IMG/VR virus record: IMGVR_UViG_2974580128_000001
Length of the DNA stretch: 64,000 nt
Direction: 5' to 3' (one strand)
Source: a virus
Lineage: Duplodnaviria; Heunggongvirae; Uroviricota; Caudoviricetes; Herelleviridae
In this document: piece by piece, positions 1 through 64,000 of the stretch
Position numbering within the stretch: position 1 is the first letter of the stretch
Layout: the number at the start of each line of letters is the position of its first letter
Made by a program: the position numbers and the translations under genes
Notes under the pieces: generated by a model
What the model was told of the DNA's origin: nothing
Database searches by the model: none
The model's input: only the letters and a program-made list of their open reading frames with translations

Positions 1-24
1 TTAAAAATTTTTATGTTTATCTAT

Positions 25-53
25 TGACAAAAAGAAATAAACATTATATAATA
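25..53 (+). promoter_or_regulatory. Early sigma-A-type promoter (TTGACA-17-TATAAT)
   Basis: TTGACA at 25-30, 17-nt spacer, TATAAT at 48-53, then conserved 'tgtaagataaa' box and RBS aaggagggg; same architecture recurs about 15 times in 1-7300. Confidence 0.75.
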
Positions 54-80
54 AATATGTAAGATAAAGGAGGGGAAAAC

Positions 81-212
81 ATGAAAAGCAAAGTAAAAGC
101 CTTTTTCATCGCAAGGAGGGAAAAGAAAGAAGTAAAAGAGATTCTACAGACAAGAAACAAGGCAATAAACGAGCTTAAAAATTTAAATAAAAAACTTATA
201 CAAAACTATTGA
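81..212 (+). CDS. small early protein (43 aa, basic)
   Basis: ATG 9 nt after RBS aaggagggg, downstream of promoter 25-53; below the ORF-track size cutoff. Confidence 0.35.
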   Translation: MKSKVKAFFIARREKKEVKEILQTRNKAINELKNLNKKLIQNY

Positions 213-237
213 CAAAAAGAAATAAACATTATATAAT
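209..237 (+). promoter_or_regulatory. Early sigma-A-type promoter
   Basis: TTGACA 209-214, 17-nt spacer, TATAAT 232-237, conserved downstream box. Confidence 0.75.
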
Positions 238-272
238 AAACATGTAAGATAAAACAAGGAGGAAAAAGAAAC

Positions 273-461
273 ATGCAAAAGAAATTATACAAGAAAAGAG
301 ATTTTTATAAAAAGTTGGCTTCATTCGCTGTTATGTTTTTACTTGGTTCAGTTGTTACGGCGGTATTTTCGTTTACAGTGTCACTTATTATCGGTTTGAC
401 TTTATTCATTTTTGCTTTTATGATTTTCGATGACTTAGATTATACAGTAAGAAATAAATAA
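273..461 (+). CDS. small hydrophobic early protein (2 predicted TM segments)
   Basis: 62-aa ORF after RBS caaggagg; strongly hydrophobic core. Confidence 0.55.
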   Translation: MQKKLYKKRDFYKKLASFAVMFLLGSVVTAVFSFTVSLIIGLTLFIFAFMIFDDLDYTVRNK

Positions 462-480
462 AATTTTTTATTCAAAACTA

Positions 481-509
481 TTGACAATAAACAATATACA
501 TGTTATAGT
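481..509 (+). promoter_or_regulatory. Early sigma-A-type promoter
   Basis: TTGACA 481-486, 17-nt spacer, TATAGT 504-509. Confidence 0.7.
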
Positions 510-545
510 TAACATGTAAGATAAATAAGAAAGAGAGTGATAAAA

Positions 546-953
546 ATGGAAAACACAAAAAAATATACATTAGAGGGCTTGAAACAACTAGCAAAAGAAA
601 GCGGGTTTGAAATTGAGGAGGTAAAACCAAAATTACACGAGGTTAACCGTTATTATTGGAGCGGTAGCATTTACGGCGGTTCAGATTTCATTTTCATTGA
701 CCACGATTTAAAAATTATTGTAACAGGTAACACACGAGCAACAAAAAGCGACATGTATACAAGAAACAATACGGAATGCAAACGAAAAAGAGACTTAAAC
801 GAGGAAAAAGCTTATTATGAGGGGCTAGGGTATCAAGTATTTAATAATGGGGCTTTCTCTTATGAGGCTTTGCGGTTATTACAGAATGGAAGTGTTAACC
901 GTTCATTAAATAAAGAATACAGCTTACAAGAATTGCTTGACATGAAAGACTAA
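546..953 (+). CDS. hypothetical early protein
   Basis: ORF track 537..953; ATG at 546 follows RBS aagagag. Confidence 0.55.
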   Translation: MENTKKYTLEGLKQLAKESGFEIEEVKPKLHEVNRYYWSGSIYGGSDFIFIDHDLKIIVTGNTRATKSDMYTRNNTECKRKRDLNEEKAYYEGLGYQVFNNGAFSYEALRLLQNGSVNRSLNKEYSLQELLDMKD

Positions 954-963
954 CATATAAAAC

Positions 964-982
964 GGCGGGACACGTTCCCGCC
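964..982 (+). terminator. hairpin ggcgggacacgttcccgcc (copy 1 of 2)
   Basis: perfect GC-rich inverted repeat immediately after the stop of 546..953; identical hairpin at 3376-3394. Confidence 0.5.
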
Positions 983-996
983 TTAAAGGGGAAAAC

Positions 997-1254
997 ATGA
1001 AAGTACAAAAAGCACCTCGTAAGGTTTACGGATTTACAAAGAAAGCGGGGGAACAACTCGCAGACCTTATCAGCAAAAAGCATTTTAACCATTATGCAAA
1101 AGTTGGAAAAATTGAGGGGAACACCGCAACAATTAAAATTCATAGATTTAAAGAGGGAAAAGGAAAACCCGCAAAAGATTATAAAGCTAGTGTAAAAGTT
1201 GTTAGGTTGTGGCATGGTAACATTGCAGATTTTACAGACTTTAAAATAATTTAA
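997..1254 (+). CDS. hypothetical basic early protein
   Basis: 85-aa ORF with RBS aaagggga. Confidence 0.55.
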   Translation: MKVQKAPRKVYGFTKKAGEQLADLISKKHFNHYAKVGKIEGNTATIKIHRFKEGKGKPAKDYKASVKVVRLWHGNIADFTDFKII

Positions 1255-1269
1255 AATTTTTTAAAACTA

Positions 1270-1298
1270 TTGACATTAAACAATAAACAAGTTATAAT
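1270..1298 (+). promoter_or_regulatory. Early sigma-A-type promoter
   Basis: TTGACA 1270-1275, 17-nt spacer, TATAAT 1293-1298. Confidence 0.75.
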
Positions 1299-1331
1299 AA
1301 AGGTGTAAGATAAAGAAAGGAAGTAATAAAA

Positions 1332-1568
1332 ATGATTATTGCAGAAAACGAAAAATATTTATTAAAACACCCATTAAATTCTTGGGACATGAATTATCAT
1401 TTAATCGAAAAAGAAACAGGTAAAGACTTCTTAATTGATATTGACGACGTAGCAGGCAACGAGGAAGAAAGAGAAAAATATGATTTAGTTTTATTGTTTT
1501 CAGACTTGCAAAGCCTTAACACTGATTTATTGATTGAAAACAGTTGGAAAACGTTAGAAGACGAATAA
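1332..1568 (+). CDS. hypothetical acidic early protein
   Basis: 78-aa ORF, RBS aaaggaag. Confidence 0.55.
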   Translation: MIIAENEKYLLKHPLNSWDMNYHLIEKETGKDFLIDIDDVAGNEEEREKYDLVLLFSDLQSLNTDLLIENSWKTLEDE

Positions 1569-1588
1569 AAAAAATTTAAACTTTTCTA

Positions 1589-1617
1589 TTGACAAAAGAC
1601 AATAAACACTATATAAT
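1589..1617 (+). promoter_or_regulatory. Early sigma-A-type promoter
   Basis: TTGACA 1589-1594, 17-nt spacer, TATAAT 1612-1617. Confidence 0.75.
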
Positions 1618-1653
1618 AGACTTGTAAGATAAATAAGAAGGGAATTGATAAAA

Positions 1654-1908
1654 ATGAGTAAAAAAGCAAAGGTAAAAAACTATTTAAGAGAAAATGTTGA
1701 TTTTGCAGGTTTTAAAGCAGAAGTAAAAAATTCATGGTTAGCAAACCGACCAATTTCAGAATTAAGATATAACGGCGTAACAAGTAAGTATTTTTATGAA
1801 AAAAGTAAAGAAGCGGTAAAGCTTGCGGGCTATAAACACCCTGAGAGCGACCGAACTTGGTTAACTGTTAATGACGTAATAGCGGAACTAATCGCAGAAA
1901 CATTCTAG
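1654..1908 (+). CDS. hypothetical early protein
   Basis: ORF track 1645..1908; ATG 1654 after RBS aagaaggg. Confidence 0.55.
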   Translation: MSKKAKVKNYLRENVDFAGFKAEVKNSWLANRPISELRYNGVTSKYFYEKSKEAVKLAGYKHPESDRTWLTVNDVIAELIAETF

Positions 1909-1922
1909 GGAGGGACTAAAAA

Positions 1923-2300
1923 ATGACAAATAAAAATTCTAACATTCAACTAGCGTTATCAAACATTACACGTTATAAAGACATGAACGACTATAAACAA
2001 GACTATGAAACACTAGAAGAAGCGCAAGCCGATTTTAACGAAAAAGTGGAAAATGGTTTTATTCAAAATATTACATTAGCAACGTATAACGGCGCTACAC
2101 AAGAAAGCACATTTTACGAGCTAACAGACGAAAATATTTTAGAAGCTATTTATACAGACTTGCACGAAACTGATTCTTATGATATGTTACAAGAAATAGA
2201 AGAAAACACCGACTTAACAAAATGGGACTATATACGAGCTTATACAGAAATTTATAACGTGTTTACACTTGACGGGCTTGTGTACATTGAAAGAGATTAA
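1923..2300 (+). CDS. hypothetical acidic early protein
   Basis: 125-aa ORF, RBS tagggagg. Confidence 0.55.
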   Translation: MTNKNSNIQLALSNITRYKDMNDYKQDYETLEEAQADFNEKVENGFIQNITLATYNGATQESTFYELTDENILEAIYTDLHETDSYDMLQEIEENTDLTKWDYIRAYTEIYNVFTLDGLVYIERD

Positions 2301-2319
2301 GGGGGGACGGTGTGACAAT

Positions 2320-2493
2320 ATGAGACCGAACAAAAAACTAGAAGCATTAAAACGGGCTAGAATGGAAAAACTAGCCCGTGAGACAATCGAAAAGCCTATA
2401 GAGTTTATTTACAACGGTAACTATACACAAGAAGAAATGTATTATTTCATGGAAGAAAGAAAACGACTGAAAGGAATTAAAAAACGAAAATAA
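2320..2493 (+). CDS. hypothetical basic early protein
   Basis: ORF track 2269..2493; ATG 2320 after RBS aagggggg. Confidence 0.5.
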   Translation: MRPNKKLEALKRARMEKLARETIEKPIEFIYNGNYTQEEMYYFMEERKRLKGIKKRK

Positions 2494-2498
2494 AACAG

Positions 2499-2527
2499 TT
2501 GACAAAGAAAAATATACATGGTATATT
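2499..2527 (+). promoter_or_regulatory. Orphan early-type promoter with no ORF downstream (possible small RNA)
   Basis: TTGACA 2499-2504, 17-nt spacer, TATATT 2522-2527; no ORF and no RBS in the next ~70 nt before the next promoter. Confidence 0.5.
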
Positions 2528-2599
2528 ATACATGTAAACAAGGGAAACACCTATTCGGACGAACTCAAAAAAAGAGTATAAAAATTTTAGTCAAAACTA

Positions 2600-2628
2600 T
2601 TGACAAAAAGAAATAAACCTGATACAAT
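2600..2628 (+). promoter_or_regulatory. Early sigma-A-type promoter
   Basis: TTGACA 2600-2605, 17-nt spacer, TACAAT 2623-2628. Confidence 0.7.
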
Positions 2629-2656
2629 AAACTTGTAAGAAAAGAGGTAGTAAAAA

Positions 2657-2896
2657 ATGACGGTTAAAGTTTATAACACCTATCACAAGGAAACAGAGTT
2701 TTTTGATGGTACTATAGAGGAGGCAAGAAAAGAAAAAGAAAGCATGCTTTCTATTAAGGCGTGGGAACTAGCAGAAAATGAGGTAGAGGAAGATTGGAAA
2801 CTTTATTATAAAAGCTATAAAGAAGCTTTACAGGCTACTTATAACGATATATTTTTAACGTTATGTAGTGAAATAGAATACTCAATTGTAGAATAA
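2657..2896 (+). CDS. hypothetical acidic early protein
   Basis: 79-aa ORF, RBS aagaggtag. Confidence 0.55.
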   Translation: MTVKVYNTYHKETEFFDGTIEEARKEKESMLSIKAWELAENEVEEDWKLYYKSYKEALQATYNDIFLTLCSEIEYSIVE

Positions 2897-2915
2897 AAAA
2901 ATTTAAACTTTTCTA

Positions 2916-2944
2916 TTGACATTAAACAATAAACACTATATAAT
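2916..2944 (+). promoter_or_regulatory. Early sigma-A-type promoter
   Basis: TTGACA 2916-2921, 17-nt spacer, TATAAT 2939-2944. Confidence 0.75.
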
Positions 2945-2983
2945 AAACATGTAAGATAAATAAGAGAAAGAGGGAACTTAAAA

Positions 2984-3367
2984 ATGACAACTTTAAAAGA
3001 AGCATACAACGAAATTATTGAAAGCAACCTAAACAACCCAGAAGAACGCAAAACATACTTACAGGACTTAACACAACACGGGGCAATTAGCGGAATGGTT
3101 AGCGGTTTGATTTACTACCACGAAACAACTCAATTTTTTAATGAACACCGTGACGAAATTCTTGCAATGTTACACGAATTAAAAGAAGAAACGGGGCTAG
3201 ACGAAAAAGGGCTATTCGGTGACAAGTGGAACGATTGGGAAGACTTACTAGAAGACGAAGCGGACGACTTAGACCCGTTAGCAGACACAAACAATCAAAA
3301 TTTACTAGCATGGTTTGCGGTGGAAGAACTAGCAAAGAAAGAACTTGACGAACTAGAAGAAGCATAG
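2984..3367 (+). CDS. hypothetical acidic early protein
   Basis: 127-aa ORF, RBS agagggaa. Confidence 0.55.
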   Translation: MTTLKEAYNEIIESNLNNPEERKTYLQDLTQHGAISGMVSGLIYYHETTQFFNEHRDEILAMLHELKEETGLDEKGLFGDKWNDWEDLLEDEADDLDPLADTNNQNLLAWFAVEELAKKELDELEEA

Positions 3368-3374
3368 CAAACAC

Positions 3375-3394
3375 GGCGGGACACGTTCCCGCCT
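3375..3394 (+). terminator. hairpin ggcgggacacgttcccgcc (copy 2 of 2) followed by an A/T run
   Basis: identical to hairpin at 964-982; sits right after the stop of 2984..3367. Confidence 0.5.
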
Positions 3395-3429
3395 TACATA
3401 AAAAAATTAAAAATTTTTATGTTTATCTA

Positions 3430-3459
3430 TTGACATTAAACAATATAGATGATAATATA
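3430..3459 (+). promoter_or_regulatory. Early sigma-A-type promoter (weaker -10)
   Basis: TTGACA 3430-3435, -10-like gaTAATAT 3451-3459. Confidence 0.55.
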
Positions 3460-3485
3460 AGAGTATAGAAAGGAAGCATACAAAA

Positions 3486-3764
3486 ATGTTAGATAAAGAA
3501 TATTTACATCAGCAACTAGAAAGAAGTTTCTACCCTATAAATGATATTAAACGTTTATCGGTGCTACACAAGCAAGAGCTTAACAACTTAAAGAACCATG
3601 TAAGAAAGGGGGCTACACCGGAACACGTAGCCAAACAATTGGAAGAACTAACAAAAGAAATGAACGAGCTTTCTAACCTTGCGTGTTCATTAGAGTTATA
3701 TGTTAGAAGTGTAAAGAACCAACTAGGGAACGAACTAGGCAAAAACGTAAACAAACACGAATAA
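3486..3764 (+). CDS. hypothetical early protein
   Basis: 92-aa ORF, RBS aaaggaag. Confidence 0.55.
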   Translation: MLDKEYLHQQLERSFYPINDIKRLSVLHKQELNNLKNHVRKGATPEHVAKQLEELTKEMNELSNLACSLELYVRSVKNQLGNELGKNVNKHE

Positions 3765-3783
3765 AAAAATTTAAAAAAAGTTA

Positions 3784-3812
3784 TTGACATTAAACAATAA
3801 ACAAGCTATAAT
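3784..3812 (+). promoter_or_regulatory. Early sigma-A-type promoter
   Basis: TTGACA 3784-3789, 17-nt spacer, TATAAT 3807-3812. Confidence 0.75.
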
Positions 3813-3848
3813 AAACATGTAAGATAAATAAGAAAGAGAGTGATAAAA

Positions 3849-4262
3849 ATGAGTAAAACAGTTGAAACAGTTATTACATTGATGAAAAGAGCAGAAAAGA
3901 AAGGCGTAGCAATCAAACGAGCAAGACAACGGGACATGTGGGGCTTAGGAGAATTACAAGAAGTTTATCGAGTAGAAAACAACGGTAAAACAGTAAGCTT
4001 ATACCACTATGAAACACTAACCGCAAAAGTTGACCTCGAAAACATGCAACTAATAGAGATATACGGGGAAAGCCGTTCCGATGGTGATAGCGTGGCAACT
4101 TTCTTATCTGAGTTAGGTTTTAAAAATTTTGACTTTGGTTTTAAACCAGTAAACGGGGGCTTTTGGTTATTCACTAACAAGGACGGGGAAAGACAAGAAA
4201 CCTATCTAGACGAACAAGGGGAAACCGCCGTTATAAATGAATTTAATCGGGTACAGGCATAA
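3849..4262 (+). CDS. hypothetical early protein
   Basis: ORF track 3840..4262; ATG 3849 after RBS aagagagtg. Confidence 0.55.
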   Translation: MSKTVETVITLMKRAEKKGVAIKRARQRDMWGLGELQEVYRVENNGKTVSLYHYETLTAKVDLENMQLIEIYGESRSDGDSVATFLSELGFKNFDFGFKPVNGGFWLFTNKDGERQETYLDEQGETAVINEFNRVQA

Positions 4263-4267
4263 CAAAA

Positions 4268-4295
4268 GAAAGAGGGGGAAACCTCTCTTTCTAAA
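4268..4295 (+). terminator. hairpin agaaagagggggaaacctctctttct
   Basis: perfect inverted repeat right after the stop of 3849..4262. Confidence 0.45.
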
Positions 4296-4345
4296 GTAAA
4301 CTTTTTCAAAACAAGCAAACTTATACTAGAAAGGAAAGAAAACTA

Positions 4346-4537
4346 ATGAATTTAAAAGAGTGGGGCTATACATGGGACGGCATGAAAGAAATTACACGGG
4401 AACAAGCAAAGAAACAATACAAGGAAAAAGAAACATTTATTCTATATAGTGATGACACAGAAAGCCTTATCGAGTCAGAGGAACAATTTAATATAAAGGG
4501 CGTTCGTTACGGTGTGGAAAAGGAGGGGGAACAATGA
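4346..4537 (+). CDS. hypothetical early protein
   Basis: 63-aa ORF, RBS aaaggaaag. Confidence 0.5.
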   Translation: MNLKEWGYTWDGMKEITREQAKKQYKEKETFILYSDDTESLIESEEQFNIKGVRYGVEKEGEQ

Positions 4538-4731
4538 ACAAATTTCTAGAAGAAAGAAAATCAGACTTACTTATTCAACAAAAAGAACAAGCTCAAACCT
4601 TATTGCACTATATAGAGGAAAACAAAGAACCAGACCAAACCATCATACAAAGACAAACAAACAGGCTTAACAGGTTAAGCGCTCAAATATACGAAATTAA
4701 AATGATACAAAGAAAACTAAAAAGAATATAA
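4534..4731 (+). CDS. hypothetical early protein
   Basis: 65-aa ORF translationally coupled (ATGA overlap) to 4346..4537; RBS aaggaggggg. Confidence 0.5.
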   Translation: MNKFLEERKSDLLIQQKEQAQTLLHYIEENKEPDQTIIQRQTNRLNRLSAQIYEIKMIQRKLKRI

Positions 4732-4744
4732 GGAGAAAACAGAC

Positions 4745-4924
4745 ATGGAAACAGTAAAAGACATTAAAAGAATGATAGGAACACTAAAAGAGGATATAAA
4801 GCATAAAGAAAGCTATATAAAGGAATTAGACGAACAAGGAAGAATGATAGAGTCAGAACTATTGAAAGCAGAAGTAAAAGGAATGAGGGACGTTATTCAG
4901 GACATAGAACAAGCTATATATTAG
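4745..4924 (+). CDS. small coiled-coil early protein (59 aa)
   Basis: ATG 4745 after RBS aaggagaaaa; below ORF-track cutoff. Confidence 0.4.
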   Translation: METVKDIKRMIGTLKEDIKHKESYIKELDEQGRMIESELLKAEVKGMRDVIQDIEQAIY

Positions 4925-4938
4925 AAGGAGGGGAAAAC

Positions 4939-5142
4939 ATGAAAGAAGTTAAGCTTATTCAATTAGACAAGAAAGAAATAGATAGTTATCACACATGGGG
5001 CATATTTGACACAACGGAACCAATAGAAGACGGGGACAGAATTTCTATATATGACCATAAAACGGGGGGCGTTTTACTTATAGACGTTATAACAGTAATC
5101 AAGGAAACAGAAGGCTATTTCTTTCTTATTATAGAAGAATAG
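4939..5142 (+). CDS. hypothetical early protein
   Basis: 67-aa ORF, RBS aaggagggg. Confidence 0.5.
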   Translation: MKEVKLIQLDKKEIDSYHTWGIFDTTEPIEDGDRISIYDHKTGGVLLIDVITVIKETEGYFFLIIEE

Positions 5143-5531
5143 AGAGAGGAAAAGAAGGAAAAGAGCAAAGAACCCAAAAACCCAAAAAAAGACCAAAGAG
5201 CCTGAGATTTTCAAAAGTCGAGCTTTTCGGAACCCGCTTATAGGGGCGCACACTGTTTTTCTATAATTCTAGCACAAACAGGAAGCTAGAGGGCACACAA
5301 TAGCCCTAGGAAGCCACAGGAAGCCCTTAGAGCGGTTTTATATAGATTTATATAGAATTATCCATAAATAAACAGAACTATGCTAGAATGCTTTAAAATA
5401 GCTTAAAATAAATTGAAATATTTAAGAGTTTATACTTGCATTTCATCTCTTTACATGGTATAGTATAGATAGTTAAAAGAGAGCTTCATTATTCGGACGA
5501 GAAACAAAATAAAAAAAGTTGAGTTTAATGC

Positions 5532-5560
5532 TTGACAAAGTAAACTATACATGTTAATAT
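5532..5560 (+). promoter_or_regulatory. Orphan early-type promoter; downstream ~60 nt is hairpin-rich with no ORF (possible small RNA)
   Basis: TTGACA 5532-5537, 17-nt spacer, TAATAT 5555-5560; downstream gtgtggttagggttaaaccttacagg...accacac forms an extended stem. Confidence 0.45.
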
Positions 5561-5634
5561 AAAGGTGTGGTTAGGGTTAAACCTTACAGGAAAACGAGCA
5601 CGACCACACAAACAAAAAAATTTAAACAAATCTA

Positions 5635-5663
5635 TTGACATTAAACAATAACTAGTATAGTAT
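5635..5663 (+). promoter_or_regulatory. Early sigma-A-type promoter
   Basis: TTGACA 5635-5640, -10-like TAGTAT 5658-5663. Confidence 0.6.
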
Positions 5664-5696
5664 AAGGGTATAAGATAAAGAGAGGGGACAAGACAC

Positions 5697-5951
5697 ATGC
5701 AAAACGATATTTATTATACAATACAGGACAAAGACGGCTTTGCAGAATCTTATAATGAGTTAGGCTTTTCACACGAACTAGGAAACATGAAAATTATTGA
5801 CTATACCTATATAGCATTAGAGGGAGCAGAAAAAGGGGACACTGTGGAACTAGTGAAAGTACCTATTTTAGAGGGCTACCAATACCCATATGACTTTTTA
5901 GTAATTGATGAAATAGGTAAAGAACACTATATCTATTATGAAGAAAAATAA
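5697..5951 (+). CDS. hypothetical early protein
   Basis: 84-aa ORF, RBS agagagggg. Confidence 0.55.
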   Translation: MQNDIYYTIQDKDGFAESYNELGFSHELGNMKIIDYTYIALEGAEKGDTVELVKVPILEGYQYPYDFLVIDEIGKEHYIYYEEK

Positions 5952-5975
5952 TTTAAAAAAATTTCATCTTATCTA

Positions 5976-6004
5976 TTGACATTAAACAATAAACAAGCTA
6001 TAAT
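5976..6004 (+). promoter_or_regulatory. Early sigma-A-type promoter
   Basis: TTGACA 5976-5981, 17-nt spacer, TATAAT 5999-6004. Confidence 0.75.
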
Positions 6005-6037
6005 AAAGGTGTAAGGTAAAGAGAGGGAGGAAACGAC

Positions 6038-6184
6038 ATGGAATACAACACACTAGACGAATTATTAGACAGTAAAGAATTTAAGGACTTCATGGACGAA
6101 CTAGAGGACGATGGTTTTTTTGACCAATTCGAGGACGAAGAAGACGGGAACACACTAGCAGACACGGGACGTTATCCAGAATAA
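6038..6184 (+). CDS. small very acidic early protein (48 aa)
   Basis: ATG 6038 after RBS gagggagg; D/E-rich; below ORF-track cutoff. Confidence 0.4.
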   Translation: MEYNTLDELLDSKEFKDFMDELEDDGFFDQFEDEEDGNTLADTGRYPE

Positions 6185-6199
6185 GGGAGGGGCTTAACA

Positions 6200-6424
6200 A
6201 TGAAAGCAATTATAATTAAACAGCTTAAGGACGGTTACAACGGCATTATAGCACGTAAGGAAAACGGTTGGACAAAAGAGGAACTAATCAATTTTACAGC
6301 GGGCGTAAGCAATATACTATTTGACCTTATCAACGATTTACAGGGCGGGGGCTTTATCACAGACAAGGAAGCGGAGGAAATAGAGGAAGTATTTTCTAAC
6401 ACTATTGACACACTAGAATTTTAA
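6200..6424 (+). CDS. hypothetical early protein
   Basis: 74-aa ORF, RBS aagggagggg. Confidence 0.5.
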   Translation: MKAIIIKQLKDGYNGIIARKENGWTKEELINFTAGVSNILFDLINDLQGGGFITDKEAEEIEEVFSNTIDTLEF

Positions 6425-6433
6425 ATTAATCTA

Positions 6434-6462
6434 TTGACAATAAACAATAAAAATAATATAAT
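6434..6462 (+). promoter_or_regulatory. Early sigma-A-type promoter with a hairpin at +1
   Basis: TTGACA 6434-6439, 17-nt spacer, TATAAT 6457-6462; hairpin gtgagaggggcttttccctctcac at 6468-6491. Confidence 0.65.
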
Positions 6463-6515
6463 ACTAGTGAGAGGGGCTTTTCCCTCTCACTCACACAAGA
6501 AAGGGACTGACTAAA

Positions 6516-6704
6516 ATGGAAAATGTAAAAATTGCAATGAAAGCTATCCAAGAAGAAATAAACGAAACCACTCTAATTATAACGGCATATAAGAGACCGC
6601 CACAGTGGTTTATTGACCATCTAGACCGATTACAGAAAGCACACCTTTCACTACAAGACGTAGCAAGACAAATGCCAGAAATTACAGAAAGCGAGGTTAA
6701 CTAA
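6516..6704 (+). CDS. hypothetical early protein
   Basis: 62-aa ORF, RBS aagggac. Confidence 0.5.
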   Translation: MENVKIAMKAIQEEINETTLIITAYKRPPQWFIDHLDRLQKAHLSLQDVARQMPEITESEVN

Positions 6705-6706
6705 AA

Positions 6707-6973
6707 ATGAAATTAAAAGACTTTATCAAACTAGCAGAATCCAAAGGGGCTACACTAGAGGCATACAACGAGCTAGGAGGCTATGAACTGACTAGAGGGG
6801 ACATAGTAGACCAGAACCCCGTTTTAATTGCTTACATGCAAGGAGCTTACAGCGTAGAAATATCAAACAAGGAACTAGAAAACAAGGAACTATCGGAATT
6901 AGTATTTGTTTATAAGAATGTAAGTCTTATCTATCCAAATGAAAAAGAGTTATTTTCAGAACTAGGACTATAG
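6707..6973 (+). CDS. hypothetical early protein
   Basis: 88-aa ORF immediately following 6516..6704. Confidence 0.5.
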   Translation: MKLKDFIKLAESKGATLEAYNELGGYELTRGDIVDQNPVLIAYMQGAYSVEISNKELENKELSELVFVYKNVSLIYPNEKELFSELGL

Positions 6974-6989
6974 TATAACGGCATATAAA

Positions 6990-7022
6990 GCCCGTAGAGA
7001 GGTTTTAGCGGGCTTTATATAT
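6990..7022 (+). terminator. hairpin aaagcccgtagagaggttttagcgggcttt followed by an AT run
   Basis: inverted repeat agcccg...cgggct after the stop of 6707..6973. Confidence 0.5.
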
Positions 7023-7045
7023 AAATACCTTAAGGAGGAAACAAG

Positions 7046-7186
7046 GTGCTTACAGTGGAAAACGAGGGCGTTAGGTGGCTAGTGAGTAAAGAAGCATGGC
7101 GGGCGGGCTTTGCTATGGAGGTGCTAGGCTTGCCAGATTGTAAAATTAGTACAGTACTAAAGGCGGGCTATAAAGTTATTATTTAA
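7046..7186 (+). CDS. small early protein (46 aa, GTG start)
   Basis: GTG 7046 after RBS aaggagg; open to TAA at 7184-7186. Confidence 0.3.
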   Translation: MLTVENEGVRWLVSKEAWRAGFAMEVLGLPDCKISTVLKAGYKVII

Positions 7187-7203
7187 TTATTTAGTCTTTT
7201 CTA

Positions 7204-7232
7204 TTGACAATAAGCAATAACTTTGGTATTCT
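7204..7232 (+). promoter_or_regulatory. Early sigma-A-type promoter (weak -10)
   Basis: TTGACA 7204-7209; conserved tgtaagataaa box downstream. Confidence 0.55.
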
Positions 7233-7266
7233 ATATTTGTAAGATAAATGAAGGGAATTGATAAGA

Positions 7267-7533
7267 ATGAAAAATCTAATGAATGAAACTATCTATAGTA
7301 ATATTACATTAAACCTAACTAAGAAGGCGCAAGGCATTATATCCCAATATGTAGACCATAACGAGGGCTACCCAAGACAAAAGAACAGAGGTCACTACTA
7401 CCGCTATACAGTTACATTTATCAATGGTGAAACGTTCGAAAGTAATAGCAAGGCGGACATTGCTCACTATATTTCATCTATGACAGCGGACGAACTAGAA
7501 ACCATCATCAAGGAAGCACAAGCCGAGCAGTAA
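7267..7533 (+). CDS. hypothetical early protein
   Basis: ORF track 7258..7533; ATG 7267 after RBS gaagggaattg. Confidence 0.55.
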   Translation: MKNLMNETIYSNITLNLTKKAQGIISQYVDHNEGYPRQKNRGHYYRYTVTFINGETFESNSKADIAHYISSMTADELETIIKEAQAEQ

Positions 7534-7731
7534 GAAATAGGACTATACCAGTTAACCCCACCCCGTGGTTTTGCGACCGTATTTAGGGGCGGGGCTATCA
7601 GGGCACCCTCGACCCTCAGGCTTATTTTTTTTGGAGCCAGAATTTTTTCTAGAAATTTGGAAAGTCAACACTAAAAGTCAACACCTTATAACTAACCCCA
7701 CCCCGTTGATGAGGATGAGGTCTTTTTGTAG

Positions 7732-7983
7732 TTAGATTCCGTTATTCCAACCACCCACATCTTTATGAGTATCGAAACCACAATCAGGGCAGTAACCTGC
7801 TTGTTCTGCATCTGTTGGGTACATGCTATAGCTATAATAGAAAGCATACATCTCCATGTTTTCATGCGTACACTCTGATTCCTTTTTCTTATACGGGTAA
7901 GGACATGCAGGACAGGTAAATGTATACTCTCCTGTTGAACCAATTAAACGTTCCCCACATTTTGGGCAAATATCCGCAACCAT
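7732..7983 (-). CDS. zinc-ribbon protein (two CxxC pairs)
   Basis: internal ATG at 7983 preceded by RBS aaggagga; CPKCG...CPAC...CPDCG motifs; the longer ORF-track N-terminus overlaps 8000..8317. Confidence 0.55.
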   Translation of the reverse strand: MVADICPKCGERLIGSTGEYTFTCPACPYPYKKKESECTHENMEMYAFYYSYSMYPTDAEQAGYCPDCGFDTHKDVGGWNNGI

Positions 7984-7999
7984 CTTAATCTTCCTCCTT

Positions 8000-8317
8000 T
8001 TAGTTTGAATGTTTAACTTGTTCCGCCATATTCTTTGCGAAGTATGTCCAGTATTTATGAAAGTCTGCGAAGTCAAAGAAATACTCCCCAACAATCTCTC
8101 CTGCTTGATTGCGGTAAAGTGGTACTTTCGTTTTCTCGTCTTTATGGATTTCATACTCTGTGTCATTTAACGAAATCCATACACTACCCGGAGTCACACT
8201 AGTTACTGTTGCCTTATCACAACCTAGTATCGGGTCACGAAGTTCCGGTTTTGTGAAGACTATGTCCCCAACCTCCAATTTGTTTAATCGCTCTTTGTCT
8301 ATTAATGTTGTTTCCAT
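8000..8317 (-). CDS. hypothetical protein
   Basis: 105-aa ORF, RBS aaggaggaag. Confidence 0.55.
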   Translation of the reverse strand: METTLIDKERLNKLEVGDIVFTKPELRDPILGCDKATVTSVTPGSVWISLNDTEYEIHKDEKTKVPLYRNQAGEIVGEYFFDFADFHKYWTYFAKNMAEQVKHSN

Positions 8318-8340
8318 TTGTTCTTCCTCCTTAAAATTTA

Positions 8341-8556
8341 TTACATTCTCTCTATTTGTCTAAAATTGATTATTTGTAGAATAAATGTAGCAATTAGCAC
8401 TAGTATTCCGACTGTGCATAGTATAATAACGAGCCAAGGCGTAGGTCTACTTGCTTCATTTGTTAACTCCCAGTATACCCCATAGCCAAGTGCATAGGAA
8501 GCAAATAAGAGGAGTGCCCCCTCGATTGTTAATAAAACATAGATTAGATACTTCAT
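8341..8556 (-). CDS. small membrane protein (2 TM)
   Basis: 71-aa hydrophobic ORF. Confidence 0.5.
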   Translation of the reverse strand: MKYLIYVLLTIEGALLLFASYALGYGVYWELTNEASRPTPWLVIILCTVGILVLIATFILQIINFRQIERM

Positions 8557-8784
8557 TTAGTCTTCCTCCATACTTAATGGGTCTTGTAGGTAGAAGTCGG
8601 AGATTCCCCATTTGTTTATATAAGTAATTTCTCCTTCTTTACTACCTGTCACTTGCCTTAACTCATATGTGATTTCTTCCCCGTCTTCACGAGAGTTTCC
8701 GTATTTGTCTATTATGAATAATGGAGTCTTCTCTGTGTCTAATAGTTCGTAACGCTCACCTGTTAGCTTGTGTATATAAATCAT
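8557..8784 (-). CDS. hypothetical protein
   Basis: 75-aa ORF, RBS aaggagggat. Confidence 0.5.
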   Translation of the reverse strand: MIYIHKLTGERYELLDTEKTPLFIIDKYGNSREDGEEITYELRQVTGSKEGEITYINKWGISDFYLQDPLSMEED

Positions 8785-8785
8785 G

Positions 8786-9019
8786 TTATCCCTCCTTTAG
8801 AATAATACACATATAGATACAATCACCATAGTTTTCACTGTCATATGTGATATAGTCTACTTCATAGTCTAGTAATTGTTCTGGGAAATCTTTTGAGTAA
8901 AACTCTGTACGCCATGACCGTTCTGCACAATAGGGTTCCCCGTCAAAGTCTTTAATATAGATTCGGAAAGAGTCACCAACTGATAAGATGTCTCTAACTT
9001 GTCTAAGTGTTAATTTCAA
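8786..9019 (-). CDS. hypothetical protein
   Basis: 77-aa ORF, RBS ggaggtgc. Confidence 0.5.
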   Translation of the reverse strand: MKLTLRQVRDILSVGDSFRIYIKDFDGEPYCAERSWRTEFYSKDFPEQLLDYEVDYITYDSENYGDCIYMCIILKEG

Positions 9020-9086
9020 ATGTCTTGCACCTCCGGTTCCGTGATTTCTAGGACAGCTATTATCTGTAGATTACACTTAAAGTGTA

Positions 9087-9605
9087 TTACTCTCCGCTTA
9101 AACAGTCTATGTCTATTCGAACCCTACTAATAGCTTTACCTAATAAGTTTAGCCCCTGCCATTGTTCTGGGTAGTTAATACGTAAGTCATCCGCTTTTAG
9201 ACCAACACCCCAAATCCTATCATAAGGACTAGCTTCAACAAATACTGTATCCTTCGGAAAGCTTAACAGAAAATCTAATAGCTCCTTATTCTGTGTAAAC
9301 TTATAAAAATTTCCATAGTAAACAATGCGTTCTCTAACAAGTTGCCATGCAGATTCATCGAAGTTCTTCACTTTTCTCCCCAATGCCTTTGCTTCTTTAG
9401 GTGTAGCAACTTGTAATATCTTACTTCCTGTCTCAAAATCACCAAAATAAATAGCTTTGTTATACATCATAAAATGTTCGCATGTAGGGAAAGATATGGT
9501 ACCTTCTAAGGCAGTGAATGATGCAGGATACCATTGAGATAAACATTCTTTTCCTATTTTATTTGGATTTTTAGTAGTATGTCCCCAAAAAGGCACAATA
9601 GCCAT
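9087..9605 (-). CDS. NADAR-domain (DUF1768 / YbiA-like) protein
   Basis: FWGH...FP(T/S)CEH(F/Y)...YNKA motifs typical of the NADAR/YbiA fold; 172 aa. Confidence 0.6.
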   Translation of the reverse strand: MAIVPFWGHTTKNPNKIGKECLSQWYPASFTALEGTISFPTCEHFMMYNKAIYFGDFETGSKILQVATPKEAKALGRKVKNFDESAWQLVRERIVYYGNFYKFTQNKELLDFLLSFPKDTVFVEASPYDRIWGVGLKADDLRINYPEQWQGLNLLGKAISRVRIDIDCLSGE

Positions 9606-9617
9606 AATTAATTCCCC

Positions 9618-9815
9618 CTATACCCATGAAATCTTTCTATTTTGTTGCGGACGGAACACCCCTACCTTACGTGTATGAATATCCCTACCTATAATAGCGT
9701 AAGGATTGTAATCTATCACTTCATACAAACGTACAGTGTAGGGGTGTTCTTCTCTTATAAAGCTACTAGCTTCCGCAATACTAAAAACTTTGTTAACAAT
9801 ACGTACTGCTTTCAT
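9618..9815 (-). CDS. hypothetical protein
   Basis: 65-aa ORF, TAATG-coupled to the upstream ORF. Confidence 0.45.
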   Translation of the reverse strand: MKAVRIVNKVFSIAEASSFIREEHPYTVRLYEVIDYNPYAIIGRDIHTRKVGVFRPQQNRKISWV

Positions 9816-9979
9816 TACGCACCACTGTACCTTTCTTGCTCTTCATAAATAGCCATGTCTTCTTGTAGTTCTATGTCTCTGTCTATACAGCTATAGCAGG
9901 TTTCGAAGGTGTAGTCGAAGTCACAGTCTAATTCACTCGCTAGTCTTCCACAACTAGCACAACGTACCTCATTTTCCAT
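9815..9979 (-). CDS. small zinc-ribbon protein (54 aa)
   Basis: ATG at 9979-9977 overlaps the stop of 9979..10365 (TAATG); CxxC...CxxC; below ORF-track cutoff. Confidence 0.4.
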   Translation of the reverse strand: MENEVRCASCGRLASELDCDFDYTFETCYSCIDRDIELQEDMAIYEEQERYSGA

Positions 9980-10365
9980 TACTTTGCACTCCCAATATAT
10001 TGAACAAAGTAATTTGAGCCTTTTTTAGCTAAAGTAAACATAGCTGTAACTTCTCCTTGTTCTATTGCTTCATGAGTAATTAAGTCTACTAAATTAGCAC
10101 TACTCATATTTGCAATGAAATCCTCCCCACAAGGATGACCCTCTACAAGTATATATGCTCCTGATGCTGAACGACCCCTGTAAGAGTCTAGGATACGAAT
10201 GTGTCCTTTAAAATCTACCTTTTCAATTACTTGGTATTCTTCGGGGTAAAGTTTAATATAAGCATCCCCGTTTCCATAGTCAAGTAACCGCCAATCAGTT
10301 AACCCTCTTGCTTTATCTGGTACCCAACGGTTGTTGGTTCTTTCTAAATAATATGTTACTGCCAT
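9979..10365 (-). CDS. hypothetical protein
   Basis: 128-aa ORF, RBS aaggagga. Confidence 0.55.
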   Translation of the reverse strand: MAVTYYLERTNNRWVPDKARGLTDWRLLDYGNGDAYIKLYPEEYQVIEKVDFKGHIRILDSYRGRSASGAYILVEGHPCGEDFIANMSSANLVDLITHEAIEQGEVTAMFTLAKKGSNYFVQYIGSAK

Positions 10366-10387
10366 TATTTCTCCTCCTTGTTAGGTA

Positions 10388-10825
10388 TTACTCCCATAGG
10401 AATATATCGTTTCTTATAACAAAAATGTCTTCTAGCGGAGTATTATAATGCAACTCTACATTATGATTCTCTTTCATGTAGGTTTTTGCATAATCAAATA
10501 AATGCTCTGGACACTTAAAACTAAATGAACCGCCATCTGCATCTTTGCAGGCTATATGCTCTTCCATAGTACTATTGACAAACCAGTTTACACACTTTGG
10601 TGGATAACCTAGCATAATTCCTAGTGCATAATCTTTTCCGTGTTTTCCTGATAATTTAGAAAACTCAGCTAGTTGTTCCAATTTAGAAACAACAAGTATG
10701 TCATTTTTGCCTACAGAAGTTGCAAAATGCTCCCGTACAACACGTTTAAGTTCTGGTGTCCCAATAAAGATGGTATCTCTTAGTCCCAAATTAAATGCCA
10801 CAGTTTCTTCTGCTAAAATAACCAT
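10388..10825 (-). CDS. hypothetical protein
   Basis: 145-aa ORF, RBS agaggagagg. Confidence 0.55.
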   Translation of the reverse strand: MVILAEETVAFNLGLRDTIFIGTPELKRVVREHFATSVGKNDILVVSKLEQLAEFSKLSGKHGKDYALGIMLGYPPKCVNWFVNSTMEEHIACKDADGGSFSFKCPEHLFDYAKTYMKENHNVELHYNTPLEDIFVIRNDIFLWE

Positions 10826-10888
10826 GATAACCTCTCCTCTTATACCTAATTACTCTTTTGATAGTTTGCTTCTTCTAATTGTCCTCCT

Positions 10889-12133
10889 CTATTTCGCTTT
10901 AAAATTGTAAACAGGCTTAACAATCTTTTGAATGTCTACTGTATCCTTGATTATTTCTTTGATTTCGTCAGCATCCTTGTATGCTTTTGGTGCTTCATCT
11001 AGTGTACTTTGAACAACAGATGTTGTATAAATACCAGACATTGTTTGTTTAAACTCGTCTAAGTCAAGTAATTCTTTTGCTTTAGAACGAGACAATACAC
11101 GTCCTGCTCCATGGGGTGCAGAATTATTCCAATCAGTGTTTCCTTTTCCTACACCGATGATAGAGCCTTCTTTCATGTTTAAAGGAATAACAAGTCTAAC
11201 ACCCTCCTGTGCATCTGTGGCACCTTTACGAATAGTGTTGGAATCTACATCAATATAATTATGAATAGAGTCAAATAAGTCAACTACAGTCCAACCCATG
11301 TTAGCAACAATCTTATCAATGATAGTTTTACGATTCATGTAAGCATAACGTTGTGCTAGTTGCATATCGTTTAAATAGTCATCCACTGCGGAACCTTCTA
11401 AGTATGGCAATTGTGGTTTAACATTGACAGCTTTAAAATTCTTAATAGCCTCTTGAATTTCTGACTGTCTGCCTTCTTGCTTAAGTGTTTCAATCATAGT
11501 TGCTAAACCTTTGTCATCACGTTCATGGTATAAATCCGCTTTCTTCTGGTGATATTGGGCTACTTTAAGTCCTAAAGAACGGGAACCTGTGTGAACTAAC
11601 AAGTAGTAATTGTTTTCGTCATCTTTACTTAATTCGATAAAATGATTTCCACCACCTAAAGTACCTAAAGACAAGGTAACACGTTCAATAAATGGTTCTT
11701 CTGTTGCACCTTTAAACGTCATAGATTCTAACATGTGCTTAATCGTATTCGGTACAGTAGGATGAAGTTCGTCCAAATTTTCTCTAATGTTAAACCCAGA
11801 AGGAACCACTTTGTTAATCACTGCATCCAATTTAGCCCATTCGGTATCTGTCGTGTCTTCTGGCTTTTCAATTTGAGCTACCATAATACCACAACCTACA
11901 TCTACGCCAACAATAGAGGGTACAACTCGATTGATACCATCTGGATAATGAATTGTTGTCCCAACTGTAGAACCTTTACCATAGTGTGCATCTGGCATAA
12001 TTCTAACAATGCCACCGTCTGTTACCGGTTCATTAATCATTGTTGTAACCTGACCGATAGTGCCTTCATCCACCGTGTTAATAAACATTTTCGCATCGGT
12101 ATACTTACCATTAAGTTCAATTAAGTTATTCAT
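10889..12133 (-). CDS. rtcB: RtcB-family RNA 3'-phosphate ligase
   Basis: 414 aa; GGGNHFIEL and HGAGR motifs characteristic of RtcB. Confidence 0.85.
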   Translation of the reverse strand: MNNLIELNGKYTDAKMFINTVDEGTIGQVTTMINEPVTDGGIVRIMPDAHYGKGSTVGTTIHYPDGINRVVPSIVGVDVGCGIMVAQIEKPEDTTDTEWAKLDAVINKVVPSGFNIRENLDELHPTVPNTIKHMLESMTFKGATEEPFIERVTLSLGTLGGGNHFIELSKDDENNYYLLVHTGSRSLGLKVAQYHQKKADLYHERDDKGLATMIETLKQEGRQSEIQEAIKNFKAVNVKPQLPYLEGSAVDDYLNDMQLAQRYAYMNRKTIIDKIVANMGWTVVDLFDSIHNYIDVDSNTIRKGATDAQEGVRLVIPLNMKEGSIIGVGKGNTDWNNSAPHGAGRVLSRSKAKELLDLDEFKQTMSGIYTTSVVQSTLDEAPKAYKDADEIKEIIKDTVDIQKIVKPVYNFKAK

Positions 12134-12314
12134 CAGTTTTCTCCCCCACTAATACTTTCTTCATCTTTTCATCTAGTCTCTGTATAATCTCTTGTTGTTC
12201 CTGAGCTAGCTTTGCATGGTGTTCACGCTGTTTTTTATATTTAGCATAAGCAAATAGTTCTTCTGTAGTTAGTTCTTCTAATTTACGTGTAAATGGTGTA
12301 GCTTCAAATTCCAT
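12126..12314 (-). CDS. small coiled-coil protein
   Basis: 62-aa ORF coupled to rtcB (ATG of rtcB overlaps its stop). Confidence 0.45.
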   Translation of the reverse strand: MEFEATPFTRKLEELTTEELFAYAKYKKQREHHAKLAQEQQEIIQRLDEKMKKVLVGEKTDE

Positions 12315-12402
12315 TACAAGTACCTCCTTGTTTTTTATACTTAAAGTATATCATGTAAGATAAAAAGAAGCAAGCAGTTTTTACACTACTTGCTATACTT
12401 TT

Positions 12403-13146
12403 TTAAACAAATTCTTCTCTTACTTCTCCCCAACTTTGGTCTGGGTCTGGTAAGCTAAAAGGTAGCTTATCCTGTTCTTCCTTAGATAAGCTCTGATAGC
12501 ATTTCTCGTGTACTGCAATGGTTCCAGAACTCCCCTGAGCAATAGGTAACATACTAATCAATTCCCGCATGGCTTCCCTAAACTTTTTATAGTCTTCGTC
12601 TTCATCGTTATCGACTAGGGCATACACATCGCATTCTGCTTTACGTGCATTTGCAATGTTTTCCTCGCTAGGAGCATCATAGAAATTTTTTCTTTGTAAT
12701 TCAAGATACTTGACTGCTTTAGTTAGTCTTTTAGCGTAGTTTTTAGCTATCGGGTCAACATCAATACCATTTTGTAAATACTCTACTAATTGATACTTCG
12801 CATCCCCTGATGAGATACCGAATAAAGATAAGTAACTTGTAGATAAAATATCTCCACTTGGAAGTATCCTGTTAGAACCAAAATGGTGAGAATCCACCCT
12901 ACCAAATTCGGAATCACATATTTCAGAATGGCTATTAGGGTTTGGGACACCATCTGTTGTATGGTCTTCCCCTCTATAGTTCTTATCTTCCACAACACCA
13001 CCATATTCATTGTAATGTCCAACCGTTTCTCCAATTAATTTTCCCTGTCTAACATGCTTTAACCGACAAAGTTCCCCACCATTAAAGCAGTCACCCACAA
13101 TCTGTGTATTGCATACTGGACAAATATAACCAAAACATCCCATCAT
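12403..13146 (-). CDS. hypothetical protein with N-terminal zinc ribbon
   Basis: 247 aa; CPVCN...C...C near the N-terminus. Confidence 0.55.
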   Translation of the reverse strand: MMGCFGYICPVCNTQIVGDCFNGGELCRLKHVRQGKLIGETVGHYNEYGGVVEDKNYRGEDHTTDGVPNPNSHSEICDSEFGRVDSHHFGSNRILPSGDILSTSYLSLFGISSGDAKYQLVEYLQNGIDVDPIAKNYAKRLTKAVKYLELQRKNFYDAPSEENIANARKAECDVYALVDNDEDEDYKKFREAMRELISMLPIAQGSSGTIAVHEKCYQSLSKEEQDKLPFSLPDPDQSWGEVREEFV

Positions 13147-13181
13147 TCTTCCTCCATTTTCTCTTTAATCATATCTAGCAC

Positions 13182-13829
13182 TTATTCTTTGTTGCGGTGC
13201 GGTATATTAAACAAATCAAGAATATCTTGTTCGATACGGTCTTGGTGCGCTCGTGCATTAATAACCTTATCATATTCGTTAACTAGTTCTGTGTATTTAA
13301 TCAAATCCTCTGGGCTTAGTTTATTTAAGTCCAAATCCTCTTTAGTAGGTACTGGTCTAAGACTGAAATAGTTTACACAGACAGTAACATCCTTACTTAC
13401 AGAACAGCGAATTTTGTCAAATACATCCAATTTTTCCAATTCGTCTGGTTGGTCAATATAAACATATATAGAAGGGATACCTTCTGGGTTCCATCTTATC
13501 TCATGTTCCGTCTCTGGGTATTTAACTTTCGCAATTACATACTTTCTGCCAACAGACACTACAGCAGAACCCGCAGTAGCATAATCGTTTCCTACCACCC
13601 AATCCTTAAAATCTTCAAGAGAACCTAAACCCGAAGGATAATGCTTAATCGTCAGCATAGGGTCAATTACTTCAACAACATCGCCTTCTCTAAATTTAAA
13701 AACATCAAATGTAATCGGTTCCCGATTAACCTCATAACCAAATTTTTTAGCAAAAAGCAAATCCCGAGAATAATCTTTTGCTTCATAATATCTCACAAAA
13801 TCAAAACAATTTTCAACTGATGCTCTCAT
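13182..13829 (-). CDS. hypothetical protein (coupled to the LarB-like gene)
   Basis: 215 aa; start overlaps the end of 13813..14571. Confidence 0.55.
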   Translation of the reverse strand: MRASVENCFDFVRYYEAKDYSRDLLFAKKFGYEVNREPITFDVFKFREGDVVEVIDPMLTIKHYPSGLGSLEDFKDWVVGNDYATAGSAVVSVGRKYVIAKVKYPETEHEIRWNPEGIPSIYVYIDQPDELEKLDVFDKIRCSVSKDVTVCVNYFSLRPVPTKEDLDLNKLSPEDLIKYTELVNEYDKVINARAHQDRIEQDILDLFNIPHRNKE

Positions 13830-14571
13830 GTCCTAACCCTCCCACAAGTTGAAGCTCTTCATTTTTAAAGAAGACTTCCCTAGCTTTCTCTATTTGTTCT
13901 AGTATACGTACAGCTTGTGATGCGCCACCAAAACCATTATTGATATTCACAACAGAAATACCAGAAGTGCAACTAGTTAGCGCAGTATTTAACGCTGTGT
14001 AACCATCTGCTGAAATACCGTAACCTGTTGAAGTTGGTACAGCAATAATAGGTAAATCAATTAAACCTGCAAGTACTACAGGTAGTGCTCCCTCAAAGCC
14101 TTGTACAGATACTACCGCATTACTCTTTGTAATAGCATCTGTAGAAGCCATTAGTTTTTTCAAGTCATTTACACCAATGTCATGAAACGACACAGGGACA
14201 TATCCATTTAAAAGTACGGTTAAGTAAGCTTCGTCTACGGTGTCTCTATCAGCTACACCCGCAGATGTAATTGCCACAGATAGGTCACTCTCTGTAGGGT
14301 TTGCACGATAAAACGCTGTCTGACTAGACTTGCAATACACAAAAGGGCTTCCTTCTCCCCAATTATCTACCCAATCTGGTTCCTCTAGTTCCTCTGCTTT
14401 TTCTATAATTTCCCCCCAAGAGAGAACCTGTGATGTTTCAAAAGGTAGTGCATAGAACACGTCTAAAGGTAATTTTGTTACCATGATATTTGTATCTGCG
14501 GGTACCTCTGCAATCTGACTGGCTAGTTCCTGTGCGGTTTTATTTCCACCAAATAGTGTACGTAATTTCAT
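13813..14571 (-). CDS. PurE-fold / LarB-like enzyme (AIR-carboxylase superfamily)
   Basis: C-terminal half aligns by eye with PurE (SAGxxD...VQGFEGALPVVLAGL...PIIAVPTSTG...GxxVVNINNGFGGA), plus a ~90-aa N-terminal domain; overall architecture is LarB-like. Confidence 0.5.
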   Translation of the reverse strand: MKLRTLFGGNKTAQELASQIAEVPADTNIMVTKLPLDVFYALPFETSQVLSWGEIIEKAEELEEPDWVDNWGEGSPFVYCKSSQTAFYRANPTESDLSVAITSAGVADRDTVDEAYLTVLLNGYVPVSFHDIGVNDLKKLMASTDAITKSNAVVSVQGFEGALPVVLAGLIDLPIIAVPTSTGYGISADGYTALNTALTSCTSGISVVNINNGFGGASQAVRILEQIEKAREVFFKNEELQLVGGLGHESIS

Positions 14572-14813
14572 TAGTTAATCTCCTCTAAAAATTTAGTTTT
14601 GTCTACTGGTTCTATCGTTCCATCTTCCTCGATTCCTTGAACTTTGAATAGTAAGAACTCTGGCATCGCACAGACAACAGCAGGGTCATATGCTGTTTCC
14701 GGGTCACATGCCATCTCAAACATGTTAGTGTCTTTGTTATAGAAAAAACATAAGTCCCCGATTCTTTCATCTGGGTATAAAAAGTCAGCAATGTAAAAAG
14801 CCATGTATTTCAT
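14571..14813 (-). CDS. hypothetical protein
   Basis: 80-aa ORF, ATGA-coupled. Confidence 0.45.
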   Translation of the reverse strand: MKYMAFYIADFLYPDERIGDLCFFYNKDTNMFEMACDPETAYDPAVVCAMPEFLLFKVQGIEEDGTIEPVDKTKFLEEIN

Positions 14814-14814
14814 A

Positions 14815-15183
14815 CTAGTTCCCTCCTGTTATTTTATTGTATAGTTTAGTAAGAAATCCAATCTTTTTATTGCTAGGTTCAGTTATCAACCATGTTATTG
14901 TTAGTGATTTAATTCGTGGAGCCAAAGCATTTTGCAGATAAGTTACATAGTCATTCTCTTGGACAGATACTGAATAGCCCTTTCCTATTAAAAATCGGTT
15001 AACTGCCTCTACCTCCTGCTTGTTAATATTAATGTCAGAGATAACACACCAGTATTGCCCTAGCTCCACTGCTTCCTTAATACTAGGTAGTACCTTATTT
15101 TTAATAAAGTCTACGGAATTTTGGACTAACATTTCCTGTTCTTTTTCAACAGTCTTATTATAAACCTCCTCTGCTGACATCAT
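14815..15183 (-). CDS. hypothetical protein
   Basis: 122-aa ORF. Confidence 0.5.
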   Translation of the reverse strand: MMSAEEVYNKTVEKEQEMLVQNSVDFIKNKVLPSIKEAVELGQYWCVISDININKQEVEAVNRFLIGKGYSVSVQENDYVTYLQNALAPRIKSLTITWLITEPSNKKIGFLTKLYNKITGGN

Positions 15184-16034
15184 TATGCACCAACTCCAAT
15201 TTCTTCATCTAGCTTTAAGGATTTAATCTTATTACTAAACATGTTAGCTTGCTCATTATAATGTAAAGCTAACAACATCTTAATGTTATTTTCAAACTCA
15301 GATGCTTTTGAATCCACATATGCTTCCCGCACTAGTGAATACATTGTGATGTTATCTTTACAGAATGCCCAAAGAGGCGTATCCAACTCACTTTTTAGCA
15401 CACGAGTTTTAAACAGACAGTCTGGCTCTTTGCTACGGTTCTCAATTTGCTTTTCTGTAATTTTCAAGTCTTCTTCTCGGATTTTCATTACACGAGTGGT
15501 ACATGTAAAGTCTCCTTCGGTTACTTCCGATGGTCTAACATCTACTCGTACACCAACTAAATATAAAGAATCCTCTCTTGAAATGTATACAGGTTCTATG
15601 TCCACAATCTTAGTGAATGGGCACTCGTAACCATTCTTAGCAAACCAATCTGTAATTAAGGACTGTAACTCATCTTGCTTATCCTCTGGAATCTCATCTG
15701 TTAGGTAGTAGTCCTCTGCAACTTCCCCAACTTCTTCATAGACCATCTCTTGTGTACGTTCCAAGAATGAATCAACATCTACAGGGAGATAAACCGGAGC
15801 CACTCTTCCAACTACAAAACTGTTGATTGGTTCTTCTGGTAGAAATCCTAAAATATCCTCTACGTGTTCCCAGATTTCTTCTACAAAAGTTTTCCCATTT
15901 CTAACGGCATCTACGGCTAGTTTACCTGCATGAATAGCCTCTTCCTTGGTATCGAAATAAGCACAAGCTCTCCAAACTTCTACATCTGTATCACTTGCAC
16001 ACATCCATTTTCCTACTAAAGACTCATTACTCAT
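15183..16034 (-). CDS. hypothetical protein
   Basis: 283-aa ORF, coupled. Confidence 0.55.
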   Translation of the reverse strand: MSNESLVGKWMCASDTDVEVWRACAYFDTKEEAIHAGKLAVDAVRNGKTFVEEIWEHVEDILGFLPEEPINSFVVGRVAPVYLPVDVDSFLERTQEMVYEEVGEVAEDYYLTDEIPEDKQDELQSLITDWFAKNGYECPFTKIVDIEPVYISREDSLYLVGVRVDVRPSEVTEGDFTCTTRVMKIREEDLKITEKQIENRSKEPDCLFKTRVLKSELDTPLWAFCKDNITMYSLVREAYVDSKASEFENNIKMLLALHYNEQANMFSNKIKSLKLDEEIGVGA

Positions 16035-16345
16035 TTTTTCTTTCCTCCCATTTTATCCTTATCTAGACCCCATATATGTGCCCATTTACGACAAAAGTGT
16101 TTATCATAATCTAAGTCCATACCGGTAGCACCTTCGAAGTCTTTAAACTCTTCATAAAATTCCGATTCTTTAAACTCATCCCACTTTTTCAATTCAACCA
16201 TCCTATACATGAGTTGGTCAAATTGATAGTCTGGTATTTTAATTGCATCTAATTCATAATACAGATAACTGTGTAGTAGTAAAGCACGCTCTGTCATATT
16301 TATAAAGGACAGGTTATCTAGTATAGTATTATTTACAACGGTCAC
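16031..16345 (-). CDS. hypothetical protein
   Basis: 104-aa ORF. Confidence 0.5.
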   Translation of the reverse strand: MTVVNNTILDNLSFINMTERALLLHSYLYYELDAIKIPDYQFDQLMYRMVELKKWDEFKESEFYEEFKDFEGATGMDLDYDKHFCRKWAHIWGLDKDKMGGKKK

Positions 16346-16348
16346 TTG

Positions 16349-16627
16349 TTACTCCCCCGGAATTGAAATTATTACTTCTATATCTAACACAGCCATAATC
16401 TTAAACAAGGACGGTAAGCTAATTACAGTTAACCCGTTTTCATATGTAGAAATGGCTTTTTGTGTAATGCCTGCCTTTGTAGCTAATGCACGTTGAGATA
16501 GACCTTGTTCTTCTCGTGCACTATGAATATAGCCTCGTAATGTATCAGATAAGGCACGTGTGTATTCTTCTGTATCATCCTTATTAACACCCAGTTCAGC
16601 AACTGTTTCGGTTAAATTGATTTTCAT
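16349..16627 (-). CDS. XRE-family helix-turn-helix transcriptional regulator
   Basis: GLSQRALATKAGITQKAISTYENG HTH motif; first gene after promoter at 16658-16686. Confidence 0.7.
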   Translation of the reverse strand: MKINLTETVAELGVNKDDTEEYTRALSDTLRGYIHSAREEQGLSQRALATKAGITQKAISTYENGLTVISLPSLFKIMAVLDIEVIISIPGE

Positions 16628-16657
16628 GTTTTCTCCTCCTTACCTTTCTATACTCAT

Positions 16658-16686
16658 AGTATATCAGATACCTTTCAGTACGTCAA
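16658..16686 (-). promoter_or_regulatory. minus-strand sigma-A-type promoter (TTGACG-17-TATACT)
   Basis: plus-strand text agtata...cgtcaacaac; member of the conserved (a)agtcaacac promoter family upstream of minus-strand genes. Confidence 0.55.
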
Positions 16687-16716
16687 CAACTTTAAATAAA
16701 AAAATCCTAGTAAATA

Positions 16717-17058
16717 CTAGGATTTTTTCTCTCTTTTTATTGCATCTGCGAGCATCTCACTAAAACAGGTTCCCCCATTATAGAAGGTAAACAAAAAGTT
16801 ATACATGTCTGGTTCACCCTCCACAGGAGTAAGTAAAGACACTTCATCATTATCTAAGATAGTTTGTTCGACCGCATGATAAAGGTCATCCTCTACTTTA
16901 ACGTAGCTATCATAATTCTCTTCTAAAAACCACTCCATGTCACTATCATAATAACTAGGTCGTTCTCCTCTACTTTGTGTAAACAAACTAACTACTTGAT
17001 ACTGTTCTACTTCTGTAAGCTTACGTACCTTGCCTACACGTGTTTCCATTTCTGACAT
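16717..17058 (-). CDS. hypothetical protein
   Basis: 113-aa ORF. Confidence 0.5.
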   Translation of the reverse strand: MSEMETRVGKVRKLTEVEQYQVVSLFTQSRGERPSYYDSDMEWFLEENYDSYVKVEDDLYHAVEQTILDNDEVSLLTPVEGEPDMYNFLFTFYNGGTCFSEMLADAIKREKKS

Positions 17059-17070
17059 TATATTTACTCC

Positions 17071-17301
17071 TTAAATATGGTCTTTGTCTTTAAACGTTTC
17101 GTAAGAATAATGTACCTGCGTGATAACATGGAAGACCTTATCACAATTTGGACAAGTTGTTTCCCAAATTGCCCCTTCCTCCATATTCTCTGAACTATAG
17201 ATTCCAGAATGATACAGGTCTTCCTCGTCTTTCATAGTTTCTTCACAGAATGGACAAGTGGGGTACAGTTCCTTCTCTTCTATAATGTATCCTTTATACA
17301 T
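17071..17301 (-). CDS. zinc-ribbon protein
   Basis: CPFCEE...CPNCDK. Confidence 0.5.
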   Translation of the reverse strand: MYKGYIIEEKELYPTCPFCEETMKDEEDLYHSGIYSSENMEEGAIWETTCPNCDKVFHVITQVHYSYETFKDKDHI

Positions 17302-17312
17302 AATAACTCTCC

Positions 17313-17609
17313 CTACTTAAACGCTTCATCTAAATCAAGTTCACGTTTTGCGATTTCAGTGATTTCTTCAATGGCTTCTTGGTATTCTCGGATAGTTGTA
17401 ATCTCTTTACCATTTCCTCCTAAGACCCAATGACGTTGAATCATGTGTAAAGCTTTTGTAAGGTTCGTTTGGTAACCGATAAGCGCAACATTCTCGTTTC
17501 CTTTTTTGTCGTAAGTGATTTCTCCTCTGTCGTTACGAACCACACGTTTTACGGTTACGTTGTCTGCATCACTAGTAATACGGTAGTCTAATACTTTCAT
17601 GTTTAACAT
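17313..17609 (-). CDS. hypothetical protein
   Basis: 98-aa ORF. Confidence 0.5.
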   Translation of the reverse strand: MLNMKVLDYRITSDADNVTVKRVVRNDRGEITYDKKGNENVALIGYQTNLTKALHMIQRHWVLGGNGKEITTIREYQEAIEEITEIAKRELDLDEAFK

Positions 17610-18079
17610 TATTTGTCTCTTCCTTTCATTCGTTGGTTTCCTGTACGAGGTTTAAATTTACGTGGTAAAACACGGGTATTGCGTTTAGCTTCAGTATATT
17701 TACGTTTAAGCCGAACCTTTCTGTCTGACTGATGTTCAAACATGTCTGCAAGAGCGGAGCAGTAATCAATCTCTGCACGTACTTTTTCTCCCACATATCT
17801 TTCTAAATAGAATACATCAAGAGCTACTTTACTATAGTCAATGTCATATTGACTAATAGTAACAATGCGCTCAACTGTGTATCTATCACAAATAGAGAAT
17901 CGTAAGTAAATTATTAACTGGTCAAATCTTAAGTCATAATAGAGTGGTTTAAGATAGTCCAACTTAATACGGTTATCTATTTCGTATAGGTGTTCTTTTG
18001 TATAGTCTAACAGAGCAATAATTCGATTGTCTGTTTCATTCATTTCTAACGTCATACCTTCGTCCTTTCCGGTGTGCAT
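17609..18079 (-). CDS. hypothetical protein
   Basis: 156-aa ORF, basic C-terminus. Confidence 0.5.
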   Translation of the reverse strand: MHTGKDEGMTLEMNETDNRIIALLDYTKEHLYEIDNRIKLDYLKPLYYDLRFDQLIIYLRFSICDRYTVERIVTISQYDIDYSKVALDVFYLERYVGEKVRAEIDYCSALADMFEHQSDRKVRLKRKYTEAKRNTRVLPRKFKPRTGNQRMKGRDK

Positions 18080-18243
18080 TAATAGAGTCTACGGTTACAT
18101 GTCTTAGCTGAAAGCTTACTTAGTTAGACTCGGATAAAAGCCTCTTACCTAGACCTGTCCGCTAACAGCGGAGGATATTATCTAGGTAAGGGCTAAGGAT
18201 AAACACACCCTATACATACCGTTAATGTGACACGCCCGGTTCG

Positions 18244-18672
18244 TTACTGTCTTAAAATAAGGTCTGTTGGTAGTACTGAGTAGCGTTTTTCATCCACTGG
18301 GTTTAACCCATCTTTGCCGAGAACTGCCACTACAAGTTTGTCTTCATCGTATCCTGTAACTACCAAGTTAGCCCCCATTAGTTGTTCATTTCTTGCATAA
18401 AGTCCTGCCGGTGAATAGAGAACCCAATCCCCAATGTTAAATACCCCTTTAAGGTACTTACCACACATTGGACAGTACTTAATAAATGTTCTAGCTTCTG
18501 CGGTCATTGTCGTACGAACATTCCCATAACTGTGAAAACTAAACTGTGCACGCAATACATTATGGTCTACACCTATACCAATACCGCCTGATTCATCTTC
18601 TAAATTATAAAGTAATGCTCCACCCTCACACCAATTACACATGTTGCTCCTCCTTCGCTTTTTGGATTTCAC
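18244..18672 (-). CDS. zinc-finger protein
   Basis: CNWCEGG...CPMCGKY; 142 aa. Confidence 0.5.
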   Translation of the reverse strand: MKSKKRRRSNMCNWCEGGALLYNLEDESGGIGIGVDHNVLRAQFSFHSYGNVRTTMTAEARTFIKYCPMCGKYLKGVFNIGDWVLYSPAGLYARNEQLMGANLVVTGYDEDKLVVAVLGKDGLNPVDEKRYSVLPTDLILRQ

Positions 18673-18898
18673 TTTGTAAAAAATTAATATACCTTGGATT
18701 TTCTATATTAAACATATCCTGAACATATACGGCTCCTAGTTCTCTACGATACGCATAGTCCACACCAATACGTCTATAGAACTCATGGTTAACATGATAC
18801 ATAAACTGATGGAATCTTGTATGCTGTCCTCTTAAATCATACAGCTCCTGTAATAGGTCACAGATTTGTACAAATTCTTCCTTTGTTCCACTTGCCAT
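18635..18898 (-). CDS. hypothetical protein
   Basis: 87-aa ORF, RBS aaggaggag; preceded by promoter at 18928-18956. Confidence 0.5.
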   Translation of the reverse strand: MASGTKEEFVQICDLLQELYDLRGQHTRFHQFMYHVNHEFYRRIGVDYAYRRELGAVYVQDMFNIENPRYINFLQSEIQKAKEEQHV

Positions 18899-18927
18899 GA
18901 TTTATCTCCTCCTTACCTGTTACCTAA

Positions 18928-18956
18928 AGTATATCAAAACCCAGAGCATCTGTCAA
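18928..18956 (-). promoter_or_regulatory. minus-strand sigma-A-type promoter (TTGACA-17-TATACT)
   Basis: plus text agtata...ctgtcaacac; embedded in hairpin cccagag..ctctggg. Confidence 0.55.
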
Positions 18957-18973
18957 CACTCTGGGTAACTTTT

Positions 18974-20614
18974 TTATTGTACAGATAATAAGGAAGCTAC
19001 GTTAATGTAAGTAATCAAACCTTTTTCTACGTCCTGTACAATTGGGTACTCTGCTTTGTCTTCATACATGATGTTATCCCGTACATATAGCATCTCTGAT
19101 TCAACATAACGGAAGATAGCATCTGAACTACCTGTTGTTGCTAATCGTATCCGTTTCTTATCCGTAGGGTTTGCTATGACTGCCTGATTTTTACTTAGCT
19201 TACATAACAACTTAAACATTCTTGTAATGTTTTCATCTTCTAAAGCCGGAGAAGATGTTGTTTTCTTCTTCAATCGTTGTTCCATATAAATTGGAATTGC
19301 TTGTGCAGATAACTTCATCGTAGTATCACTATTTAAGAAGTACTCTGTAGTAGTTAAAACAACCTTTGATTGTTCTAAAAACTTAAGCTGTAAATAGCAT
19401 CGCAAATCATCTTCTGAGAATGATTTTTGGTATTTTGAATGGTCTGCATTTATCCATTCTACGATGCTACTTAAGAAGGTTACAGGTCTCTTACCAGAAT
19501 AAGAAATACTAATATAGTCAGATGTATTTACTATCTCTTTTGCGCAAGAGATTTCATATATGGTAGCCCCCTCTAGGTCACTGTCTTCACCGATAAAAAT
19601 AGTAGTTAAGAAGCTACTTGGGACAAATCCTACATGGATAAATTCTTGGGTTTCTGGTAGGTGTGACTCAATAAAACTACCTAAAAGTTCTTTCCATAAG
19701 AATTGCTCATCCTTGACTAGTGCTTCCTTCTTTTGAAGTTTATAGAACAAAAGGTCAAACGCAGTATACCAATCTTCGGAAATTTTTAGTTTAGTTAATT
19801 CCTCATCTACTGGAACATCAATAGTAGCAGACGTGTCTTCCTCAACTTCCGTGCTATCTAAATTATTATCCCATAAATCAAATGTTTTACGGAGACAAAA
19901 CTCTCTCCATAATGTATCACTCGGGTCTTCTCCATATTGCAATAACATCTGCTTTCCAATTGAAGTTAATGTAACCTTACCTCGACTATTGGTGCCCTCG
20001 TTATAATCTTGAATACACCCTTTATACCGCAAAGAAAGTAACATAGTGTTCGTTGCTTTATCTTCAATAAGTTTTAATATTTGTTTATAGCCGTACTCCA
20101 TATAGAAAACAGGGAAGTTCTTTTGCTCAACAAAAGCTTCGTGCTCCACCTCTAACCCACGTTTTTGTCTTCCGAGTTTATCAATTATACGAAGCGCCTC
20201 TAATTCTCGTTCCTCAATAGTCACAACATACTGACTAATTTTATTTTCGTAAGCTAAAGCGGTATTCATCTCTTGCAAAATCTGTTTAAATAAATCGTTT
20301 GCATCTTTTGCCTTCTGAGTCTTAAATGTTCTGATTGTCGTATCATAGAAACGTTCATGACTCGAAATAGCAAACTGCCCAATATATCGTTTACCTTTTA
20401 AATTTAAACGGTTTTCGTTACGATTCCCTAGAGTAAACGTTACGTAGACAGACTCACTAGACTTAGAAAAATAAATATCTTGAACAACTATGCCGATAGT
20501 TTCAAGCTCGTTTATACGTTTAGTAAAATCACTCTCATATTGTGGTCTGTTTACATTTTTGCAGTGCTTTCTATAGTGTACTGCAACAGTTTTCGATTCT
20601 TTTGCCACATCCAA
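18974..20614 (-). CDS. large hypothetical protein (546 aa)
   Basis: long ORF with RBS gagaggtaattgg; no motif recognised. Confidence 0.6.
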   Translation of the reverse strand: MDVAKESKTVAVHYRKHCKNVNRPQYESDFTKRINELETIGIVVQDIYFSKSSESVYVTFTLGNRNENRLNLKGKRYIGQFAISSHERFYDTTIRTFKTQKAKDANDLFKQILQEMNTALAYENKISQYVVTIEERELEALRIIDKLGRQKRGLEVEHEAFVEQKNFPVFYMEYGYKQILKLIEDKATNTMLLSLRYKGCIQDYNEGTNSRGKVTLTSIGKQMLLQYGEDPSDTLWREFCLRKTFDLWDNNLDSTEVEEDTSATIDVPVDEELTKLKISEDWYTAFDLLFYKLQKKEALVKDEQFLWKELLGSFIESHLPETQEFIHVGFVPSSFLTTIFIGEDSDLEGATIYEISCAKEIVNTSDYISISYSGKRPVTFLSSIVEWINADHSKYQKSFSEDDLRCYLQLKFLEQSKVVLTTTEYFLNSDTTMKLSAQAIPIYMEQRLKKKTTSSPALEDENITRMFKLLCKLSKNQAVIANPTDKKRIRLATTGSSDAIFRYVESEMLYVRDNIMYEDKAEYPIVQDVEKGLITYINVASLLSVQ

Positions 20615-20623
20615 TTACCTCTC

Positions 20624-20944
20624 TTATCTTTCTTCTTTTGCAACGTATGCTTCTAATACAATAGTTCTAATCGGTGCTTCTTCATGTACTTCATCTTTTA
20701 CCTTCTTGATTACACCTTCTCTTAACAGTCCTTCTCCTAACTTATGTGAAGCTTCTAGCATTCGTAAGTTTACAAGCTCATCACTGTCAAATACACTCAC
20801 ATCTAAGCTTACTCTGTAAGGTAATACTTGTTGGTATACACGGGTGACTGTTAGGGGTTCCCCTATAAGAGGACTCTTCCCAACTCGAGAAAATGCCCAG
20901 TTATCCAACTTTTTATTAAACCGCTTCTTTAATCTGTCTAACAT
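20624..20944 (-). CDS. hypothetical protein
   Basis: 106-aa ORF, RBS ggaggtg. Confidence 0.5.
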   Translation of the reverse strand: MLDRLKKRFNKKLDNWAFSRVGKSPLIGEPLTVTRVYQQVLPYRVSLDVSVFDSDELVNLRMLEASHKLGEGLLREGVIKKVKDEVHEEAPIRTIVLEAYVAKEER

Positions 20945-20964
20945 GTTTTCACCTCCATGTAAAC

Positions 20965-20994
20965 AGTATACATGTTAATCCTTACAAAAGTCAA
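20965..20994 (-). promoter_or_regulatory. minus-strand sigma-A-type promoter (TTGACT-18-TATACT)
   Basis: plus text agtata...aagtcaacaa. Confidence 0.55.
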
Positions 20995-21017
20995 CAATAA
21001 AATAAAAAAACATACAA

Positions 21018-21758
21018 CTAAGTATGTTTTTTCGGTACAAAATATTTCTCTTGGATATTACCGTCTTTATCTACAACAATACCATTTAACTGTCCGCCAT
21101 AGGCGCAAGCACCATCAATGTATATTGTACGGTCTCCTAAATAAATATCACAGTTATTACCTTTATGAAAGTTCACTGTAGGTGTATGTCCTACAATAAT
21201 AGTTTTACTTGTCTCGTTCTTTTGGAATGGATTTGGTCTAGTCCAAAGCATTTCATGTTCCTCTGCTGTTTTCCAGTCTGGCTGTCTCCATCTTGGGATA
21301 CCTCCATGCACAAATAGCACGTTACCGAACTCGTAGTAAGGTTCTAGGAGTTCCAAGGTGTCTTTTACATTAGAATTATTAAGAAGCTCTGTACGCAACG
21401 TTAGGGCGCTAAGAGAAGCTGTCTTAGTTCCTAGAATCGAATTAGCAGTCTCTTGACCTCCTTGATAATACCACACTGAGTATATCTCTTGCAAGTCCTC
21501 ATAATCTGGTTCTAATCTTAATGGGAAACTAAGGAAATCTAATAGCATTTGGTCATGGTTCCCTTTAATTGCTGTGCCACCAGAAGCCATATGTTCGTAA
21601 ACAAAACCTAGAACTTCTTTTGATTGGAGACCTCTGTCTACATAATCTCCTAAAAGAACCAATTCCTGTTCTTCACGATTCCAATTTTTTAATAACTCCA
21701 TAAACTCATCGTACATACCATGTATATCTGATACTACGAACGCTTTCTCTTTGCTCAT
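21018..21758 (-). CDS. calcineurin-like metallophosphoesterase (Ser/Thr phosphatase-like)
   Basis: DIHG...GDYVDRG...GNHD motifs. Confidence 0.75.
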   Translation of the reverse strand: MSKEKAFVVSDIHGMYDEFMELLKNWNREEQELVLLGDYVDRGLQSKEVLGFVYEHMASGGTAIKGNHDQMLLDFLSFPLRLEPDYEDLQEIYSVWYYQGGQETANSILGTKTASLSALTLRTELLNNSNVKDTLELLEPYYEFGNVLFVHGGIPRWRQPDWKTAEEHEMLWTRPNPFQKNETSKTIIVGHTPTVNFHKGNNCDIYLGDRTIYIDGACAYGGQLNGIVVDKDGNIQEKYFVPKKHT

Positions 21759-22015
21759 TAATCGTCCTCTACTTTCTCAAAATATCGAAAGAACGCATAC
21801 CAATCATATCGTTCAGTAACCTGCTTACTCTCGTGCATAAATACAAACTCAACGTATTTGTGTTTAACTGCATGAGGGTCTACTGGTTCCCAAGGAAGCC
21901 TGCGAGGATAATCGTAATAAACTTTTGTTGGAATGACTTCTCGCATTAACAATTTAGGGTACCGCTTTTTAGGACGGTACCTCTTTCCTAAAACATGTTC
22001 GTATGTCGGTCTCAT
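21758..22015 (-). CDS. hypothetical protein
   Basis: 85-aa ORF coupled between two phosphoesterase genes. Confidence 0.45.
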   Translation of the reverse strand: MRPTYEHVLGKRYRPKKRYPKLLMREVIPTKVYYDYPRRLPWEPVDPHAVKHKYVEFVFMHESKQVTERYDWYAFFRYFEKVEDD

Positions 22016-22620
22016 TCTATTGTACCATGTTTCGTATAAGTTAAGCCGGACTCGTTGAAATGCTTTTCCTTTTCTTCAATCAGGTCAATACACTCTTTAA
22101 TTGTGTATGGTGTCCCAAAAGGGTGTAAAGTTAATTCTGGTGAATCGACACCTACATTTAATAAGTTAGGTTCTTGATAAGCTATCTCATGAATATGTCC
22201 ATGTAAGTTTACTCGGTTTCCTCGGCTACCAATAATGAGTGGATAGTGTGTTAAATGGATGATTTTTCTTTCCTGCTTTAGTATTACGCCAACATCACTC
22301 CAGAATACTCGTTCACGTAATTCCTCATCCCGATTAATTGTTTTTAAAAGCTTGGTACTGTCGTGGTTTCCTTTAACCATGATAATGATACCGTTTAGCT
22401 TACGAAGAATCTCTAGAGTATCCTTTGGTTTCTGGTTCATAGCAAAGTCCCCTAGATGGTACACAGTGTCTTCCGGACGAACTCGTTTGTTCCATGTCTT
22501 GATTAAGTAATCGTTCATTTCGTCCACATCAGCAAACCTACGTCTTGTCTCTACAAAGCCATCTTCACCACAAATATTGTGGTGGTTGAAGTGCATGTCT
22601 GAAATTACATATGTTTTCAT
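22012..22620 (-). CDS. calcineurin-like metallophosphoesterase
   Basis: SDMHFNH...HLGDF...GNHD motifs. Confidence 0.7.
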   Translation of the reverse strand: MKTYVISDMHFNHHNICGEDGFVETRRRFADVDEMNDYLIKTWNKRVRPEDTVYHLGDFAMNQKPKDTLEILRKLNGIIIMVKGNHDSTKLLKTINRDEELRERVFWSDVGVILKQERKIIHLTHYPLIIGSRGNRVNLHGHIHEIAYQEPNLLNVGVDSPELTLHPFGTPYTIKECIDLIEEKEKHFNESGLTYTKHGTIE

Positions 22621-23192
22621 TCTAGCAACCCTCCCAATTCAAAGTTATCGAAACACTCTGCATTGTATACATTTTGAATGGCATTCCGATAGAACTCTAC
22701 AGTCTCTAGACTAACTGGGGTGAAGTTGTGTACATCTACTCCTACATTAAGTCCGTCACGTTTCACCTTTTGTTTTTCATGAATATGCCCAAATAAGCCA
22801 AAATAGCCATCTTTGATTTTATCTTCTGAATAACTCATATGGGAAGGCTCATGGACAAGAACTAATTTTTGGTCTACAAGAGTGACAATTTCTCCTTTTC
22901 TAACAAATTCAAAGTATTTTTCTTGTTCCGGAGTAATAAACCCACCTTTACCATCCCGTTCATAGTTACCAAATAATAAATGAATTTTACCTTTAAGCTG
23001 TTTAGCTACTTCGAAGTTACCGAAATCCCCTAAATGGTAAACAGTGTCTTCTTCATCTACAACATCGTTCCACCGTTCTATCATAGCTAAATCAGCATGT
23101 TCTACATTATCAAAATACATACCTCGCATAGAATATTTGAAAGTACGTTCTTGTCCAAAGTGTGTGTCGGACGTAAACCAAATCTTACTCAT
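22617..23192 (-). CDS. calcineurin-like metallophosphoesterase
   Basis: SDTHFG...HLGDFGN...GNYERD...GHIHE motifs. Confidence 0.65.
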   Translation of the reverse strand: MSKIWFTSDTHFGQERTFKYSMRGMYFDNVEHADLAMIERWNDVVDEEDTVYHLGDFGNFEVAKQLKGKIHLLFGNYERDGKGGFITPEQEKYFEFVRKGEIVTLVDQKLVLVHEPSHMSYSEDKIKDGYFGLFGHIHEKQKVKRDGLNVGVDVHNFTPVSLETVEFYRNAIQNVYNAECFDNFELGGLLE

Positions 23193-23669
23193 TTACATCA
23201 TCTCCAAACGTTCATAACATTTTTTAATTACCAAGGCATCCCACATTGCATTATGCTTTACACCTTCCATTGTTTCACCATTACCAAGAAGGAACGCAAA
23301 CTCTTCACGAGAAATATCAGGGTCAACGCCTTTAACCTTAAATAACGTACAGATGTCAAAGGGAATATAGTACATGTTACTGGGTATAGAGAGCGCATCC
23401 CCAAATAGATGGTTGAACAACACCCAGTCGTATGAAAGACAGTCTGACCATACTTCTACAGAATTAAACTGCGCTAGCCATTCCTGTAGTTTTTGTGCGA
23501 TATATTCTGTGTCTCCATAGTACTGATTTTCTTCTTCTCGTAGGTTTTCTTCCCCTACTAAATTATCAAGCACATGCGCCTGTAACCATTCGTCTACTTG
23601 TGTTTCATCGTAATCGTTTAACTCTGCATAGAATGATACACCATTTTCATGTCTTACTCCTCTATGCAA
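23193..23669 (-). CDS. putative DEDDh-family 3'-5' exonuclease
   Basis: C-terminal HNAMWDA resembles the Exo III (H-x4-D) motif; overall call is weak. Confidence 0.35.
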   Translation of the reverse strand: MHRGVRHENGVSFYAELNDYDETQVDEWLQAHVLDNLVGEENLREEENQYYGDTEYIAQKLQEWLAQFNSVEVWSDCLSYDWVLFNHLFGDALSIPSNMYYIPFDICTLFKVKGVDPDISREEFAFLLGNGETMEGVKHNAMWDALVIKKCYERLEMM

Positions 23670-23679
23670 TTAATTATGA

Positions 23680-24030
23680 TTATGTTGTGACTATCAATAG
23701 AACTAACAATTGAAGATAATGAACTGTTTGGTCAATTGTTAATTGTGTTTTGGGGTCTGGTACTATCGAAGGAAACCATGTACTTTGTGCTTTGAGATAA
23801 TCCATTACAAAATGTGGTAACCATAGAACAAGTAAAATGTGTGCTAATGTAATAGACAAACCAATTAGGTAACCTGTCATAGCAATTGTAAAAGTCCAAA
23901 TAGTTGCATGGATAAATAACACATATAGGTCTCTTGTTTTTTCTCTTGCAATATATTCACTTTGTAGTGCGTAATCTCCTACAGCATGTGCCCCTACTAA
24001 CATAACAAACATAGTAATATATGGTGTCAT
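23680..24030 (-). CDS. membrane protein (DUF3307-like)
   Basis: 3-4 TM segments; AHAVGDYALQS motif. Confidence 0.45.
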   Translation of the reverse strand: MTPYITMFVMLVGAHAVGDYALQSEYIAREKTRDLYVLFIHATIWTFTIAMTGYLIGLSITLAHILLVLWLPHFVMDYLKAQSTWFPSIVPDPKTQLTIDQTVHYLQLLVLLIVTT

Positions 24031-24254
24031 TATATTCTACCACCCTCATCTAATAGTTTCTCTAACGGAATGAACTCTGTTGTCCGTCTAAGAACAACAT
24101 CTCCTGATTCCTCAATTGTATCAAGCCAACGTTTACTACCATCACTCATACGAAACAATCTTAACGGGTACCCCATTTCGTCATATTGTATAATATTTGT
24201 TCTTTCGTATACGTAAGGCTCTGGCTTCTTTTTTATAAAGTTAAACCAGTTCAT
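24030..24254 (-). CDS. hypothetical protein
   Basis: 74-aa ORF, ATGA-coupled. Confidence 0.45.
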   Translation of the reverse strand: MNWFNFIKKKPEPYVYERTNIIQYDEMGYPLRLFRMSDGSKRWLDTIEESGDVVLRRTTEFIPLEKLLDEGGRI

Positions 24255-24511
24255 TCCTGCACCTCTTCATAAGTGTCTGCAAAGATGTCTGGTTTACATG
24301 GATAAACTTCACCTTGAACACCTCGAATGATGTAGTCTCCCACAGAAACGTGCATCCAACCTTCAAGTGTTTTAATATAAAGTTCTCCTTCTTCAAAACT
24401 GTAATCTGTATTTAATATCCATTCTGGGACATAGTAGTTTCCTGTGGAATCCATAAAATCTCCATCAAATTTAAATGCCTCAATTACTACTGGTTTCTTT
24501 CTATACTTCAT
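24251..24511 (-). CDS. hypothetical protein
   Basis: 86-aa ORF. Confidence 0.45.
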   Translation of the reverse strand: MKYRKKPVVIEAFKFDGDFMDSTGNYYVPEWILNTDYSFEEGELYIKTLEGWMHVSVGDYIIRGVQGEVYPCKPDIFADTYEEVQE

Positions 24512-24728
24512 ATGTTACCTCCGTATTTACTATATTTTGTAATATAAAAGATACTTCTACACCACGAAAGTCTTTGTGTGGCTTAGTTCGTATACTTTTA
24601 TATTCAACTGCTTGTTCAATACTTTTTAGCATATGTTTGGCATAACTACCTACAAACATATAATATCTACCATCTATTGTATATACACGTAGTATTTTCT
24701 TAGTTTTTGTCATTGATAGCACCTTCAA
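24501..24728 (-). CDS. hypothetical protein
   Basis: 75-aa ORF. Confidence 0.45.
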   Translation of the reverse strand: MKVLSMTKTKKILRVYTIDGRYYMFVGSYAKHMLKSIEQAVEYKSIRTKPHKDFRGVEVSFILQNIVNTEVTYEV

Positions 24729-24933
24729 TGTATTTTAATTCACGCATCAACTTAATAAAAGAATCAGTGTCTAAAATAACTGACATGTCATCGCTTCTAT
24801 CTTGTATAGTAATTTCTACCACTGTATCTTCTTCATCAAGACTACGACGGTCTTCCTCATAAGTTACTTTAACGCTACTGCTAACGCCATCATCACTATA
24901 CAATGCGTAATACCTATTTGTACTTATTTCCAC
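24700..24933 (-). CDS. hypothetical protein
   Basis: 77-aa ORF. Confidence 0.45.
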   Translation of the reverse strand: MEISTNRYYALYSDDGVSSSVKVTYEEDRRSLDEEDTVVEITIQDRSDDMSVILDTDSFIKLMRELKYIEGAINDKN

Positions 24934-24938
24934 TCCAA

Positions 24939-25136
24939 TCAGCCCCTTTCTTTTATTGGTCTAGTTCCGTTTCCTTGCACTTTTGTTCCTCTATATTTAA
25001 CAGCACAGTCAGCGTGCTGTAGTCTCCAATAACCATTATTTCTTTCGAAATGTCCTTGACCTTTTTCTACAAAGGTACCGCACCTGTAGCAATAACCCGG
25101 ATACTTGTTGCGCATAGTAGTCTCCCCTTTACACAA
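24939..25136 (-). CDS. small zinc-binding protein
   Basis: CYRCG...C..H. Confidence 0.45.
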   Translation of the reverse strand: MCKGETTMRNKYPGYCYRCGTFVEKGQGHFERNNGYWRLQHADCAVKYRGTKVQGNGTRPIKERG

Positions 25137-25722
25137 GTTCTAACGAGATACTTAATATACCAGAATATTTATCTTTTACAGCTTCTTCTACTTGATTAAT
25201 TGCTTCTTCCAGTGAAATAGTTGTATTCGTATCCTCGGAATAAGTCTTAGCTAAAATCCGTATTGCATGAACTTGGGAAACCTCTTTTAGTTCAACAGAG
25301 GTATTGTCTTCGTCATCCACATAGGCTTGCTCTTTGTATATCTCTAAAGCTTTGCTAGGACTATAGGCTGATATAAGCGCAAAATAAGGGCTAGTTACTT
25401 CATAGAACTTAATTCCTGTTAAGTTAAAGAAAGGTGTTACGTAGTCCATTACGCCTTTTTTCATGCGTAGTTCATTTGAATGTTTTAAGCTATCATAGTG
25501 CTCTTTTTCTACTACAACAACCTCGACTACTTTACCTTTTTCTACTTCATTTGGGGTACATAGTCTATCTCTAGCTCCAAGATAACTACACATTAGTGCA
25601 TCTTTAACTATCGTTCCAGAAGCAGTATTATACCCTGTTTTATAAAACCCATCTTCCCTTACTGCAACATATAATTTTAACGGCTCACTCATACTAGTTT
25701 TCCTCCTCTGTAATAGTATCAT
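25129..25722 (-). CDS. hypothetical protein
   Basis: 197-aa ORF (likely starts at the internal MSEPLK). Confidence 0.5.
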   Translation of the reverse strand: MILLQRRKTSMSEPLKLYVAVREDGFYKTGYNTASGTIVKDALMCSYLGARDRLCTPNEVEKGKVVEVVVVEKEHYDSLKHSNELRMKKGVMDYVTPFFNLTGIKFYEVTSPYFALISAYSPSKALEIYKEQAYVDDEDNTSVELKEVSQVHAIRILAKTYSEDTNTTISLEEAINQVEEAVKDKYSGILSISLELV

Positions 25723-25916
25723 AGAAAATCATCCCAACCGACTCCCACGCTACGCATAAAACAAGACTTATTACATAGTAAGTATCTTTTATGATACTCA
25801 TTTTTAAAACTCAGAGTGCTTCCGCACTCTGAACAATATAACTTCACTTTTTTGTCTGGGTATCCATCGTTGAGTATCTCCTGCTTAAATCTCTTAATTC
25901 CTTGTCGTCTATTCAT
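25719..25916 (-). CDS. zinc-ribbon protein
   Basis: CSECG...CNKSC. Confidence 0.45.
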   Translation of the reverse strand: MNRRQGIKRFKQEILNDGYPDKKVKLYCSECGSTLSFKNEYHKRYLLCNKSCFMRSVGVGWDDFL

Positions 25917-26474
25917 CTATAACCTCTTTTCCACTGGCACAGCAAACGCCCATAAATCTGCATTAATTTCTTTTATCTCCCGCTCTGTAAAACTATTCTT
26001 CCAAGTTCTACAATGCTTGTTATTTTTAACCACGGAAAGGTGGGTATAAGTCTCCCCGGACATTGTTTTAGTTTGAACGAGATAATATGTTTCATTAACA
26101 ACCGTTAACTTAACATGATACAACGGTTCTTCAACCTTATAACCAAGAATACAAGCCCTCTCAAAATCATAGCGACAATACGCTATTTCAAAATATCTAC
26201 TCAATTTGTCTAATTCCAAAGTATCCGGTAAATTTACTGTATCAGGTGTGTTATTCCGAAATTCTTGGATTGCATCACTAGGTGCCCAATTACGTTTCGT
26301 TACCCAATCAACAAACTCCGCCACAAAATTTGGTATAACTGGTTTATCTACTTCCCCTATCTTTCTCATTATTGTAATTCCGGCATTTATACCCTCGTTA
26401 TAACAAAAGTCTCTTATATCAGTTCCTGACATCCTATGGCTTTCTAATTCCTTAATCGCTTCTTGTTTATTCAT
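25917..26474 (-). CDS. hypothetical protein
   Basis: 185-aa ORF. Confidence 0.55.
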   Translation of the reverse strand: MNKQEAIKELESHRMSGTDIRDFCYNEGINAGITIMRKIGEVDKPVIPNFVAEFVDWVTKRNWAPSDAIQEFRNNTPDTVNLPDTLELDKLSRYFEIAYCRYDFERACILGYKVEEPLYHVKLTVVNETYYLVQTKTMSGETYTHLSVVKNNKHCRTWKNSFTEREIKEINADLWAFAVPVEKRL

Positions 26475-26476
26475 AG

Positions 26477-27235
26477 CTACTCCTTCTCTAAATTCTCTCT
26501 CTTGGCTAACAACCGGAAATTTTCATAAAAATAACCTAAAGTTTCGTCACCGATAGCCCCATCATCTGCATCAGTGTAAAATTCATCTTTAACTCCGTTA
26601 ACTAAAAGTACCCCGTCATCATCTATTCCTTCAACAAAATATACCTTTGCTTCATGTGTACCTTTACGAATAACTAAATCCCCAACATTCACTTCCCATT
26701 TAGGTATTGGCTCTACTTCATCTGGCAATTTAATTATTGTAAAGTGCGTTTTATACTCTGGGAAGTCATCGTCTAATGGAGTACCAGAATATGGTGCTTC
26801 ACTAATAGGAAAATCCCACCAAAGAACATCTCCCATGTCTTCATGCCATTTATCTGCTCGATATGCTATAACCCTCTGAGAGTTGTCCTGATAATCTTTC
26901 ACAGGTTCGATTGATAACCAAGCTCCCATAAACTCTTCTGTATTATTAGCAATCCACTTTAGTGCTACTGTTTCTTGTAGACTTCCGGTAAAAGGTTGGG
27001 ACTTAGTTTTATAACTAACTAGAATTTCCATTATAGTATCAAAGTCTGTATCCGGGCTTTCTTTCCAATAAGTGAGCAAGTCTTGCACTTCTTCTGGCAA
27101 GGAGTAACTTATTATAGCCTGCTGTTTTTTTAACGAACGAATAGCATTTTGTAAGTAAGCTTCTTCGACATCCCGACTTTTATTACCATTTAAAACCCGC
27201 TCAATCTCATCAATTGCATGTTCAATGTGATTCAT
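26477..27235 (-). CDS. hypothetical protein
   Basis: 252-aa ORF. Confidence 0.55.
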   Translation of the reverse strand: MNHIEHAIDEIERVLNGNKSRDVEEAYLQNAIRSLKKQQAIISYSLPEEVQDLLTYWKESPDTDFDTIMEILVSYKTKSQPFTGSLQETVALKWIANNTEEFMGAWLSIEPVKDYQDNSQRVIAYRADKWHEDMGDVLWWDFPISEAPYSGTPLDDDFPEYKTHFTIIKLPDEVEPIPKWEVNVGDLVIRKGTHEAKVYFVEGIDDDGVLLVNGVKDEFYTDADDGAIGDETLGYFYENFRLLAKRENLEKE

Positions 27236-27237
27236 TA

Positions 27238-27582
27238 TTATTCCTCCTTTAAATCCCCAAATTTTCTGTCTAATTCAACACCAAATTCAAATTCATCAGC
27301 TTTCTTCGATAATTTGCACATATCTTCATAATTTTTCTTGAAGTTCTTATGAATAATCGGAGAACAATAACCTGTCTCTATCCGTGCTAATGAATACTTG
27401 ACCAGTCTAGCAATTTTATACTCTAATGTTTGATAATTAACAACAATATTTAATTTATTTTTTGGGTTGTACCACTCATGTGTATATGGAGGCATTGTAA
27501 CCCTATTCTCAAACCCTAAACCTGTCAACAGCTTTTTGACTGCTTCTGTATTAACTTCTAATGTGTCCATGTCTACCTCCAC
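27238..27582 (-). CDS. hypothetical protein
   Basis: 114-aa ORF. Confidence 0.5.
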   Translation of the reverse strand: MEVDMDTLEVNTEAVKKLLTGLGFENRVTMPPYTHEWYNPKNKLNIVVNYQTLEYKIARLVKYSLARIETGYCSPIIHKNFKKNYEDMCKLSKKADEFEFGVELDRKFGDLKEE

Positions 27583-27977
27583 CAGTTAGGTTCTTTAATA
27601 ACTTGCCACGCTCTTTTTAGTTGTTCTTCGTTGAAATGTCCAAAATGACAATCCTCTTTAGGAATACCGAGCTTACAAGCTAACACACTGTACAGCTCTC
27701 CCCTACTTATCTGTCTAGACTTCCATACAGGGTCAAATAAACTGTGACATAGTTTTTTCCATCGTTTCATAGGTGGTGTAGCTAAAATACCTAGTGGTTC
27801 TTTTGGTCTGTTCTTGTGAGTCCCTACACTTGCACCACAACCTGTACAATAATAACATTTACCATTACCGTAAACTTTCCCATATAATACTTCATTACTT
27901 GTCCAAATAACTTTAGCTCCACAGTAAGGACAGTTATCTGGTACTAACATTTTATCCATGATTTGTTCACCTCTCAT
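27573..27977 (-). CDS. zinc-finger protein
   Basis: CPYCG...CYYCTGCG; promoter at 27984-28013 upstream. Confidence 0.55.
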   Translation of the reverse strand: MRGEQIMDKMLVPDNCPYCGAKVIWTSNEVLYGKVYGNGKCYYCTGCGASVGTHKNRPKEPLGILATPPMKRWKKLCHSLFDPVWKSRQISRGELYSVLACKLGIPKEDCHFGHFNEEQLKRAWQVIKEPNWWR

Positions 27978-27983
27978 GTATAC

Positions 27984-28013
27984 AGTATACCCCTATGGTA
28001 TCAGTAAGTCAAC
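27984..28013 (-). promoter_or_regulatory. minus-strand sigma-A-type promoter (TTGACT-17-TATACT)
   Basis: plus text agtata...aagtcaacac. Confidence 0.55.
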
Positions 28014-28049
28014 ACTTTTTTACAAAAAAAGAACAGCATTTCTGCTGTC

Positions 28050-28253
28050 CTAAAAATCACACCAATCATCTTTATCATAAGAATCATCTGTGTATTGTTC
28101 TTTACCTTTAATGTTCTTAACATTAACATGCTCGTCTTCCTCTGGTTGCTCTTCTTTGTTTTTCTTGACGAAGTAGTAACCAATAGAGAAAGCTATACCC
28201 CCAAGCAACAGTATAATAAGAGCGATAAAGAATTTAGCAATGAAGAATCCCAT
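28050..28253 (-). CDS. small membrane protein downstream of the SPFH gene (NfeD-like position)
   Basis: 67 aa, N-terminal TM segment, ATGA-coupled to 28253..29110. Confidence 0.45.
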   Translation of the reverse strand: MGFFIAKFFIALIILLLGGIAFSIGYYFVKKNKEEQPEEDEHVNVKNIKGKEQYTDDSYDKDDWCDF

Positions 28254-29110
28254 TACTTGTCAGTGTCCACGATTGCTTGTCCGTCACCGATTGTAGTAGT
28301 AACCCAACCGTGTTCCTTACGAGCTTGTGCTTCTTCGTAACGAACTAATTCATCCGTAACAGATTCTGCAATTTTCTTGTTAGCTTCTGCTTGTGCATTA
28401 GCTTTATCTCTAATAGCTTGGGCTTCTGCTTGGGCTTTCAAAGTAACTTTTGTAGCCTCAGTTTCTGCTTGTGTTTTTTGAGTTTTAGCATCTAACTCAG
28501 CTTTTTTAGCTTCTTGTCCTGAACGGATGATTGCATCAATTGATTTTTGTGTTTCTGGGTCAACGTCAGGTACACCTACCGTTACGTTTTCAACTAAGAA
28601 ACCTTTACCTTCAACTGAATCAGAGAAACGAGCTAACACTTCTCCCTCAACCTCAGAAGACTTACCTGAAAGAACATCTAGTAAGCTGTACTTAGAGTAA
28701 ACTTCACGAGCAGTCTTTTGTAGACGAGATTTCAACCAACCTTTTTCAATGTCCTCAGATGTTACGTTACCGAACTCTTTGTACATTTTAGTTGCTTGTT
28801 TAGGGTCTACTTTGTAGTCATACTTAATGTTAACTACAGTTTTCTTACCGTCAGATGTAGAAACCGCAACATCTTTAGCTTGGATAGTTTGTAAACGGAT
28901 TGGGTATTGTGTTACTTTATCAATACCTACCCATTTAACACCGGGCTGTAATGCTTCGGATTTAACACCACCGTTAGGTGAGAAACGTACACCTACATAA
29001 CCGTTGTCGATTCGTTCGAAGAAACGGAAAGCACCGATTGTACCTCCAATCAATAAAATAACTGCAACCACTCCGGCTACGACTAGGCGTTTAAACGTCT
29101 TCTCGGTCAT
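28253..29110 (-). CDS. SPFH / band-7 domain membrane protein
   Basis: N-terminal TM segment, then GYVGVRF...core and a long Ala/Glu/Lys/Gln-rich coiled-coil tail typical of prohibitin/HflKC/YqiK-like proteins. Confidence 0.7.
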   Translation of the reverse strand: MTEKTFKRLVVAGVVAVILLIGGTIGAFRFFERIDNGYVGVRFSPNGGVKSEALQPGVKWVGIDKVTQYPIRLQTIQAKDVAVSTSDGKKTVVNIKYDYKVDPKQATKMYKEFGNVTSEDIEKGWLKSRLQKTAREVYSKYSLLDVLSGKSSEVEGEVLARFSDSVEGKGFLVENVTVGVPDVDPETQKSIDAIIRSGQEAKKAELDAKTQKTQAETEATKVTLKAQAEAQAIRDKANAQAEANKKIAESVTDELVRYEEAQARKEHGWVTTTIGDGQAIVDTDK

Positions 29111-29168
29111 AAAAATAATTCCTCCAATATTTAGTTTTTTATGTGTAAGTTTTCCCCTTACAAATAGT

Positions 29169-29197
29169 AGTATACCTTACACTGTATAACAAGTCAA
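29169..29197 (-). promoter_or_regulatory. minus-strand sigma-A-type promoter (TTGACT-17-TATACT)
   Basis: plus text agtata...aagtcaacaa upstream of the SPFH gene. Confidence 0.55.
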
Positions 29198-29207
29198 CAA
29201 CTTTTTT

Positions 29208-29861
29208 TTATTTTCTTGTGGAAAATAATTTAATGGGTGTATGGTCTTCCCCTTCAAGATACTTACCATCTTCCCACAAGACCACTGAGCCTTTCTCTAG
29301 GCTTCTCTGCACATCAAGGATACGTTGATTCCATGAACCGCGGAAAACAAGGTTAGGGTTGAATTTATCCTGCTCAAAACGACCATCTACTAGTACATCT
29401 ACGTAAGATAATAATTCAAGCTTATCTTCCCAGTTTTCAGCGTTAGAATCCGTAAGCTCTTCAAAGGTATAACCTGACCATGACCAGATTGTTTTACCTG
29501 TTAGCTCTGATTTAATACGTTTAGCTAAGGGCAGTAATACTTGCGTGTTTAAAAATGGTTCTCCACCCAATAGTGTGAGTCCTTCGCAATAATCTTGTGC
29601 AATATCTTTAAGAATTTGGTCTTCTACTTCTTGGGTGTAATCTTTACCCCAACTAAAGTTTTGCGCCTTTTTATTGTAACATCCTAAACAATTAAACGGA
29701 CAACCAGAGACGTAGATGCTTCCACGTACCCCGATACCGTCTACCATTACAGGAAATTTATAATCAGCATATTTACCCTTAGACAGTCTTTCTGCTGTCC
29801 ATGTCATTGGGTCTTTACTCATCTGTATTTCCCTCTTTCTTAACATGTAACCCTTCGTCAT
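29208..29861 (-). CDS. nrdG: anaerobic ribonucleotide reductase activating protein (radical SAM)
   Basis: CPFNCLGCYN = CxxxCxxC radical-SAM cluster motif; size and context with nrdD. Confidence 0.75.
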   Translation of the reverse strand: MTKGYMLRKREIQMSKDPMTWTAERLSKGKYADYKFPVMVDGIGVRGSIYVSGCPFNCLGCYNKKAQNFSWGKDYTQEVEDQILKDIAQDYCEGLTLLGGEPFLNTQVLLPLAKRIKSELTGKTIWSWSGYTFEELTDSNAENWEDKLELLSYVDVLVDGRFEQDKFNPNLVFRGSWNQRILDVQRSLEKGSVVLWEDGKYLEGEDHTPIKLFSTRK

Positions 29862-30108
29862 AACCTGATTGAGTGAACTTAGCTTGACAAATTGAACACT
29901 TGTAAGCCTTGTACCCTAAATTATTATAGGGTTTTACTTGGTCTTCACCGTCTTCATCTTGGTGTGTACATGCTTTTTGTAATGCCTTTAATACTTCATT
30001 TCGTTGCTTGATTAATCGCTCTTTCTTTGCTAAATGTCTGTGCTCTTCATGTAAAATCGCAGACTCTGCAATAGCTAAAAGATTTTGTAAAGAGGAAGCT
30101 GTACTCAT
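29815..30108 (-). CDS. hypothetical protein
   Basis: 97-aa ORF coupled between the ThyA-like gene and nrdG. Confidence 0.45.
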   Translation of the reverse strand: MSTASSLQNLLAIAESAILHEEHRHLAKKERLIKQRNEVLKALQKACTHQDEDGEDQVKPYNNLGYKAYKCSICQAKFTQSGYDEGLHVKKEGNTDE

Positions 30109-31070
30109 TAAATTGCCACCTCATAATTAAATCTTCCGTTATGTTTATAATCTTCAACCTTAAGTTTAGATAATGAGCATTCAAAGAAATTAGCCGTATC
30201 GTCTATTTCCCAAGGAAGAACCAATTTAGGTTCCGCATTTAGCACTTCGTCTGACATAGGAGCAGTTACCTGTTTGATTGCTTGTTCTATGTGACGGTCG
30301 TAGATATGTGCATTATCAATATTCCAGAACATTGTACCCAACTCTAAGCCAGATACCTTAGCCATAACTACATGTAACGCATGATACTGCAATACATTGA
30401 ATGGCAATCCTAAGCACACATCCGCACTGCGTTGCTTAACGTGTAAGTTCAACTTACCGCCCTGTACTGTCCAGTGAGTAGCCCATACACAAGGTTCTAA
30501 TGCCATTTCATCTAAGTCTTCCACATCCCATAGAGTTGTCATAATTCTACGAGAACTTCGATTGTATTTTAGTTGATATAGAATAGTTTCTACCTGATTA
30601 AACTTAACGTAGCACTTATAGTCTTTTGTTTCAGGGTTAACATCAACCATAATATCCTCTTCGGGAAAAAAGTCTTCCGGATAAGCTACATAAAATTCAT
30701 TATTCATGTCTAGTTGCACTTTACGTTTTTTATTGCGTAACTGCCAACCATAAGCTTTTCCGATTGTTCCATCTTCTTGTTCCCATTCATCCCAAATAGT
30801 CACTCCACGTTCTTGTAACCACTTGACATCATTAGACATTGCTTGCCAAATCCACTCTAATTCTGTAAATGCCCACTTAGAGCCTACAAATTTACTCTTA
30901 AGAATTGGCAGTCCCATGTCTGGTGTAATTTCAAAGCTTACACCTTCAATTGCATATGCAGGAGCAGGTTCCCCATCTTCATAGTGTGCTCGTACTTCAT
31001 CGGGGTTTTGCAAAATACCTTTTTCTTTGATGGCTAACACAAGGTCAGCATAAATTTTATCAAAACTCAT
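30108..31070 (-). CDS. thymidylate synthase (ThyA) family enzyme; thymidylate synthase or dUMP hydroxymethylase
   Basis: core matches ThyA by eye (LEPCVWATHW catalytic Cys region; QRSADVCLGLPFNVLQYHALHVVMA); substrate/product not decidable from sequence. Confidence 0.75.
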   Translation of the reverse strand: MSFDKIYADLVLAIKEKGILQNPDEVRAHYEDGEPAPAYAIEGVSFEITPDMGLPILKSKFVGSKWAFTELEWIWQAMSNDVKWLQERGVTIWDEWEQEDGTIGKAYGWQLRNKKRKVQLDMNNEFYVAYPEDFFPEEDIMVDVNPETKDYKCYVKFNQVETILYQLKYNRSSRRIMTTLWDVEDLDEMALEPCVWATHWTVQGGKLNLHVKQRSADVCLGLPFNVLQYHALHVVMAKVSGLELGTMFWNIDNAHIYDRHIEQAIKQVTAPMSDEVLNAEPKLVLPWEIDDTANFFECSLSKLKVEDYKHNGRFNYEVAI

Positions 31071-31085
31071 GTGTGTTCTCCTTTT

Positions 31086-31715
31086 CTATGTTCGTCTAAC
31101 TATATTGATAGAGTCTGTATACCCATTTCTTCGTACCCACTCTGTATAACTGTTGTGCTCTTCTTGCGCAATTGCTTTTAAAGAACCGTACCACTTCTTG
31201 ACTTCTTCCCGTTTTTTACGTTTGAATACTAATGATTTGTTTTTATCTATGACATTGATAATCTTACTTACTCCACCAGTATTATCTATAAGCATTAATC
31301 GGGAAATAGTGGGTTTTGGAGGAAATAACTTTTTGCATCCCTTACACAACTCCTCCGGCTCTTTTTTCCTACCCAGTGCACTCAAATCTGGTAGCGTTCT
31401 ACCACAACGTATACACTCAGTTCCATAAGCCTGCTCAAAATATTGTGCATTAATACGAGGAAACTTTTGCGTAAGTCTTAGATTAGTTGGGGGTGTTTTA
31501 ACTCTTTTTCTTAGTACTGTTTTGTTTTTCTTAACCCTAACACTAACTGAGTCATTACCATCAAAATTAAAAGAAAAACTAATTGTTCCAGAGGGGCTAA
31601 TTACCGGAGTAACTACATTGCGTTCTTCTCGGTCTGCTAACACCCGAACATCTGTTATACGTTTACGTCTTTTCTTTGTGAATAAACGTCCTCGTGTGTA
31701 GTCTATACCTTGCAT
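31086..31715 (-). CDS. hypothetical protein with CxxC zinc motifs
   Basis: 209 aa; CIRCG...CKGCKK. Confidence 0.5.
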   Translation of the reverse strand: MQGIDYTRGRLFTKKRRKRITDVRVLADREERNVVTPVISPSGTISFSFNFDGNDSVSVRVKKNKTVLRKRVKTPPTNLRLTQKFPRINAQYFEQAYGTECIRCGRTLPDLSALGRKKEPEELCKGCKKLFPPKPTISRLMLIDNTGGVSKIINVIDKNKSLVFKRKKREEVKKWYGSLKAIAQEEHNSYTEWVRRNGYTDSINIVRRT

Positions 31716-31716
31716 A

Positions 31717-32466
31717 TTACAAACCTAGCCATGAACGCACTTTACTGAAAGGGGGTTTCTTTTCAGGTTCCTTGTACTCAGAGTTTGTACGTTTTAATTT
31801 ATCATTGTAGTTATCTGCAAGTGTTAACAATTCATCAGGATTTACTGTTTCACAATAAAAAGCAATCTCTTCCCCAGTTAGCTCTCTATTTTCTTCAATC
31901 AATTTATCAAGAGTCAAATCGCAATACTCATCTTCCCAGTCAGCTAAGAAGTACATACGTTCCATGACATAATCTGATGTTTCATCTAAGAATATACCAA
32001 ATAGAATTGGGTCTTTATCTCGATTATCTTTTGCTACTTGTTGACCTACTTCATCTGTATAGTCTGTAAACATGATAACTAAGCGGTCAAATTTATCTTG
32101 TACACGTTCGATTACAGGAACAACTTCATCTGGAATTTCACGAGGGAAATCTTTGAGGTCAGCTAGTTTAACTGAACGATTTTCCACATTTTCAATAAAG
32201 TTTTCAATATCTTCTGAATACACAAAAGTTGTAATGCCCATATCTCGAATTTCTTTTTCTAATTGGATTGTTCTAATATGATGGCGTAATAAGGAAATCT
32301 GTCTATCTTGCTTTGTTTTAACTGCCTTTTCTAACATACGTAATGCGTTTGCGTAATAACGGTCTAAGTCGGCATCTTGATTTTCCTTTTTATTTTGCTT
32401 TACTCGTTCGAAAAACTCTGTAGGTGATAGTTCTTCTAATGGTTTCGTTGTTAAGTTTTCAGTCAT
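31717..32466 (-). CDS. hypothetical acidic protein
   Basis: ORF track 31717..32535; internal ATG 32466 preceded by RBS aggagg and promoter at 32504-32532. Confidence 0.5.
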   Translation of the reverse strand: MTENLTTKPLEELSPTEFFERVKQNKKENQDADLDRYYANALRMLEKAVKTKQDRQISLLRHHIRTIQLEKEIRDMGITTFVYSEDIENFIENVENRSVKLADLKDFPREIPDEVVPVIERVQDKFDRLVIMFTDYTDEVGQQVAKDNRDKDPILFGIFLDETSDYVMERMYFLADWEDEYCDLTLDKLIEENRELTGEEIAFYCETVNPDELLTLADNYNDKLKRTNSEYKEPEKKPPFSKVRSWLGL

Positions 32467-32503
32467 GATACATCCTCCTAAAAAAATATTCCTTACAGGA
32501 AAT

Positions 32504-32532
32504 AATATATCACCTGTAAGGAATAAAGTCAA
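32504..32532 (-). promoter_or_regulatory. minus-strand sigma-A-type promoter (TTGACT-17-TATATT)
   Basis: plus text aatata...aagtcaacac. Confidence 0.5.
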
Positions 32533-32539
32533 CACTATA

Positions 32540-33007
32540 TTAAAAAATTGTTGTAAGCATTTGACTGTGGTCTAACGCTAGAACAGCATCCCCAGTAACA
32601 CGCCCATCACGGTATAGAATAATTGTAGTATCATCGGTTGAGATGTCTACTTTAGCCTCGTGAGAGGTGATGGTAAACCATACGTAATCACTGTCAGATT
32701 CGTCTTCCTTACGTTCAGCATCTGACCGCATTTGAGCTATATACATTTGTGCAAGATTATGCCCAGAAGGGTCTCTATTAGGGTCTCCAAACACTGTAGA
32801 TGGACTAATACCTTCTTCTTGTCCGTCTAATGAAACTGTTTCTAAAATACTCTCAGCAAGCATATTAGGGGTATCTGTGGCTCCTAAAAAAGCGTTAGGT
32901 AACTCATATACACCTTCTTGAACTCGGTGTAGTAAAATAGTAGCACCTACTTCTAATTGGTTTCTTAATACAACTAAAGAAACGTTAAATCCTACTTTTT
33001 CAATCAT
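32540..33007 (-). CDS. hypothetical protein with degenerate Nudix-like segment
   Basis: G.Y.LPNA...AESILETVSL loosely resembles a Nudix box but lacks the conserved Glu residues; start at internal ATG 33007 after RBS ggagga. Confidence 0.3.
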   Translation of the reverse strand: MIEKVGFNVSLVVLRNQLEVGATILLHRVQEGVYELPNAFLGATDTPNMLAESILETVSLDGQEEGISPSTVFGDPNRDPSGHNLAQMYIAQMRSDAERKEDESDSDYVWFTITSHEAKVDISTDDTTIILYRDGRVTGDAVLALDHSQMLTTIF

Positions 33008-33269
33008 GTTCTTTCCTCCATTTTTCCATTTCATTTATTTTATCAGGCAATATTCTTCTTGTTAAACAACCTGTAGTACTTACATGAAGCCTTTGAACTC
33101 CATTATTTTTGCCTAGAACTTCGTCTGCTTTCTTATAGAGCATGTCTGTATGTTTTGGACAAGCTATCTCATTAAAAGATGCTCCGTTATCTGCTACACT
33201 TACAATCCCGTTTGCACAGAATCGACTACGACAACCTATACATTCATTCGCTAGTTTCTTCATGAGCAA
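33000..33269 (-). CDS. cysteine-rich small protein
   Basis: CIGCRSRFC...C...C. Confidence 0.45.
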   Translation of the reverse strand: MLMKKLANECIGCRSRFCANGIVSVADNGASFNEIACPKHTDMLYKKADEVLGKNNGVQRLHVSTTGCLTRRILPDKINEMEKWRKEHD

Positions 33270-33573
33270 CCTCCCACTCTGTGGCTTCCCTTAACTGTAG
33301 CTGTCTAGCTTCTTCTAAAGGACTGATGTAATCAGGTAGCTCATCTACCGGTGTAAAACGTTTTGTCCCGTCTTCAAGTATACCATAAAAATGGTCTGCC
33401 GGACGTGCAAAAACTGTGTTAGCATTTGGTGAATAAGGGTTAGGATACATTCTTCGATACAATACTAACTGCTCCCCAGTCTCTGTATGAAGTACATCAT
33501 CATATTCTAGTGTAGCATAATAAGCACCCTTATAATGACGAAACCACGTTCCGGCTCTATGCTTATATTCCAT
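33244..33573 (-). CDS. DUF1653-like protein
   Basis: RHYKGAYY motif typical of DUF1653. Confidence 0.45.
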   Translation of the reverse strand: MEYKHRAGTWFRHYKGAYYATLEYDDVLHTETGEQLVLYRRMYPNPYSPNANTVFARPADHFYGILEDGTKRFTPVDELPDYISPLEEARQLQLREATEWEVAHEETSE

Positions 33574-33577
33574 TCCT

Positions 33578-33605
33578 CTTCCCCCTCCCTAAAGAAAAGC
33601 TAGCA
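33578..33605 (-). terminator. minus-strand intrinsic terminator after the pnuC-like gene
   Basis: minus-strand agagctagcctagtgctagct hairpin followed by tttcttt. Confidence 0.5.
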
Positions 33606-34349
33606 CTAGGCTAGCTCTTTATTTTTACCTTTGGTTAATTTACCACTTTCATCATACCACGCATAGATGGCAGTTACAACATTTGTTTGATATAAAACAT
33701 CTCTAATTGCAAACCAGTAGTTACCAGAACCGAAATCTAGTAAGAACCAGAAGAAGTTACTTGCAAACCATCCCCACCATGAAAAGTCAATTCGCATAAT
33801 CATTAAGAATTGAGATACGATTCCTAGCAAGTAAGCAATAATGTTACCCCAATACATGATGTTACCCATTAGGGAACCATCTGTAGTAAAGCCAATTTTA
33901 TCTCCGTACATAATTAAGACAATTAAACCTACAATTGTAAATGCTAAAGTAAATACTACCCAAAAAGCGTTCATCTTACCTACTTTAATACGCCCATCTT
34001 CATCTTGATTGGATTCTTTTGTCCACTCTTTTAACCCGATAATGTGTGTAATACCGTAGTAAATACCTGCAAAAGCCAAACCGAAATTCCCAAACATAGT
34101 ATTAATAATAATTTCACCAACGTTAGAACTAATACCTAAGATATTCCCCATTTTAGGATAACGGTCTGCTAAAGATACCACACAAGGTACACCTAAACAG
34201 TACGCTGTGATATAAAATAACCAGTTAGTTTTATCTGACCAGTCAGTGACAAACACCCCCACAACCAGTCCCAGTACCACCAAAGTGATTGCGTACTGTT
34301 TGCGCCACTTCCCATTAGCTAGTGAAATATTGTCCATAAATGTTTTCAT
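33606..34349 (-). CDS. pnuC: PnuC-like nicotinamide riboside transporter (copy 2)
   Basis: polytopic membrane protein with two PnuC-like repeats rich in W/Y (..SWWGWFASNFFW..AIYAWYDE); internal ATG chosen at 34349, overlapping the nadR-like stop. Confidence 0.5.
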   Translation of the reverse strand: MKTFMDNISLANGKWRKQYAITLVVLGLVVGVFVTDWSDKTNWLFYITAYCLGVPCVVSLADRYPKMGNILGISSNVGEIIINTMFGNFGLAFAGIYYGITHIIGLKEWTKESNQDEDGRIKVGKMNAFWVVFTLAFTIVGLIVLIMYGDKIGFTTDGSLMGNIMYWGNIIAYLLGIVSQFLMIMRIDFSWWGWFASNFFWFLLDFGSGNYWFAIRDVLYQTNVVTAIYAWYDESGKLTKGKNKELA

Positions 34350-34350
34350 A

Positions 34351-35478
34351 TTATTTCTCCTCCTTGTTAGTCCAAATTTCGTCCACATATAATTGCAATG
34401 TATCAACTGTAGTTCCTTCTAGGTACTTTTCGATAATTTTCTTGCAAAGTTCATAACGAGTTTCATAATCACTCGCAGTTACTTCCACATATGGGATATG
34501 ATTCTCTGCGTATAATTTCTTCAACAGGTTTTGGAAGTCTTGTCTACGTTTTTCATCACCGATTAAACGCATACCATCATCTACCCATTTAGTCGAATTA
34601 TCTAGCAAAATAACCAAGTCAAAGCGGTCATTGTCAATCTTATCTTGTACAGATGGATGGGGTTTTCCTTCATACGTAATACAAAAGGCTTGTGTAGCTA
34701 CGTAGTCTGTATCTGAAATAGTAAATCTATTAGCATTACGTCTTGCAAATCTAACATCTTGATAGTGACCATTAGCAATTGCTTGGTAGTCACTGTACTG
34801 TAACGCACTCTCATCTCCGCCTAATTCAAGTTCACAGTAGTTACGACCGTATTCCCAAACAGTCGTAGTAGCAAAGTAGTTACCTAGCTTATCTACCATC
34901 AAAGTTTTACCACTAGACTCTCCTCCTGCAATTACAATTGTAGGAGCCAATGCTTCCCGGCTAGCACGAGGTAGATAGTCCCAGTACTTAATAGGGTTGT
35001 TACGTACTTTTGTTGCACTAATGTTAACATTAGAACGCTCTGGGTCTACTAACGTAGTAGGACAGCCAAAGTATTTTTGGTACCCTTCCGCATCCTGTGG
35101 TTCACTTGAAAAGAAGGTTGCTTCTTCCCAATCAAAACCTCTTTCAGCCAACACACGATTACCTGTTACAGTCTCTTTCACAAGGTTTGCCCATGCTTCC
35201 CATCCGTTAGGATACTCTGGAATGCTTGATTCATCTACGAGTACAGGAATGATAATATCTCGTTGAACTTGAAAAGTCTTTTGAACAATTCGTAGTTTGT
35301 CTCGTGCTGTTAGTGGACGTTTCATGTTAGAATCCATGTATAAACGGTCATCTCTACTGTCTGAGTGGCTTACCACTACAACAAGAGTCTCTACTTGTGT
35401 GCTTGCTTTTTGAATCATATCTACATGTCCTTTGTGTAAGGGATAGAATTTCCCAACTACTACTCCGAACTTTTTCAT
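34351..35478 (-). CDS. nadR: bifunctional NMN adenylyltransferase / ribosylnicotinamide kinase (NadR-like)
   Basis: N-terminal GKFYPLHKGH (HxGH nucleotidyltransferase motif) and C-terminal P-loop GGESSGKT kinase domain. Confidence 0.75.
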   Translation of the reverse strand: MKKFGVVVGKFYPLHKGHVDMIQKASTQVETLVVVVSHSDSRDDRLYMDSNMKRPLTARDKLRIVQKTFQVQRDIIIPVLVDESSIPEYPNGWEAWANLVKETVTGNRVLAERGFDWEEATFFSSEPQDAEGYQKYFGCPTTLVDPERSNVNISATKVRNNPIKYWDYLPRASREALAPTIVIAGGESSGKTLMVDKLGNYFATTTVWEYGRNYCELELGGDESALQYSDYQAIANGHYQDVRFARRNANRFTISDTDYVATQAFCITYEGKPHPSVQDKIDNDRFDLVILLDNSTKWVDDGMRLIGDEKRRQDFQNLLKKLYAENHIPYVEVTASDYETRYELCKKIIEKYLEGTTVDTLQLYVDEIWTNKEEK

Positions 35479-35532
35479 ACCTTATTCCTCCTTTTAGGTA
35501 TTTTTTACTATAATTAATTATACCACACTTTA

Positions 35533-36270
35533 CTAGTTATTTTCAATATAAAAATAGCCATAAATTAAACCAATTGTTAGTGCAATCCACCCGATAACAA
35601 TTAATATCGTAGAAAGGATTCCTTTAGACAATTTGGACTCAACAAATTTATCATATGCAGTATAAGAAACGTTAATAGCGCTGTCTTTACCTCTAACTGA
35701 CTGTAACCCATTTTCACTAGCATCCGCAAGGAAAGTTAAATGTAACTTCTTAGGTACGCCATAGTAGGTAATACGTACATCTGATGATAAGTACTTAGTA
35801 GTTATATACTTGCCATCGAACCCAGTAAACTTGTTAAAATCGTATATATGGTCGTGTACTTTAACTTTATCAACCTGTTTAGTTTTAGAACCATAGTACA
35901 CCCATTCCCAGTAAGTTTCTGTTTTAGTTTTTGTGTTACCTTTCTCGTCTACATAACTAACTGTTCTAGTCCGCATCTCATAGTGTTCCTCTTCTGCAAC
36001 AACTTTCATGTATTCTCCACCAATACGAGGAAACGTTACTGGTTTTATTGCTATGAAATCACTATGCGTATAAAAGATACCTTGTTGTGTATCTAACACG
36101 TAATCATACGTTTCTTTATCATCTGCCGGAATAGCGGTTTCGTACATTTGATTCGATTTTATCCGGTTCTCTTCTACTTTTCCATGTACCCATATTCCTA
36201 GTAAACTAGTTAAGGTAACAATTAGCATAGGAATAATGATGAACCGGATTCTACCGTCCACCCGTATCAT
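35533..36270 (-). CDS. membrane-anchored protein (N- and C-terminal TM segments)
   Basis: 245 aa; hydrophobic ends. Confidence 0.5.
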   Translation of the reverse strand: MIRVDGRIRFIIIPMLIVTLTSLLGIWVHGKVEENRIKSNQMYETAIPADDKETYDYVLDTQQGIFYTHSDFIAIKPVTFPRIGGEYMKVVAEEEHYEMRTRTVSYVDEKGNTKTKTETYWEWVYYGSKTKQVDKVKVHDHIYDFNKFTGFDGKYITTKYLSSDVRITYYGVPKKLHLTFLADASENGLQSVRGKDSAINVSYTAYDKFVESKLSKGILSTILIVIGWIALTIGLIYGYFYIENN

Positions 36271-36815
36271 TTGCTAAACAGGTCTGTATGACCTTTAGGC
36301 TCCACAGGGATTGTTAACAATTCATAATCTTGTACTTCATACCCTTGCAGTGCAAGTAACTTACGATTTAAGAAAGTTCTAGTAAATCGTTTATAGTCTG
36401 AAATTTGTCGGTTATAAGCTTTACGATGACTAGCAACTCGATTCTCTGTAATACTGAACTCCTTCATTGCTTGTTTGTAATTATCCTGTGATTTAAGTTC
36501 TGGATACTTTTCGACTACTGCATTTAAAGTCGTTTTAGCTGAGTCTACTTTACCAGTTTCTGCTTGTTGTCTTGCTTTAACAATAAGCTCTAATGTACTC
36601 TTTTCGTAGTTATTATAGCTCTCAATAGCATCTACTAAATTTTGAAACAAATCTACTCGTCTGTTTTCCTCAGTATTTAAATCACCATAGGCTTGCTCAA
36701 TAGATACTTCGTAACTGATAGCTCTATTTTCTACATGTTTTACTCCAAAAAATGTAACAATACCTAATAATAAAACCCCTACTAGTGAAATAATAATTGT
36801 ATTCGCTTTACCCAT
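36267..36815 (-). CDS. LemA-family membrane protein
   Basis: N-terminal TM segment, then a helical domain with the LemA-like pattern. Confidence 0.6.
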   Translation of the reverse strand: MGKANTIIISLVGVLLLGIVTFFGVKHVENRAISYEVSIEQAYGDLNTEENRRVDLFQNLVDAIESYNNYEKSTLELIVKARQQAETGKVDSAKTTLNAVVEKYPELKSQDNYKQAMKEFSITENRVASHRKAYNRQISDYKRFTRTFLNRKLLALQGYEVQDYELLTIPVEPKGHTDLFSK

Positions 36816-37185
36816 GTGCTTTTCCTCCTAAGAACTGTTTAAGAATTTCTCTCCAATTGACATATTCTGTTGTATGTCCTTTGTCATCAATGTAAACATC
36901 TGCACCAAGCTTACGGCTGTTATTACCATATGCTTTCATCAAATCTGGATGATTCTCATTGATGTAGTGATAGTTAATACCACATTCTGCCAAAAACCTT
37001 TTTGCTTGTTCTAACTCTTCGCCTTCACGACATGTCCATATAAGAATTTGTTTTCCTGACTTGTATAGGCTGTTAATCACTTCTTTTGCATGTGGTTGTA
37101 GCCCTACAATATTTGGAAATTCACTTCTTACAATAGTGTCATCAAAGTCGATAGCTATGTATTTGCACTTTGATAAATCTTTCAT
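36808..37185 (-). CDS. HAD-superfamily phosphatase (5'-nucleotidase-like)
   Basis: motif I IAIDFDDTIV and a distal DD motif. Confidence 0.6.
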   Translation of the reverse strand: MKDLSKCKYIAIDFDDTIVRSEFPNIVGLQPHAKEVINSLYKSGKQILIWTCREGEELEQAKRFLAECGINYHYINENHPDLMKAYGNNSRKLGADVYIDDKGHTTEYVNWREILKQFLGGKAHG

Positions 37186-37236
37186 TTGTTTCTCCTTTCA
37201 AATAAAAAAGGTATACCCTTCTTTGCTACAAGAAGA

Positions 37237-37265
37237 AGTATACCTTATGAGTATCACTAAGTCAA
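37237..37265 (-). promoter_or_regulatory. minus-strand sigma-A-type promoter (TTGACT-17-TATACT)
   Basis: plus text agtata...aagtcaacac upstream of the HAD phosphatase gene. Confidence 0.55.
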
Positions 37266-37279
37266 CACTATCTTACAAA

Positions 37280-37519
37280 TTATTTGTAAGAATTTTTTAT
37301 TTCTTTGATTTTTCCCATTTGTACGCCCGTAAAACTAATACCTGTAGATGTTTCTACGTAAGGTAATGAAGTTACGGACTTACTAACTAAATAATCTCTG
37401 GCTGTTGGGTCTTCATCAATGTTTCGTTCTTCAAAGAGAATTTTCTCCCCTTCAAGCATACGTTTCACGAATGTACACTGACCACAACCATTTTTTGAGT
37501 AGACTGTTACTTTAGGCAT
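37280..37519 (-). CDS. nrdH: NrdH/glutaredoxin-like redoxin
   Basis: 79 aa; CGQC active-site motif in a thioredoxin-fold context. Confidence 0.7.
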   Translation of the reverse strand: MPKVTVYSKNGCGQCTFVKRMLEGEKILFEERNIDEDPTARDYLVSKSVTSLPYVETSTGISFTGVQMGKIKEIKNSYK

Positions 37520-38276
37520 GAGGAACCTCCTTTTTAAACCATTTAGAGTTTGTAAATGCTAATACATCATTTGCTAGGTATAACATGTAAGTCAGCATTA
37601 GTACATAAACTGCATGTCCATGTAAAGCTGTTTGAATCCATAGAGCTACTGACATTAGTCCTTGGAAAGTCCAGAAGTAATATTGTGCTCTAAAGCCTTT
37701 CACACACAGTACAGCTCCAACTAAACCAATCATTGCACTTGTTGCATCTAAGAAAGCCTGCGGTGAATGTAAAACAACCGTATCTAATAAGTATAAAGCA
37801 ACCCAGAAAACAACAATAAGACCTAATGTTTTAAGCATGTGTACAGGTTGCATTTTACGAGGTTTCAAACCCTCATTCCATTGTTTAGAGAAGATGATAG
37901 GAATATCTAACAAAACAATATAAGCAGTTTGCATAATAATATCACTGTAGTTACCTGTTACAGTTGCTACACCGATTAATAGAATAGCAGAAATAAATCC
38001 TAAAATACCATTAATTGATTTACCCATTGTAATTGTTACAGTACATGTAAATCCAATAATTCCTGCAATTGTAGCAGTAAACCCTGTCATTGTTAACCCT
38101 TGACCTTGTAGCATAGGTAGAATAATACCGGTAAATACTTGGACTGCCATTCCGACAAACCATAATACACGAGCTGATTTATTCCAACCAGTTAAACCAT
38201 CTTTATAATATTCGTAAGTGAATAATTTTTCAATATTTCCTTTGTTATCTTTCCAAAACTTTTTTAACTTGTCCAT
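37512..38276 (-). CDS. pnuC: PnuC-like nicotinamide riboside transporter (copy 1)
   Basis: polytopic membrane protein; duplicated motif ..TGNYSDIIMQ...IFSKQW.. and ..NDVLAFTNSKWFKK resembling PnuC repeats. Confidence 0.5.
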   Translation of the reverse strand: MDKLKKFWKDNKGNIEKLFTYEYYKDGLTGWNKSARVLWFVGMAVQVFTGIILPMLQGQGLTMTGFTATIAGIIGFTCTVTITMGKSINGILGFISAILLIGVATVTGNYSDIIMQTAYIVLLDIPIIFSKQWNEGLKPRKMQPVHMLKTLGLIVVFWVALYLLDTVVLHSPQAFLDATSAMIGLVGAVLCVKGFRAQYYFWTFQGLMSVALWIQTALHGHAVYVLMLTYMLYLANDVLAFTNSKWFKKEVPHA

Positions 38277-38293
38277 TTGTTATTTTTCCTCCA

Positions 38294-39115
38294 TTAAATA
38301 GCTTTCTCTAGTGTGTATAAGTCTTGATTGTCAGTAAACTTGCTTAATTCATGGAAAGGTAGTTTACCCTCTAATCTATTATATAGCTTCAATGCAACTT
38401 GTGTAGCGTGGTCTTTACACCAAGGTAAGCCGTTTAACTCACATAAACATTTAACTGTATCTACAGTAGATAGTGCCCCGACTTCACACAACTTACTCAA
38501 AATAATTGTTAACAAGTAAACACGGTCTCCCTTATCATTCACAAAGTCTTTATCTGTTACATCTAAAACAATTTTAGGGAATCCCATATCTTTTTGTAAC
38601 CAATTTTGATAGTTCTCATGATGGCGTTTAAAGTATTCGTATAATTCAGTACCCTCTTCTACTTTCTCAAACTCACGGGCACGTGCATTGATTCGTTTGA
38701 TTTCTTCTTCAAAAGAACAATTTAATACAATCATTAAATCGGGAGTCTTTTTAGGTAATGGTTCTAATTCTTTTAACATACGATTAAGCAATCGGTGATA
38801 AACTCCCTGTTCCATTTCTGTAACATGACCCTCTTGTACTAGTTGGTCTAAGAAGATACTGTCTTCAAAAATAGAACGGTCTAAAATACCGTTATCTACA
38901 CTCATAGCTTCTTGAATCATTTCGAAGCGTTTAGATAGCATATCTATTTGGAAAAGTAGTCCATACTTTGCTTTATCTTGGTAGAACAATTCAAGCATTG
39001 GATTTTCCTCTACCGGTTCATAAACTGCTTTTGTGTTTAAAAGATTTGCTAATATTTCTGTCATTGATGATTTACCTACACCAATAACTCCGGCTAATGT
39101 AATTATCATAACCAT
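38294..39115 (-). CDS. deoxynucleoside / deoxynucleotide kinase (dNK family)
   Basis: P-loop GVIGVGKSS at the N-terminus; ERS-like motif. Confidence 0.65.
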   Translation of the reverse strand: MVMIITLAGVIGVGKSSMTEILANLLNTKAVYEPVEENPMLELFYQDKAKYGLLFQIDMLSKRFEMIQEAMSVDNGILDRSIFEDSIFLDQLVQEGHVTEMEQGVYHRLLNRMLKELEPLPKKTPDLMIVLNCSFEEEIKRINARAREFEKVEEGTELYEYFKRHHENYQNWLQKDMGFPKIVLDVTDKDFVNDKGDRVYLLTIILSKLCEVGALSTVDTVKCLCELNGLPWCKDHATQVALKLYNRLEGKLPFHELSKFTDNQDLYTLEKAI

Positions 39116-39178
39116 CTCCTCTAACTTTTTCTTATTTTTGACAATATTAAGAGCCTGCTAGTCAGGCTCTAATAAACC

Positions 39179-41350
39179 TTACATATGTTTCACACGTGCA
39201 TCTATTTCTTTTTTACGTCCGTGTGCATTAGGACGAGCTTGTGGTTGACCCAAATATCCACATTGCCTTTTAACGACATCGCATGTTGCGGGGTCATTAT
39301 TCCCACATTGTGGACATTCGTAGCCGTCTGATGTGGGGTTAAACTCTCCGTCAAAACCACATTCATGACATTTATCAATCGGGGTGTTTGTTCCTAAATA
39401 ACCAACTTTATCATAGCTGTAGTCCCAAACAGCTTCTAACGCCTTAAGGTTATGAACTAATTTAGGGTACTCTACATAGTGAATAAAACCACCAGAAGCA
39501 TATTTTGGAAACTCTTTCTCAAAGTCAATCTTTTCAAAAGGTGTTGGAGCTTTACGAACATCATAGTGGAAACTATTTGTATAGTATTCTTTGTCTGTAA
39601 TGTTCTCGATGATTCCATATTTTTCTGTGTCCATACGACAGAATCTATCGGTTAGACTTTCACTTGGTGTTGAGTAGATAGAAAACCAGATACCTGTCTC
39701 TTTTGTCCATTCATCCTTTTTATCATAAAGCTTACGTAAAACATCTAAAGCAAACTCTTTTGCCTCTTCATGATGTGGGTCTGTTTTATCTTGCCAGTCA
39801 CCACCGTAGAACATGCTAGCAACCTCGTACAGCCCAATATAACCCATAGAAACCGTTGCACGGTTATTTATGAACAATTGTTTTACATCGTCATCATCGG
39901 TTAAATTAGCTCCAAAAGCACCATGTTTGTACAAGATAGGAGCATTCTTTGGTTGAGCTTCATAAGTACGTTCAATTCGATAAGCCAAAGCATCATGTAA
40001 TACCTTAGCTCGTTCTTCAAAAATTTCCCAGAAGACTTCTTTATCCCCTTCTGATTCAATAGCAATACGTGGTAAGTTAAGGGTTACTACTCCTAAATTC
40101 ATACGACCAGAGTTTACTTCGTTTCCATGTTCATCTTTCCATCCTTGTAAGAATGAACGACAACCCATAGGACATTTAAATGAGCCTGTTAGCTCAACAA
40201 TTTTGTCATAGTTCAAAATATCAGGGTACATACGTTTAGCTGAACATTCTAATGCTAACTGTTTTACTTCATAGTTAGGGTCTTCTGGTTTACGGTTAAC
40301 TCCGTCTTTAATAGTGAACAATAATTTAGGGAAGATTGCTGTACGTCCTTCTGTACCTAGACCTTGGATACGTACTTTAAAAATAGCTTTTTGGATTTCT
40401 CTTTCCCAACGTCCAGTACCTAAACCAAAACCAATAGACGTGAAAGGAGTCTGACCATTCGATGTAAATAACGTATTAATTTCATACTCTAGGCTTTGCA
40501 TTGCATCGTAAATATCTTTGTTTGTTTTCTCGATTGCATATGTTTCTGGCTCAGGAATACGATAACGTTTAGCATCTGTCATATGTTTTTGATAATTCAT
40601 TTCAGCATAAGGTGCTAATACTTCATCAATACGGTCAAACGAACAACCACCATATTGACTGGAAGCCACATTCGCAATAATTTGTGCTGTTTGTGCTGTA
40701 GCTGTTTGAATGGAATGTGGTGAACCTATTTCTGCGTTACCCATTTTAAACCCATTCTTCAACATATATTCAAAGTCAATCAAACAACAATTTGTCATTG
40801 GACGATAAGGTTGATAGTCTAAATCGTGATAATGAATATCTCCACGTAAATGTGCGTTAGCTACATGAGGAGGGAGCATTTTAAGACCCTCAACTTTGTT
40901 AACTGTACCTGCTGTAAGGTCTCGTTCTGTTGCAAATGTATTTGAGTCCTTATTTGCATTCTCATTGACAATAGTTTTGTCCTTTTCTTGTAGCTTACGT
41001 AATCTTACATTAATATCTGTATCACCTGCACGTTCAGCATCACGTAAAGAACGAAACTCAATATAGTTTCTAGCTACGTTTTTAGCAAAAGATTTCATTA
41101 ATTCCTGCTCTACAATACTTTGGAGTTTTGCAATATCGACACGTCCTGTATCGCTGTAATGCTTCACTACAAAGCGTTTAACACGTTCAGCTATAATCTC
41201 TCCTAAATCTGTTTTAGCGCCCGTAGCATCCTTCTCAGCTCGTCCTACGGCACGTACAATCCTTCCTTCATTAAACTTGACAGTTCTTCCGTCTCGTTTA
41301 ACTACAAAAATCTGTTTTGTCTTAACATCTACATCTTGTGTTGCTTGCAC
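39179..41350 (-). CDS. nrdD: anaerobic ribonucleoside-triphosphate reductase (class III RNR)
   Basis: 723 aa; C-terminal glycyl-radical motif ..RQCGYLGQ and CxxC zinc motifs. Confidence 0.85.
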   Translation of the reverse strand: MQATQDVDVKTKQIFVVKRDGRTVKFNEGRIVRAVGRAEKDATGAKTDLGEIIAERVKRFVVKHYSDTGRVDIAKLQSIVEQELMKSFAKNVARNYIEFRSLRDAERAGDTDINVRLRKLQEKDKTIVNENANKDSNTFATERDLTAGTVNKVEGLKMLPPHVANAHLRGDIHYHDLDYQPYRPMTNCCLIDFEYMLKNGFKMGNAEIGSPHSIQTATAQTAQIIANVASSQYGGCSFDRIDEVLAPYAEMNYQKHMTDAKRYRIPEPETYAIEKTNKDIYDAMQSLEYEINTLFTSNGQTPFTSIGFGLGTGRWEREIQKAIFKVRIQGLGTEGRTAIFPKLLFTIKDGVNRKPEDPNYEVKQLALECSAKRMYPDILNYDKIVELTGSFKCPMGCRSFLQGWKDEHGNEVNSGRMNLGVVTLNLPRIAIESEGDKEVFWEIFEERAKVLHDALAYRIERTYEAQPKNAPILYKHGAFGANLTDDDDVKQLFINNRATVSMGYIGLYEVASMFYGGDWQDKTDPHHEEAKEFALDVLRKLYDKKDEWTKETGIWFSIYSTPSESLTDRFCRMDTEKYGIIENITDKEYYTNSFHYDVRKAPTPFEKIDFEKEFPKYASGGFIHYVEYPKLVHNLKALEAVWDYSYDKVGYLGTNTPIDKCHECGFDGEFNPTSDGYECPQCGNNDPATCDVVKRQCGYLGQPQARPNAHGRKKEIDARVKHM

Positions 41351-41439
41351 TCAAAGTTCCACCTTTCTTACAATATCTAGTATACTTAGTATAGCATAAC
41401 AATACTTACAGTGCAAGATGTAATTGCCAACAAAAAATA

Positions 41440-41472
41440 AAAGACTACAAACTAAGTTGTAGTCTTTTTCAA
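41440..41472. terminator. bidirectional terminator hairpin
   Basis: aaaagactacaaactaagttgtagtcttttt: perfect 9-bp stem flanked by A and T runs. Confidence 0.55.
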
Positions 41473-41500
41473 CAAATATTACAAATTGATTAATTTTTTC

Positions 41501-41770
41501 TCAGATTAGCTCACCTAAGAAATCTTCACCATCATCTGGTTTCTTGTGCTTATACTCATCCGTTTTGAGCATTAGGTACTTGTTACCTGTTTCTACTTGT
41601 AACCTCTCAAAAGCTCTACGGTACTCCTCAGCACTAGATGTAGCATCTAGTAGGAACTTAGCATTAAGGATGGCTAAAACCGCTAGTAGCTCTTCTCGAC
41701 TACCAGACATCTGTACCTTAACTTTACCATCCTCAGTCGTATAAGCTCCGATTTTATTCTTGATTGCCAC
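41501..41770 (-). CDS. hypothetical protein
   Basis: 89-aa ORF. Confidence 0.5.
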   Translation of the reverse strand: MAIKNKIGAYTTEDGKVKVQMSGSREELLAVLAILNAKFLLDATSSAEEYRRAFERLQVETGNKYLMLKTDEYKHKKPDDGEDFLGELI

Positions 41771-41781
41771 AGTTACACCTC

Positions 41782-42612
41782 TTAATCTTTTAATTTAATT
41801 TTAGGCATAGCTTCAAGAAGTTTATTATTGAACTTTCCAGAAATAACAGCTTCCCCAAGTTCATTTGTTACCACGGAAATCCAGTAAGGAGACTTCGGTT
41901 TCAAACGATTGTTATTAACATCTAGGAATGCTCTAAACAATCGAGGGAAAGAGGTTACTCCTACTAATTTACTAGCAAGGTCATGCGCAATAACTTTCTT
42001 AGTGAAACGCTCTGCATTGAATGAGTCTAGCGTATACAACAAGAAATAAACTCCCTGCAACTGTGTGTTTGACCTAAAATCTGTTGAATCAATAAACTTT
42101 TGATATGACTGAGCAAACTTGACATATTCTTTATAGTTACGGAAACGGAACGCACCATCACGTACAACATCTGTTTTTCTTCCTGCTGTACTACTATAAC
42201 CTAACGCAGTAGAAATAGTAGAGGACACCCGTAATGCCGGATACGTAGACATCAAGTTCAACAGTTGTTTATAACTTTGGTATCCTGATTCGGCATACTT
42301 ATGGATGTAGTCTTCGACCTTCCATGATTTACTTGTACTATTCAATTCTGCAACATCAATGTCACTGTCATCGAACGTATAAGTAATGGGTAACCCAAGT
42401 TCACGAGCTACAGCTAAACGGTGTTGTCCGTCAATAACTTCCATCTTTCGATTTACTTTAATCTCAGTAAGAACCCCACGTTTCGAAATTGAGTCCCGTA
42501 AAGCCTTAGAAATTTTAACTGGTCTGTTTCCTTTTAGTTGTTTGAATTTAGACAGGTCTGCTGTTTCATAGACCTGTTTTACTGCTTTATCTTGCTTCTT
42601 TTCTTTAGACAC
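41782..42612 (-). CDS. ParB/Srx-like nuclease-domain protein
   Basis: N-terminal ..LKGNRPV...VIDGQHRLAVARELG ParB-box-like motif. Confidence 0.55.
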   Translation of the reverse strand: MSKEKKQDKAVKQVYETADLSKFKQLKGNRPVKISKALRDSISKRGVLTEIKVNRKMEVIDGQHRLAVARELGLPITYTFDDSDIDVAELNSTSKSWKVEDYIHKYAESGYQSYKQLLNLMSTYPALRVSSTISTALGYSSTAGRKTDVVRDGAFRFRNYKEYVKFAQSYQKFIDSTDFRSNTQLQGVYFLLYTLDSFNAERFTKKVIAHDLASKLVGVTSFPRLFRAFLDVNNNRLKPKSPYWISVVTNELGEAVISGKFNNKLLEAMPKIKLKD

Positions 42613-42630
42613 CTGTCATCTCTCCCTTAA

Positions 42631-42942
42631 TTATTTTTTGTATTGAATGCTTTGACTTACCTCAGTGATTTTCTTAACCTTTTTAAATACATTAGGATAA
42701 CATTTTTCCAAGGTATTTCGGTCTACACCAATGCGTTCATAGGCGCTAATAAGTTTGAAAGTTCCGTATTGAGATTCAACTTTTGTTTTCTTAAGTTGAA
42801 TCATTTGTTCAAGAATTTCTTTTCTAAGTTCATCTCTTTGCTCGTTTAAAGAATCAAGCAACTCCTGAACACGTTTGTATTCCTTAAAGTTGCGCTCTAA
42901 TTCTTTTTCTTTTACTTCTGTAGTTGTTAGTCTCATGACCAT
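42631..42942 (-). CDS. coiled-coil protein
   Basis: 103-aa ORF; promoter at 42968-42996. Confidence 0.5.
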   Translation of the reverse strand: MVMRLTTTEVKEKELERNFKEYKRVQELLDSLNEQRDELRKEILEQMIQLKKTKVESQYGTFKLISAYERIGVDRNTLEKCYPNVFKKVKKITEVSQSIQYKK

Positions 42943-42967
42943 CTCTCCCTTTCTTTACTATACTCAA

Positions 42968-42996
42968 AGTATATCATTACATATTATAAAAGTCAA
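42968..42996 (-). promoter_or_regulatory. minus-strand sigma-A-type promoter (TTGACT-17-TATACT)
   Basis: plus text agtata...aagtcaacac. Confidence 0.55.
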
Positions 42997-43036
42997 CACC
43001 TATCTTACAAAAAATTGCCAAAAAAATATTTGGCAA

Positions 43037-43267
43037 TCAGTTTTTGTCATCAGGTTCTAATAGCTTGTCCGCAGGCATATCAAAAATCCGAGCTAGTTTA
43101 GCTTGATTATTTGCTCTGGGTTTTTTGATTCCATGCTCCCAATAGGATACGGTTGACCAATGTACACCTAGTTTTTTAGCTACAGAACGCAAGGATTCAT
43201 GCTTTTCTTCACGAACACGTTTCAGCACCAAGGGTTTTGGCTTGCTTTCCACGATTCTCCCCTCCAT
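43037..43267 (-). CDS. XRE-family HTH regulator
   Basis: LRSVAKKLGVHWSTVSYWEHG helix-turn-helix. Confidence 0.65.
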   Translation of the reverse strand: MEGRIVESKPKPLVLKRVREEKHESLRSVAKKLGVHWSTVSYWEHGIKKPRANNQAKLARIFDMPADKLLEPDDKN

Positions 43268-43310
43268 TCTATATATAACTACAGCCCTAGGAAAACCTAG
43301 GGCAAGTAGA

Positions 43311-44843
43311 TTATTTAAGTGCTTCTTTTACAAAGTCGTATTCTGGTTTATTTAACACAGACAACATCATTTCTTCTGGGGAAGTAATTTCTCCGCCTAA
43401 CACTTGTGTTAAGATGTTTGTGGAGAACCCAGATACTAAAGCTGTTCCTTTTTCGTCAAAACGTACAGGTGTATTATCATGACGAGAGTTTACATTCCAG
43501 AATACTACAGATGGTAACTCGTAACCTGCCTGTTCGAACTTAAGTTTTGCTTGTTCATAGTTAGTGTAACCTGCCACACCTTGGTCAAATTCCATATCGG
43601 AAATAATAACGATTTTTGAAGGTAAATCATTTTGTGGTGTGTGGTTTTTCACCGCAGTAGATAAAATCAAGTCGAATACTTTTTGTAAATTTGTATTTCT
43701 AGCATTGTATGAACATTTATCGTAAGCTTTCATCTTATCCATAAGTGTACCTGACAATGGTAAGTTTACTAAACGAGGTTGTTCAGAAAATACGATGAAA
43801 TGACCTTTGAATGCACCACTTAAGCGTTCAGCAGTGTAGATAGCTAAACCTTCTGCAACTTCCCAAGGGGTAACATTTTCTGTACCACCCCATGTCATAG
43901 AACCAGAAGTATCCGCAACTACAATTGCATTATCTTCAATATCTTTCAACACATCGTCCATAGATTTCCATGTTGCTTCTAGTGAACGGTCTAATGTTCT
44001 GTAGTAACTTCTGCTACCATAAGCCCGAATTACTTCATGAGGTAACATGTTCTTTGCGTTCATTGTTACTTCCCCAGATTCTACTTTAGAAAGTAAATCT
44101 TCATATTCGTCTGGCATGTGTAATTGCAAAGCTTTACGGTATTTGAACAATGCTTTAGAGGATACTTGGTTCAAATCAATCTTATGGTATTCCTTGCTTG
44201 CTAACCGAACTTCAATTACATTTAAATAATCACGTAATTTAGCAATCATTTTACGATAACGAGTTAGACCTGCTTTACCTTCAAAACCTAAATAGTTAGC
44301 AATACGAGCACCTTGATTACGTTTCTTGCTATTTGGAGAACTTACATTAGCTAACCATTTACCTAGTAATGATACAGGCTCACCTTCTGACATGTTTTTA
44401 ATATCAGATGTTAGTTGGTTACCGATGATACGTGCACCTTCTGTATCCACAAAGTGAATACTACGTTTGTGTGCGTACTCCATAGTTTCAAATAAGTCTG
44501 TCCAACGACCAACATATGCCATGTACTCCATTAAAGTAACGATTACTTGCTTGTTTTGGTTACGACCATCCACTAAGTATTTGATTGCTTCTAGGTAAGC
44601 GGAACGTTCACCCAATCCACCTAAACGGATATTACGTAAGTGTACCAAATTGCGTAATGCTAACTCTGGGTTTTCATCGTAGGCTTTAGCAAACATGTTT
44701 CGTACATCTCCTAAACGACCACGCATAGCCCCTGCTTGTGCAAAGAAGTCTAAGTTAGCGTTTAAAGTTGATGTATAAGTTTTAGCTCCATTTTCTGTAG
44801 AACCAACAGTTGTTTCTTCTTTTAGGTTGTCTAAAAATGACAT
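43311..44843 (-). CDS. rsr: Ro60-like protein (Rsr ortholog: TROVE domain plus vWA/MIDAS)
   Basis: 510 aa; N-terminal TROVE-like helical region and C-terminal vWA domain with MIDAS motif DTSGSM; same architecture as bacterial Rsr. Confidence 0.7.
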   Translation of the reverse strand: MSFLDNLKEETTVGSTENGAKTYTSTLNANLDFFAQAGAMRGRLGDVRNMFAKAYDENPELALRNLVHLRNIRLGGLGERSAYLEAIKYLVDGRNQNKQVIVTLMEYMAYVGRWTDLFETMEYAHKRSIHFVDTEGARIIGNQLTSDIKNMSEGEPVSLLGKWLANVSSPNSKKRNQGARIANYLGFEGKAGLTRYRKMIAKLRDYLNVIEVRLASKEYHKIDLNQVSSKALFKYRKALQLHMPDEYEDLLSKVESGEVTMNAKNMLPHEVIRAYGSRSYYRTLDRSLEATWKSMDDVLKDIEDNAIVVADTSGSMTWGGTENVTPWEVAEGLAIYTAERLSGAFKGHFIVFSEQPRLVNLPLSGTLMDKMKAYDKCSYNARNTNLQKVFDLILSTAVKNHTPQNDLPSKIVIISDMEFDQGVAGYTNYEQAKLKFEQAGYELPSVVFWNVNSRHDNTPVRFDEKGTALVSGFSTNILTQVLGGEITSPEEMMLSVLNKPEYDFVKEALK

Positions 44844-44883
44844 CTGACATCTCTCCTTTGTATGGTAATGTTTTATCTAACAC

Positions 44884-44913
44884 CACTATAACATGTAATA
44901 TTATGTAAGTCAA
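44884..44913 (-). promoter_or_regulatory. minus-strand sigma-A-type promoter for rsr (TTGACT-18-TATAGT)
   Basis: plus text actata...aagtcaacac. Confidence 0.5.
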
Positions 44914-45029
44914 CACTTTTTGTAAATAAAAAACTCATCCGATTAAGAATGAGTTTGTATGTAATATCAAGAACCACAGGCTTAATTAAATTCAATAGTT
45001 TTAATTTGTTAGTTGATTGCTGTAGGGTT

Positions 45030-45615
45030 CTTTATGCTCTGGCAACCTAAGAGGTTAGAGCTATGGCAAAATACCAAAACCTTTTTGATATGTAACAAGA
45101 ATCTATTTTATACGTTGCTCTACCAACTGAGCTACAGGGGGAATCATCCTCCCGGCAGGACTCGAACCTGCGACCAACGGCTCCATAGGCAATAAAAATC
45201 GCTGTTAGATTCTTTATGTTCCGGCACCCATCAAGGATGGAACTATAGCTATGCTAAAACCGTTTTATTTATGTATCAAGAAGCAGTTATGCCACCAATC
45301 GGCATCCTCATAATTTGGGTTGAGAATATAGGAGTTGAACCTAAGTAAGGGTTTGCTGTATGCTTCTTTATGCTTCGGCGCCCATTAAGGGTGAAGCTAT
45401 GACCTAAGCCAAAACCGTTTTATTTATGTAACAAGAACGCATTAACTTTAAGCTTTACCAATTAAGCTATACCACCAATGGTGGCAGTTGGATTCGAACC
45501 AACAACTCACATTTTTCAGATGTATTAGTTTTAAAAGTTTGCTGTGGCGTTCTTTATGTTCCGGCTACCTGTTAGGTTGGAACTATGACATATGTCAAAA
45601 CCTTTTTATCTTGTC
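45030..45615 (-). ncRNA. three tandem circularly permuted tRNA-like modules (Y-RNA/YrlA-like tRNA mimics) separated by four copies of a ~75-nt repeat
   Basis: minus-strand order in each module is T-arm (e.g. GGTCGCAGGTTCGAGTCCTGCC), closed acceptor-like hairpin, D-arm (e.g. GTAGCTCAGTTGGTAGAGC), all bracketed by an imperfect closing stem; repeat units A 45031-45108, B 45196-45270, C 45352-45428, D 45540-45612 show compensatory changes in an internal hairpin. Confidence 0.55.
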
Positions 45616-45671
45616 TTTATAATAGCATAAACTATTCAAACTGTCAACTATTAATTTAAATATATTGAAAC

Positions 45672-45896
45672 TTATTTAAAAGCTCCAATATATTTAACAG
45701 TACCCTTGCATTTACGTGCAAAAGCTTCTAGCTCTTTACGAGCACCTAAACGGTCTGGTTGAGAAGACTGTACTGTAACTTCTTTTGGTACAGTAATTTC
45801 ACGAGTTTTCTTAACTGTCTTTCCGTTTTTTAACTTTTGTTCGTACTCTTCTGTACGAGTAGAAGTTGTTGAAATAATTCCGTAAAATTTAGACAT
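45672..45896 (-). CDS. small basic protein
   Basis: 74-aa ORF, RBS ggaggtcac. Confidence 0.5.
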   Translation of the reverse strand: MSKFYGIISTTSTRTEEYEQKLKNGKTVKKTREITVPKEVTVQSSQPDRLGARKELEAFARKCKGTVKYIGAFK

Positions 45897-45926
45897 GTTA
45901 TGTGACCTCCGGTCATTTTATTTTAA

Positions 45927-46008
45927 TGGGGAGTGATGGAGTTGCACCACCCGAGCTTTCGCAACTGATTTACAGTCAGCCCCGCTACTACTTACGGTAT
46001 AACTCCCC
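45927..46008 (-). tRNA. tRNA-Tyr(GTA) candidate, type II, atypical T-loop TGCAACT
   Basis: acceptor GGGGAGT/ACTCCCC, anticodon stem GCTGA/TCAGT with loop CTGTAAA, long variable arm. Confidence 0.35.
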
Positions 46009-46204
46009 GCATAGGTATGTATATATCAATACAATGTACAAGAACTTTTAGTGAGGTAGCTCTCATAGTGTATTAATGGGGTACATTGTGTAACTTCAAC
46101 TAGTATTGCCTCACACGTGACTAGTCTTATATACACAATGCCTACATACAACCCGATAGACCACCCTTGGTACGCATATTAAGAGGCGCAGGGTGATACG
46201 AATA

Positions 46205-46275
46205 TATGGATTGCAGGATTCGAACCCGCACCCTTTGGTTGGAAGCCAAAGATACTACCCTTATACTAAATCCAC
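46205..46275 (-). tRNA. tRNA-Gly(TCC)
   Basis: acceptor GTGGATT/AATCCAT, anticodon loop CTTCCAA, T-arm GCGGGTTCGAATCCTGC. Confidence 0.65.
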
Positions 46276-46395
46276 ATAATGTTAATAGGCGGGTACCCGA
46301 CAGCGAAGTATCATTCCTGTCTTGTCATTCTCCTATTAACTCCATAATACCTTGCCTAGAGTTGAGCTAGGTCTCACATTTATCGAAGGTATTAA

Positions 46396-46468
46396 TCGGG
46401 AAAGCAGGACTTGAACCTACGACCCCACGCTCCCAAAACGTGTGCGCTACCAACTGCGCTATTTCCCG
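46396..46468 (-). tRNA. tRNA-Pro(TGG)
   Basis: acceptor CGGGAAA/TTTCCCG, D-arm GCGCAGTTGGTAGCGC, anticodon loop TTTGGGA, T-loop TTCAAGT. Confidence 0.75.
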
Positions 46469-46547
46469 TTAACTTATACATATATTATAACACAAACTTA
46501 CATGATGTCAACAACTATTTGTAAGTTTTTTTAATTTATCCATTCGG

Positions 46548-46634
46548 GACAGTGTGCTTTAACCATTCAGCCACCCGCAGGGGTAACCCGCAGGACGGGA
46601 TTCGAACCCGTATACCACTGTCCTATTGGATAGG
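46548..46634 (-). ncRNA. fourth permuted tRNA-like module (T-arm ACGGGTTCGAATCCCGT, then D-arm-like GCTGAATGGTTAAAGC) closed by 8-bp stem GGACAGTG/CACTGTCC
   Basis: T-arm precedes D-arm on the transcribed strand; no complementary acceptor strands at the ends; outer inverted repeat at 46548-46555 and 46627-46634. Confidence 0.45.
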
Positions 46635-46789
46635 CTTGTGTACCTGTCATCTTCCGATTACACACACCTAGTCTAGTTACCGTACCAATAGATTTGACAG
46701 GAATCTAGGGTAACGCCCAATATGGTGTTAATTTACCTTGTATTCTGTTACAGGTTTGCAACCCTGAACAAGGATGACCAATCCTAATG

Positions 46790-46859
46790 ATATGCGAGGG
46801 GATTTGAACCCCTATCTACTTCATAGGTCACTTTATCCACTTAAGCTACGCATACCTAT
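46790..46859 (-). tRNA. tRNA-like gene, anticodon undetermined (short D/anticodon region)
   Basis: acceptor GTATGCG/CGCATAT and T-arm AGGGGTTCAAATCCCCT are clear; body is ~6 nt shorter than canonical. Confidence 0.35.
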
Positions 46860-46912
46860 TTAATTTCTAGCTAGGTAACTAAATTCACTGCACCTTGCGC
46901 AGAGTACAGCTA

Positions 46913-46985
46913 TGGAGCATAGCGGACTTGAACCGCTGACATCTACCTTGCAAGGGTAGCGCTCTCCCAACTGAGCTAATGCCTC
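46913..46985 (-). tRNA. tRNA-Ala(TGC) with G3:U70
   Basis: D-arm GCTCAGTTGGGAGAGC, anticodon loop CTTGCAA, T-arm AGCGGTTCAAGTCCGCT, G3-U70 wobble in acceptor. Confidence 0.75.
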
Positions 46986-46993
46986 GTATAAAA

Positions 46994-47066
46994 CACCTCC
47001 GCTGAGATTCGAACTCAGAATGCGGGATTAGAAATCCTGTGGTTTATCCAATTAGCCTACGGAGAT
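46994..47066 (-). tRNA. tRNA-Arg(TCT)
   Basis: anticodon loop TTTCTAA, T-arm CTGAGTTCGAATCTCAG; acceptor with one mismatch. Confidence 0.55.
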
Positions 47067-47265
47067 ATACTTACTTAAACGGAAGATAAATTGTTTGACC
47101 AATTCTAAGTTTATTAGGGTCTTTAATACTTCTATTCTGACCATGCAACCTAATTAGTCTCCATAACCAAGGCTTGCCATAATATTTTCTAGCAATAGAA
47201 TACATTGTGTCACCTTTTTCAACTGTGTATCTCATAACAATTACCCTCCTAAGTTATAAATATGG

Positions 47266-47634
47266 CTATATATAGGATACTCCTGTAAACAATTCAATTG
47301 CTTCAATTTCAGTATGGAAGTTTTCCCATTCTAAACATTCATAGAAATCTTGTAAGATATGCTTGTCTTTCCTGTAAACAGTCTCACCTTTATGGGCTTT
47401 CTCACAGATTTCTCTAACAGCATCCACATTATACTTACCACCAGTTTTATACTGCTCTAAACCAGAATTTAATAAAGCTCGTTGTACTTCTTCACTTTTA
47501 TCCCCTGCTTTCCAAGAGTCAAAAGCTTTATCATACAATGTATCTTCCATGTGTTCACCTTCTACTTCCATGATTGATTGAATAAATCTTTGCCACTTAG
47601 AAGGCTCCTTGTGTTTAACTTTACGAAAACTCAT
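47266..47634 (-). CDS. hypothetical protein inside the tRNA array
   Basis: 122-aa ORF, RBS ggaggctaatc. Confidence 0.5.
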   Translation of the reverse strand: MSFRKVKHKEPSKWQRFIQSIMEVEGEHMEDTLYDKAFDSWKAGDKSEEVQRALLNSGLEQYKTGGKYNVDAVREICEKAHKGETVYRKDKHILQDFYECLEWENFHTEIEAIELFTGVSYI

Positions 47635-47659
47635 GATTAGCCTCCATTATCTTTAATGA

Positions 47660-47747
47660 ACCGAGGAGGAGGGACTCGAACCCCCAAACGCTTTTACACG
47701 TCTATGACTTTTCAAGAGTCAATTTTTTCCAGTTATGATACTCCTCG
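47660..47747 (-). tRNA. tRNA-Ser(TGA), type II
   Basis: acceptor CGAGGAG/CTCCTCG, anticodon stem TGACT/AGTCA with loop CTTGAAA, long variable arm ACGTGTAAAAGCGT. Confidence 0.7.
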
Positions 47748-47858
47748 AAAAAGAAATTGATTGACTAGTACTGTTAGTTGACTAGCCAACCGGAACTACT
47801 TAAACCGAACTCTTTAAACAGCTTTAGTAGTTATTATTTAGGTTTTTAGATAAACAAC

Positions 47859-48119
47859 TTACCAAAACCAAACTAGATTTAATGCTAGTCGTTTACTAAT
47901 AATAGGTGATTTTCTATGTCTAACCGATTTAAACTTGCGTACATTCCCCTTATATGGTGTAAAGTCAATCTTACAGGGTTCAACATAATTAAATTTACGG
48001 TTAGCTCGTTTAATTACTGCTTGCTTTTGTTTAGAAGCTTTAATTTCTTTTTCAAATGCTTCTTTTTCAATGTTGTTAGCTATAGTTGCTAAATGTTCAG
48101 TCATAAAGCTCATATCCAT
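47859..48119 (-). CDS. hypothetical protein inside the tRNA array
   Basis: 86-aa ORF, RBS aaggagagatgg. Confidence 0.45.
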   Translation of the reverse strand: MDMSFMTEHLATIANNIEKEAFEKEIKASKQKQAVIKRANRKFNYVEPCKIDFTPYKGNVRKFKSVRHRKSPIISKRLALNLVWFW

Positions 48120-48137
48120 CTCTCCTTACATGTTCTA

Positions 48138-48224
48138 TGGAAGGCATGGGATTCGAACCCACACATGCTGTTACACATCTACTTGGTTTCCAACCAAGCC
48201 TCTTTACCGTTTGAGTAACCTTCC
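48138..48224 (-). tRNA. tRNA-Ser(GGA), type II
   Basis: acceptor GGAAGGT/GCCTTCC, anticodon stem CTTGG/CCAAG with loop TTGGAAA, long variable arm, T-arm GTGGGTTCGAATCCCAT. Confidence 0.75.
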
Positions 48225-48318
48225 GTCTCGGGAGCAGGCGTGTTTGTCCAAAGGGGACAATACATAATCTTCTGTGCATATTGTTCCCTAGGCTTTATGC
48301 ACACCCGTTATCTGCATA

Positions 48319-48504
48319 CTAACAGACCCGCCAATTTTCTAACACTTTTTCTAATGCTTCGTACGGACACATTACTGTCTTACCGTGAACACCATGTATT
48401 CTCAAAATAATATAATGTTCATTTATCTCGGAGGTAACAAAGTATATCTTATCCTTCACTAAACCTAAACTTCCGTTTAAACCAATGAATTTTAAATACA
48501 TCAT
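48319..48504 (-). CDS. small hypothetical protein
   Basis: 61-aa ORF, RBS ggaggtaac. Confidence 0.4.
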   Translation of the reverse strand: MMYLKFIGLNGSLGLVKDKIYFVTSEINEHYIILRIHGVHGKTVMCPYEALEKVLENWRVC

Positions 48505-48786
48505 GTTACCTCCTAACTATGTATAACCCATAAAGCATCATGGGGGGACTGTAGTATGCCCAACCTGCGGGGATGCTCCGCTCTGAATCCGTAGAAATCA
48601 GCCACAATTCGATATTTATTTAGTGAAAAAATTAGTTAAGATTCGACTGCTTGACAAAGGCAGTCTATGTCACTGGCAAGGATTTGCACCTTGCAGTCGG
48701 GAACGAGCCGTCGCCTATCTATCCCTCAAATAAGCTCCAAATACCCTACGTTTTTAGTATTGGCTACTTATACGTCTACCTATTCC

Positions 48787-48812
48787 GCCACAGTGACTAT
48801 GGAGCTGACGGG
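48787..48812 (-). ncRNA. tRNA/tmRNA-like 3' fragment (GGGTTCAATTCCCGTCAGCTCCA)
   Basis: minus-strand sequence resembles the T-arm plus 3' acceptor strand of tmRNA (..GGGUUCAAcUCCCGcCAGCUCCAcca) but no partner 5' acceptor strand within 100 nt; lies 70 nt from the GIY-YIG gene. Confidence 0.3.
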
Positions 48813-48878
48813 AATTGAACCCTACAACTCCACTTGTGCTATATTGTAAGTATAACATATAAAAAGGAGACTTACAAC

Positions 48879-49601
48879 ATGACACAAGGAATTTACTTAA
48901 TTACAAATATTGTTAACAATAGACACTACGTAGGACAATCAAAAGATATTGAACGTAGGTGGAACGAACACAGACATAGTACTTTTAATACTAATGCTAC
49001 TGATTACGAAACTCCCCTACACCGTGCATTTAGAAAACACGGAATGGAAAACTTCATATTTGAAATCCTAGAAGTTGTACCGAACCATTCGGAACTTAAT
49101 TCTATCGAGAACAAGTATATTGCAAAGTATAACTCTATTGGTAATGGTTACAACCAGATAATCACTTCACGCAATGGTCTTTCAAAAGAAGAAATTAATA
49201 AGAAACGTGAATTAAAATATGGTGTAACTAGAGACAAGCTTTACAATCAGCTAATGCTTGATTCTTTTAGTAAAGTCGCTAGCTACTATGGTGTATCCTC
49301 AAACGCTATTAAAAAATGGTGTAAAGACTATGACCTACCTACATCTGCTAAAGCTTATGACAATCCCGAAAAGTCTAAAAGATATAGTGAACTTATGAGA
49401 AAGTTAGCTACAGAGTCATCAACCAAAAAGAAACGAATAGCTATGATTGATAAGGACACCTCTGTTGTTATAAAAGAATTTGATTCTGTTAGAGAAGCCT
49501 CAGAATACATCGGAACTTCTACTAGTAATATAACAAGAGCAGTACATGGTTATGAGGGCAGAACCACTTCATGTGGCTACCGTTGGTCATATATAAAATA
49601 A
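48879..49601 (+). CDS. GIY-YIG homing endonuclease (free-standing, opposite strand to the tRNA array)
   Basis: N-terminal GIYLITN...YVGQS (GIY-YIG motif), conserved R and E downstream, C-terminal basic DNA-binding region; ATG 48879 after RBS aaggag. Confidence 0.75.
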   Translation: MTQGIYLITNIVNNRHYVGQSKDIERRWNEHRHSTFNTNATDYETPLHRAFRKHGMENFIFEILEVVPNHSELNSIENKYIAKYNSIGNGYNQIITSRNGLSKEEINKKRELKYGVTRDKLYNQLMLDSFSKVASYYGVSSNAIKKWCKDYDLPTSAKAYDNPEKSKRYSELMRKLATESSTKKKRIAMIDKDTSVVIKEFDSVREASEYIGTSTSNITRAVHGYEGRTTSCGYRWSYIK

Positions 49602-49603
49602 CA

Positions 49604-49680
49604 AAATGGAACTGAGGGGAATCGAACCCCTGTGTTGACGTAGAACCATACAAAATTCTACGGGCGTAGTTACTAGTTTT
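49604..49680 (-). ncRNA. tRNA-like 3' fragment (T-arm AGGGGTTCGATTCCCCT plus CAGTTCCA) with no identifiable 5' half
   Basis: clear T-arm and acceptor-like 3' strand; upstream is a 6-bp stem CGTAGA/TCTACG with a 12-nt loop instead of canonical anticodon/D arms. Confidence 0.3.
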
Positions 49681-50186
49681 AATCTACATTAAGGCTACAA
49701 CTAATAACTGAAATTACCTTAACTGAGTGGTAAAGCCTCTCCTGAGTTATCCACTTTTACCTCAGCGTTGTCGGTTAATGAATCCTCTAGGTAGAACCGA
49801 CCCTAATCTAGAGGGGTAAGTGTGTAGCTAGTCTAAAACTAGGCTACAGCTAGTAATTCTTCGTTTTTAGCAGTTATATTTACTGCGATGATTAAGTCAT
49901 CACTCTGCCCGCTATTCATATACTTCTTACGCCAGTCGAAACCAAAACAGCCCCAACATAAGAATTTCTTTTGACTAACCCTACCCTTCCGGCAGGGTCT
50001 AATCAAAAGTATACAATTAAAAAATGAAAATGAGTTACGGAAAATGTAACGTCTCCACCACCGGACTATAAGGGTAAGTTGTTCCGGTCTTTAACCTAAG
50101 TACTTTACTTAAATCTAACAGGACAGTCTTCATTACGTAAACTACTTAACCATGTAAAACGTAAAGGTCAATTTCCGTTGACCTAA

Positions 50187-50272
50187 TACAAGAGGAGGGA
50201 TTCGAACCCTCACGCCTATCACAGGCATGGCATTCTAAGTGCCACATGTCTACCAATTCCAACACTCTCGCA
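50187..50272 (-). tRNA. tRNA-Leu(TAG), type II
   Basis: anticodon stem TGGCA/TGCCA with loop CTTAGAA, long variable arm GCCTGTGATAGGC, T-arm GAGGGTTCGAATCCCTC. Confidence 0.7.
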
Positions 50273-50448
50273 TAATCACTTTTTAAACTAGATTACTTAT
50301 GGTTTCTCACTTCTGAAAAAATACCACTTTATATATCAACATTTTTCTTATGAATGGGTTAAGATATGTTTTAACGAAAAAGAGGCTAAAAGAGTATTTC
50401 CTCAAAATTTTCGGTCAAGTTAATCTAGTAAGGAAAAGTGTAACCTTA

Positions 50449-50520
50449 TGTGACTGCTCAGAATCGAACTGAGATTCATGTTTCCACAGAACACTGCCTT
50501 ACCATTAGGCTACAGTCACC
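50449..50520 (-). tRNA. tRNA-His(GTG) with encoded G-1
   Basis: acceptor GTGACTG/CAGTCAC preceded by extra G, D-arm GCCTAATGGTAAGGC, anticodon loop CTGTGGA. Confidence 0.7.
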
Positions 50521-50591
50521 ATCATGTGTTCCTTACAAGAATTACTATACAGCATCTTGTAAGGAAAGTCAACACTTACATATAAATTTAT

Positions 50592-50813
50592 TTAAAAAAG
50601 TTTTGATGAATCTAATTGAGAGAAACTTTCGGGTAGAGAACCTAGCTCTTCCATGTACTCTTGGTCAATCTCGTAAACAGTTAACTCCGTTACTTCATTT
50701 TCAATGGTAAGTTTCATTGCTTCTGCTGTTTGTATACTGTGTCCTTCTACTTGAAGCTTATCATCAAGATAAATGCCTTCCCAGTCTCCTGCAACTACAT
50801 AATCTGCTTTCAA
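50592..50813 (-). CDS. hypothetical acidic protein
   Basis: 73-aa ORF. Confidence 0.45.
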   Translation of the reverse strand: MKADYVVAGDWEGIYLDDKLQVEGHSIQTAEAMKLTIENEVTELTVYEIDQEYMEELGSLPESFSQLDSSKLF

Positions 50814-50821
50814 GATATTAC

Positions 50822-51073
50822 CTACTTTCTCCTCAATTTCTGATAAAAATTATTATCCTTGTAATCTTCCTCGTGGGCATAAAATTTTTTCATATCATAT
50901 GTCCAACAAGTTTCTTCTAATCGTTTATGATGTGTCAATGTTACTTCATCATCAAAACGACCTTGATTTAATTTATGCCTGTAATTTCTGTTAACCATTC
51001 TTTTTATGTCTCGAACAGTTGAATCCTTCATACAAACATAACGGTAATAGGGTTTTCTGTAACTTCTACTCAT
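50822..51073 (-). CDS. hypothetical basic protein
   Basis: 83-aa ORF, RBS aaggaggac. Confidence 0.5.
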   Translation of the reverse strand: MSRSYRKPYYRYVCMKDSTVRDIKRMVNRNYRHKLNQGRFDDEVTLTHHKRLEETCWTYDMKKFYAHEEDYKDNNFYQKLRRK

Positions 51074-51129
51074 TGTAAGTCCTCCTTAATAGGTACTTAC
51101 AATTTATTTAACCTTTTTTTCATTTTTTA

Positions 51130-51372
51130 TAGCCCTCTTTCGAACAGACGTCTTAAAGTCTTACCCTCATTATTTAAAACATATACCGAGTTAACATAAG
51201 CCTTTGTCTCTCCTTTGTTGTCAACTCTATATTCATAGGGTTCATTTGGAACACGGGTAATCTCTTCATGTTTAGAATTAAGTAAAGAAAAAGCATTTTC
51301 TTGTTCTAAAAGAAATTGTACCCCATCAATAAGTTCGATAAAAGGTTTAGACGTAAACTAACGACAGGTCAT
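51130..51372 (-). CDS. candidate ORF with in-frame TAG at codon 5 (ATG ACC TGT CGT TAG + 76 sense codons)
   Basis: 76-codon open frame with no ATG/GTG/TTG start other than the ATG located 4 codons upstream of an in-frame TAG; could be a pseudogene or evidence of amber read-through. Confidence 0.25.
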
Positions 51373-51392
51373 AGTTTTCCAATTAAGGCAAA

Positions 51393-51466
51393 TACCAGTG
51401 AGAGGATTTGAACCTCTGACACCCGCCTTATCAAGACGATGCTCTAACCAACTGAGCTACACTGGT
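51393..51466 (-). tRNA. tRNA-Ile(GAT)
   Basis: D-arm GCTCAGTTGGTTAGAGC, anticodon loop TTGATAA, T-arm AGAGGTTCAAATCCTCT. Confidence 0.75.
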
Positions 51467-51619
51467 GTGACCCATGTGTCAGGACTTTCACCTGTTCTCG
51501 GGGTGCCCCGCCTCTCTACTAATCTCCTCATTCGGTGCCCCTAATAGAGTGACTAGAGATAGTTAGCAGTAAAAATTATATATCATGAATCAAATTTTTA
51601 CTGCATCCTATATACACGA

Positions 51620-51691
51620 TACCGTCTACAGGATTTGAACCTGTGACATCCACCTTGTAAGGGTGGCGTTCTCCCACTGAACTAAGACGGT
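51620..51691 (-). tRNA. tRNA-Val(TAC)
   Basis: D-arm GTTCAGTGGGAGAAC, anticodon stem CCACC/GGTGG with loop CTTACAA, T-arm ACAGGTTCAAATCCTGT. Confidence 0.75.
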
Positions 51692-51698
51692 GAAAAAT

Positions 51699-51793
51699 AC
51701 GGAAGACAGGATTTGAACCTGCGATATAGGAGTTTTAGTGCACTCATTGTCTCCCACGGTATCCGTTGCGTATTGCCATCACGCCACTCCCGT
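51699..51793 (-). tRNA. tRNA-like gene, unassigned (possible type II)
   Basis: T-arm GCAGGTTCAAATCCTGT and 3' acceptor CTTCCGT are clear; candidate 5' acceptor ACGGGAG lies 95 nt away; anticodon arm not resolved. Confidence 0.3.
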
Positions 51794-51800
51794 ATGCTAA

Positions 51801-51873
51801 CCGACAGTAAAGGAATCGAACCTCTATCACTAGATTCGTAGTCTAGCATCCTATCCAATTGAACGAACTGTCG
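51801..51873 (-). tRNA. tRNA-Arg(ACG)
   Basis: perfect acceptor CGACAGT/ACTGTCG, anticodon stem CTAGA/TCTAG with loop CTACGAA. Confidence 0.7.
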
Positions 51874-51975
51874 CTATAGGCTAGCAATTACGCAGACTGA
51901 CTATAGGCACCTTCGTCCCGTCACCTGTAAGTGCCATCCTACAGGTTGTCCGTGGCACCGCAATGTACTAACCGA

Positions 51976-52049
51976 TGTCCCCACAGGGATTTGAACCCCG
52001 AACCCCCCGATTAAAAGTCGGGTGCTCTAGCCGATTGAGCTATGAAGAC
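51976..52049 (-). tRNA. tRNA-Lys(TTT)
   Basis: D-arm GCTCAATCGGCTAGAGC, anticodon stem CCCGA/TCGGG with loop CTTTTAA, T-arm CGGGGTTCAAATCCCTG. Confidence 0.75.
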
Positions 52050-52099
52050 AGTTGTGTTTTTCAAGATAACCCTCTTGAAAAACCGTTACTAATAGAAAA

Positions 52100-52175
52100 A
52101 CTAAGGGTCTCGACTGACAGATTTGAACTGTCTGCTCCTCCTAAGAGGCGTGTTACCAAAGCCATACACCAACTC
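52100..52175 (-). tRNA. tRNA-like gene, unassigned (non-canonical anticodon region)
   Basis: T-arm GACAGTTCAAATCTGTC and a 5-of-7 acceptor; central region has only a CCTC/GAGG stem with a 4-nt loop. Confidence 0.3.
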
Positions 52176-52183
52176 TTCGAGAA

Positions 52184-52257
52184 TATCCCCTACAGGATTC
52201 GAACCTGTGACCCCCTGATTAAGAGTCAGGTGCTACCACCAACTGAGCTAAGGAGAT
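52184..52257 (-). tRNA. tRNA-Lys(CTT) candidate
   Basis: acceptor ATCTCCT/AGGGGAT (one G-U), D-arm GCTCAGTTGGTGGTAGC, anticodon stem CCTGA/TCAGG with loop CTCTTAA, T-arm ACAGGTTCGAATCCTGT. Confidence 0.55.
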
Positions 52258-52272
52258 AAGATTACCAATAGC

Positions 52273-52346
52273 TAGTTAAGCCTTACGGAATCGAACCGCC
52301 ATGAGGTTATGAAGCTCACATAGACCACTAGACACAAAACTAGCTT
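52273..52346 (-). tRNA. tRNA-like gene with CAT anticodon loop (TTCATAA) and atypical T-arm/acceptor junction
   Basis: perfect 7-bp acceptor GCTAGTT/AACTAGC; T-loop TTCGATT present but 5 extra nt between T-stem and acceptor. Confidence 0.3.
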
Positions 52347-52449
52347 ATTGATAAAATTCTATATAGATAATTGTATGCAATGTTCGCACTAACTAACCAG
52401 ATAACCAGTCAATCATTCAAAACATTAATTTGTGAGTTTCCGCTCACAA

Positions 52450-52521
52450 TGCTGATTGAGAGAATCGAACTCCCATTCCCGGGTTACAAAGCCGGAGTAA
52501 TAGCCGTTATACTAAATCAGC
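52450..52521 (-). tRNA. tRNA-Thr(TGT)
   Basis: perfect acceptor GCTGATT/AATCAGC, anticodon loop TTTGTAA (C-C mismatch closing pair), T-arm GGGAGTTCGATTCTCTC. Confidence 0.6.
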
Positions 52522-52560
52522 GTAACCCCTCAATAGAGGGGAATTATTATACTAAGTTAC

Positions 52561-52858
52561 CATACCCGTAGGTATTTGTTTGAGCTTGTTTAAACATAAT
52601 GCTCTTGATAGTTAAGTCGTTGTACTTTTCATCGTCTTCATCATCAAGGTACACATCAACGTTAACGTTCTTACCGGAAATACCGATTGTTTCGTCTTTA
52701 CCAACTGTTAAGTCTTTACTGTTGAAGGATACATCAAAGTAAATGCTATCTTCTTTTGTACGACTACCGAACGAAACTCTGTCACCGAATAAATCTAAGC
52801 TTCGAGAGTTGATTACAACAGGTTGTAACCCACCTTCAAATTGAATAGTTACTGTGTA
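52561..52858 (-). other. 100-codon open coding-like frame directly in frame after the TAG stop of the AAA ATPase gene (possible read-through extension or pseudogene fragment)
   Basis: ...ENQ TAG YTVTIQFEGGLQPVVINSRSLDLFGDRVSFGSRTKEDSIYFDVSFNSKDLTVGK... TAA; no plausible start codon in the first ~85 codons. Confidence 0.35.
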
Positions 52859-53638
52859 CTATTGATTTTCAATATTAAGGATGTTTAAGTCAGCAATAGC
52901 TTCACCAAATGGGATACCAAAGCTTAATTCCAATGCAATTGCTCGTAAGCAGTCATAGTTTAACTTAATTCTACGGCTAAACTTAACAACACTGTCAATT
53001 TCACCATAGTAAGCTTCGTCTAACTTATCTTGCAAGTAAGTGCGAATTTCATCTGCATCAGGATATTCGAAACGTAAATGATAATGGAAACGTCCCGGAC
53101 GGTTAAGCATAAAGTCATTTACACGACTTAAGCTATTAACAGTAAGAGCGTAGATACGTTTACGTTGTGATAAACCATCGAATAAGCTCAATAGTTTTTC
53201 TTGTGGTTCACGACCGTCACGGTCATTGAATACTTTTTCAAATTCATCGAACAGGATAAGAGACTCTTGGTCAATACTGTCAATAAATTCTGCAATCCCC
53301 GGATAAGCTTCTGTAATTAAGATAACAGGCATATCCTCTTCAATAGCTCGTTGAGATAAGATTTGAGTAAATAGTGATTTACCAATCCCTTTGTCTCCAC
53401 TTAAAATGATTCCTAAGCTACGATTAATTGTTTTAAATGTGTGTAGCACTTTTTCAATTTTAGCTAAACGGTCACCGTAAACTTTAGGTTCTTTCAATTC
53501 AAAATCGTCTGTTACTACTAGTGAGAACCCAGACATTGGATTGAATCGGACTTTATAAGTTTGCGCAGGCAACTTATCATAAGTTTTAAGGTCGTTTGCA
53601 TAAATTTCATAGTTACTACCATAGTTGATTACTTTCAT
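52859..53638 (-). CDS. AAA-family ATPase
   Basis: Walker A GDKGIGKS and Walker B LILFDEFEK; ATG 53638 after RBS aagggga; the ORF-track N-terminus would overlap tRNA-Phe. Confidence 0.7.
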   Translation of the reverse strand: MKVINYGSNYEIYANDLKTYDKLPAQTYKVRFNPMSGFSLVVTDDFELKEPKVYGDRLAKIEKVLHTFKTINRSLGIILSGDKGIGKSLFTQILSQRAIEEDMPVILITEAYPGIAEFIDSIDQESLILFDEFEKVFNDRDGREPQEKLLSLFDGLSQRKRIYALTVNSLSRVNDFMLNRPGRFHYHLRFEYPDADEIRTYLQDKLDEAYYGEIDSVVKFSRRIKLNYDCLRAIALELSFGIPFGEAIADLNILNIENQ

Positions 53639-53677
53639 AAATATTCCCCTTATTCGTGTTTTATTAGCATTTGCTAA

Positions 53678-53751
53678 TGGAGAGGGGTGGAATTGAACCA
53701 CCGACCCCTAGGGTTTCAATCTAGTGCTCTAACCTACTGAGCTACCTCTCC
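53678..53751 (-). tRNA. tRNA-Phe(GAA)
   Basis: perfect acceptor GGAGAGG/CCTCTCC, D-arm GCTCAGTAGGTTAGAGC, anticodon loop TTGAAAC, T-arm GGTGGTTCAATTCCACC. Confidence 0.7.
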
Positions 53752-53873
53752 GTGTCAATTTGGACTTATCCCCCACGTGGTTACTAAGATAAGTCCTATG
53801 CCTTTGAAGTGTGGATACTCAAAAAATGAGTACAGGTACTAAAAATCTGATGACAAGTCAGATTTATGTCATA

Positions 53874-53947
53874 AGCAGAAGGTGAGATTCGAACTCACGT
53901 TCAGGGGTTTGCAATCCCTAGCCTTAACCCACTTGGCTACTCCCGCA
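53874..53947 (-). tRNA. tRNA-Cys(GCA)
   Basis: anticodon stem AGGGA/CCCCT with loop TTGCAAA, T-arm GTGAGTTCGAATCTCAC. Confidence 0.6.
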
Positions 53948-54186
53948 TTGGCATCCCTCTAGGTTTTTATCTGCATCGGGACTCACATAAACTGATAAGT
54001 GAAAACAGGGCACTAGTCTGCTTTACACCTGCGCTATCAGAACCTAGACTCGGCAACACTGCCTTAGATGACTTTAATCTTGTAAACACGTCACATTCTT
54101 CAACAATTACCAGTAGAGTGCTACATACCAGTAATTCGTTCCTGTGAAGGATAGTACACTATAACTATCACCGCTGTCCAAGAATA

Positions 54187-54258
54187 CACGCCGTGAAGGA
54201 TTCGAACCCCCGTCTTCCGGGTTGGAGCCGGAAATGATAGCCACTACACCAACAGCGC
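54187..54258 (-). tRNA. tRNA-Trp(CCA)
   Basis: anticodon stem TCCGG/CCGGA with loop CTCCAAC, T-arm GGGGGTTCGAATCCTTC. Confidence 0.7.
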
Positions 54259-54468
54259 AAGATTCGGAGGGGAGGGACTAGCAACCCTCCGAAAAATGTA
54301 AGATAATGAGAGATTAAAACATGCCACTATTAAAAGTGGAATAGGTAATTAAGGATTCGAACCTTACAAGCCCTTACTGCTTACCTTGTAAACTTATAGT
54401 ATCATGTGTTGTACCGAAAGTCAACACTTTTTATAAAAATAATAGGGAGAAATATTTCTCCCTAAAAA

Positions 54469-54542
54469 TGGACTATACCGGAATTGAACCGATGACCTGT
54501 CAGTTATGAGCTGACGGCTCTGACCCACTGAGCTAATAGTCC
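54469..54542 (-). tRNA. tRNA-Met(CAT)
   Basis: perfect acceptor GGACTAT/ATAGTCC, D-arm GCTCAGTGGGTCAGAGC, anticodon stem GTCAG/CTGAC with loop CTCATAA. Confidence 0.75.
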
Positions 54543-54749
54543 GTGTAATAATACCACGAAATAAACCTTAGTAAGTCATATAGTCCCAGAAAGGGAGACA
54601 TATGAAACTAGTGTTGAATGCCATAATCGTTTAATAAATGTGACTGAGAGAGTAATAAATTTCTTAGGCATGTCCATATGCCTCCTTTCCAATAATGATA
54701 GTTTTAAGATATAAACAGAATAAATAAAAGAGAAAATAATAATGAATAA

Positions 54750-54821
54750 TAGCGCATGAGAGAGTCGAACTCTCGATTCCGGTTCGAAAGACCGGTGTCT
54801 TGACCGCTTGACCAATGCGCC
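54750..54821 (-). tRNA. tRNA-Glu(TTC)
   Basis: anticodon stem CCGGT/ACCGG with loop CTTTCGA, T-arm GAGAGTTCGACTCTCTC. Confidence 0.7.
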
Positions 54822-54826
54822 ATAAA

Positions 54827-54901
54827 CGAGCTATATGGGACTTGAACCCATGACCTTCTCCGTGACAGGGAGACGAGCACTCCTGACTGCTCCAATAGCC
54901 C
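54827..54901 (-). tRNA. tRNA-Asp(GTC)
   Basis: D-arm GAGCAGTCAGGAGTGCTC, anticodon stem TCTCC/GGAGA with loop CTGTCAC, T-arm ATGGGTTCAAGTCCCAT. Confidence 0.7.
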
Positions 54902-55026
54902 ACTGTTTCCCCAACCACCGCCACCTAGGGGATTCGTACGTCTACGTGAGTTTTCTGGTTATACATTATTGTTCAAGACAATAGTTGTACGAGTGGAATA
55001 CCAATTTACCACTCTGCGGTTCCTAT

Positions 55027-55098
55027 TGCGGTAGGTGGGAGTCGAACCCACTAAAGCTTGGTTATGAGCCAAGTGCCTAAACCGTTCGGCATCTCCGC
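55027..55098 (-). tRNA. tRNA with CAT anticodon (second Met or tRNA-Ile2/lysidine type)
   Basis: anticodon stem CTTGG/CCAAG with loop CTCATAA, T-arm GTGGGTTCGACTCCCAC; acceptor has one mismatch. Confidence 0.55.
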
Positions 55099-55801
55099 AG
55101 TAATACAAGTCTGGTTAAAAACTCAAAACTTAATAGATTAAGGGCTTTTCTTCCTGCTTCATATACACTCACTGCATTCGGTCACATACTCAGAGAGGCT
55201 GAACCATCGGGAGCTACCCAATAGCTTCTCTCTGCCTTTAATGTATGGTCTAGCACGGTGGCTAACAACGTTCACCTAAACATTCAGCATTAAAAGTATT
55301 ATTTTACATATAACCCATATGTCTTCTGTAATATTTTCATCCAACGCTGACTTAAGCTACTTGTACCAAGGTCTCTTGTTAAACCTGTATTTCTACAGTT
55401 CTCGTCAAAGGGAGTCTTTTGAGTTTTCCAAGGTCTGCCAAGCTTCTCACACTTCCACCTAACTTGGATTCTTTTCCACAGGAACGTCTATTGTATCCCC
55501 CAAGAGTCTTGTACCTTACAATCCATGTATACTCCACATAACGCTTAACTGATATTAGCTTTTACTAATAGTTACTCCTATGTTACCATAAGACCTACCT
55601 GCAACCCAAAGCACTATCGCACCTTCGGTTACATCCAGATTCACGCCACGTTATCCTAGCAAGCTGTTCAAACTTTCTGCACTAGGTTCAAAATCTATTA
55701 AGTTTTCAATTTTTAACCACTAACTTGTGGTGTAATACTAATATAGCATAACATTACAAAGTTGTAAACACCTTTTTGTAAGTTTTTTTGATTTTTTTTG
55801 A

Positions 55802-55890
55802 TGGAAGGTAAGGGGGTCGAACCCTTACACCGGATTTCTCCGACCTAACTGATTAGCAATCAGCCCTCTTAACCATTTGAGTAACCTTCC
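55802..55890 (-). tRNA. tRNA-Ser(GCT), type II
   Basis: acceptor GGAAGGT/ACCTTCC, anticodon loop TTGCTAA, long variable arm, T-loop TTCGACC. Confidence 0.7.
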
Positions 55891-55999
55891 AAAAGCAAAA
55901 AGGGAACCCCTGTAATTAAACAGGGGTAAGAGAGATGTCTCTAAAAGCCTACAACCATTATAACATAGAAACATAGTTTGTACAGCCGTAACTGTACAA

Positions 56000-56071
56000 C
56001 TGTCAGGACAGGGTTCGAACCTGTATCGCAACCTTCAAAGGGTCGTGTCCTACCTGTTAGACGACCTGACA
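56000..56071 (-). tRNA. tRNA-Gln(TTG) (U1:A72)
   Basis: perfect acceptor TGTCAGG/CCTGACA, anticodon stem CGACC/GGTTG with loop CTTTGAA, T-arm ACAGGTTCGAACCCTGT. Confidence 0.7.
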
Positions 56072-56163
56072 AAAAGGTGGAACCTCCCTAAATTTGGGGA
56101 AGAGGGAGGTTCTCATGCTATTAACAAACACGAATTTGCTAACCAAGTAATCTTGACTAGCAA

Positions 56164-56234
56164 CTCACCTAGCAGGACTTGAACCTACAAGAACTGGTTA
56201 ACAGCCAGTCATGATACCGTTTCATCATAGGTGA
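56164..56234 (-). tRNA. tRNA-Asn(GTT)
   Basis: perfect acceptor TCACCTA/TAGGTGA, anticodon stem ACTGG/CCAGT with loop CTGTTAA, T-arm TAGGTTCAAGTCCTG. Confidence 0.65.
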
Positions 56235-56461
56235 ATTTTAGTTCTATCAACATTATAACACAAAAGCTGATAGAACTAGCAACTTTTTTACAAACTTAAC
56301 AACTTTTTTCTTAACTACTGATTCAGCAACTTACTCAATAGTTAAAGACTTAAAGAAAGAGGAAGTAATTGAGGTATGTCAATCACTAACTAAAGTATAC
56401 AACATTTTTATTATCCTGACAACAACTAAATGCAAAAAAGTTCAAAAAAGATTATAAATAG

Positions 56462-56626
56462 TTAAATTATCAGAATATTCAAATTAATGTCCTATTTTAA
56501 ATTTTTGACCTCCTTATATACTTAATACTATATATTAAATCTATATATCTAAATTATATAAATATTAGACCATATATTATTAATATATATAAGACTTACA
56601 AAAAATTAAAATAGGACATTTTTCTG
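56462..56626. repeat. ~165-bp AT-rich element with 20-bp terminal inverted repeats (copy 1)
   Basis: aatgtcctattttaaattttt ... [AT-rich core with atactatatat] ... aaaaattaaaataggacatttt; a second copy lies at 61970-62094. Confidence 0.6.
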
Positions 56627-56669
56627 ACAATTCACTTTTAGATAAAAAGAAAGAGAGCAAAATGCCCTC

Positions 56670-57008
56670 TTACCGTGTTTCAAAGTATTCCTTGATTGTA
56701 TACTCTCTAGCTTCTTTAGCTTCCTCAGTTTCATCTTTAGGAGCTAAATACAATTTAGTAATTGTAGCGGGTACCTCTACCATCTTATAGTCAATAAAAG
56801 TAGCTTGACGTAGATTTAAGTATCGGATACCTGTTGTTCTATCAGTACCTGTATGAACAGGCAAGAAAGTTAATTCTTTACCTCTGACAGAGCCATTAGC
56901 TTGCGTTAGTGCATCAACTACAGTTCCGCCCATATAGCGTGGAAATAGGTAAACCTTGTCAGTACCTACTGTAATTTCTGCGACCTTTTCGTGTGTTGGA
57001 TAGTTCAC
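56670..57008 (-). CDS. hypothetical protein
   Basis: 112-aa ORF, RBS gaaaggagaaatt. Confidence 0.5.
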   Translation of the reverse strand: MNYPTHEKVAEITVGTDKVYLFPRYMGGTVVDALTQANGSVRGKELTFLPVHTGTDRTTGIRYLNLRQATFIDYKMVEVPATITKLYLAPKDETEEAKEAREYTIKEYFETR

Positions 57009-57062
57009 TTATAATTTCTCCTTTCAGAATATGCTATAATTACAGTATAAGTATAACACATT

Positions 57063-57410
57063 CTATGGTTTAAAAATGCTGAACACGTAAGTCACAACCG
57101 CACCGAGAACAATCATGAAGATGTTTTCCACGATGTCTCTTTTATGGTCAAACTCTTTGTCGTTTACACCTTCGAGAGCATCAATGGTTTCTTCCAGTTT
57201 TGTAATCTGGTACGTAAGATGTGAATATTTCTCTTCATGAACAGCTAACCTTTTATCAAGACTGTTAACGATGTCCTTCAATTCACTAACTGCATTATTC
57301 AGTTCTGTGTTGTCCTGTTTAATGCCCTTCTCAGTTAGTTCTCCATGTTGGAGCTTGTCTTCCAATCGTTGCAGTCTTAATACTAGGTCACCTACTTGGT
57401 AATCGTTCAT
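57063..57410 (-). CDS. XhlA-like coiled-coil protein with C-terminal TM anchor (lysis-associated)
   Basis: long coiled coil then ..IFMIVLGAVVTYVFSIFKP hydrophobic tail, resembling the XhlA family. Confidence 0.45.
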   Translation of the reverse strand: MNDYQVGDLVLRLQRLEDKLQHGELTEKGIKQDNTELNNAVSELKDIVNSLDKRLAVHEEKYSHLTYQITKLEETIDALEGVNDKEFDHKRDIVENIFMIVLGAVVTYVFSIFKP

Positions 57411-57449
57411 TTGTGCTCCCCCTCTCGGTTGTATAGCTCAATCTCCCGG

Positions 57450-57707
57450 TCAGTTAGAAAACCACATGTAACCGCCTATGCCCAGAATACATCCGACAAG
57501 GTAAATAATTGGAGTATACAGCCCAATGAAGAGCATAACCACGCTACCAACACTAAGTCCGTATAGTATCAAAAGATACTTATACGATGCCAAAGGACTT
57601 AAATCTGCTTGCAGTTTTTTGTACTGTATAGCTCGGGTGACATAGTAGGATGCTGAGTAAACGAACAACTGTAGCAATAACATAGCAATAAATGCTAGTC
57701 GGTACAT
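57450..57707 (-). CDS. small 3-TM membrane protein (holin-like)
   Basis: 85 aa with three hydrophobic helices; adjacent to XhlA-like gene. Confidence 0.4.
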   Translation of the reverse strand: MYRLAFIAMLLLQLFVYSASYYVTRAIQYKKLQADLSPLASYKYLLILYGLSVGSVVMLFIGLYTPIIYLVGCILGIGGYMWFSN

Positions 57708-57825
57708 TCTATCGCCTCTCTTCTTTCCTAGAGCTATCTTTAATATAGTACACCAAAGCCTTTATAATCAGGTGTGCTAGATTAGATATGTAGGCTAAAA
57801 AATATAAACGGAAGAGTGAGAAAAA

Positions 57826-58095
57826 GTGAAGGTACGGAAAAAATTATTATACAAATCAATTTTTATCACCATCTCTGTTATCATCATGATTTGTGCAAGC
57901 AAGCTGATTGCAGATGTGCTAGGCTTAGAACAACATTTTACAGCAACAATGCTTGTAGGAGGTTCTTTGTGGGCTTGGATAGCTAGTATTGTCTTTGATT
58001 CTTCTGAGAAGAGAAAAAAGAAGGATAATCTACAGCAACAGCTTAATGAAGCACTGCGTGATTTAAAAGAGATAAAAGCGTTAATCAAAAAATAA
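57826..58095 (+). CDS. small membrane protein with basic coiled-coil tail
   Basis: 89 aa; two TM segments then a K/R-rich helix. Confidence 0.45.
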   Translation: MKVRKKLLYKSIFITISVIIMICASKLIADVLGLEQHFTATMLVGGSLWAWIASIVFDSSEKRKKKDNLQQQLNEALRDLKEIKALIKK

Positions 58096-58105
58096 TTAAT
58101 AAGGG

Positions 58106-58393
58106 GTGGAGGATATGTCCCTTACAAGAGAAGAAATAAAGCAAAAAAGGCAGTATATTTTTAGCAAAGCTCAAAAGACGACAAATATACGAAAAGGGGA
58201 TAAACGCATAGCAAGTGCTACACGGATGTGTGCAGTATGTGGAAGACCGTTGTCCAGACTTGTTCTTACTAATGGTTCTGCAATAGTTACTACAGCACAT
58301 GTAAGCTGTAAGATGTCAGATTTAGTACGATTGAACATGTGCGAAGACATACGGTCTTGCTATGCGTATACAAGTAAAAAGGGGGAGGAATAG
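58106..58393 (+). CDS. hypothetical basic protein
   Basis: 95-aa ORF, RBS aaggggtggagg. Confidence 0.5.
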   Translation: MEDMSLTREEIKQKRQYIFSKAQKTTNIRKGDKRIASATRMCAVCGRPLSRLVLTNGSAIVTTAHVSCKMSDLVRLNMCEDIRSCYAYTSKKGEE

Positions 58394-58826
58394 CCACATG
58401 AGTATGGCAGACCGTATTAAAGAAAATGCTGAACAAAAGAAAATGGAACGTACATCCGAACAACGATTACGTGACACATTTAATAATGCTTCTCTCACGT
58501 TAATTAACCAGTTCATGGCTAAAGTTATGGCAGGTTCAATAGACATAGATGACGTTGGGGATTTAACCCGTCTATTCCAAATCTACATGCAGATTAATAA
58601 TATCAATGCAGGAATGCAAGAGGGAACTGGTCAATTACCTGCTCTTAGTGCTACACAAAAAGATATTATTGCAGACAAGGTAAGCACTGAAAAGGCTACC
58701 ATAGACGGAGAGGAGGAGGAAGTTGTTTCGTTGGAGGAATTAGCTAAATTATCGGATGAAGAGATTGATAAGATGCTATTGGATAAGGAAATCCAAATGA
58801 ACAAAGAAAACGAAGCAACGTTTTAA
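58362..58826 (+). CDS. hypothetical protein (position suggests terminase small subunit)
   Basis: 154 aa; TAATG-coupled to the terminase large-subunit exon 1. Confidence 0.4.
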   Translation: MRIQVKRGRNSHMSMADRIKENAEQKKMERTSEQRLRDTFNNASLTLINQFMAKVMAGSIDIDDVGDLTRLFQIYMQINNINAGMQEGTGQLPALSATQKDIIADKVSTEKATIDGEEEEVVSLEELAKLSDEEIDKMLLDKEIQMNKENEATF

Positions 58827-59887
58827 TGACAAATAAAGCACAACATATTGCTAAAATGGCAAAAGAAATGTATGGGACGGACAAAATAACAACTGCACAG
58901 CTTGCCTACATCACAGACATGTTAACTCCGTCCACATATTTACTAAGAAACCACTCCGTTCGTAATCATCCGATTACATTTATGATTTCCGGACGTGACC
59001 AACAAAAAGCCCAAGCGCATAGACCTTGGCAAGTAAAAATTATTAATGACCAACATCGAACAAAGGCAGTTATTAAATCACGGCAATTAGGGCTTTCAGA
59101 AATGGGTGTAGGAACCATGCTACACTTTGCAGATACACATAGTTATGATGCAGTTAAGTGTTTGTATACCTTCCCAACAAACGAACAAATGACTAAATTC
59201 GTACAAACACGTCTTGACCCCGTATTGCAACGTGGTTATTACAGTACGATTATTGACCCAGAAGTAGACTCATTAAAGGCTAAGAAGATTCGTAATAGCT
59301 TTTTATACTTCCGTTCAAGTTCTAAACCGGGAGCTGTAGAGGGGGTCGATATTGATTACCTATCTATGGATGAGTACGACCGTGTTCCTGCATTAGCCGA
59401 AGCTTCTGCGTTGGAATCTATGTCATCTTCTCCATATAAGATTGTTACTCGTTGGTCTACCCCATCAGCTCCTGATGTAGGTATCCATGCTTTGTTTGAA
59501 CAGTCTGACCAATACTGGTACCTACACAAATGTGATAAGTGTAACCATTATAACCAAATGAACTATGAAGATTATGTACCAGAGGCACCAGTGGAACGTA
59601 GAGGGAACATCCTTTGTGTAAATCCTAAAGGGGTAGACCCAATTGCTAAAACAGTTGTGGATGGCTCCTTCCAATTCGTTTGTCAAAAATGTGGAGAGCC
59701 ATTAGACCGTTGGTACAATGGTATATGGGTTCCTAAATATCCAGACCGTACTAAAAATGGTCTAGGTATTCGAGGATACATGATTTCTCAAATGAATGCT
59801 GTTTGGGTATCTGCTGACCAATTAAAAACAAAAGAGCTTACATCACTATCGAAACAAGCGTTCTATAACTATACGTTGGGTGAATAA
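58826..59887 (+). CDS. terL: terminase large subunit, ATPase portion (exon 1 of an apparently split gene)
   Basis: deviant Walker A KSRQLGLSE resembling T4 gp17 SRQLGKT; ...DIDYLSMDEYDRV Walker-B-like; ORF ends abruptly before the nuclease domain. Confidence 0.6.
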   Translation: MTNKAQHIAKMAKEMYGTDKITTAQLAYITDMLTPSTYLLRNHSVRNHPITFMISGRDQQKAQAHRPWQVKIINDQHRTKAVIKSRQLGLSEMGVGTMLHFADTHSYDAVKCLYTFPTNEQMTKFVQTRLDPVLQRGYYSTIIDPEVDSLKAKKIRNSFLYFRSSSKPGAVEGVDIDYLSMDEYDRVPALAEASALESMSSSPYKIVTRWSTPSAPDVGIHALFEQSDQYWYLHKCDKCNHYNQMNYEDYVPEAPVERRGNILCVNPKGVDPIAKTVVDGSFQFVCQKCGEPLDRWYNGIWVPKYPDRTKNGLGIRGYMISQMNAVWVSADQLKTKELTSLSKQAFYNYTLGE

Positions 59888-61150
59888 CGCCCCTTCAATT
59901 GGCAACAATTGTCGAAAACTCTGTTAAACGGGCATAGGAAAATAACCAATATCCTGATAAGAGACCCTGCCTCCTGAAAAGGAAAGAGGGAATCCCGTGC
60001 TAAATCACTTGGTAACAAGTGTAAATGCCTAACGACTAAACTTCTAGGTAGCTAACCAAATGGGGTTAGTGAGAACTAGATAAGAACTACAAGACATTCT
60101 AAGTATGCTATTATAATTACTGAGAGGTGATTAGATGGCAAAGAAACAAACCACTGAAACATTTACAGCTCGGGTAGCTGAACTTACTAACAATGAATAT
60201 ACAGTTGTTGGTGAATATGTAAATAACAAAACAAAAATAGCTATAACTCACACAACGTGTAACACTACTTATCTAGTTAAACCAAAAGGTTTTTTGGATG
60301 GTAACCGATGCCCTCATTGTAGAAATAAGCTACGAGGAGCTAAGCAAAAGACACAAGAGCAGTTCGCAGAAGAGGTTGCAAACTTAACGGATAACGAGTA
60401 CATCGTTGTAGGGGAGTATACAGGAGCTACTAACAAAGTAGCAGTCCAACATAGAATATGTGGTAACTCATGGAGAGTTTCTCCGAATAGTTTTTTATCC
60501 CGAGGAACACGATGCCCTACGTGCGCAAGGAACATGACAGCACAGGAGCAGAGATACTCTACAGAGCAGTTTATCAAAAAATTAGAGGAACGCTTTCCGA
60601 AAGAATACACATTATTGTCTGAGTACATGGGTAGCAAGAAAAAAGTTTTGGTACGTCACAACCGCTGTGGTAATGAGTGGGAAATCAAAGCAAGTCATTT
60701 GCTACACCATAATATGTGTCCTAGGTGTAAGTCATCGAGAGGTGAAGCATTGATTCGGAAGTATCTAACAAATATAGGTTTGGGATTTACAGAACAGAAA
60801 ACCTTCCCTAATTTAGAACTTAAAAAACCATTATCCTATGATTTCTATATACCTAGTAAGCAATTGCTGATTGAATATCAAGGTATACAACACTATGAAC
60901 CAATAGCTCACTTCGGTGGAGCTGAACGGTTTAAACTCCAACAGGAGAGCGATGAAAGAAAACGAAAATACGCAGGTGAGCATGGGTTACTATTAGTGGA
61001 AGTACCTTACTCACTCGATACAATAGAAAAGGTATCGGCATACTTAGAAAAGGAAATAAAACTTGTAGTGTAAAGCAGAGCAACCTAAACCAAAAAAAAG
61101 TAGGTTGATGATATAGTCTAGTCCGACTGCCAAGAGCAGTAACAAAATAC
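59888..61150 (+). mobile_element. intron-like insertion within terL carrying a homing-endonuclease ORF
   Basis: ~1.26 kb between the two terL reading frames; structured non-coding flanks (59888-60134, 61074-61150) around the endonuclease ORF. Confidence 0.45.
60135..61073 (+). CDS. endonuclease with three zinc-ribbon DNA-binding repeats and a C-terminal DUF559 / Vsr-like (PD-(D/E)xK) nuclease domain
   Basis: three repeats of ..NEY(T/I)VVGEY...C..C..; C-terminal YDFYIP...LIEYQG..H matches the DUF559/Vsr-like pattern. Confidence 0.6.
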   Translation: MAKKQTTETFTARVAELTNNEYTVVGEYVNNKTKIAITHTTCNTTYLVKPKGFLDGNRCPHCRNKLRGAKQKTQEQFAEEVANLTDNEYIVVGEYTGATNKVAVQHRICGNSWRVSPNSFLSRGTRCPTCARNMTAQEQRYSTEQFIKKLEERFPKEYTLLSEYMGSKKKVLVRHNRCGNEWEIKASHLLHHNMCPRCKSSRGEALIRKYLTNIGLGFTEQKTFPNLELKKPLSYDFYIPSKQLLIEYQGIQHYEPIAHFGGAERFKLQQESDERKRKYAGEHGLLLVEVPYSLDTIEKVSAYLEKEIKLVV

Positions 61151-61951
61151 TACGAAAGTAGCGGTAGTTCGTATCCTTACGCAGACCAAAAACTTACTGT
61201 TAATGCCGGTGACGTAGAACGTAACAGACGTGGAGACCTCCCAGAGTCCCCTAGAGACCGTGGAGATTACAAGTTTATCTCTGTAGGCATTGACTGGGGA
61301 AACAGACATTGGGTGTCCATTCATGGCGTTAGAACGAATGGTCAAGTGGATTTAATTAAATTGTTCTCTGTAGGTAAAGCTAACCCATTAAACCCTGATG
61401 CGATTGATACAGATATTCAGTCAATTCGATTACAATTAGCACCATATGAACCTGATATTATCGTTGCCGATGTTGGTGACTCTGGTGATAAAGTTGCTAA
61501 ACTGATTCAGATTTATGGCAAAGACCGTGTATTTGGTTGTGTATATCCATCTACACCTAAATCTACAGGTAACTTAGTACCAAGTTGGAATGTTCAAGGT
61601 AACAAGGTGTCTGCTGATAAGTTAATGCAGAATAAACGATACATTTCAAATATGAAAGATGGAGTTATTGGTTTCTACCACAAAATGGATAGTGAGCTAA
61701 TGCTTTACATTGAACACTGGGGAAATGTAGTAATTCGTGATGAGGAGGATGAAAAATCCCCTACAGGATTCCGACAAACCATCGGACGTAAAGGTGATGA
61801 CCACTATTCACAAGCTAGTGTTTATTCCATGTTAGGTTATGAACATTTGATGAACGTATTTACAGGGGCAGATGACTATGGGTTTAACTCTGATTGGATT
61901 TCTACTCAATTAAACCCTACACCTCCTGATATTTTTACTCAGTTTACTTAA
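61150..61951 (+). CDS. terL: terminase large subunit, nuclease portion (exon 2; 5' boundary approximate)
   Basis: frame open from ~61150; ..YKFISVGIDWGNRHW.. matches the first catalytic-Asp motif of terminase RNase-H-like nuclease domains; ORF-track start 61313 is a GTG inside this frame. Confidence 0.5.
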
Positions 61952-61969
61952 AAAAGCAAAATGTCCTAT

Positions 61970-62094
61970 TTTAATTTTTCTACGTCCTTATATATTAATA
62001 CTATATATCTATATACCTATATCTAGTTATTAAGTATATATAGTATAATATATTATATAAGGGAGACAAAAATTTAAAATAGGACATTTTTATT
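61970..62094. repeat. ~165-bp AT-rich element with terminal inverted repeats (copy 2)
   Basis: aaatgtcctattttaatttttc ... gacaaaaatttaaaataggacatttt; same termini and atactatatat core as 56462-56626. Confidence 0.6.
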
Positions 62095-62106
62095 AAATTA
62101 GCTATT

Positions 62107-62135
62107 GATTGACAAAAAATAATATGCTATTATAC
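62107..62135 (+). promoter_or_regulatory. sigma-A-type promoter upstream of 62195..63040
   Basis: TTGACA followed ~17 nt later by TATACT in tagctattgattgacaaaaaataatatgctattatactact. Confidence 0.45.
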
Positions 62136-62194
62136 TACTTGTCAATAATAGCAATAGTTATTTTTCTTGTCATAACAATAAAGGAGACGTTTAC

Positions 62195-63040
62195 ATGAAT
62201 GACAATCAAGAATACCAAGCTCTTGTTGATAATCTTCTTAGCTCTGTTCCAGAATTTAAACCTGTAGAAGCTACAGTCAGTAAATCCTTTTTAGAAGGTA
62301 TGCTAGGCAAGAAGCTAGACTACGGGTACGTTATATCAGAAAATGAAAAATTATCAAAAGACTATTCACATATTGTGAAGGCTTATGGTTTCAACTCCTT
62401 TTATGACCTATACTGCTATGCTGATAGTTGTGATTCACTAAATGACTATTTAATTAAAGGCGGTCAAAAAGATTTATCAAAGTTGAAGCCAGTTAAAAGA
62501 CGAGTAATGAGAAATGGTAAAATGATGACGACTACTATCTACGAAGACAGTTCCGGAGAAGATGATGATAAAAACCCATTAGATAAGGACACTCAAACAG
62601 AGGAAAATGTTGAGCCAAGAAATGCTAGAGATTTAAGCAAAACAATTATTGGAAATGACCATAATGGTATAGACCCAAAACAAATTGCTAAACTTAAAAC
62701 TGAGGCAGGTAATCTAAATGGGACATTTTCAACTGATTGTTCTTCATACTTAGTTCTTCAAGGAGAAACCGGAGAACTTGGTGGTGTGGCAGGTTATCGT
62801 AAAGAGGGTAGCTATTTATATTTAGCTTTCTACCAATCAGACGACCTTACAAGTGGAGTGGCTTATGTAGCATTTACACAACTATTGTTACGTGCTCGTA
62901 AACTTGGCTTAGGTGCTAAGATTGATGCTACTGACGACCCGTTAGCACTAGAATTATTTAAAGAATACGGACTTAAAAAAAGTGGTAGTTGTTATATAAT
63001 TTCCAAGAGTTCCCTACTGGAAGCGCTTGGGGAGCCATGA
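62195..63040 (+). CDS. hypothetical late protein
   Basis: 281-aa ORF, RBS aaaggagacg. Confidence 0.55.
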   Translation: MNDNQEYQALVDNLLSSVPEFKPVEATVSKSFLEGMLGKKLDYGYVISENEKLSKDYSHIVKAYGFNSFYDLYCYADSCDSLNDYLIKGGQKDLSKLKPVKRRVMRNGKMMTTTIYEDSSGEDDDKNPLDKDTQTEENVEPRNARDLSKTIIGNDHNGIDPKQIAKLKTEAGNLNGTFSTDCSSYLVLQGETGELGGVAGYRKEGSYLYLAFYQSDDLTSGVAYVAFTQLLLRARKLGLGAKIDATDDPLALELFKEYGLKKSGSCYIISKSSLLEALGEP

Positions 63041-63864
63041 TTTCAACTTTTGAGTTATTTTTAATTTTAGCCTTCTCAACAACCGTGTTTATATGCTATA
63101 ATCTTTTTGTAGCTCAAACAGTCAAGACAATTTTTGATTTGAGAAAAAAGGCACAAGTTGTGCTAACTGAAAGAGCAACTGAGCTAACGAAGAAGTTAAC
63201 AAACATACTGAAAGGGGATGTACAGGAGTTGCCAGAGAAAGAAAATGTAATTATTAACGAACAAACACTCTCTGACTTGTTAGTCGAAAAAGCAAGCGAT
63301 GCCGACTACAAATTGTTCATTGAGAAACTGACAGAGATTGTAAAGGATTTATATTCAAATTATCAATTCCTTCGTCAAGACCCACAACCCGATGATTTCA
63401 TGTCAGGTTATTTTTTAGGGTTCCAAGTTTTTAGAGAGGAATACCCTGTCGAATATGAGTATTTATTCCGATTAGCTATTGACCGTGGGTTAGACGATAT
63501 TAAAATCAATAAACTCTTTGTCGAAGCTTTACAAAACGGAGAGGTATTACCATTAGGAGATGCCATTGTAGACCCTAACTTGTCCGGATGCAGTTCTATC
63601 CTTCAAGCACAAGAAGTACGTGTAAACATTGTATTCGCACCTAAAGCATACATGGAGCGTAAAGAAGAGCTGATTGAAGAAAAAACTGCTGAAATGGAAA
63701 AGCAGAAGAAAGAGCAACAAGAACTAGCAATCCAAAAAGACAACGTGGTTAAATCTGCACGTCTTGCTGAGGCTGTCATTAACGAATTAGTGGATGAAGT
63801 CGCAGAAAAACACGAACTACAAGAACTCGTTAAACAAATTAAAGAAAGCATGAGGTATTTCTAA
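63036..63864 (+). CDS. coiled-coil late protein (possible scaffold-like)
   Basis: ORF track 62989..63864; ATG 63036 overlaps upstream TGA (ATGA); long Glu/Lys/Gln-rich helices. Confidence 0.45.
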
Positions 63865-64000
63865 ATGGCAAACCCTACAACCAAAGTAACATTAAACCAA
63901 GCATTAATCAAAGAATTGCGTGCACTTCAAGGAAAAAGAGAGTCCTTGATTGCAAGCAATCTACATGTACCAGAACCTCAATCAGTTATGATTCCAATTC
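63865..64000 (+). CDS. partial CDS (N-terminus only, runs off the window)
   Basis: ATG 63865 immediately after the upstream stop; open to the window end. Confidence 0.4.
   Translation, partial: MANPTTKVTLNQALIKELRALQGKRESLIASNLHVPEPQSVMIPI

Follow-up and report, generated by a model that had tools for sequence, protein, structure and literature searches.

The rtcB gene of EfV12-phi1 and its predicted transcription unit

The window (64,000 nucleotides) corresponds to bases 1-64000 of Enterococcus phage EfV12-phi1, a member of the genus Schiekvirus (Herelleviridae) with a whole genome of 152.8 kb. It includes an RtcB-family gene, a short ORF that overlaps its start, predicted transcription signals, and a NADAR-domain gene:

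9087..9605, minus strand: gp026, a NADAR-domain gene, 1.3 kb downstream of rtcB and in a shared predicted transcription unit
10889..12133, minus strand: rtcB (gp031), with an ATG start, encoding a 414 aa RtcB-family RNA ligase (3'-phosphate / 2',3'-cyclic phosphate to 5'-OH)
12126..12314, minus strand: gp032, a 62-aa helical, charged ORF of PHROG 23831 (ORF call and PHROG match)
12345..12373, minus strand: promoter-like site, TTGCTT-17-(TGa)TATACT, with an extended -10 TG (identified by eye from the sequence; a consensus scan made no call)
12369..12394, minus strand: terminator-like hairpin between gp033 and gp032, with a 10 bp stem and a 6-nt loop, followed by TCTTTTTATC

The product of the ORF at 10889..12133 is identical to EfV12-phi1 gp031, which is annotated as "protein RtcB" or "tRNA splicing ligase". 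The annotation is correct, and rtcB is an ordinary accessory gene of this phage. What we add is a corrected picture of the operon and a set of unannotated RNA genes; rtcB itself and the hypothesis that it functions in repair were already known.

gp032 overlaps the start of rtcB by 8 nt (ATGAATAA), and each of the two ORFs has a separate Shine-Dalgarno sequence. A previous, sequence-only reading of this DNA described rtcB as translationally coupled to the 62-aa ORF. The overlap is real, and gp032 is kept in other Schiekvirus genomes (99% identical), but as a partner of rtcB it is not conserved outside the genus. We also considered gp032 as a conserved cofactor of RtcB, and we rejected this idea: gp032 shows no likeness to the small ORFs that neighbour rtcB in phages of Listeria or Bacillus, and 80/80 viral RtcB loci lack it. 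By these sequence comparisons, gp032 appears to be genus-specific.

The same reading placed rtcB at the end of a long operon that includes a LarB/PurE-fold enzyme. A candidate for this enzyme is nearby: gp035 is LarB-like (NCBIfam LarB, E=3e-46, 157.6 bits, slightly under the cutoff of 175). But the placement of rtcB at the end of that operon is wrong. Both the hairpin and the promoter-like site precede gp032, and about nine minus-strand genes (gp030 to gp022, including gp026) continue leftward past rtcB. The terminator-like hairpin would set the rtcB unit apart from the genes upstream of it, the LarB-like one among them, with some readthrough possible. According to its annotation, Listeria phage CKA15 has an experimentally mapped terminator at the analogous place upstream of rtcB. 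The promoter-like site is also found in EFDG1 and EFP01; at 99% identity among the three species compared, the hairpin/promoter region is uninformative for covariation. Downstream of rtcB, we found no terminator-like sites before 8523 or 7714. We predict that rtcB is probably the second gene of a ~4.7-kb leftward unit that has its promoter just upstream of gp032 and that includes the NADAR gene. The orthologue of gp026 in Listeria phage LP-048 (45% identity) is two genes downstream of rtcB, and EFDG1 lacks an orthologue at the corresponding position.

Family, fold, and active site of gp031

gp031 matches the RtcB family in Pfam (PF01139; E=1.1e-59, 203.2 bits against a cutoff of 27) across model positions 15-425 of 426, and it matches PHROG 1075 (E=1.6e-137). 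It is 27% identical to the biochemically characterised RtcB from E. coli (E=9e-40, with the motifs aligned) and ~20% identical to archaeal and human RtcB. Across Schiekvirus genomes, gp031 is 98.8-100% conserved. Its clade consists of proteins from Firmicutes and phages, with ~50% identical relatives from an Enterococcus prophage, Lysinibacillus, Bacillus, Streptococcus, and Listeria and Bacillus phages. When compared to the RtcB subfamily models in NCBIfam, gp031 scored far under all of the cutoffs, and no equivalog covers the clade; the clade is therefore without a characterised member. For instance, the score against TIGR03073, which represents the PrfH-associated RtcB2 subfamily, was 84.2 bits (cutoff 271.8). 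Neither a profile scan of the neighbouring ORFs nor the genome annotation gave a prfH or release-factor-like gene near rtcB. In the literature that we searched, we found no experimentally characterised phage RtcB and no study of RtcB from a Schiekvirus.

We placed the catalytic residues by profile alignment to RtcB from P. horikoshii, and we judged their invariance in a family alignment of 20 sequences. D48/H50 and D78/C81 align to D65/H67 and D95/C98 of the P. horikoshii protein; N163/H164, H181, and H291 align to N202/H203, H234, and H329; and H341 and R345/R349 align to H404 (the GMP-His) and R408/R412. All of these are invariant in the 20 sequences. The predicted GMP-His, H341, lies within the motif SAPHGAGRVLSR and also aligns to H337 of E. 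coli RtcB. The predicted ligands of the binuclear metal site are D78, C81, H164, H181, and H291 (D95, C98, H203, H234, and H329 in P. horikoshii). The AF2 model of gp031 (pLDDT 91.4, pTM 0.88) was compared to the PDB with Foldseek, and the best 16 matches were all RtcB (E of 8e-24 to 2e-15, query TM ~0.6-0.72).

The Pfam match, the RtcB-like fold model, and the conserved catalytic residues bear out the earlier identification of this ORF as an RtcB RNA ligase. That reading was to be abandoned if the His-GMP and metal-binding residues were missing on full alignment; all of them are present, including H341. As far as sequence and model can tell, gp031 is an intact RtcB with a predicted active site that is catalytically competent.

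gp031 shares its Pfam family and its fold with the characterised GTP/Mn2+-dependent ligases from E. coli (where RtcB is encoded in the rtcBA operon) and P. horikoshii. Conservation extends to the nucleophilic His, to both metal sites, and to the Asn and Arg residues that bind GTP/phosphate. The length is similar as well (414 aa versus 408 aa for E. coli RtcB). On the other hand, gp031 does not have RtcA, RtcR, or Archease annotated alongside it. Neither the RtcA cyclase nor RtcR (a CARF-AAA+ sigma54 activator) is in the annotation of the EfV12-phi1 genome. Archease is not annotated in the genome either, and none of the eight neighbouring ORFs that we scanned matched it in Pfam. RtcB from T. 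fusca, a bacterium that lacks Archease, is single-turnover in vitro (PMC4604427).

RNA genes, a Ro60-fold protein, and RtcB in other phages

A large tRNA array lies 34 kb from rtcB in EfV12-phi1. Beside it are three RNA elements that resemble YrlA and a gene whose product is predicted to have the Ro60 fold:

43311..44843, minus strand: gp087, a Ro60/Rsr-fold protein (DUF2828 plus DUF7788/vWA) by fold search, annotated only as "RNA-binding protein"
45086..45199, minus strand: YrlA (bacterial Y RNA)-like element 1, with the permuted order T-arm, hairpin, D-arm (45.2 bits, E ~2e-8, full-length)
45425..45532, minus strand: YrlA-like element 2 (34.3 bits, E ~3e-5)
46533..46633, minus strand: YrlA-like element 3, weak (28.4 bits, E ~2e-3)
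45927..56235, minus strand: array of 25 tRNAs for all 20 amino acids, with a weak call for tRNA-Tyr (ARAGORN)

With default settings, ARAGORN identified 23 tRNAs and a tmRNA, and further searching brought in another tRNA-Met and, at 45927-46008, a weaker tRNA-Tyr(gta). The near-complete tRNA set that had been read from the sequence is real: all 20 amino acids are covered, and every tRNA is on the minus strand. We presume that these tRNAs are the substrates or the beneficiaries of repair by RtcB. The region also contains a conserved 96-nt tRNA-like element (51698-51793) that has ~30 nt where a 7-nt anticodon loop would be expected. We considered an intron-bearing tRNA as a splicing substrate for RtcB and set this aside: the intron mode of ARAGORN gave no credible call (a single poor intron-tRNA call appeared at the 80% threshold), and tRNA-Tyr is encoded elsewhere. 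The tmRNA has the standard one-piece form. A ROOL RNA is also present in EfV12-phi1 and, along with the tmRNA, is previously unannotated context.

The model of gp087 (pLDDT 90.3) had Ro60/Rsr proteins as its best 8 fold matches in the PDB, all of them full length and including Ro60 from Thermus phage phiLo (E of 1e-7 to 1e-5, query TM-score 0.48-0.62). Sequence-level searches of the PDB with gp087 gave nothing relevant, so the likeness to Ro60 is from the fold search only. gp087 is a possible RNA quality-control partner. The three YrlA-like elements are directly upstream of gp087. All are full-length matches to RF02553 with scores under the gathering score of 69, and their basal stems (the outer, Ro-binding part) pair poorly. 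The elements recur in the more divergent phage 163, in which element 1 is ~97% identical and the Ro-like protein is only 80% identical. With a threshold of E<=0.01, the region upstream of the Ro-like gene in Listeria phage CKA15 gave no YrlA-like RNAs, and neither did the surroundings of the Ro-like genes in VRE9_1, FADO, KVP40, and a Felixounavirus. Virions of CKA15 contained its Ro-like orthologue, for which pairing with abundant ncRNAs has been proposed; the expression timing of CKA15_050, which is the Listeria orthologue of RtcB, is not given in that paper (PMC12282133).

The Ro60-fold protein and the YrlA-like RNAs beside the tRNA array are unannotated context that echoes the bacterial rsr-yrlBA-rtcBA operon. 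In Salmonella, this operon encodes Rsr (the Ro60 orthologue), YrlA and YrlB, RtcB, and RtcA, under the control of RtcR. EfV12-phi1 has a Ro60-fold protein, YrlA-like RNAs that mimic tRNA, and RtcB. But the parts are dispersed in the phage genome: rtcB occupies 10.9-12.1 kb, and the Ro-like gene lies with the Y-like RNAs at 43.3-46.6 kb. Only in Listeria phages are rtcB and the Ro-like gene near each other. Also, DUF2828 marks the Ro-like protein as divergent, and the matches to YrlA are sub-threshold.

More broadly, RtcB is present in 684 of 50,697 phage records, such as those of Listeria Pecentumvirus, Bacillus Bastillevirinae, mycobacteriophages, and haloviruses, and it is routinely annotated as RtcB or tRNA splicing ligase. 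We also compared 34 dereplicated lineages of related viral RtcB. tRNAs were found within 10 kb of rtcB in 11 of these lineages (and in none of the other 23), and 65 of the 66 tRNAs were co-oriented with rtcB. In 9 of the 34 lineages, a co-oriented tRNA cluster was within 5 kb. Comparing distance bins around rtcB alone, tRNA density was ~2x higher within 2.5 kb than at 7.5-10 kb. Yet hundreds of small phages and prophages without tRNA arrays also have RtcB (it is common in small actinophages, for instance, and is found in an Enterococcus prophage), so RtcB can be of use where there is no tRNA set.

The rtcB gene of Listeria phage LP-048 lies in a cluster with a Ro60-like gene, NADAR, tRNAs, and Rnl as a second RNA ligase. 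Four genes separate the Ro-like gene and RtcB in Listeria phages. In contrast to this arrangement, rtcB in Schiekvirus adjoins neither tRNAs nor the Ro-like gene. Among the 80 closest viral RtcB loci, none had a Ro-like gene within 10 kb of rtcB, and the Ro-like family is also found in phage groups outside the top ten groups from the RtcB search (for instance, Felixounavirus and KVP40-like phages).

Searching the whole EfV12-phi1 genome with tblastn gave no match to the Rnl from Listeria phages, and no RNA ligase besides RtcB is annotated. Similarly, no Enterococcus phage was among the 332 records that carry this type of Rnl. Pnkp is not in the genome annotation. We considered that gp038 and the 53-aa gp039 ("DNA ligase") might comprise a split Rnl-type ligase, and we discarded the idea, as neither is similar to the Rnl from Listeria phages. 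Judging from these comparisons, RtcB is the only recognisable RNA ligase of EfV12-phi1. Within the Herelleviridae, Staphylococcus phages have Rnl-type ligases, and Listeria phages and some Bacillus phages have both types. RNA sealing is therefore a retained function in the family.

What RtcB might repair

Which RNAs bacterial and phage RtcB act on in the cell is so far poorly characterised. On balance, we lean towards the view that gp031 is an RtcB ligase that reseals tRNAs cut by metal-independent host RNases and so sustains translation during infection. By analogy to the characterised RtcB enzymes, gp031 would first be guanylylated on His341, with GTP as the donor and Mn2+ as the metal. Once the 2',3'-cyclic phosphate has been opened, the GMP would be passed from His341 to the 3'-phosphate of the RNA, and attack of the 5'-OH end on the activated 3' end would reseal the break. 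The targets may be host or phage-encoded tRNAs that have been cut by anticodon nucleases or by HEPN- or toxin-type RNases. (PIN-domain VapC toxins are metal-dependent and are expected to leave 3'-OH/5'-P ends, so their products would not be substrates for RtcB.) Repair by RtcB would work alongside the complete tRNA set that the phage itself encodes. Our analysis covers the gene, its fold and active site, its genomic context, and its linkage in other phages; from there, we infer the activity of gp031, its substrates, its adversary, and the timing of its expression.

That RtcB counters anticodon nucleases is a plausible idea that has already been published for phages generally (PMC7824862). Specifically, religation of cleaved tRNAs was put forward as the role of RtcB in jumbo phages (Iyer et al. 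2021, PMC7824862). In bacteria, the rsr-yrlBA-rtcBA operon is induced by tRNA halves with 2',3'-cyclic phosphates and has been implicated in tRNA repair (PMC7790460). For EfV12-phi1, circumstantial evidence favors RNA repair, because RtcB is the only recognisable RNA ligase, because nearby tRNAs are co-oriented with rtcB in viral lineages, and because of both the cluster in Listeria Herelleviridae and the Ro60-fold protein and YrlA-like RNAs by the tRNA array. Counting against the tRNA-repair reading are the 34 kb between rtcB and the array, the two-thirds of related lineages that have no tRNA inside 10 kb, the RtcB genes of small phages that have no array, the lack of Archease in the annotation and among the eight neighbours scanned, and the lack of a characterised member in the gp031 clade. 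The proposed logic is like that of Pnkp and Rnl1 from phage T4, which act against PrrC: a phage ligase restores tRNAs that were cut by a suicide RNase of the host. T4 heals the ends with a kinase-phosphatase before an ATP-dependent ligase seals them, whereas RtcB seals directly. Also, in contrast to T4, EfV12-phi1 has no Rnl by tblastn and no annotated Pnkp or Rnl. A strictly lytic, therapy-relevant Enterococcus phage with RtcB as its sole RNA ligase would be a tractable test of whether tRNAs cut by defence systems are repaired. The full tRNA set, the Ro60-like protein, and the predicted Y-RNA-like transcripts of EfV12-phi1 are additional assets for such a test.

Two other readings keep RtcB in RNA repair. 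We are doubtful that RtcB works within a phage Ro60/Y-RNA system, in which gp087 and the YrlA-like RNAs would sort damaged or misfolded structured RNAs (tRNA, rRNA) to repair by RtcB or to decay, as has been proposed for the bacterial operon; the range of targets would then be broader than the damage from anticodon nucleases. The Ro60 fold of gp087, the three elements directly upstream of it and their recurrence in phage 163, the four-gene spacing in Listeria phages, the precedent from Salmonella, and the virion-associated orthologue in CKA15 with its proposed ncRNA pairing (PMC12282133) are all consistent with this. But the YrlA matches are under Rfam's gathering score and their Ro-binding stems fit poorly, gp087 and rtcB are 31 kb apart, RtcA and RtcR are not annotated, the 80 closest viral loci have no Ro-like gene within 10 kb of rtcB, and Ro-like proteins also occur in groups beyond the top ten for RtcB. 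We are likewise doubtful that RtcB, gp087, the three YrlA-like RNAs, the 96-nt element, and the tRNA set form a translation maintenance kit, in which a Y-RNA/Ro60 particle would capture broken or misfolded tRNAs and pass them to RtcB. Such a kit would amount to a dispersed, viral version of rsr-yrlBA-rtcBA, with RtcB as its only ligase. Rather improbable, in our judgement, is that RtcB repairs other RNAs of translation, such as rRNA or mRNA cut by MazF-like toxin endoribonucleases upon host shut-off. MazF-cut 16S rRNA is religated by E. coli RtcB (PMC5416887), and damaged ribosomes are repaired by RtcB2 together with PrfH (PMC9304027). The frequent occurrence of RtcB in phages and prophages without tRNA arrays would also fit, and in one Enterococcus genome, a prophage rtcB is ~1.5 kb from a HicAB toxin-antitoxin pair. 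However, gp031 is far under the cutoff for the PrfH-type model TIGR03073 and has no PrfH nearby, and the tRNA clusters that lie next to rtcB in its own orientation, in a third of the lineages, point to tRNA.

We consider it very unlikely that RtcB matures phage RNAs, either by protein-dependent splicing of tRNA introns or by circularising or joining the tRNA-like element, a Y-like RNA, or ROOL. In archaea and metazoa, RtcB serves as the tRNA-splicing ligase, the 96-nt element has its ~30-nt insert, and the array contains several structured RNAs. But ARAGORN gave no credible intron-containing tRNA, uninterrupted tRNAs serve all 20 amino acids, no splicing endonuclease is annotated, and the tmRNA is in one piece. 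We give the least credence to a role on DNA, in which RtcB would seal or cap breaks with 3'-phosphates during phage replication or repair. In vitro, RtcB can join 3'-phosphate ends to 5'-OH DNA strands (PMC8051266), and rtcB does sit among nucleotide-metabolism and replication-type genes. Against this, nothing in its context ties rtcB to DNA repair genes, and the conserved linkages that we found for rtcB are to tRNAs, NADAR, a Ro-like gene, and an RNA ligase.

The RtcB ligase gp031

Bases 9000-15000 match Enterococcus phage EfV12-phi1 (MH880817.1 / NC_048087.1) at 100% identity and with identical coordinates (megablast), and they match about 30 related Enterococcus phages at 93-98%. The isolation host of EfV12-phi1 (Herelleviridae, Brockvirinae, Schiekvirus; genome of 152,770 bp) was E. 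faecium TX1330. The deposited records name gp031, the 414-amino-acid product of 10889..12133 (- strand), "protein RtcB" or "tRNA splicing ligase," so the gene call and the name are already public. Besides being annotated in EfV12-phi1 itself, rtcB is common in phages: we found homologs in 684 of 50,697 phage records, where the gene is routinely annotated. The carriers include phages of Mycobacterium, Bacillus, Listeria, Brevibacterium, Caulobacter, haloarchaea, and Enterococcus, and many of their genomes are 36-60 kb.

As the sequence-only reading proposed, gp031 is an RtcB-family RNA ligase by sequence and predicted fold. It matches nearly the entire Pfam model (PF01139, E = 1.1e-59) and PHROG 1075, "tRNA splicing ligase" (E = 1.6e-137), and all 16 significant PDB matches to its AlphaFold2 model (pLDDT 91.4, pTM 0.88) are RtcB structures. 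We also looked for loss of the His-GMP and metal-binding residues, which the sequence-only reading had given as grounds for refutation, using a profile from 20 family members aligned to P. horikoshii RtcB, with residue numbers read off the alignment. D48/H50, D78/C81, N163/H164, H181, H291, H341, and R345/R349 of gp031 correspond to D65/H67, D95/C98, N202/H203, H234, H329, H404, and R408/R412, and all of these are invariant across the 20 sequences. The catalytic motifs also coincide with those of E. coli RtcB (27% identity, E = 9e-40). The assignment is as secure as sequence analysis permits.

NCBIfam subfamily models, including the PrfH-associated "release_rtcB" and PRK09588, match just the C-terminal part of gp031 and score far under their cutoffs, which places gp031 in an RtcB clade that has no curated equivalog. 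In a database search, its relatives at ~50% identity were from Firmicutes (Enterococcus, Lysinibacillus, Bacillus, and Streptococcus) and Listeria phages. Among the closest "cellular" copies, the one from Enterococcus sp. AZ103 belongs to a prophage and has HicAB and terminase genes as neighbors; that of Lysinibacillus is on the chromosome. No Archease was found in the eight neighboring ORFs (Pfam) or in the genome annotation. RtcB from T. fusca, a bacterium without Archease, is single-turnover in vitro (PMC4604427); this is a caveat about how efficient a catalyst gp031 may be.

The predicted transcription unit around rtcB

The 62-amino-acid ORF at 12126-12314 (gp032, - strand) runs 8 nt into rtcB (ATGAATAA), and each ORF has a Shine-Dalgarno sequence, so the proposed translational coupling is plausible. 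However, there is no equivalent of the small ORF next to rtcB in Bacillus phages, Listeria phages, or 80 related viral loci, which rules it out as a general RtcB partner.

The sequence-only reading also made rtcB the last gene of a long operon with a LarB/PurE-fold enzyme, gp035. NCBIfam supports the LarB-like assignment; the operon description is the one part of the observation that does not hold. The features involved, listed with the other NAD-related genes of the leftward block, are:

12394-12369, - strand: terminator-like hairpin and T-run, between gp033 and the 62-amino-acid ORF
12373-12345, - strand: promoter-like TTGCTT-17 nt-TATACT with an extended -10 TG, after the hairpin, as read from the sequence by eye
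13813-14571, - strand: LarB-like protein (gp035), 157.6 bits against a cutoff of 175, with a 76-amino-acid N-terminal extension
9087-9605, - strand: NADAR gene (gp026; Pfam E = 9e-47)
33606-34181, 34351-35478, and 37512-38276, - strand: other NAD-related genes of the leftward block (NadR-like cytidylyltransferase plus AAA_28 protein; two genes annotated as PnuC-like transporters)

The hairpin and the promoter-like site both precede the 62-amino-acid ORF, and Listeria phage CKA15 is annotated with a terminator, mapped by experiment, at the corresponding spot directly upstream of rtcB. On the other side, gp030 starts 63 nt downstream of rtcB with a strong ribosome-binding site, - strand genes run on through gp026 to gp022, and there is no terminator-like site downstream of rtcB before 8523 or 7714. 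Given the upstream hairpin and promoter and the uninterrupted downstream genes, we predict that rtcB is the second gene of a separate unit that includes NADAR, and that the unit with gp035 does not end in rtcB. EFDG1 and EFP01 are 99% identical to EfV12-phi1 over the upstream region, too close for a covariation test.

Terminator-like hairpins overlap or directly precede promoter-like elements at both 18966-18928 (-) and 12394-12345 (-); the former includes a near-consensus TTGACA-17-TATACT with an extended -10 TG (18956-18928, -). Such a terminator/promoter junction seems to recur between units transcribed leftward. The genes that flank the conserved gp032-rtcB-gp030 core are mosaic within Schiekvirus: in EFDG1, a 327-bp gene replaces NADAR, and a 213-bp gene stands at the position of the 648-bp gp034 of EfV12-phi1 (13182-13829). 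The RefSeq "DNA ligase" label of gp039 (16031-16192, -; 53 amino acids), which is not similar to the Listeria-phage RNA ligase, is probably a misannotation. The scattered NAD-related genes suggest a role in NAD(+)/ADP-ribose metabolism or counter-defense.

The tRNA array and its Ro60-fold neighbor

The near-complete tRNA set that had been noticed is real. ARAGORN identified 23 tRNAs and a tmRNA in 46204-56235, all on the - strand; a second tRNA-Met (55027-55098) comes from Rfam and the RefSeq annotation; and tRNA-Tyr(gta) (45927-46008, -) was found solely with a slightly relaxed ARAGORN threshold and by Rfam (27.7 bits). Together, these cover 20/20 amino acids. Calls vary by tool at 45927-46008, 47660-47748, and 46789-46855 (all -): both ARAGORN and Rfam (E-value mode) report a tRNA-Ser(tga) that RefSeq lacks, and neither tool called RefSeq's "tRNA-Pseudo-ATG".

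Several elements in this region are absent from the record's annotation. The one-piece, phage-encoded tmRNA (49604-49954, -; RF00023, 122 bits; ARAGORN tag peptide AKNEELLAVA) abuts a homing-endonuclease gene (48879-49601, +). A full-length ROOL RNA (55124-55710, -; RF03087, 260 bits; gathering score 99) separates tRNA-Met from tRNA-Ser within the array; such RNAs assemble into nanocages made of RNA alone and are known from the vicinity of phage tRNA islands (PMC12286853). A 96-nt tRNA-like element (51698-51793, -) has good acceptor, D, and T arms, and in the anticodon-arm position it has an extra 4-bp hairpin and a 5-bp stem with an 18-nt loop. It holds up neither as an intron-bearing tRNA nor as a deletion scar. 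EFDG1 keeps the element with two substitutions, one of which changes G.U to A-U in the acceptor stem, and has a 123-bp insertion directly after it. Beyond the array, the annotation divides the terminase large subunit into two CDSs with an HNH endonuclease gene between them (58826-59887, 60135-61073, and 61361-61951, +). The arrangement suggests an interruption by an intron or of the intein type; nothing in the window scored as high as the Rfam gathering threshold for a group I or II intron.

Directly adjoining the array is gp087 (43311-44843, -), labeled just "RNA-binding protein," with DUF2828, DUF7788, and vWA domains. It has no match in PDB by sequence, and the only full-length matches to its predicted structure (pLDDT 90.3) are Ro60/Rsr structures, including Ro60 of Thermus phage phiLo. 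The model thus indicates a Ro60/Rsr fold. In and slightly beyond the 830-nt gap upstream of gp087, Rfam's model of the bacterial Y RNA YrlA has three full-length matches (45.2, 34.3, and 28.4 bits), all under the gathering score of 69:

45086-45199, - strand: YrlA-like element 1
45425-45532, - strand: YrlA-like element 2
46533-46633, - strand: YrlA-like element 3

They share a permuted order (T-arm, hairpin, D-arm) that is absent from ordinary tRNAs. The trio recurs in the more divergent Enterococcus phage 163, where element 1 is ~97% identical and the neighboring Ro-like protein is just 80% identical. A candidate 8-bp basal stem (AGAAUCUA / UAGAUUCU) flanks element 1. A 2014 paper described Y RNAs close to Ro60 genes in phages (PMC4201824). 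In Listeria phage CKA15, the gp087 ortholog was proposed in 2025 to be Rsr-like and was found in virions, and abundant upstream transcripts were suggested to be Y RNAs, with no tie to RtcB drawn (PMC12282133); we found no YrlA matches in its Ro-like region.

RNA ligases across phages and the role of gp031

The RtcB ortholog of Listeria phage LP-048 (50% identity) is in a compact cluster that adjoins tRNAs: Ro-like "RNA-binding protein," XRE, small ORF, HD phosphohydrolase, small ORF, RtcB, small ORF, DUF1768 (NADAR), small ORF, "tRNA amidotransferase," and Rnl-type RNA ligase. EfV12-phi1 has orthologs of the Ro-like protein (44%), XRE, RtcB, and NADAR (45%), and none of the Rnl or HD genes. 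The Rnl-type ligase is found in 332 phage records, including Staphylococcus (185), Bacillus (73), Listeria (56), and Lactobacillus (13) phages and no Enterococcus phages. An RNA ligase is thus kept in some form across the Herelleviridae, and RtcB is the sole recognizable one in Schiekvirus.

A tRNA lies within 10 kb of rtcB in 29 of the 80 closest RtcB loci on viral contigs. After dereplication at 90% RtcB identity, 11 of 34 lineages have tRNAs within 10 kb (9 within 5 kb), and 65 of 66 tRNAs have the same orientation as rtcB. In these lineages, tRNA density is 1.67 per 10 kb at 0-2.5 kb versus 0.71 per 10 kb at 7.5-10 kb. This is suggestive of linkage, though two-thirds of the lineages show none.

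In the best-supported reading, which we hold with moderate confidence, gp031 would be an active ligase, dependent on GTP and Mn2+, and would reseal RNAs with 2',3'-cyclic phosphate or 3'-phosphate and 5'-OH ends. The likeliest substrates would be tRNAs cleaved by metal-independent host RNases, and resealing would complement the phage's own tRNA supply. The sequence-only reading listed PrrC, RloC, colicin-like, and VapC-type nucleases as the opponents; VapC is doubtful, since PIN nucleases of this type depend on metal and would not be expected to leave ends suited to RtcB. The tRNA-repair interpretation was already that of the sequence-only reading; it is reasonable but unproven, and it is not new, having been put forward for phages earlier (PMC7824862; PMC9503650).

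A broader quality-control role linked to Ro60 and Y RNAs is possible, if rather improbable. In Salmonella, rsr, yrlBA, and rtcBA form a single operon that is induced by tRNA halves with 2',3'-cyclic phosphate ends and is implicated in tRNA repair (PMC7790460), and the phage likewise has a Ro60-fold protein and YrlA-like RNAs, beside the tRNA array, as well as RtcB. The resemblance is genuine but loose: no Ro-like gene lies near any of the 80 closest viral RtcB loci, and the Ro-like family (696 phage records, from phages of Escherichia, Mycobacterium, Salmonella, Vibrio, Listeria, Staphylococcus, Campylobacter, and others) is also common in phage groups that did not rank in the top ten of the RtcB search. 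We give slightly less credence to repair of rRNA or mRNA cut by toxin-type RNases. Maturation of phage RNAs is very unlikely; we sought an intron-bearing tRNA and found no credible one. A role in DNA-end chemistry seems the most far-fetched.

The unannotated RNA biology around rtcB (the Ro60-fold protein, YrlA-like RNAs, tmRNA, ROOL RNA, and odd tRNA-like element) is the most interesting material here; it makes EfV12-phi1 a good experimental system and leaves the classification of the rtcB finding unchanged. We found no YrlA matches near the Ro-like gene in VRE9_1, FADO, Felixounavirus, or KVP40. A DUF2828-type Ro-like gene abuts or sits within tRNA arrays in the very distant Enterococcus phage VRE9_1, Bacillus phage FADO, and Escherichia Felixounavirus.

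Follow-up and report, generated by a model that had tools for sequence, protein, structure and literature searches.

The stretch of DNA analysed here (the window, 64,000 nucleotides) originates from Enterococcus phage EfV12-phi1 (Herelleviridae, Schiekvirus), the genome of which amounts to 152-kb. The ten open reading frames proposed in the earlier note are all present on the minus strand and agree with the deposited EfV12-phi1 annotation. From right to left in window coordinates, the block and its signals are:

16699..16728, no strand assigned: terminator-like palindromic hairpin, a 13-bp stem then a T run, ending the upstream unit
16658..16686, minus strand: putative promoter-like TTGACG-17-TATACT with TG extension, matching the consensus at 10/12 positions only, then RBS AAGGAGG
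16349..16627, minus strand: XRE-family HTH protein, 92 aa (Pfam HTH_3, 3.4e-14; phrog_1373)
16031..16345, minus strand: Nlig-Ia (LigA domain Ia) protein, 104 aa, GTG start (Pfam PF22745; phrog_6466)
15183..16034, minus strand: g283 (phrog_1672 over the N-terminal ~150 aa), 4-nt overlap with the Nlig-Ia gene
14815..15183, minus strand: g122, fast-evolving (46-95% aa identity, dN/dS 0.22-0.37)
14571..14813, minus strand: g80, gained or lost with g122 and LarB in Schiekvirus
13813..14571, minus strand: phage-clade LarB homologue, 252 aa (NCBIfam LarB, PDB LarB, Foldseek)
13182..13829, minus strand: g215, highly variable, its presence independent of LarB
12403..13146, minus strand: g247, Brockvirinae protein (phrog_21779; AF2 pLDDT 91)
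12345..12394, minus strand: terminator-like hairpin (12394-12369) and promoter-like TTGCTT-17-TGATATACT, read from the sequence, with an RBS after
12126..12314, minus strand: g62, 8-nt overlap with rtcB
10889..12133, minus strand: RtcB RNA ligase (Pfam RtcB, 1.1e-59)

At the head of the block, the XRE regulator and the promoter previously placed upstream of it were both recovered, the former as an HTH_3 protein present in all Schiekvirus loci examined (some relatives having a 160-aa form) and the latter as a sigma-70-like site directly preceded by the hairpin at 16728-16699. The description of the genes as packed with overlapping starts and stops holds for seven of the nine junctions, which overlap or are separated by at most 3 nt, and fails for g215/g247 (35 nt) and g247/g62 (88 nt). 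Within the 88-nt gap, the hairpin overlaps a weak -35 box, TTGCTT (12373-12368), and the extended -10 element TGATATACT at 12353-12345 is identical to the one upstream of the XRE gene; this arrangement suggests a transcription-unit boundary, and g62 and RtcB probably constitute a separate transcription unit since they are preceded by a hairpin and promoter-like site of their own. Tight packing is typical of the whole leftward gene array of EfV12-phi1 and nothing special to the block, as 22 of the 56 other junctions in this array are also at or below 3 nt (Fisher p = 0.066 against the 7/9 of the block).

Apart from the PurE-fold protein, the genes had been considered as encoding proteins with no recognisable motifs, which has to be revised for the 104-aa protein, a LigA domain Ia matching PF22745 with 69.5 bits (cutoff 27) and 4e-19. 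Among the NMN-contact positions, which we assign by E. coli LigA numbering, Y22, D32 and D36 are retained, while H23 is replaced by Y and Y35 by F; the protein is thus a predicted NAD+/NMN binder. Part of the Ia domain is cut off by the RefSeq start at 16192. No ligase catalytic module is fused to the protein and, by annotation only, no ligase is encoded elsewhere in the genome; together with its score and NMN-contact residues, these features make it a solo Nlig-Ia protein. The coupled g283 carries in its N-terminal ~150 aa a small domain widespread in phages, evolves with a dN/dS of 0.07-0.09 and has no Pfam, PDB or PADLOC match. In the sister genus Kochikohdavirus, a protein with the g283-like domain is present, with no detectable Ia gene beside it.

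Regarding the remaining genes, g215 matched no family and no PDB entry. In the family alignment of g247, certain Cys/His residues are invariant and a helical insert is present, and its predicted fold returned no informative match in structure comparison; its database label of 'minor head protein' is unsupported. Both g247 and RtcB can be missing, the former from phage EFP01 and the latter, an accessory gene, from iF6, Porthos and SHEF13.

Profile matching and structure modelling identify the 252-aa protein as a homologue of LarB and not as PurE. It matches the LarB HMM NF033503 with an E-value of 3.2e-46 over model positions 59-208 of 209, its 157.6 bits falling under the NCBI curated cutoff of 175 bits because the N-terminus is missing or divergent, and PDB LarB sequences at 2.5e-28. 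The AF2 model (pLDDT 86) aligns by Foldseek to LarB 8soq/7mj0 over ~220 columns with 33% identity (E 1e-15, TM (target) 0.85), as compared with E 1e-6 and TM 0.46 for PurE. The LarB arrangement of an N-terminal domain followed by an AIR-carboxylase fold, recognised in the earlier note, is therefore borne out by the profile match, the AF2 model and Foldseek. C201, E160, D108 and A107 are the equivalents of Cys221, Glu180, Asp128 and Ser127, respectively; no variation at the two catalytic positions, Cys221 and Glu180, occurs across 51 aligned sequences, and the protein retains the PTSxGYG and NGFG motifs. As Rankin et al. are said to have described in 2021, Cys221 of LarB forms a C4 adduct and Glu180 abstracts the C5 proton.

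Judging from their sequences, phage LarBs are a distinct phage-only clade, newly described here. All 29 phage-type LarBs possess QGFE and N-D-x-x-K (N/D-x-x-x-K) and are devoid of the N-terminal extension, position 126 is other than Thr in 28 of them, and this signature occurs in none of roughly 90 cellular sequences. Compared with cellular LarB, the neighbourhood of the active site is remodelled, T126 being replaced by V/I/L, A155-G156 by N-D/T and A177 by Q, i.e. AG(I/L)HR becomes N-D-x-x-K and AGME becomes QGFE, which could alter the substrate or do away with carboxylation. The N-terminal ~55 residues of cellular LarB (FAxxDHHRxxRxGxPE) are missing from all phage-clade proteins and are not encoded separately, in trans, by the phage; the segment is likewise absent from certain short LarB relatives that do not belong to the phage clade, and may thus not be essential. 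At the position of Arg159, which aligns with PurE Arg46, nearly all phage-clade proteins have Lys or Arg. Identity to the closest cellular relative is 37%, and no Lactobacillales sequence is among the top 80. The gene is under purifying selection (dN/dS 0.07-0.13) and, when two phage genera are compared, its product is 73% identical in aa sequence, against 30-52% for the neighbours common to both.

LarB normally catalyses the initial step of nickel-cofactor synthesis, with an NAD precursor as starting material, and its usual partners are LarE and LarC. With a larE-larB-larC cluster as detection control, LarE or LarC was found near LarB in none of 10 phage contexts vs. 52 of 80 cellular loci, or 28 of the 44 cellular loci with full flanks (Fisher p = 2e-4 against phages), and neither occurs in the whole EfV12-phi1 genome. 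In Kochikohdavirus, LarB sits by itself at another place in the genome, and it stands alone in nine further phage contexts, among them temperate Lactobacillus phages and other phage contigs; none of its Schiekvirus block neighbours accompanies it in Kochikohdavirus or in eight other phage contexts, g80 being absent from every LarB context outside Schiekvirus. The co-occurrence of the gene set in other phages, a check that the earlier note had proposed, thus comes down to LarB alone. In one other phage contig, a PnuC gene and a Nudix gene lie ~420 bp and ~2.9 kb from LarB, respectively.

The NAD-related genes announced elsewhere in the phage were found, namely NADAR, a NadR-type enzyme and two PnuC. 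An HTH-less NMNAT+RNK enzyme adjoins a PnuC transporter at 33.6-35.5 kb and, with this NARP3-type pair, EfV12-phi1 would have a route to NAD+ bypassing NaAD (nicotinic acid adenine dinucleotide). No NARP3 genes were found in the examined flanks of the LarB-carrying temperate Lactobacillus phages.

Altogether, the reading that we favour and hold to be rather probable is that of an accessory stretch harbouring two separate NAD-linked functions, in which a solo LarB alters the host pyridine nucleotides. The block would then be part of a long leftward early/accessory array and not a dedicated pathway. The first function would be the free-standing LigA Ia protein, the predicted NAD+/NMN binder translationally coupled to g283, and the second the solo LarB enzyme of the phage-specific clade, one among several distinct accessory functions directed at NAD in EfV12-phi1. 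From what is established for the latter (homology, fold, residue conservation, solo status, purifying selection and modular gene content), we infer its catalytic activity, substrate and physiological role. It most likely keeps LarB chemistry, in which Cys201 would add to C4 of the pyridinium ring, Glu160 would take the C5 proton and the phosphoanhydride would be hydrolysed with release of AMP. By default, the substrate would be NaAD or a related pyridine dinucleotide, NaAD being converted into pyridinium-3,5-dicarboxylate mononucleotide, or simply NaMN, plus AMP. Since the phage has no LarE or LarC, it would not mature this product to the nickel-pincer cofactor. The host pyridine-nucleotide pool would instead be altered in the course of infection, e.g. 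by draining NaAD, the benefit to the phage being hypothetical. Niacin salvage necessarily passes through NaAD as its last intermediate, and the PnuC/NadR (NARP3-type) route of the phage would lead from nicotinamide riboside (NR) to NAD+ with no NaAD step.

A more specific version, which we put forward tentatively as possible though less likely than not, is that Lactobacillales phages have recruited LarB and streamlined it to a stand-alone weapon in an NAD-centred arms race, where its rare cysteine-to-pyridinium chemistry would serve to break down or transform NaAD or some other pyridine dinucleotide. The niacin-salvage route of the host to NAD+ would be cut, or the dicarboxylated nucleotide would act as inhibitor or decoy, the phage being meanwhile supplied by its own NR-based pathway. 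Recently, NAD+ metabolism has become a major arena of conflict between phages and bacterial immunity, and phages hosting LarB also carry a solo Ia domain, NADAR and NARP3-type salvage. To our knowledge, no function other than the first step of nickel-pincer cofactor biosynthesis is known for LarB; a phage-only lineage of the enzyme that is conserved, under selection and without LarE/LarC implies an undescribed use of pyridinium chemistry and, if it were a weapon, both a novel class of phage effectors acting on NAD metabolism and a first LarB function beyond this biosynthesis. Besides, Enterococcus phages are of therapeutic interest, so that any effect of LarB on host range would be a practical matter, and misleading database labels, i.e. 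'circadian phase modifier', 'AIR carboxylase', 'DNA ligase' and 'minor head protein', can be corrected.

Among the alternatives, the LarB fold may have been neofunctionalised to hydrolyse or covalently bind NAD+, NADP+ or NAD-capped RNA instead of NaAD, with no carboxylation, for counter-defence or RNA processing. The clade-specific changes beside the active site and the loss of the N-terminal segment point in this direction, as does the adduct of LarB Cys221 with NAD+ in a crystal, going by the title of PDB 7mj1. So does the company of LarB, which stands among accessory genes, close to Gad2 at one phage locus (~600 bp) and to a Sequestin-family (PF21825) gene at another (~4 kb), RtcB, NADAR and phosphoesterases being located in the same genome arm of EfV12-phi1. 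This proposal is purely inferential, however; retention of the Glu and Cys fits ordinary LarB activity equally, phage LarB matches no PADLOC or anti-defence family and no support was found in the literature. We consider it rather unlikely. Quite unlikely is an auxiliary metabolic gene, by which phage LarB would give pyridinium-3,5-dicarboxylate mononucleotide to host LarE/LarC and boost the nickel-pincer cofactor and LarA-type racemase activity in the infected cell. All LarB hallmarks for carboxylation and hydrolysis are indeed retained, and the hosts are Lactobacillales, the order where the Lar system was discovered. The Ala at the Ser127 position, which occurs naturally in cellular LarBs too, would favour the productive product, the engineered S127A L. 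plantarum LarB being active with the carboxylated product favoured (PMC13524815). Yet the distance to cellular LarBs, none of the nearest being from Lactobacillales, argues against a recent host capture, phage LarB carries a conserved signature of its own and is devoid of the N-terminal segment, and 2-hydroxyacid racemisation is of no obvious use to a lytic phage.

As for the earlier proposal that the nine-gene operon is a multi-step pathway making or destroying a signal or an immune second messenger derived from pyridine nucleotides, we regard it as very unlikely. The genes do lie closely spaced on the same strand behind a promoter-like site, two NAD-related proteins (Nlig-Ia and LarB) are encoded inside the block, and g122, g80 and LarB are gained or lost together within Schiekvirus. 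However, g215, g247, RtcB and NADAR are present or absent independently in that genus, the block being a mosaic, LarB occurs without the block genes elsewhere, and the internal hairpin and promoter-like site divide the block. Close packing is usual in the array, and the co-loss of g122, g80 and LarB may be a single deletion in one lineage having the long XRE form. Moreover, the chemistry of the conserved Cys and Glu depends on a pyridinium ring, a feature that the Thoeris-type ADPR signals known to us do not have.

A PurE (N5-CAIR mutase) of purine synthesis, suggested by a weak Pfam AIRC match and by AIR carboxylase names among older database labels, is ruled out with near certainty by scores under the cutoffs (PF00731, 28.2 vs. 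30 bits; TIGR01162 purE, 14.7 vs. 149.6), by the lower Foldseek TM, by the non-conserved His45 of the SAHR motif (Lys or variable) alongside the LarB-specific Cys, and by the lack of purine genes near the gene; the protein is thus no canonical PurE with purine-biosynthesis neighbours, the finding that the earlier note had named as speaking against its own reading. Like class I PurE, the phage LarB has a flavodoxin-like AIR-carboxylase fold as C-terminal domain, the LarB His158-Arg159 position aligning with PurE His45-Arg46; unlike it, the phage protein has an extra N-terminal domain and is predicted to use Cys/Glu chemistry instead of His45. The 104-aa protein resembles the 81 solo Nlig-Ia phage proteins proposed as NAD+ sensors or shields (Iyer, Burroughs, Anantharaman and Aravind 2022; PMC9503650) in being free-standing, retaining NMN-contact residues and lacking an annotated ligase module, and differs in that the Schiekvirus Ia gene is always followed by g283 with a 4-nt overlap, an association not found in that paper. 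Finally, the pair at 33.6-35.5 kb resembles NARP3 (PnuC and HTH-less NadR), the NAD+ reconstitution system described in Enterobacteriaceae phages (PMC13464706), and lies ~20 kb away from the block, to the LarB of which it may be functionally linked.

The 252-aa protein encoded on the minus strand at 13813..14571 is a homologue of LarB, the first enzyme of nickel-pincer cofactor synthesis. It matches the NCBIfam LarB model with an E-value of 3.2e-46 and 157.6 bits, just below the curated 175-bit cutoff, and the purE model with only 14.7 bits, and the sole match in a PDB sequence search is LarB from L. plantarum (E 2.5e-28; residues 98-223 aligned with LarB 118-243). An AlphaFold model built from 51 sequences (pLDDT 86) superposes on LarB crystal chains over ~220 columns (E 1e-15, target-normalised TM 0.85) and on PurE structures at best with E 1e-6 and TM ~0.46. 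The canonical PurE identity, against which the earlier note had set its LarB/PurE-fold enzyme, is thus ruled out by both score and fold.

Regarding the active site, Cys201, Glu160 and Asp108 of the phage protein align with LarB Cys221, Glu180 and Asp128, of which Cys221 forms the C4 adduct and Glu180 abstracts the C5 proton. The position of Ser127 is occupied by a natural Ala, which is also found in many cellular LarBs; since the engineered S127A LarB is active, and even serves as the preparative enzyme because the dicarboxylated product is favoured (PMC13524815), this substitution is no sign of inactivity. In profile alignment, LarB His158-Arg159 falls on PurE His45-Arg46; nearly all members of the phage clade have Lys or Arg at the position of Arg159, and the position of His158 is variable, as it likewise is in some cellular subgroups. 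The LarB crystal chains comprise ~195-217 ordered residues, a length that may correspond to the phage proteins, which lack the N-terminal ~55 residues present in cellular LarBs; the phage LarB appears to be the counterpart of this ordered core.

Among 50,697 phage records, LarB is restricted to Enterococcus Schiekvirus (25, at least 92% identity), Kochikohdavirus (9, ~72%) and two faecal fragments. In a collection of 5.8 billion proteins, P0002-P0030 stand closest (45-73% identity across ~90% of the query) and group together; below them, scores fall to cellular LarBs matching the C-terminal half only. All 29 phage-group LarBs exhibit QGFE (AGME, AGFE or AGMD in cellular LarBs) and N/D-x-x-x-K (AG(I/L)HR-type in cellular LarBs) and are devoid of the N-terminal extension, and 28 of the 29 have a residue other than Thr at position 126; none of ~90 cellular LarB sequences combines these features. 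The genomic contexts of the group are all phage-like, including a 97-kb Herelleviridae-like contig (L013) that also bears a NADAR gene, as well as temperate siphophages (integrase, repressor, ERF, terminase), one of which is a Lactobacillus intestinalis prophage, and further contigs of phage type. A recent capture from the host is ruled out, as representative bacterial and archaeal genomes hold no close relative (the best being 37% identical); Lactobacillales are absent from the 80 best cellular matches.

With the LarE and LarC of a control cellular cluster (larE-larB-larC1-larC2) as queries, 52 of 80 cellular loci (28/44 with full flanks) proved to carry LarE or LarC no more than 8 kb away from LarB, as against none of 10 independent phage contexts (p = 2e-4), and neither is present in the complete EfV12-phi1 genome. 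The phage larB evolves under purifying selection (dN/dS 0.07-0.13), and between Schiekvirus and Kochikohdavirus LarB retains 73% aa identity, with shared neighbours at 30-52%. The phage protein has a LarB fold with an intact catalytic Cys/Glu pair, under selection and always solo.

Some neighbours of phage-type LarBs are of note in their own right, namely Gad2 (anti-Gabija) ~600 bp downstream in L013 (10001-11936), a Sequestin-family gene (PF21825) ~4.3 kb away in another contig (L108, 935-6156), and a divergent PnuC gene at ~420 bp and a Nudix gene at ~2.9 kb in a third (L105, 5434-7234). Besides, short LarB relatives of 212 aa make up a large group in the protein collection (P0048-P0116); these, too, are without the N-terminal extension, and in them Asp replaces the catalytic Glu180 (AGMD) and Trp replaces His158. 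Some members are probably cellular because their contigs are megabase-sized, and the group may be a further functionally divergent LarB subgroup.

In the phage genome, LarB lies within a block of ten minus-strand genes running from an XRE regulator to rtcB (16627 down to 10889), in which proteins of unknown function are designated by length in aa (e.g. g283). Over 10889-16800, the sequence matches Enterococcus phage EfV12-phi1 (Herelleviridae, Brockvirinae, Schiekvirus; host E. faecium TX1330) with 100% identity and equal coordinates, and ~30 related Enterococcus phages match at 85-98%. The following features are relevant to its organisation:

16728-16699, palindromic hairpin 5' of the XRE gene
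16686-16658, minus strand, promoter-like TTGACG-17-TATACT with TG extension, then a strong RBS (consensus match)
16031-16345, minus strand, Nlig-Ia, 104 aa, GTG start (PF22745, phrog_6466)
12403-13146, minus strand, g247, Brockvirinae family (family alignment, structure model)
12394-12369, terminator-like hairpin in the g247/g62 gap (88 nt)

All ten ORFs previously proposed were recovered on the minus strand, and the promoter placed 5' of the XRE gene is supported at consensus level. From rtcB upward, the junctions measure -8, +88, +35, -17, -1, +1, -1, -4 and +3 nt, so that seven of the nine overlap or nearly abut; the tight packing thus stands, but it is only weakly distinctive, as the spacing does not exceed 3 nt at 22 of 56 other junctions in the leftward array (7.7-45 kb) either (Fisher p = 0.066). 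In the g247/g62 gap, the hairpin overlaps a weak -35 (TTGCTT), which is followed after 17 nt by an extended -10, TGATATACT, identical to the one preceding the XRE gene, and by an RBS. Hairpin and promoter-like site together point to two predicted transcription units, XRE to g247 and g62 to rtcB onward. No riboswitch or other RNA element was detected within the block at Rfam gathering thresholds. Elsewhere in the window, two minus-strand RNA genes are missing from the RefSeq annotation, i.e. a full-length ROOL RNA inside the tRNA cluster (55124-55710; RF03087, 260 bits, gathering score 99) and a phage-encoded tmRNA adjoining a homing endonuclease gene (49604-49954; RF00023, 122 bits, E 2.5e-47).

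Regarding the other proteins of the block, the XRE protein (92 aa) belongs to HTH_3 and RtcB is canonical. The 104-aa protein, wrongly counted by the earlier note among those with no recognisable motifs, is the Ia domain of NAD+-dependent DNA ligase as a stand-alone protein (69.5 bits against PF22745, cutoff 27; phrog_6466), in which NMN-contact residues are retained or conservatively substituted. The RefSeq CDS start at 16192 deprives it of the first half of the domain; the GTG at 16345, 3 nt past the XRE stop, restores the full domain and the 104 aa annotated in relatives. The N-terminal ~150 residues of g283 belong to a small domain common among phages (phrog_1672), for which an exhaustive search gave 116 representative clusters; the close homologues of g283 are all at least 83% identical, and no Pfam, PDB-sequence or PADLOC match was obtained. 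For g122, g80, g215 and g62, matches are limited to PHROGs of unknown function or are nil, family and PDB searches with g215 giving none. In the g247 family, C9, C12, H31, H213, C216 and a D-P-x-Q motif are invariant and C27, H44 and H73 nearly so, all surrounding a variable helical insert; the invariant Cys/His residues suggest a metal site. The structure model of g247 is confident (pLDDT 91), no informative structural neighbour was found for it, and its PHROG label of "minor head protein", devoid of support, looks unfounded.

Rather than a single pathway, as formerly proposed for the operon, the block appears as a mosaic. In a presence/absence matrix of eight relatives, XRE, Nlig-Ia, g283 and g62 occur in every Schiekvirus locus examined and g247 is missing from EFP01 only, g215 is replaced or lost independently, and RtcB and NADAR each come and go on their own, the latter irrespective of both LarB and RtcB. 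The trio g122, g80 and LarB is jointly present in TJE2, EFDG1, SHEF13 and EFP01 and jointly absent from iF6, SHEF16 and Porthos (L008), the latter keeping a remnant that marks the former site of the trio as a deletion scar:

Porthos ~6700-6813, LarB remnant, 114-nt ORF, 79% identity over 9% of the protein

Since the three LarB-minus phages have other lineage markers in common, e.g. the long XRE form, this co-loss may be one deletion event, and it argues only weakly for a functional link. The Kochikohdavirus LarB gene stands alone between intergenic gaps; g283, g62 and g247 have their homologues ~8 kb away, and g80 and g122 are absent. Searching distant LarB contexts by tblastn with all block proteins returned LarB only, plus NADAR in two large phages, and conserved LarB partners were rejected on this basis; no gene of the block goes with LarB in any of the other contexts. 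Nor is the missing N-terminal segment supplied in trans, e.g. by g80 or g122, as an HMM of this segment matched nothing in any phage locus (cellular control at 1.8e-21). Altogether, mosaic gene content, a solitary LarB elsewhere and no separate N-terminal segment leave the operon-as-pathway unsupported.

Beyond the block, the genome carries further genes related to NAD:

9087-9605, minus strand, NADAR-domain protein, just downstream of RtcB (Pfam 8.8e-47)
33606-35478, minus strand, HTH-less NadR-type enzyme (NMNAT + RNK) adjoining a PnuC transporter
37512-38276, minus strand, second PnuC copy

The NADAR protein, labelled "GTP cyclohydrolase II" in RefSeq, has a second match in PADLOC, to the candidate-defence model PDC-M42C (6.8e-39). 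Upstream of the block, three calcineurin-like/metallophosphatase genes stand in a row (21018-23192, minus strand), and a similar trio is found in the unrelated large contig L013; in a 2026 preprint, phage phosphatases are reported to counter RES-mediated NAD+ depletion.

By homology, the phage LarB would act on a pyridinium dinucleotide, by default nicotinic acid adenine dinucleotide (NaAD), to yield pyridinium-3,5-dicarboxylate mononucleotide and AMP, or NaMN and AMP if hydrolysis only took place. As LarE and LarC are lacking, the phage cannot carry the synthesis through to the nickel-pincer cofactor; this would fall to the host, or else the reaction itself would be the purpose, through NaAD removal or a dicarboxylated nucleotide. 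Considering the solo Ia domain, NADAR and PnuC with HTH-less NadR in the same genome, an accessory function directed at the NAD pool is the most coherent reading. The clade-specific changes beside the active site would allow for a different substrate, e.g. NAD+ or NAD-capped RNA. The Thoeris-type signals known so far are without a pyridinium ring, which on established chemistry makes them unlikely substrates of Cys-C4 catalysis. Membership of a catalogued defence or anti-defence family was rejected for LarB and the unknown proteins for want of any PADLOC match, and literature searches gave no link between phage counter-defence and either LarB or PurE-like proteins.

Several GenBank records already label the gene as LarB or by older synonyms, so that its identification as LarB is in itself no novelty, and solo phage Nlig-Ia proteins are already published as a class, with a proposed role in NAD+ sensing or shielding (Iyer et al., 2022; PMC9503650). 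What is apparently new, no report of it having been found in the literature, is a streamlined LarB clade under purifying selection that occurs both in lytic phages of Enterococcus and in temperate ones of Lactobacillus, and never together with LarE or LarC. With its predicted role, this clade is a clear testable lead into the NAD-centred conflict between phage and host. Among known systems, the NARP3 pathway of Enterobacteriaceae phages, described in 2026, rebuilds NAD+ from nicotinamide riboside and bypasses NaAD (PMC13464706); none of its genes was seen near LarB in the temperate phages, and it is the architecture of PnuC with an HTH-less NadR that the present genome shares with it, here in an Enterococcus phage.

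Follow-up and report, generated by a model that had tools for sequence, protein, structure and literature searches.

Gene content and layout of the region

The window, a stretch of 64,000 nucleotides, is Enterococcus phage EfV12-phi1 (Herelleviridae, Schiekvirus), and its coordinates are identical to those of the GenBank record. The minus strand holds three ORFs (33606..34349, 34351..35478 and 37512..38276), which a sequence-only reading had combined into one NAD-salvage module with two PnuC-like transporters flanking a NadR-like enzyme. Our analysis argues, with moderate confidence, for two separate precursor-salvage units rather than a single NAD module. The features of the region are, in the order of the minus strand:

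41439-41468: terminator upstream of nrdD
39179..41350, minus: NrdD, class III (anaerobic) ribonucleotide reductase, first gene of its operon (GenBank annotation, ORF)
38294..39115, minus: deoxynucleoside kinase (dNK), dAK/dGK-like, 17 nt upstream of PnuC-A (PF01712, 129 bits; PDB 8puu, 85 bits; 2jaq/2jas, 75 bits)
37512..38276, minus: PnuC-A, Pnu-family facilitator of a distinct subfamily, candidate (deoxy)nucleoside importer (PF04973, 81.6 bits; TIGR01528, 72.3 bits; AF2 model matches 4QTN)
37280..37519, minus: NrdH-like glutaredoxin, last gene of the operon (PF00462, 47.9 bits; TIGR02194, 59 bits, under its cut-off)
37198..37246, minus: strong intrinsic terminator, hairpin 37208-37246 plus U6AUUU (dG -19.2 kcal/mol), splitting nrdD-dNK-pnuA-nrdH from the downstream genes
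36808..37185, minus: capless HAD phosphatase of the BT0820 family (NF046079, 88 bits, under its cut-off; PDB 2OBB, 58.7 bits)
36267-36815, minus: LemA-family protein
35533-36270, minus: two-TM protein, phrog_3886
35517..35546, minus: sigma-70-like promoter directly upstream of NadR, TTGAAA-18-TGgTATAAT (11/12; consensus match only)
34351..35478, minus: HTH-less bifunctional NadR-like enzyme of 375 aa, N-terminal NMN adenylyltransferase (NMNAT) and C-terminal ribosylnicotinamide kinase (RNK) (HMM, PDB matches, motifs)
33606..34349, minus: PnuC-B, divergent Pnu-family facilitator, likely nicotinamide riboside (NR) importer partnering NadR (PF04973, phrog_1880, AF2 model, motif, gene linkage)
33595..33619, minus: weak hairpin with TTTCTTT after it; the feature overlaps the stop codon of PnuC-B and may mark where the NadR-PnuC-B unit ends (dG -12.5 kcal/mol)

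The term "flanking" describes this layout only loosely: PnuC-B indeed abuts NadR, whereas PnuC-A lies 2 kb upstream, with four genes and the strong terminator in between.

The HAD phosphatase, LemA and two-TM genes between the units seem, on balance, to stand outside both pathways. The suggested link of the phosphatase to NAD salvage did not hold up, as the gene turns up in 176 phage records, among them SPO1 (gp30.2) and the Listeria phages A511 and P100, which gave zero matches in the NadR and PnuC-B searches; rather than being NAD-specific, it is conserved in Herelleviridae. The LemA and two-TM genes (35533..36815) are missing from Porthos-like relatives that retain HAD, NadR and PnuC-B; the two form an indel pair, and the NAD unit can do without them.

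The NadR-PnuC-B cassette

Profile searches bear out the NadR arrangement proposed for 34351..35478, with 454 bits against NF005988 (cut-off 201) and 356 bits against TIGR01526 (cut-off 341). Structure matches include H. influenzae NadR (1LW7, 359 bits), 8x7f (339 bits) and 9x6f (196 bits). Since the alignment to NF005988 begins only at model position 63, the enzyme is devoid of the HTH domain. All NMNAT and RNK motifs are intact, namely HxGH with the catalytic His residues of the nucleotidyltransferase (GKFYPLH15KGH18), ISATKVR at residues 153-159, the Walker A motif GGESSGKT at 185-192, SDTDY at 255-259 and WVDDGMR at 298-304. The NARP3 system of Escherichia phage TrudiRoth, a T5-like coliphage, pairs the NadR-like enzyme Bas30_86 with the PnuC-like transporter Bas30_87 (Sci Adv 2026, August; PMC13464706). 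Of the NMNAT positions at which Bas30_86 was mutated, K10, F11, S37, E80, P84, G89, F110, S112, V139 and I141 are kept in the Enterococcus phage enzyme, the sole exception being D115, which corresponds to Q128; the RNK residue D275 is kept as well.

That both transporters are PnuC-like was also confirmed. PnuC-B scores 47.6 bits against PF04973 and, like PnuC-A, exceeds the Pfam gathering score of 27.3; it further matches phrog_1880 (1e-39). The AlphaFold models of both proteins (pLDDT 86-87) reach TM-scores of 0.67-0.77 to the PnuC structure 4QTN, and the structure comparison gave no other match at E<0.5. For PnuC-B, we prefer the start at 34349 of the sequence-only reading to the GenBank/RefSeq start at 34181, because a ribosome-binding site (AAGGAGGAG) precedes it and the first 56 residues are conserved among homologues and modelled as helical.

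The Pnu ligand motif described in the literature is WxxW(x)3D/N, with a D/N residue that is essential in PnuT (D166A) and at the same position in Bas30_87 (N180A; PMC13464706). PnuC-B carries the canonical WxxW(x)3N (W191xxW194xxxN198), and the D/N motif is present in all NadR-linked phage Pnu proteins examined (Bromius, Kirov, Bas30_87 and ICP1). Against NR as the substrate count a score of only 26 with the TIGR01528 equivalog (cut-off 42.45), a barely possible alignment to Bas30_87 (blastp E 0.48) and a His at the position of Q94 in the validated Bas30_87. The PnuC-B subfamily is highly divergent and almost confined to phages (13 clusters). By analogy to Bas30_86/87, PnuC-B is nevertheless a likely NR importer partnered with NadR.

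NadR and PnuC-B were found in an identical set of phage records (27/27), and the stop of the first gene and the start of the second are separated by a single nucleotide (TAA-T-ATG). A NadR gene also lies directly upstream of the PnuC-B homologue in all three divergent contexts, where these homologues are only 46-57% identical; TrudiRoth matches in both order and 1-nt spacing, and ICP1 in order. The promoter-like site at 35517..35546 has the top score within 29000-42000, a range in which the total count of such sites is no higher than in shuffles, and the hairpin at 33595..33619 (z -0.69) is no better than shuffles. Family membership of the enzyme, intact motifs and gene linkage are direct observations for this cassette. 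Because of the strict co-occurrence, the order and 1-nt spacing of the prototype, its own promoter-like site and the WxxW(x)3N motif, we regard it as a fairly probable Gram-positive-phage member of the NARP3 kind.

PnuC-A in a probable dNTP-supply operon

PnuC-A belongs to a terminator-bounded operon, in which nrdH overlaps the PnuC-A stop by 8 nt and whose downstream terminator is far more stable than expected by chance (z -3.68; equally stable shuffles 0/200). NrdH, for which the sequence-only reading had raised a possible link to NAD salvage, is linked to this RNR/dNK operon instead. In TM6, PnuC-A reads Y199-Y-F-W202-T-F-Q205-G206, and in the homologue comparison every member of its family has YxxWxxQG in place of WxxW(x)3D/N. 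This puts a Gly at the essential D/N position; in addition, an Asp replaces the validated Gln. Sister phages (EFP01, 113, EF1/EF5) keep dNK or PnuC-A at at least 98% identity and are absent from the NadR and PnuC-B matches in phage record searches. Given the operon structure, dNK rather than NadR as neighbour, persistence without NadR and PnuC-B, and the Gly at D/N, PnuC-A probably lies outside the NAD module, and the claim of two transporters in one module is not sustained. From gene context and the changed ligand motif, we infer that PnuC-A is best regarded as a protein of the "PnuN" type and a candidate for the import of deoxynucleosides.

Alternative explanations

A single NAD-salvage module, in which two NR importers feed NadR and PnuC-A differs in affinity, timing or precursor (e.g. 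NMN or nicotinic acid riboside), appears unlikely. Besides the strong terminator between the transporter genes, the retention of PnuC-A in sister phages without NadR and the Gly and Asp substitutions, the genomic neighborhoods speak against it: NadR adjoins PnuC-A homologues in none of ~17 phage lineages or 50 bacterial loci, dNK lies within 1.5 kb in ~10 phage lineages, and Lactobacillus phage Bromius holds both Pnu types 80 kb apart. What this alternative does explain is that PnuC-A, with 72.3 bits, clears the cut-off of the curated TIGR01528 "PnuC" equivalog (42.45) and is closer than PnuC-B to canonical NR transporters in overall sequence and fold, both of which count against a deoxynucleoside substrate, and that the two genes share one strand within 5 kb. 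The Pnu family also contains facilitators for thiamine (PnuT) and riboflavin (PnuX), so that PnuC-A could import one of these or another ribosylated or heterocyclic vitamin, with dNK as an incidental result of early-gene clustering. In ~7 phage lineages PnuC-A indeed has no adjoining dNK, in some it is an isolated moron, e.g. between terminase and portal genes, and bacterial homologues stand by themselves, with dNK, nrd and NadR genes all missing within 5 kb, which counts against dNK as a partner. However, a thiamine or riboflavin kinase is absent nearby, PnuT keeps the Asp of the motif where PnuC-A has Gly, and the dNK pairing recurs in lineages otherwise without common neighbors, making a vitamin substrate very improbable.

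For NadR-PnuC-B, it is conceivable but somewhat doubtful that the pair is a general auxiliary metabolic unit boosting host NAD+ for replication, a role suggested for salvage genes of the KVP40 type, and was not selected as counter-defence. The homologous TrudiRoth unit restored NAD+, rescued plating of T7 and lambda 10^3-10^4-fold against Sir2-HerA and counteracted DSR1 (PMC13464706). Nevertheless, 747 phage records from very different hosts contain NadR homologues, jumbo-phage surveys treat NAD+ synthesis clusters as metabolic augmentation, and NADase cleavage does not yield NR; the route therefore draws on NR from outside instead of recycling breakdown products. Metabolic and counter-defence roles can coexist. 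A counter-defence role of the Enterococcus phage cassette, as the sequence-only reading had anticipated, is reasonably likely by analogy to the experimentally tested Bas30_86/87 pair.

Proposed mechanism

Taken as a whole, an explanation with two units is the one we moderately favor. Unit 1 (35546..33595) would be a NARP3-type cassette consisting of the promoter-like site, the HTH-less NadR and PnuC-B. External NR would diffuse inward through PnuC-B, the kinase domain of NadR would convert it to NMN and thereby trap the precursor inside the cell, and the NMNAT domain would adenylate NMN to NAD+. In consequence, NAD+ could be raised or restored during infection, also after NADase-type defences have fired. 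Unit 2 (about 41416..37198) would be a dNTP-supply operon, nrdD - dNK - PnuC-A - nrdH, with terminators at both ends. Here, PnuC-A would import deoxynucleosides (or nucleosides) and the neighboring kinase would trap them as dNMPs, reusing the logic of facilitated diffusion and metabolic trapping of Unit 1 for DNA precursors.

Comparison with known systems

Like NARP1 and NARP2, Unit 1 is a putative phage-encoded way of rebuilding NAD+ during infection. NARP1 employs ADPR-PP synthetase and Namat on ADPR and nicotinamide, and NARP2 uses Nampt and NMNAT on nicotinamide (Osterman et al., 2024). The earlier claim of a distinct route is correct in that chemistry and genes differ and neither system has a transporter. 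It is not novel, since an NR-based phage route was hypothesised in 2024 (Osterman et al., 2024), demonstrated in 2026 as NARP3 and annotated in GenBank.

The conversion of NR via NMN to NAD+ by NadR with an adjacent Pnu transporter, and its action against NAD+-depleting defences, both part of the sequence-only reading, have been experimentally shown for the homologous TrudiRoth architecture (PMC13464706). NARP3 was described there as largely restricted to Enterobacteriaceae phages, with Enterococcus unmentioned (PMC13464706). In contrast, we deal with a Herelleviridae myovirus of a Gram-positive host. The phage NadR is only ~36% identical to Bas30_86 and more similar to the cellular NadR proteins of H. 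influenzae and Enterobacterales (~46-47%), while PnuC-B has no BLAST-detectable similarity to Bas30_87, with Gly at N45 in addition to the His at Q94. Common to both are two co-oriented genes, with a Pnu-fold transporter beginning 1 nt past the stop of an HTH-less RNK-NMNAT enzyme, as well as the mutated NMNAT residues except D115 and the essential Asn of the TM6 motif.

In cellular PnuC/NadR systems (H. influenzae, Salmonella and E. coli; 4QTN, 1LW7), facilitated diffusion of NR is likewise coupled to trapping by the NadR kinase and adenylation to NAD+, and the NadR domains and motifs are shared. The phage differs in the missing HTH regulatory domain and in having one cassette instead of the dispersed genes of E. 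coli.

For PnuC-A, the relevant comparison is PnuN of Lactobacillales, predicted in 2005 to be a PnuC-like transporter of deoxynucleosides under NrdR control (Rodionov and Gelfand, 2005, as cited in PMC7749635). As far as this secondary account goes, no deoxynucleoside transporter of the Pnu type was ever validated, which counts against our assignment, as does the difference that NrdR boxes were found neither here nor upstream of bacterial PnuC-A homologues. In line with PnuN, PnuC-A is of the Pnu family and comes from Lactobacillales and their phages, RAST-based records call its homologues PnuN, and genes for ribonucleotide reductase and a deoxynucleoside kinase lie alongside it.

Gene arrangement of the region

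The 4.7-kb region that spans the NadR-like enzyme and both Pnu transporters matches Enterococcus phage EfV12-phi1 (MH880817.1 / NC_048087.1; Herelleviridae, Brockvirinae, Schiekvirus; host E. faecium) with 100% identity and unchanged coordinates, and shows 90-99% identity to about 30 related Enterococcus phages. We confirm the NadR-like enzyme and the two Pnu transporters noticed in the sequence-only reading, since the scores and motifs of NadR and the family and fold matches of the transporters hold up; the start at 34349 is also the better one.

Genes of the region in transcription order, from nrdD first to PnuC-B last
41350-39179 (-), nrdD
39115-38294 (-), deoxynucleoside kinase (dNK)
38276-37512 (-), Pnu transporter PnuC-A
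37519-37280 (-), NrdH-like glutaredoxin
37185-36808 (-), HAD phosphatase
36815-36267 (-), LemA
36270-35533 (-), two-TM protein
35478-34351 (-), NadR-like enzyme
34349-33606 (-), Pnu transporter PnuC-B

A complete NadR-like enzyme

The NadR arrangement proposed for 34351..35478 stands, as the motifs of both domains are present and the curated cut-offs of NF005988 (454 bits, cut-off 201) and TIGR01526 (356 bits, cut-off 341) are passed. Among structures, the protein matches H. influenzae NadR 1LW7 (359 bits), 8x7f (339 bits) and 9x6f (196 bits). The last of these, a 357-aa “nicotinamide-nucleotide adenylyltransferase”, may be the structure of Bas30_86, the NadR-like protein which together with the PnuC-like Bas30_87 of Escherichia phage TrudiRoth is the prototype of the NAD+ rebuilding route NARP3. 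The phage enzyme lacks the HTH domain, because the full-length model NF005988 aligns only from position 63, and a multiple alignment with HTH-bearing NadRs revealed no N-terminal extension.

In the NMNAT domain, HxGH (H15-K-G-H18, with both catalytic histidines) and ISATKVR (153-159) are intact. Residues with disabling mutations in Bas30_86 are kept (K10, F11, S37, E83, P87, G92, F123, S125, V151, I153), with D115 as the sole exception, which is replaced by Q128 as in NadR of the E. coli / H. influenzae type. The kinase motifs GGESSGKT (Walker A, 185-192), SDTDY (255-259) and WVDDGMR (298-304) are nearly identical to 1LW7, and D275 of Bas30_86 corresponds to D287; the docking-derived K163, R167, K168 and E230 are changed, likewise in cellular NadR.

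NadR homologues occur in 747 phage records, including Vibrio phage ICP1, Bacillus, Lactobacillus and Prevotella Lak phages and 27 Enterococcus phage records. All matches closer than cellular NadR are HTH-less and phage-like. A recent capture from the Enterococcus host is not supported, with Leptotrichia (49%) and gammaproteobacterial NadR (~46-47%) as the nearest cellular relatives.

NadR and PnuC-B as a NARP3-type cassette

Both transporters are PnuC-like, as had been claimed: PnuC-A (81.6 bits) and PnuC-B (47.6 bits) pass the PF04973 gathering score of 27.3, and their AlphaFold models (pLDDT 86.2 and 87.4) match 4QTN as the only structure (probability 1.00, TM-scores 0.67-0.77), all further matches having E>0.5. 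For PnuC-B, the start at 34349 is favoured over the database start at 34181 by a strong ribosome-binding site and by the restored N-terminal helix, which is conserved across homologues. The GenBank/RefSeq CDS (33606-34181, (-)) begins at an internal ATG and loses 56 N-terminal residues together with the first transmembrane helix.

The ligand-binding motif in TM6 of Pnu proteins is WxxW(x)3D/N (PMC5749112), and its D/N is essential, as seen with PnuT D166A and Bas30_87 N180A (the latter in PMC13464706). PnuC-B carries this motif as W191-W-G-W194-F-A-S-N198, invariant within its family, and shares it with all other NadR-linked phage Pnu proteins examined (Bromius, Kirov, Bas30_87, ICP1). Of the residues that coordinate nicotinamide riboside (NR) in Bas30_87, N180 is kept as N198, Q94 corresponds to the family-invariant H102 and N45 to G53, a position where 4QTN likewise has Gly. 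The family is small, with 13 clusters among 5.8 billion proteins, and PnuC-B reaches 26 bits against TIGR01528, under the cut-off of 42.45. In Enterococcus phages phiSHEF16 (OL799260.1, 54182-56440) and TJE1 (ON506927.1, 105892-108171), NadR shares 97-98% identity with the copy in the window, but PnuC-B only ~55%, with a ~26-aa loop insertion and a ~370-nt spacer from NadR. This looks like a swap of the transporter allele alone, suggesting that PnuC-B is under diversifying pressure.

The enzyme is physically and phyletically linked to PnuC-B. The genes join as TAA-T-ATG with the same 1-nt spacing as Bas30_86/87, they occur in an identical set of Enterococcus phage records (27/27), and a NadR-like gene lies directly 5' of PnuC-B homologues in three divergent contexts (57%, 54% and 46% identity). 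ICP1 has the same order, NadR followed by the transporter. The best sigma-70-like site between 29 and 42 kb (TTGAAA-18-TGgTATAAT, 11/12) is located directly 5' of NadR, and 3' of PnuC-B there is a weak hairpin with a T-run. Judged by sequence and gene order, NadR and PnuC-B are a NARP3-type cassette, a Gram-positive-phage example of the published pathway. Its architecture is fixed in the Schiekvirus group, which comprises strictly lytic Enterococcus phages, some of them isolated for phage-therapy work.

Bacterial immunity commonly ends in a loss of NAD+ (Sir2, TIR, DSR, Thoeris), and by analogy with the prototype we infer that PnuC-B imports NR and that the cassette acts in counter-defence. 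External NR would enter by facilitated diffusion through PnuC-B, the kinase domain of NadR would trap it as NMN, and the NMNAT domain would convert NMN to NAD+. Such a route would need environmental NR because NADase cleavage does not yield NR, and NR in the medium may determine how efficiently the phage plates on defence-carrying enterococci.

The supposed novelty of a route distinct from NARP1 and NARP2 has been overtaken by the literature. A preprint (Osterman et al., 2024) reported that phage NadR is usually in an operon with PnuC and suggested “yet another pathway” to NAD+, which was then named NARP3 (Yan et al., Sci Adv, August 2026; PMC13464706). According to this work, Bas30_87 binds NR with a Kd of ~0.66 uM and Bas30_86 converts NR to NAD+; the pair restored NAD+, rescued T7 and lambda 10^3-10^4-fold against Sir2-HerA and also counteracted DSR1 (PMC13464706).

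Several “Enterococcus sp.” assemblies, among them DIV1059_2 (JBIOQK010000002.1), share a ~203-216 kb contig with the gene order Metallophos, Nudix, NadR (460 aa, with a C-terminal extension) and a PnuC-B-like gene, and also with SSB, RecA-like and integrase-like genes. This contig may represent a jumbo phage or a phage-plasmid that carries a NARP3-like unit of its own. In divergent PnuC-B contexts, Metallophos and/or Nudix genes are found near NadR, either directly upstream, as in this contig, or ~0.5 kb downstream of PnuC-B, as in locus L037. In the window, a metallophosphoesterase (ApaH/PrpE-like N-terminus), a YfcE-like phosphodiesterase and a MutT/Nudix-family protein annotated in RefSeq, which gave no NCBIfam match here, are grouped at 21018-23192 (-); with respect to transcription, this group follows the NAD unit at a distance of 11 kb.

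PnuC-A in a probably separate operon

PnuC-A is most likely part of another unit. It lies within an nrdD-dNK-PnuC-A-nrdH operon, with a 17-nt gap to dNK, an 8-nt overlap with nrdH and terminators at both ends. The one 3' of nrdH consists of a hairpin (37208-37246) followed by U6AUUU (dG -19.2 kcal/mol, z -3.7, 0/200 shuffles as stable), and the second is found at 41439-41468, 5' of nrdD. An alignment-based query was used in the IMG/VR homologue scan, since a single-sequence query returned close relatives only. PnuC-A-type genes were found in 116 phage records, mostly from Enterococcus, Lactobacillus, Weissella and Lactococcus phages, and their taxonomic spread matches that of the phage dNK (131 records). 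In about ten separate lineages, a dNK gene is located within 1.5 kb.

Lineages with dNK next to a PnuC-A-type gene
Schiekvirus
VPE25-like phages, in the order NDT, dNK, Pnu
EH93P2, with an inserted HNH gene
IMG/VR loci L025/L026, in the order NrdH, dNK, Pnu
Lactococcus phage KSY1
Loci L015/L016
Loci L103/L104
Lactobacillus phages 3-521 and Lb338-1
Efs 1-1-1

In other phages, the neighbours include dNK, NDT or Grx, and about seven phage lineages have no adjacent dNK. NadR adjoins a PnuC-A-type gene in none of the ~17 phage lineages and none of the 50 bacterial loci. Besides, the Enterococcus myophages EFP01, 113 and EF1/EF5 are among the dNK or PnuC-A matches with at least 98% identity (both genes were seen in EFP01) and absent from the NadR/PnuC-B matches. 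Lactobacillus phage Bromius (NC_048085.1), a second Herelleviridae lineage with both Pnu types, encodes PnuC, NadR and Nudix at 46777-49185, with the order reversed in comparison to EfV12-phi1 and with WxxW(x)3D in the transporter; its PnuC-A-type gene is located at 128880-129644, 80 kb from the NadR operon, which speaks against redundancy of the two types.

The ligand site differs as well. TM6 of PnuC-A reads Y199-Y-F-W202-T-F-Q205-G206, and in each of three independent alignments the essential D/N of the motif falls on G206 and the validated Gln on D124. Of the 42 phage and bacterial loci of the PnuC-A family that were scanned, 36 carry YxxWxxQG, which no locus of the other Pnu subfamilies has; a third subfamily of lactic acid bacteria (26 loci) has YxxWLxS[D/N/G], mostly with D. 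The sequence-only reading is retained for its NAD unit of NadR and PnuC-B, while its view of two transporters serving a single NAD module is probably wrong: a terminator lies between them, dNK rather than NadR accompanies PnuC-A, the genes are separable in sister phages and Gly occupies the D/N position. On the other side, PnuC-A scores 72.3 bits against the PnuC equivalog TIGR01528, above the cut-off of 42.45, and of the two transporters it is the one closer overall to canonical PnuC. In bacteria, its homologues have no operon partners and lie after lepA or beside QueT; this context is uninformative and likewise counts against separate units, as does the lack of NrdR boxes described below.

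These opposing lines of evidence also bear on the substrate. We consider the chances about even that PnuC-A imports (deoxy)nucleosides, a proposal drawn from gene context and motif. Import of NR, towards which the equivalog score points, appears less likely, and another substrate takes up the remaining probability. If deoxynucleosides are admitted by PnuC-A, dNK would trap them as dNMPs and the anaerobic RNR would be supplemented. A tentative extension, which we regard as rather doubtful, is that the YxxWxxQG subfamily in general imports deoxynucleosides and, with dNK and elsewhere also NDT, would provide lactic-acid-bacteria phages with a self-contained, RNR-independent dNTP route, which, in analogy to the NARP pathways, might also blunt dNTP-depleting defences (dCTP deaminases, dGTPases); EfV12-phi1 would then use the “import and trap” principle twice against depletion, for NAD+ in one unit and for dNTPs in a parallel one.

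No Rfam riboswitch, including the NAD+-II/pnuC motif, was detected in the window between 28 and 48 kb or upstream of the Companilactobacillus homologues. Directly 5' of the closest bacterial PnuC-A homologues, three loci of Companilactobacillus and Lactobacillus sp. (L006 5890-6000, L008 5900-5995, L039 ~4900-4995) share a conserved ~90-nt leader, gttcgagta...gttgaaga.gacaac...gggttctggacgaggggattctaaataagagggagatttag, with no Rfam match even at E<=10. Possibly this leader is a regulatory RNA that has so far gone unrecognised, in which case it would disclose the ligand of the transporter.

Other genes of the cluster and the window

The HAD phosphatase, a member of the BT0820 family (PDB 2OBB, 58.7 bits), has been found in 176 phage records, among them SPO1 (gp30.2) and Listeria phages A511 and P100. 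The gene is therefore conserved in the Herelleviridae rather than NAD-specific, and the suggested link to the NAD module is rejected; NrdH, for which the same had been considered, goes with the RNR/dNK operon. LemA and the two-TM protein were also rejected as parts of the NAD unit, as this pair is missing in Porthos-like relatives that have HAD, NadR and PnuC-B.

HNH/NUMOD homing-endonuclease genes were found between dNK and Pnu in two lineages (L005, 4456-4974; L103/L104, 5701-6174), and in relatives (L010-L013) a ~0.8-1 kb insert, which EfV12-phi1 lacks, splits nrdD. Mobile endonucleases seem to insert preferentially into the nucleotide-metabolism operon.

Elsewhere in the window, a NADAR/YbiA-family protein is encoded at 9087-9605 (-) (TIGR02464, 147 bits, above cut-off), with a weaker match to the model of a NADAR-family anti-phage protein. 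Because NADAR domains act on ADP-ribose adducts, it may be another gene of EfV12-phi1 involved in NAD/ADP-ribose conflicts. In the tRNA cluster, Y-RNA-like matches (YrlA, RF02553) at 45086-45199, 45425-45532 and 46533-46633 (-) reach 45, 34 and 28 bits, in each case short of the gathering score of 69, and an RtcB-type ligase is encoded at 10889-12133; bacterial YrlA and RtcB are linked.

Comparison with PnuN and NARP3

PnuC-A, as a candidate deoxynucleoside importer, is the more original lead, and its separation from the NAD unit would correct a widespread “NMN transporter” annotation in more than 100 phage genomes. The point of reference is PnuN, a deoxynucleoside-transporting Pnu branch predicted in 2005 (Rodionov & Gelfand), which is still termed predicted in PMC7749635. 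Unlike in the PnuN prediction, NrdR boxes were not found upstream: in what is a weak test, the window contains two matches to the consensus at <=3 mismatches (2.04 expected), neither near the operon, and the same consensus gave none above chance upstream of 50 bacterial PnuC-A homologues. As with PnuN, PnuC-A is co-located with ribonucleotide reductase and deoxynucleoside salvage genes, an L. brevis gene named PnuN is co-induced with RNR genes, and RAST-annotated phage records label PnuC-A homologues as PnuN. PnuC-A is a testable candidate for this never-validated branch.

For the NAD cassette, the comparison is with NARP3, which is described as a system found for the most part in Enterobacteriaceae phages (124 hits) and has been demonstrated so far only with the coliphage pair expressed in E. 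coli (PMC13464706). Enterococcus, Lactobacillus and Gram-positive hosts are not mentioned in that paper, and the EfV12-phi1 locus widens the known range of NARP3. In contrast to the prototype, NadR is only ~36% identical to Bas30_86 and nearer to cellular NadR, and PnuC-B has no BLAST-detectable similarity to Bas30_87, carries His at the Q94 position and stays below the TIGR01528 cut-off. With this divergence in a NARP3-like architecture, the cassette looks like an independently assembled member of the NARP3 kind that is built from highly divergent parts.
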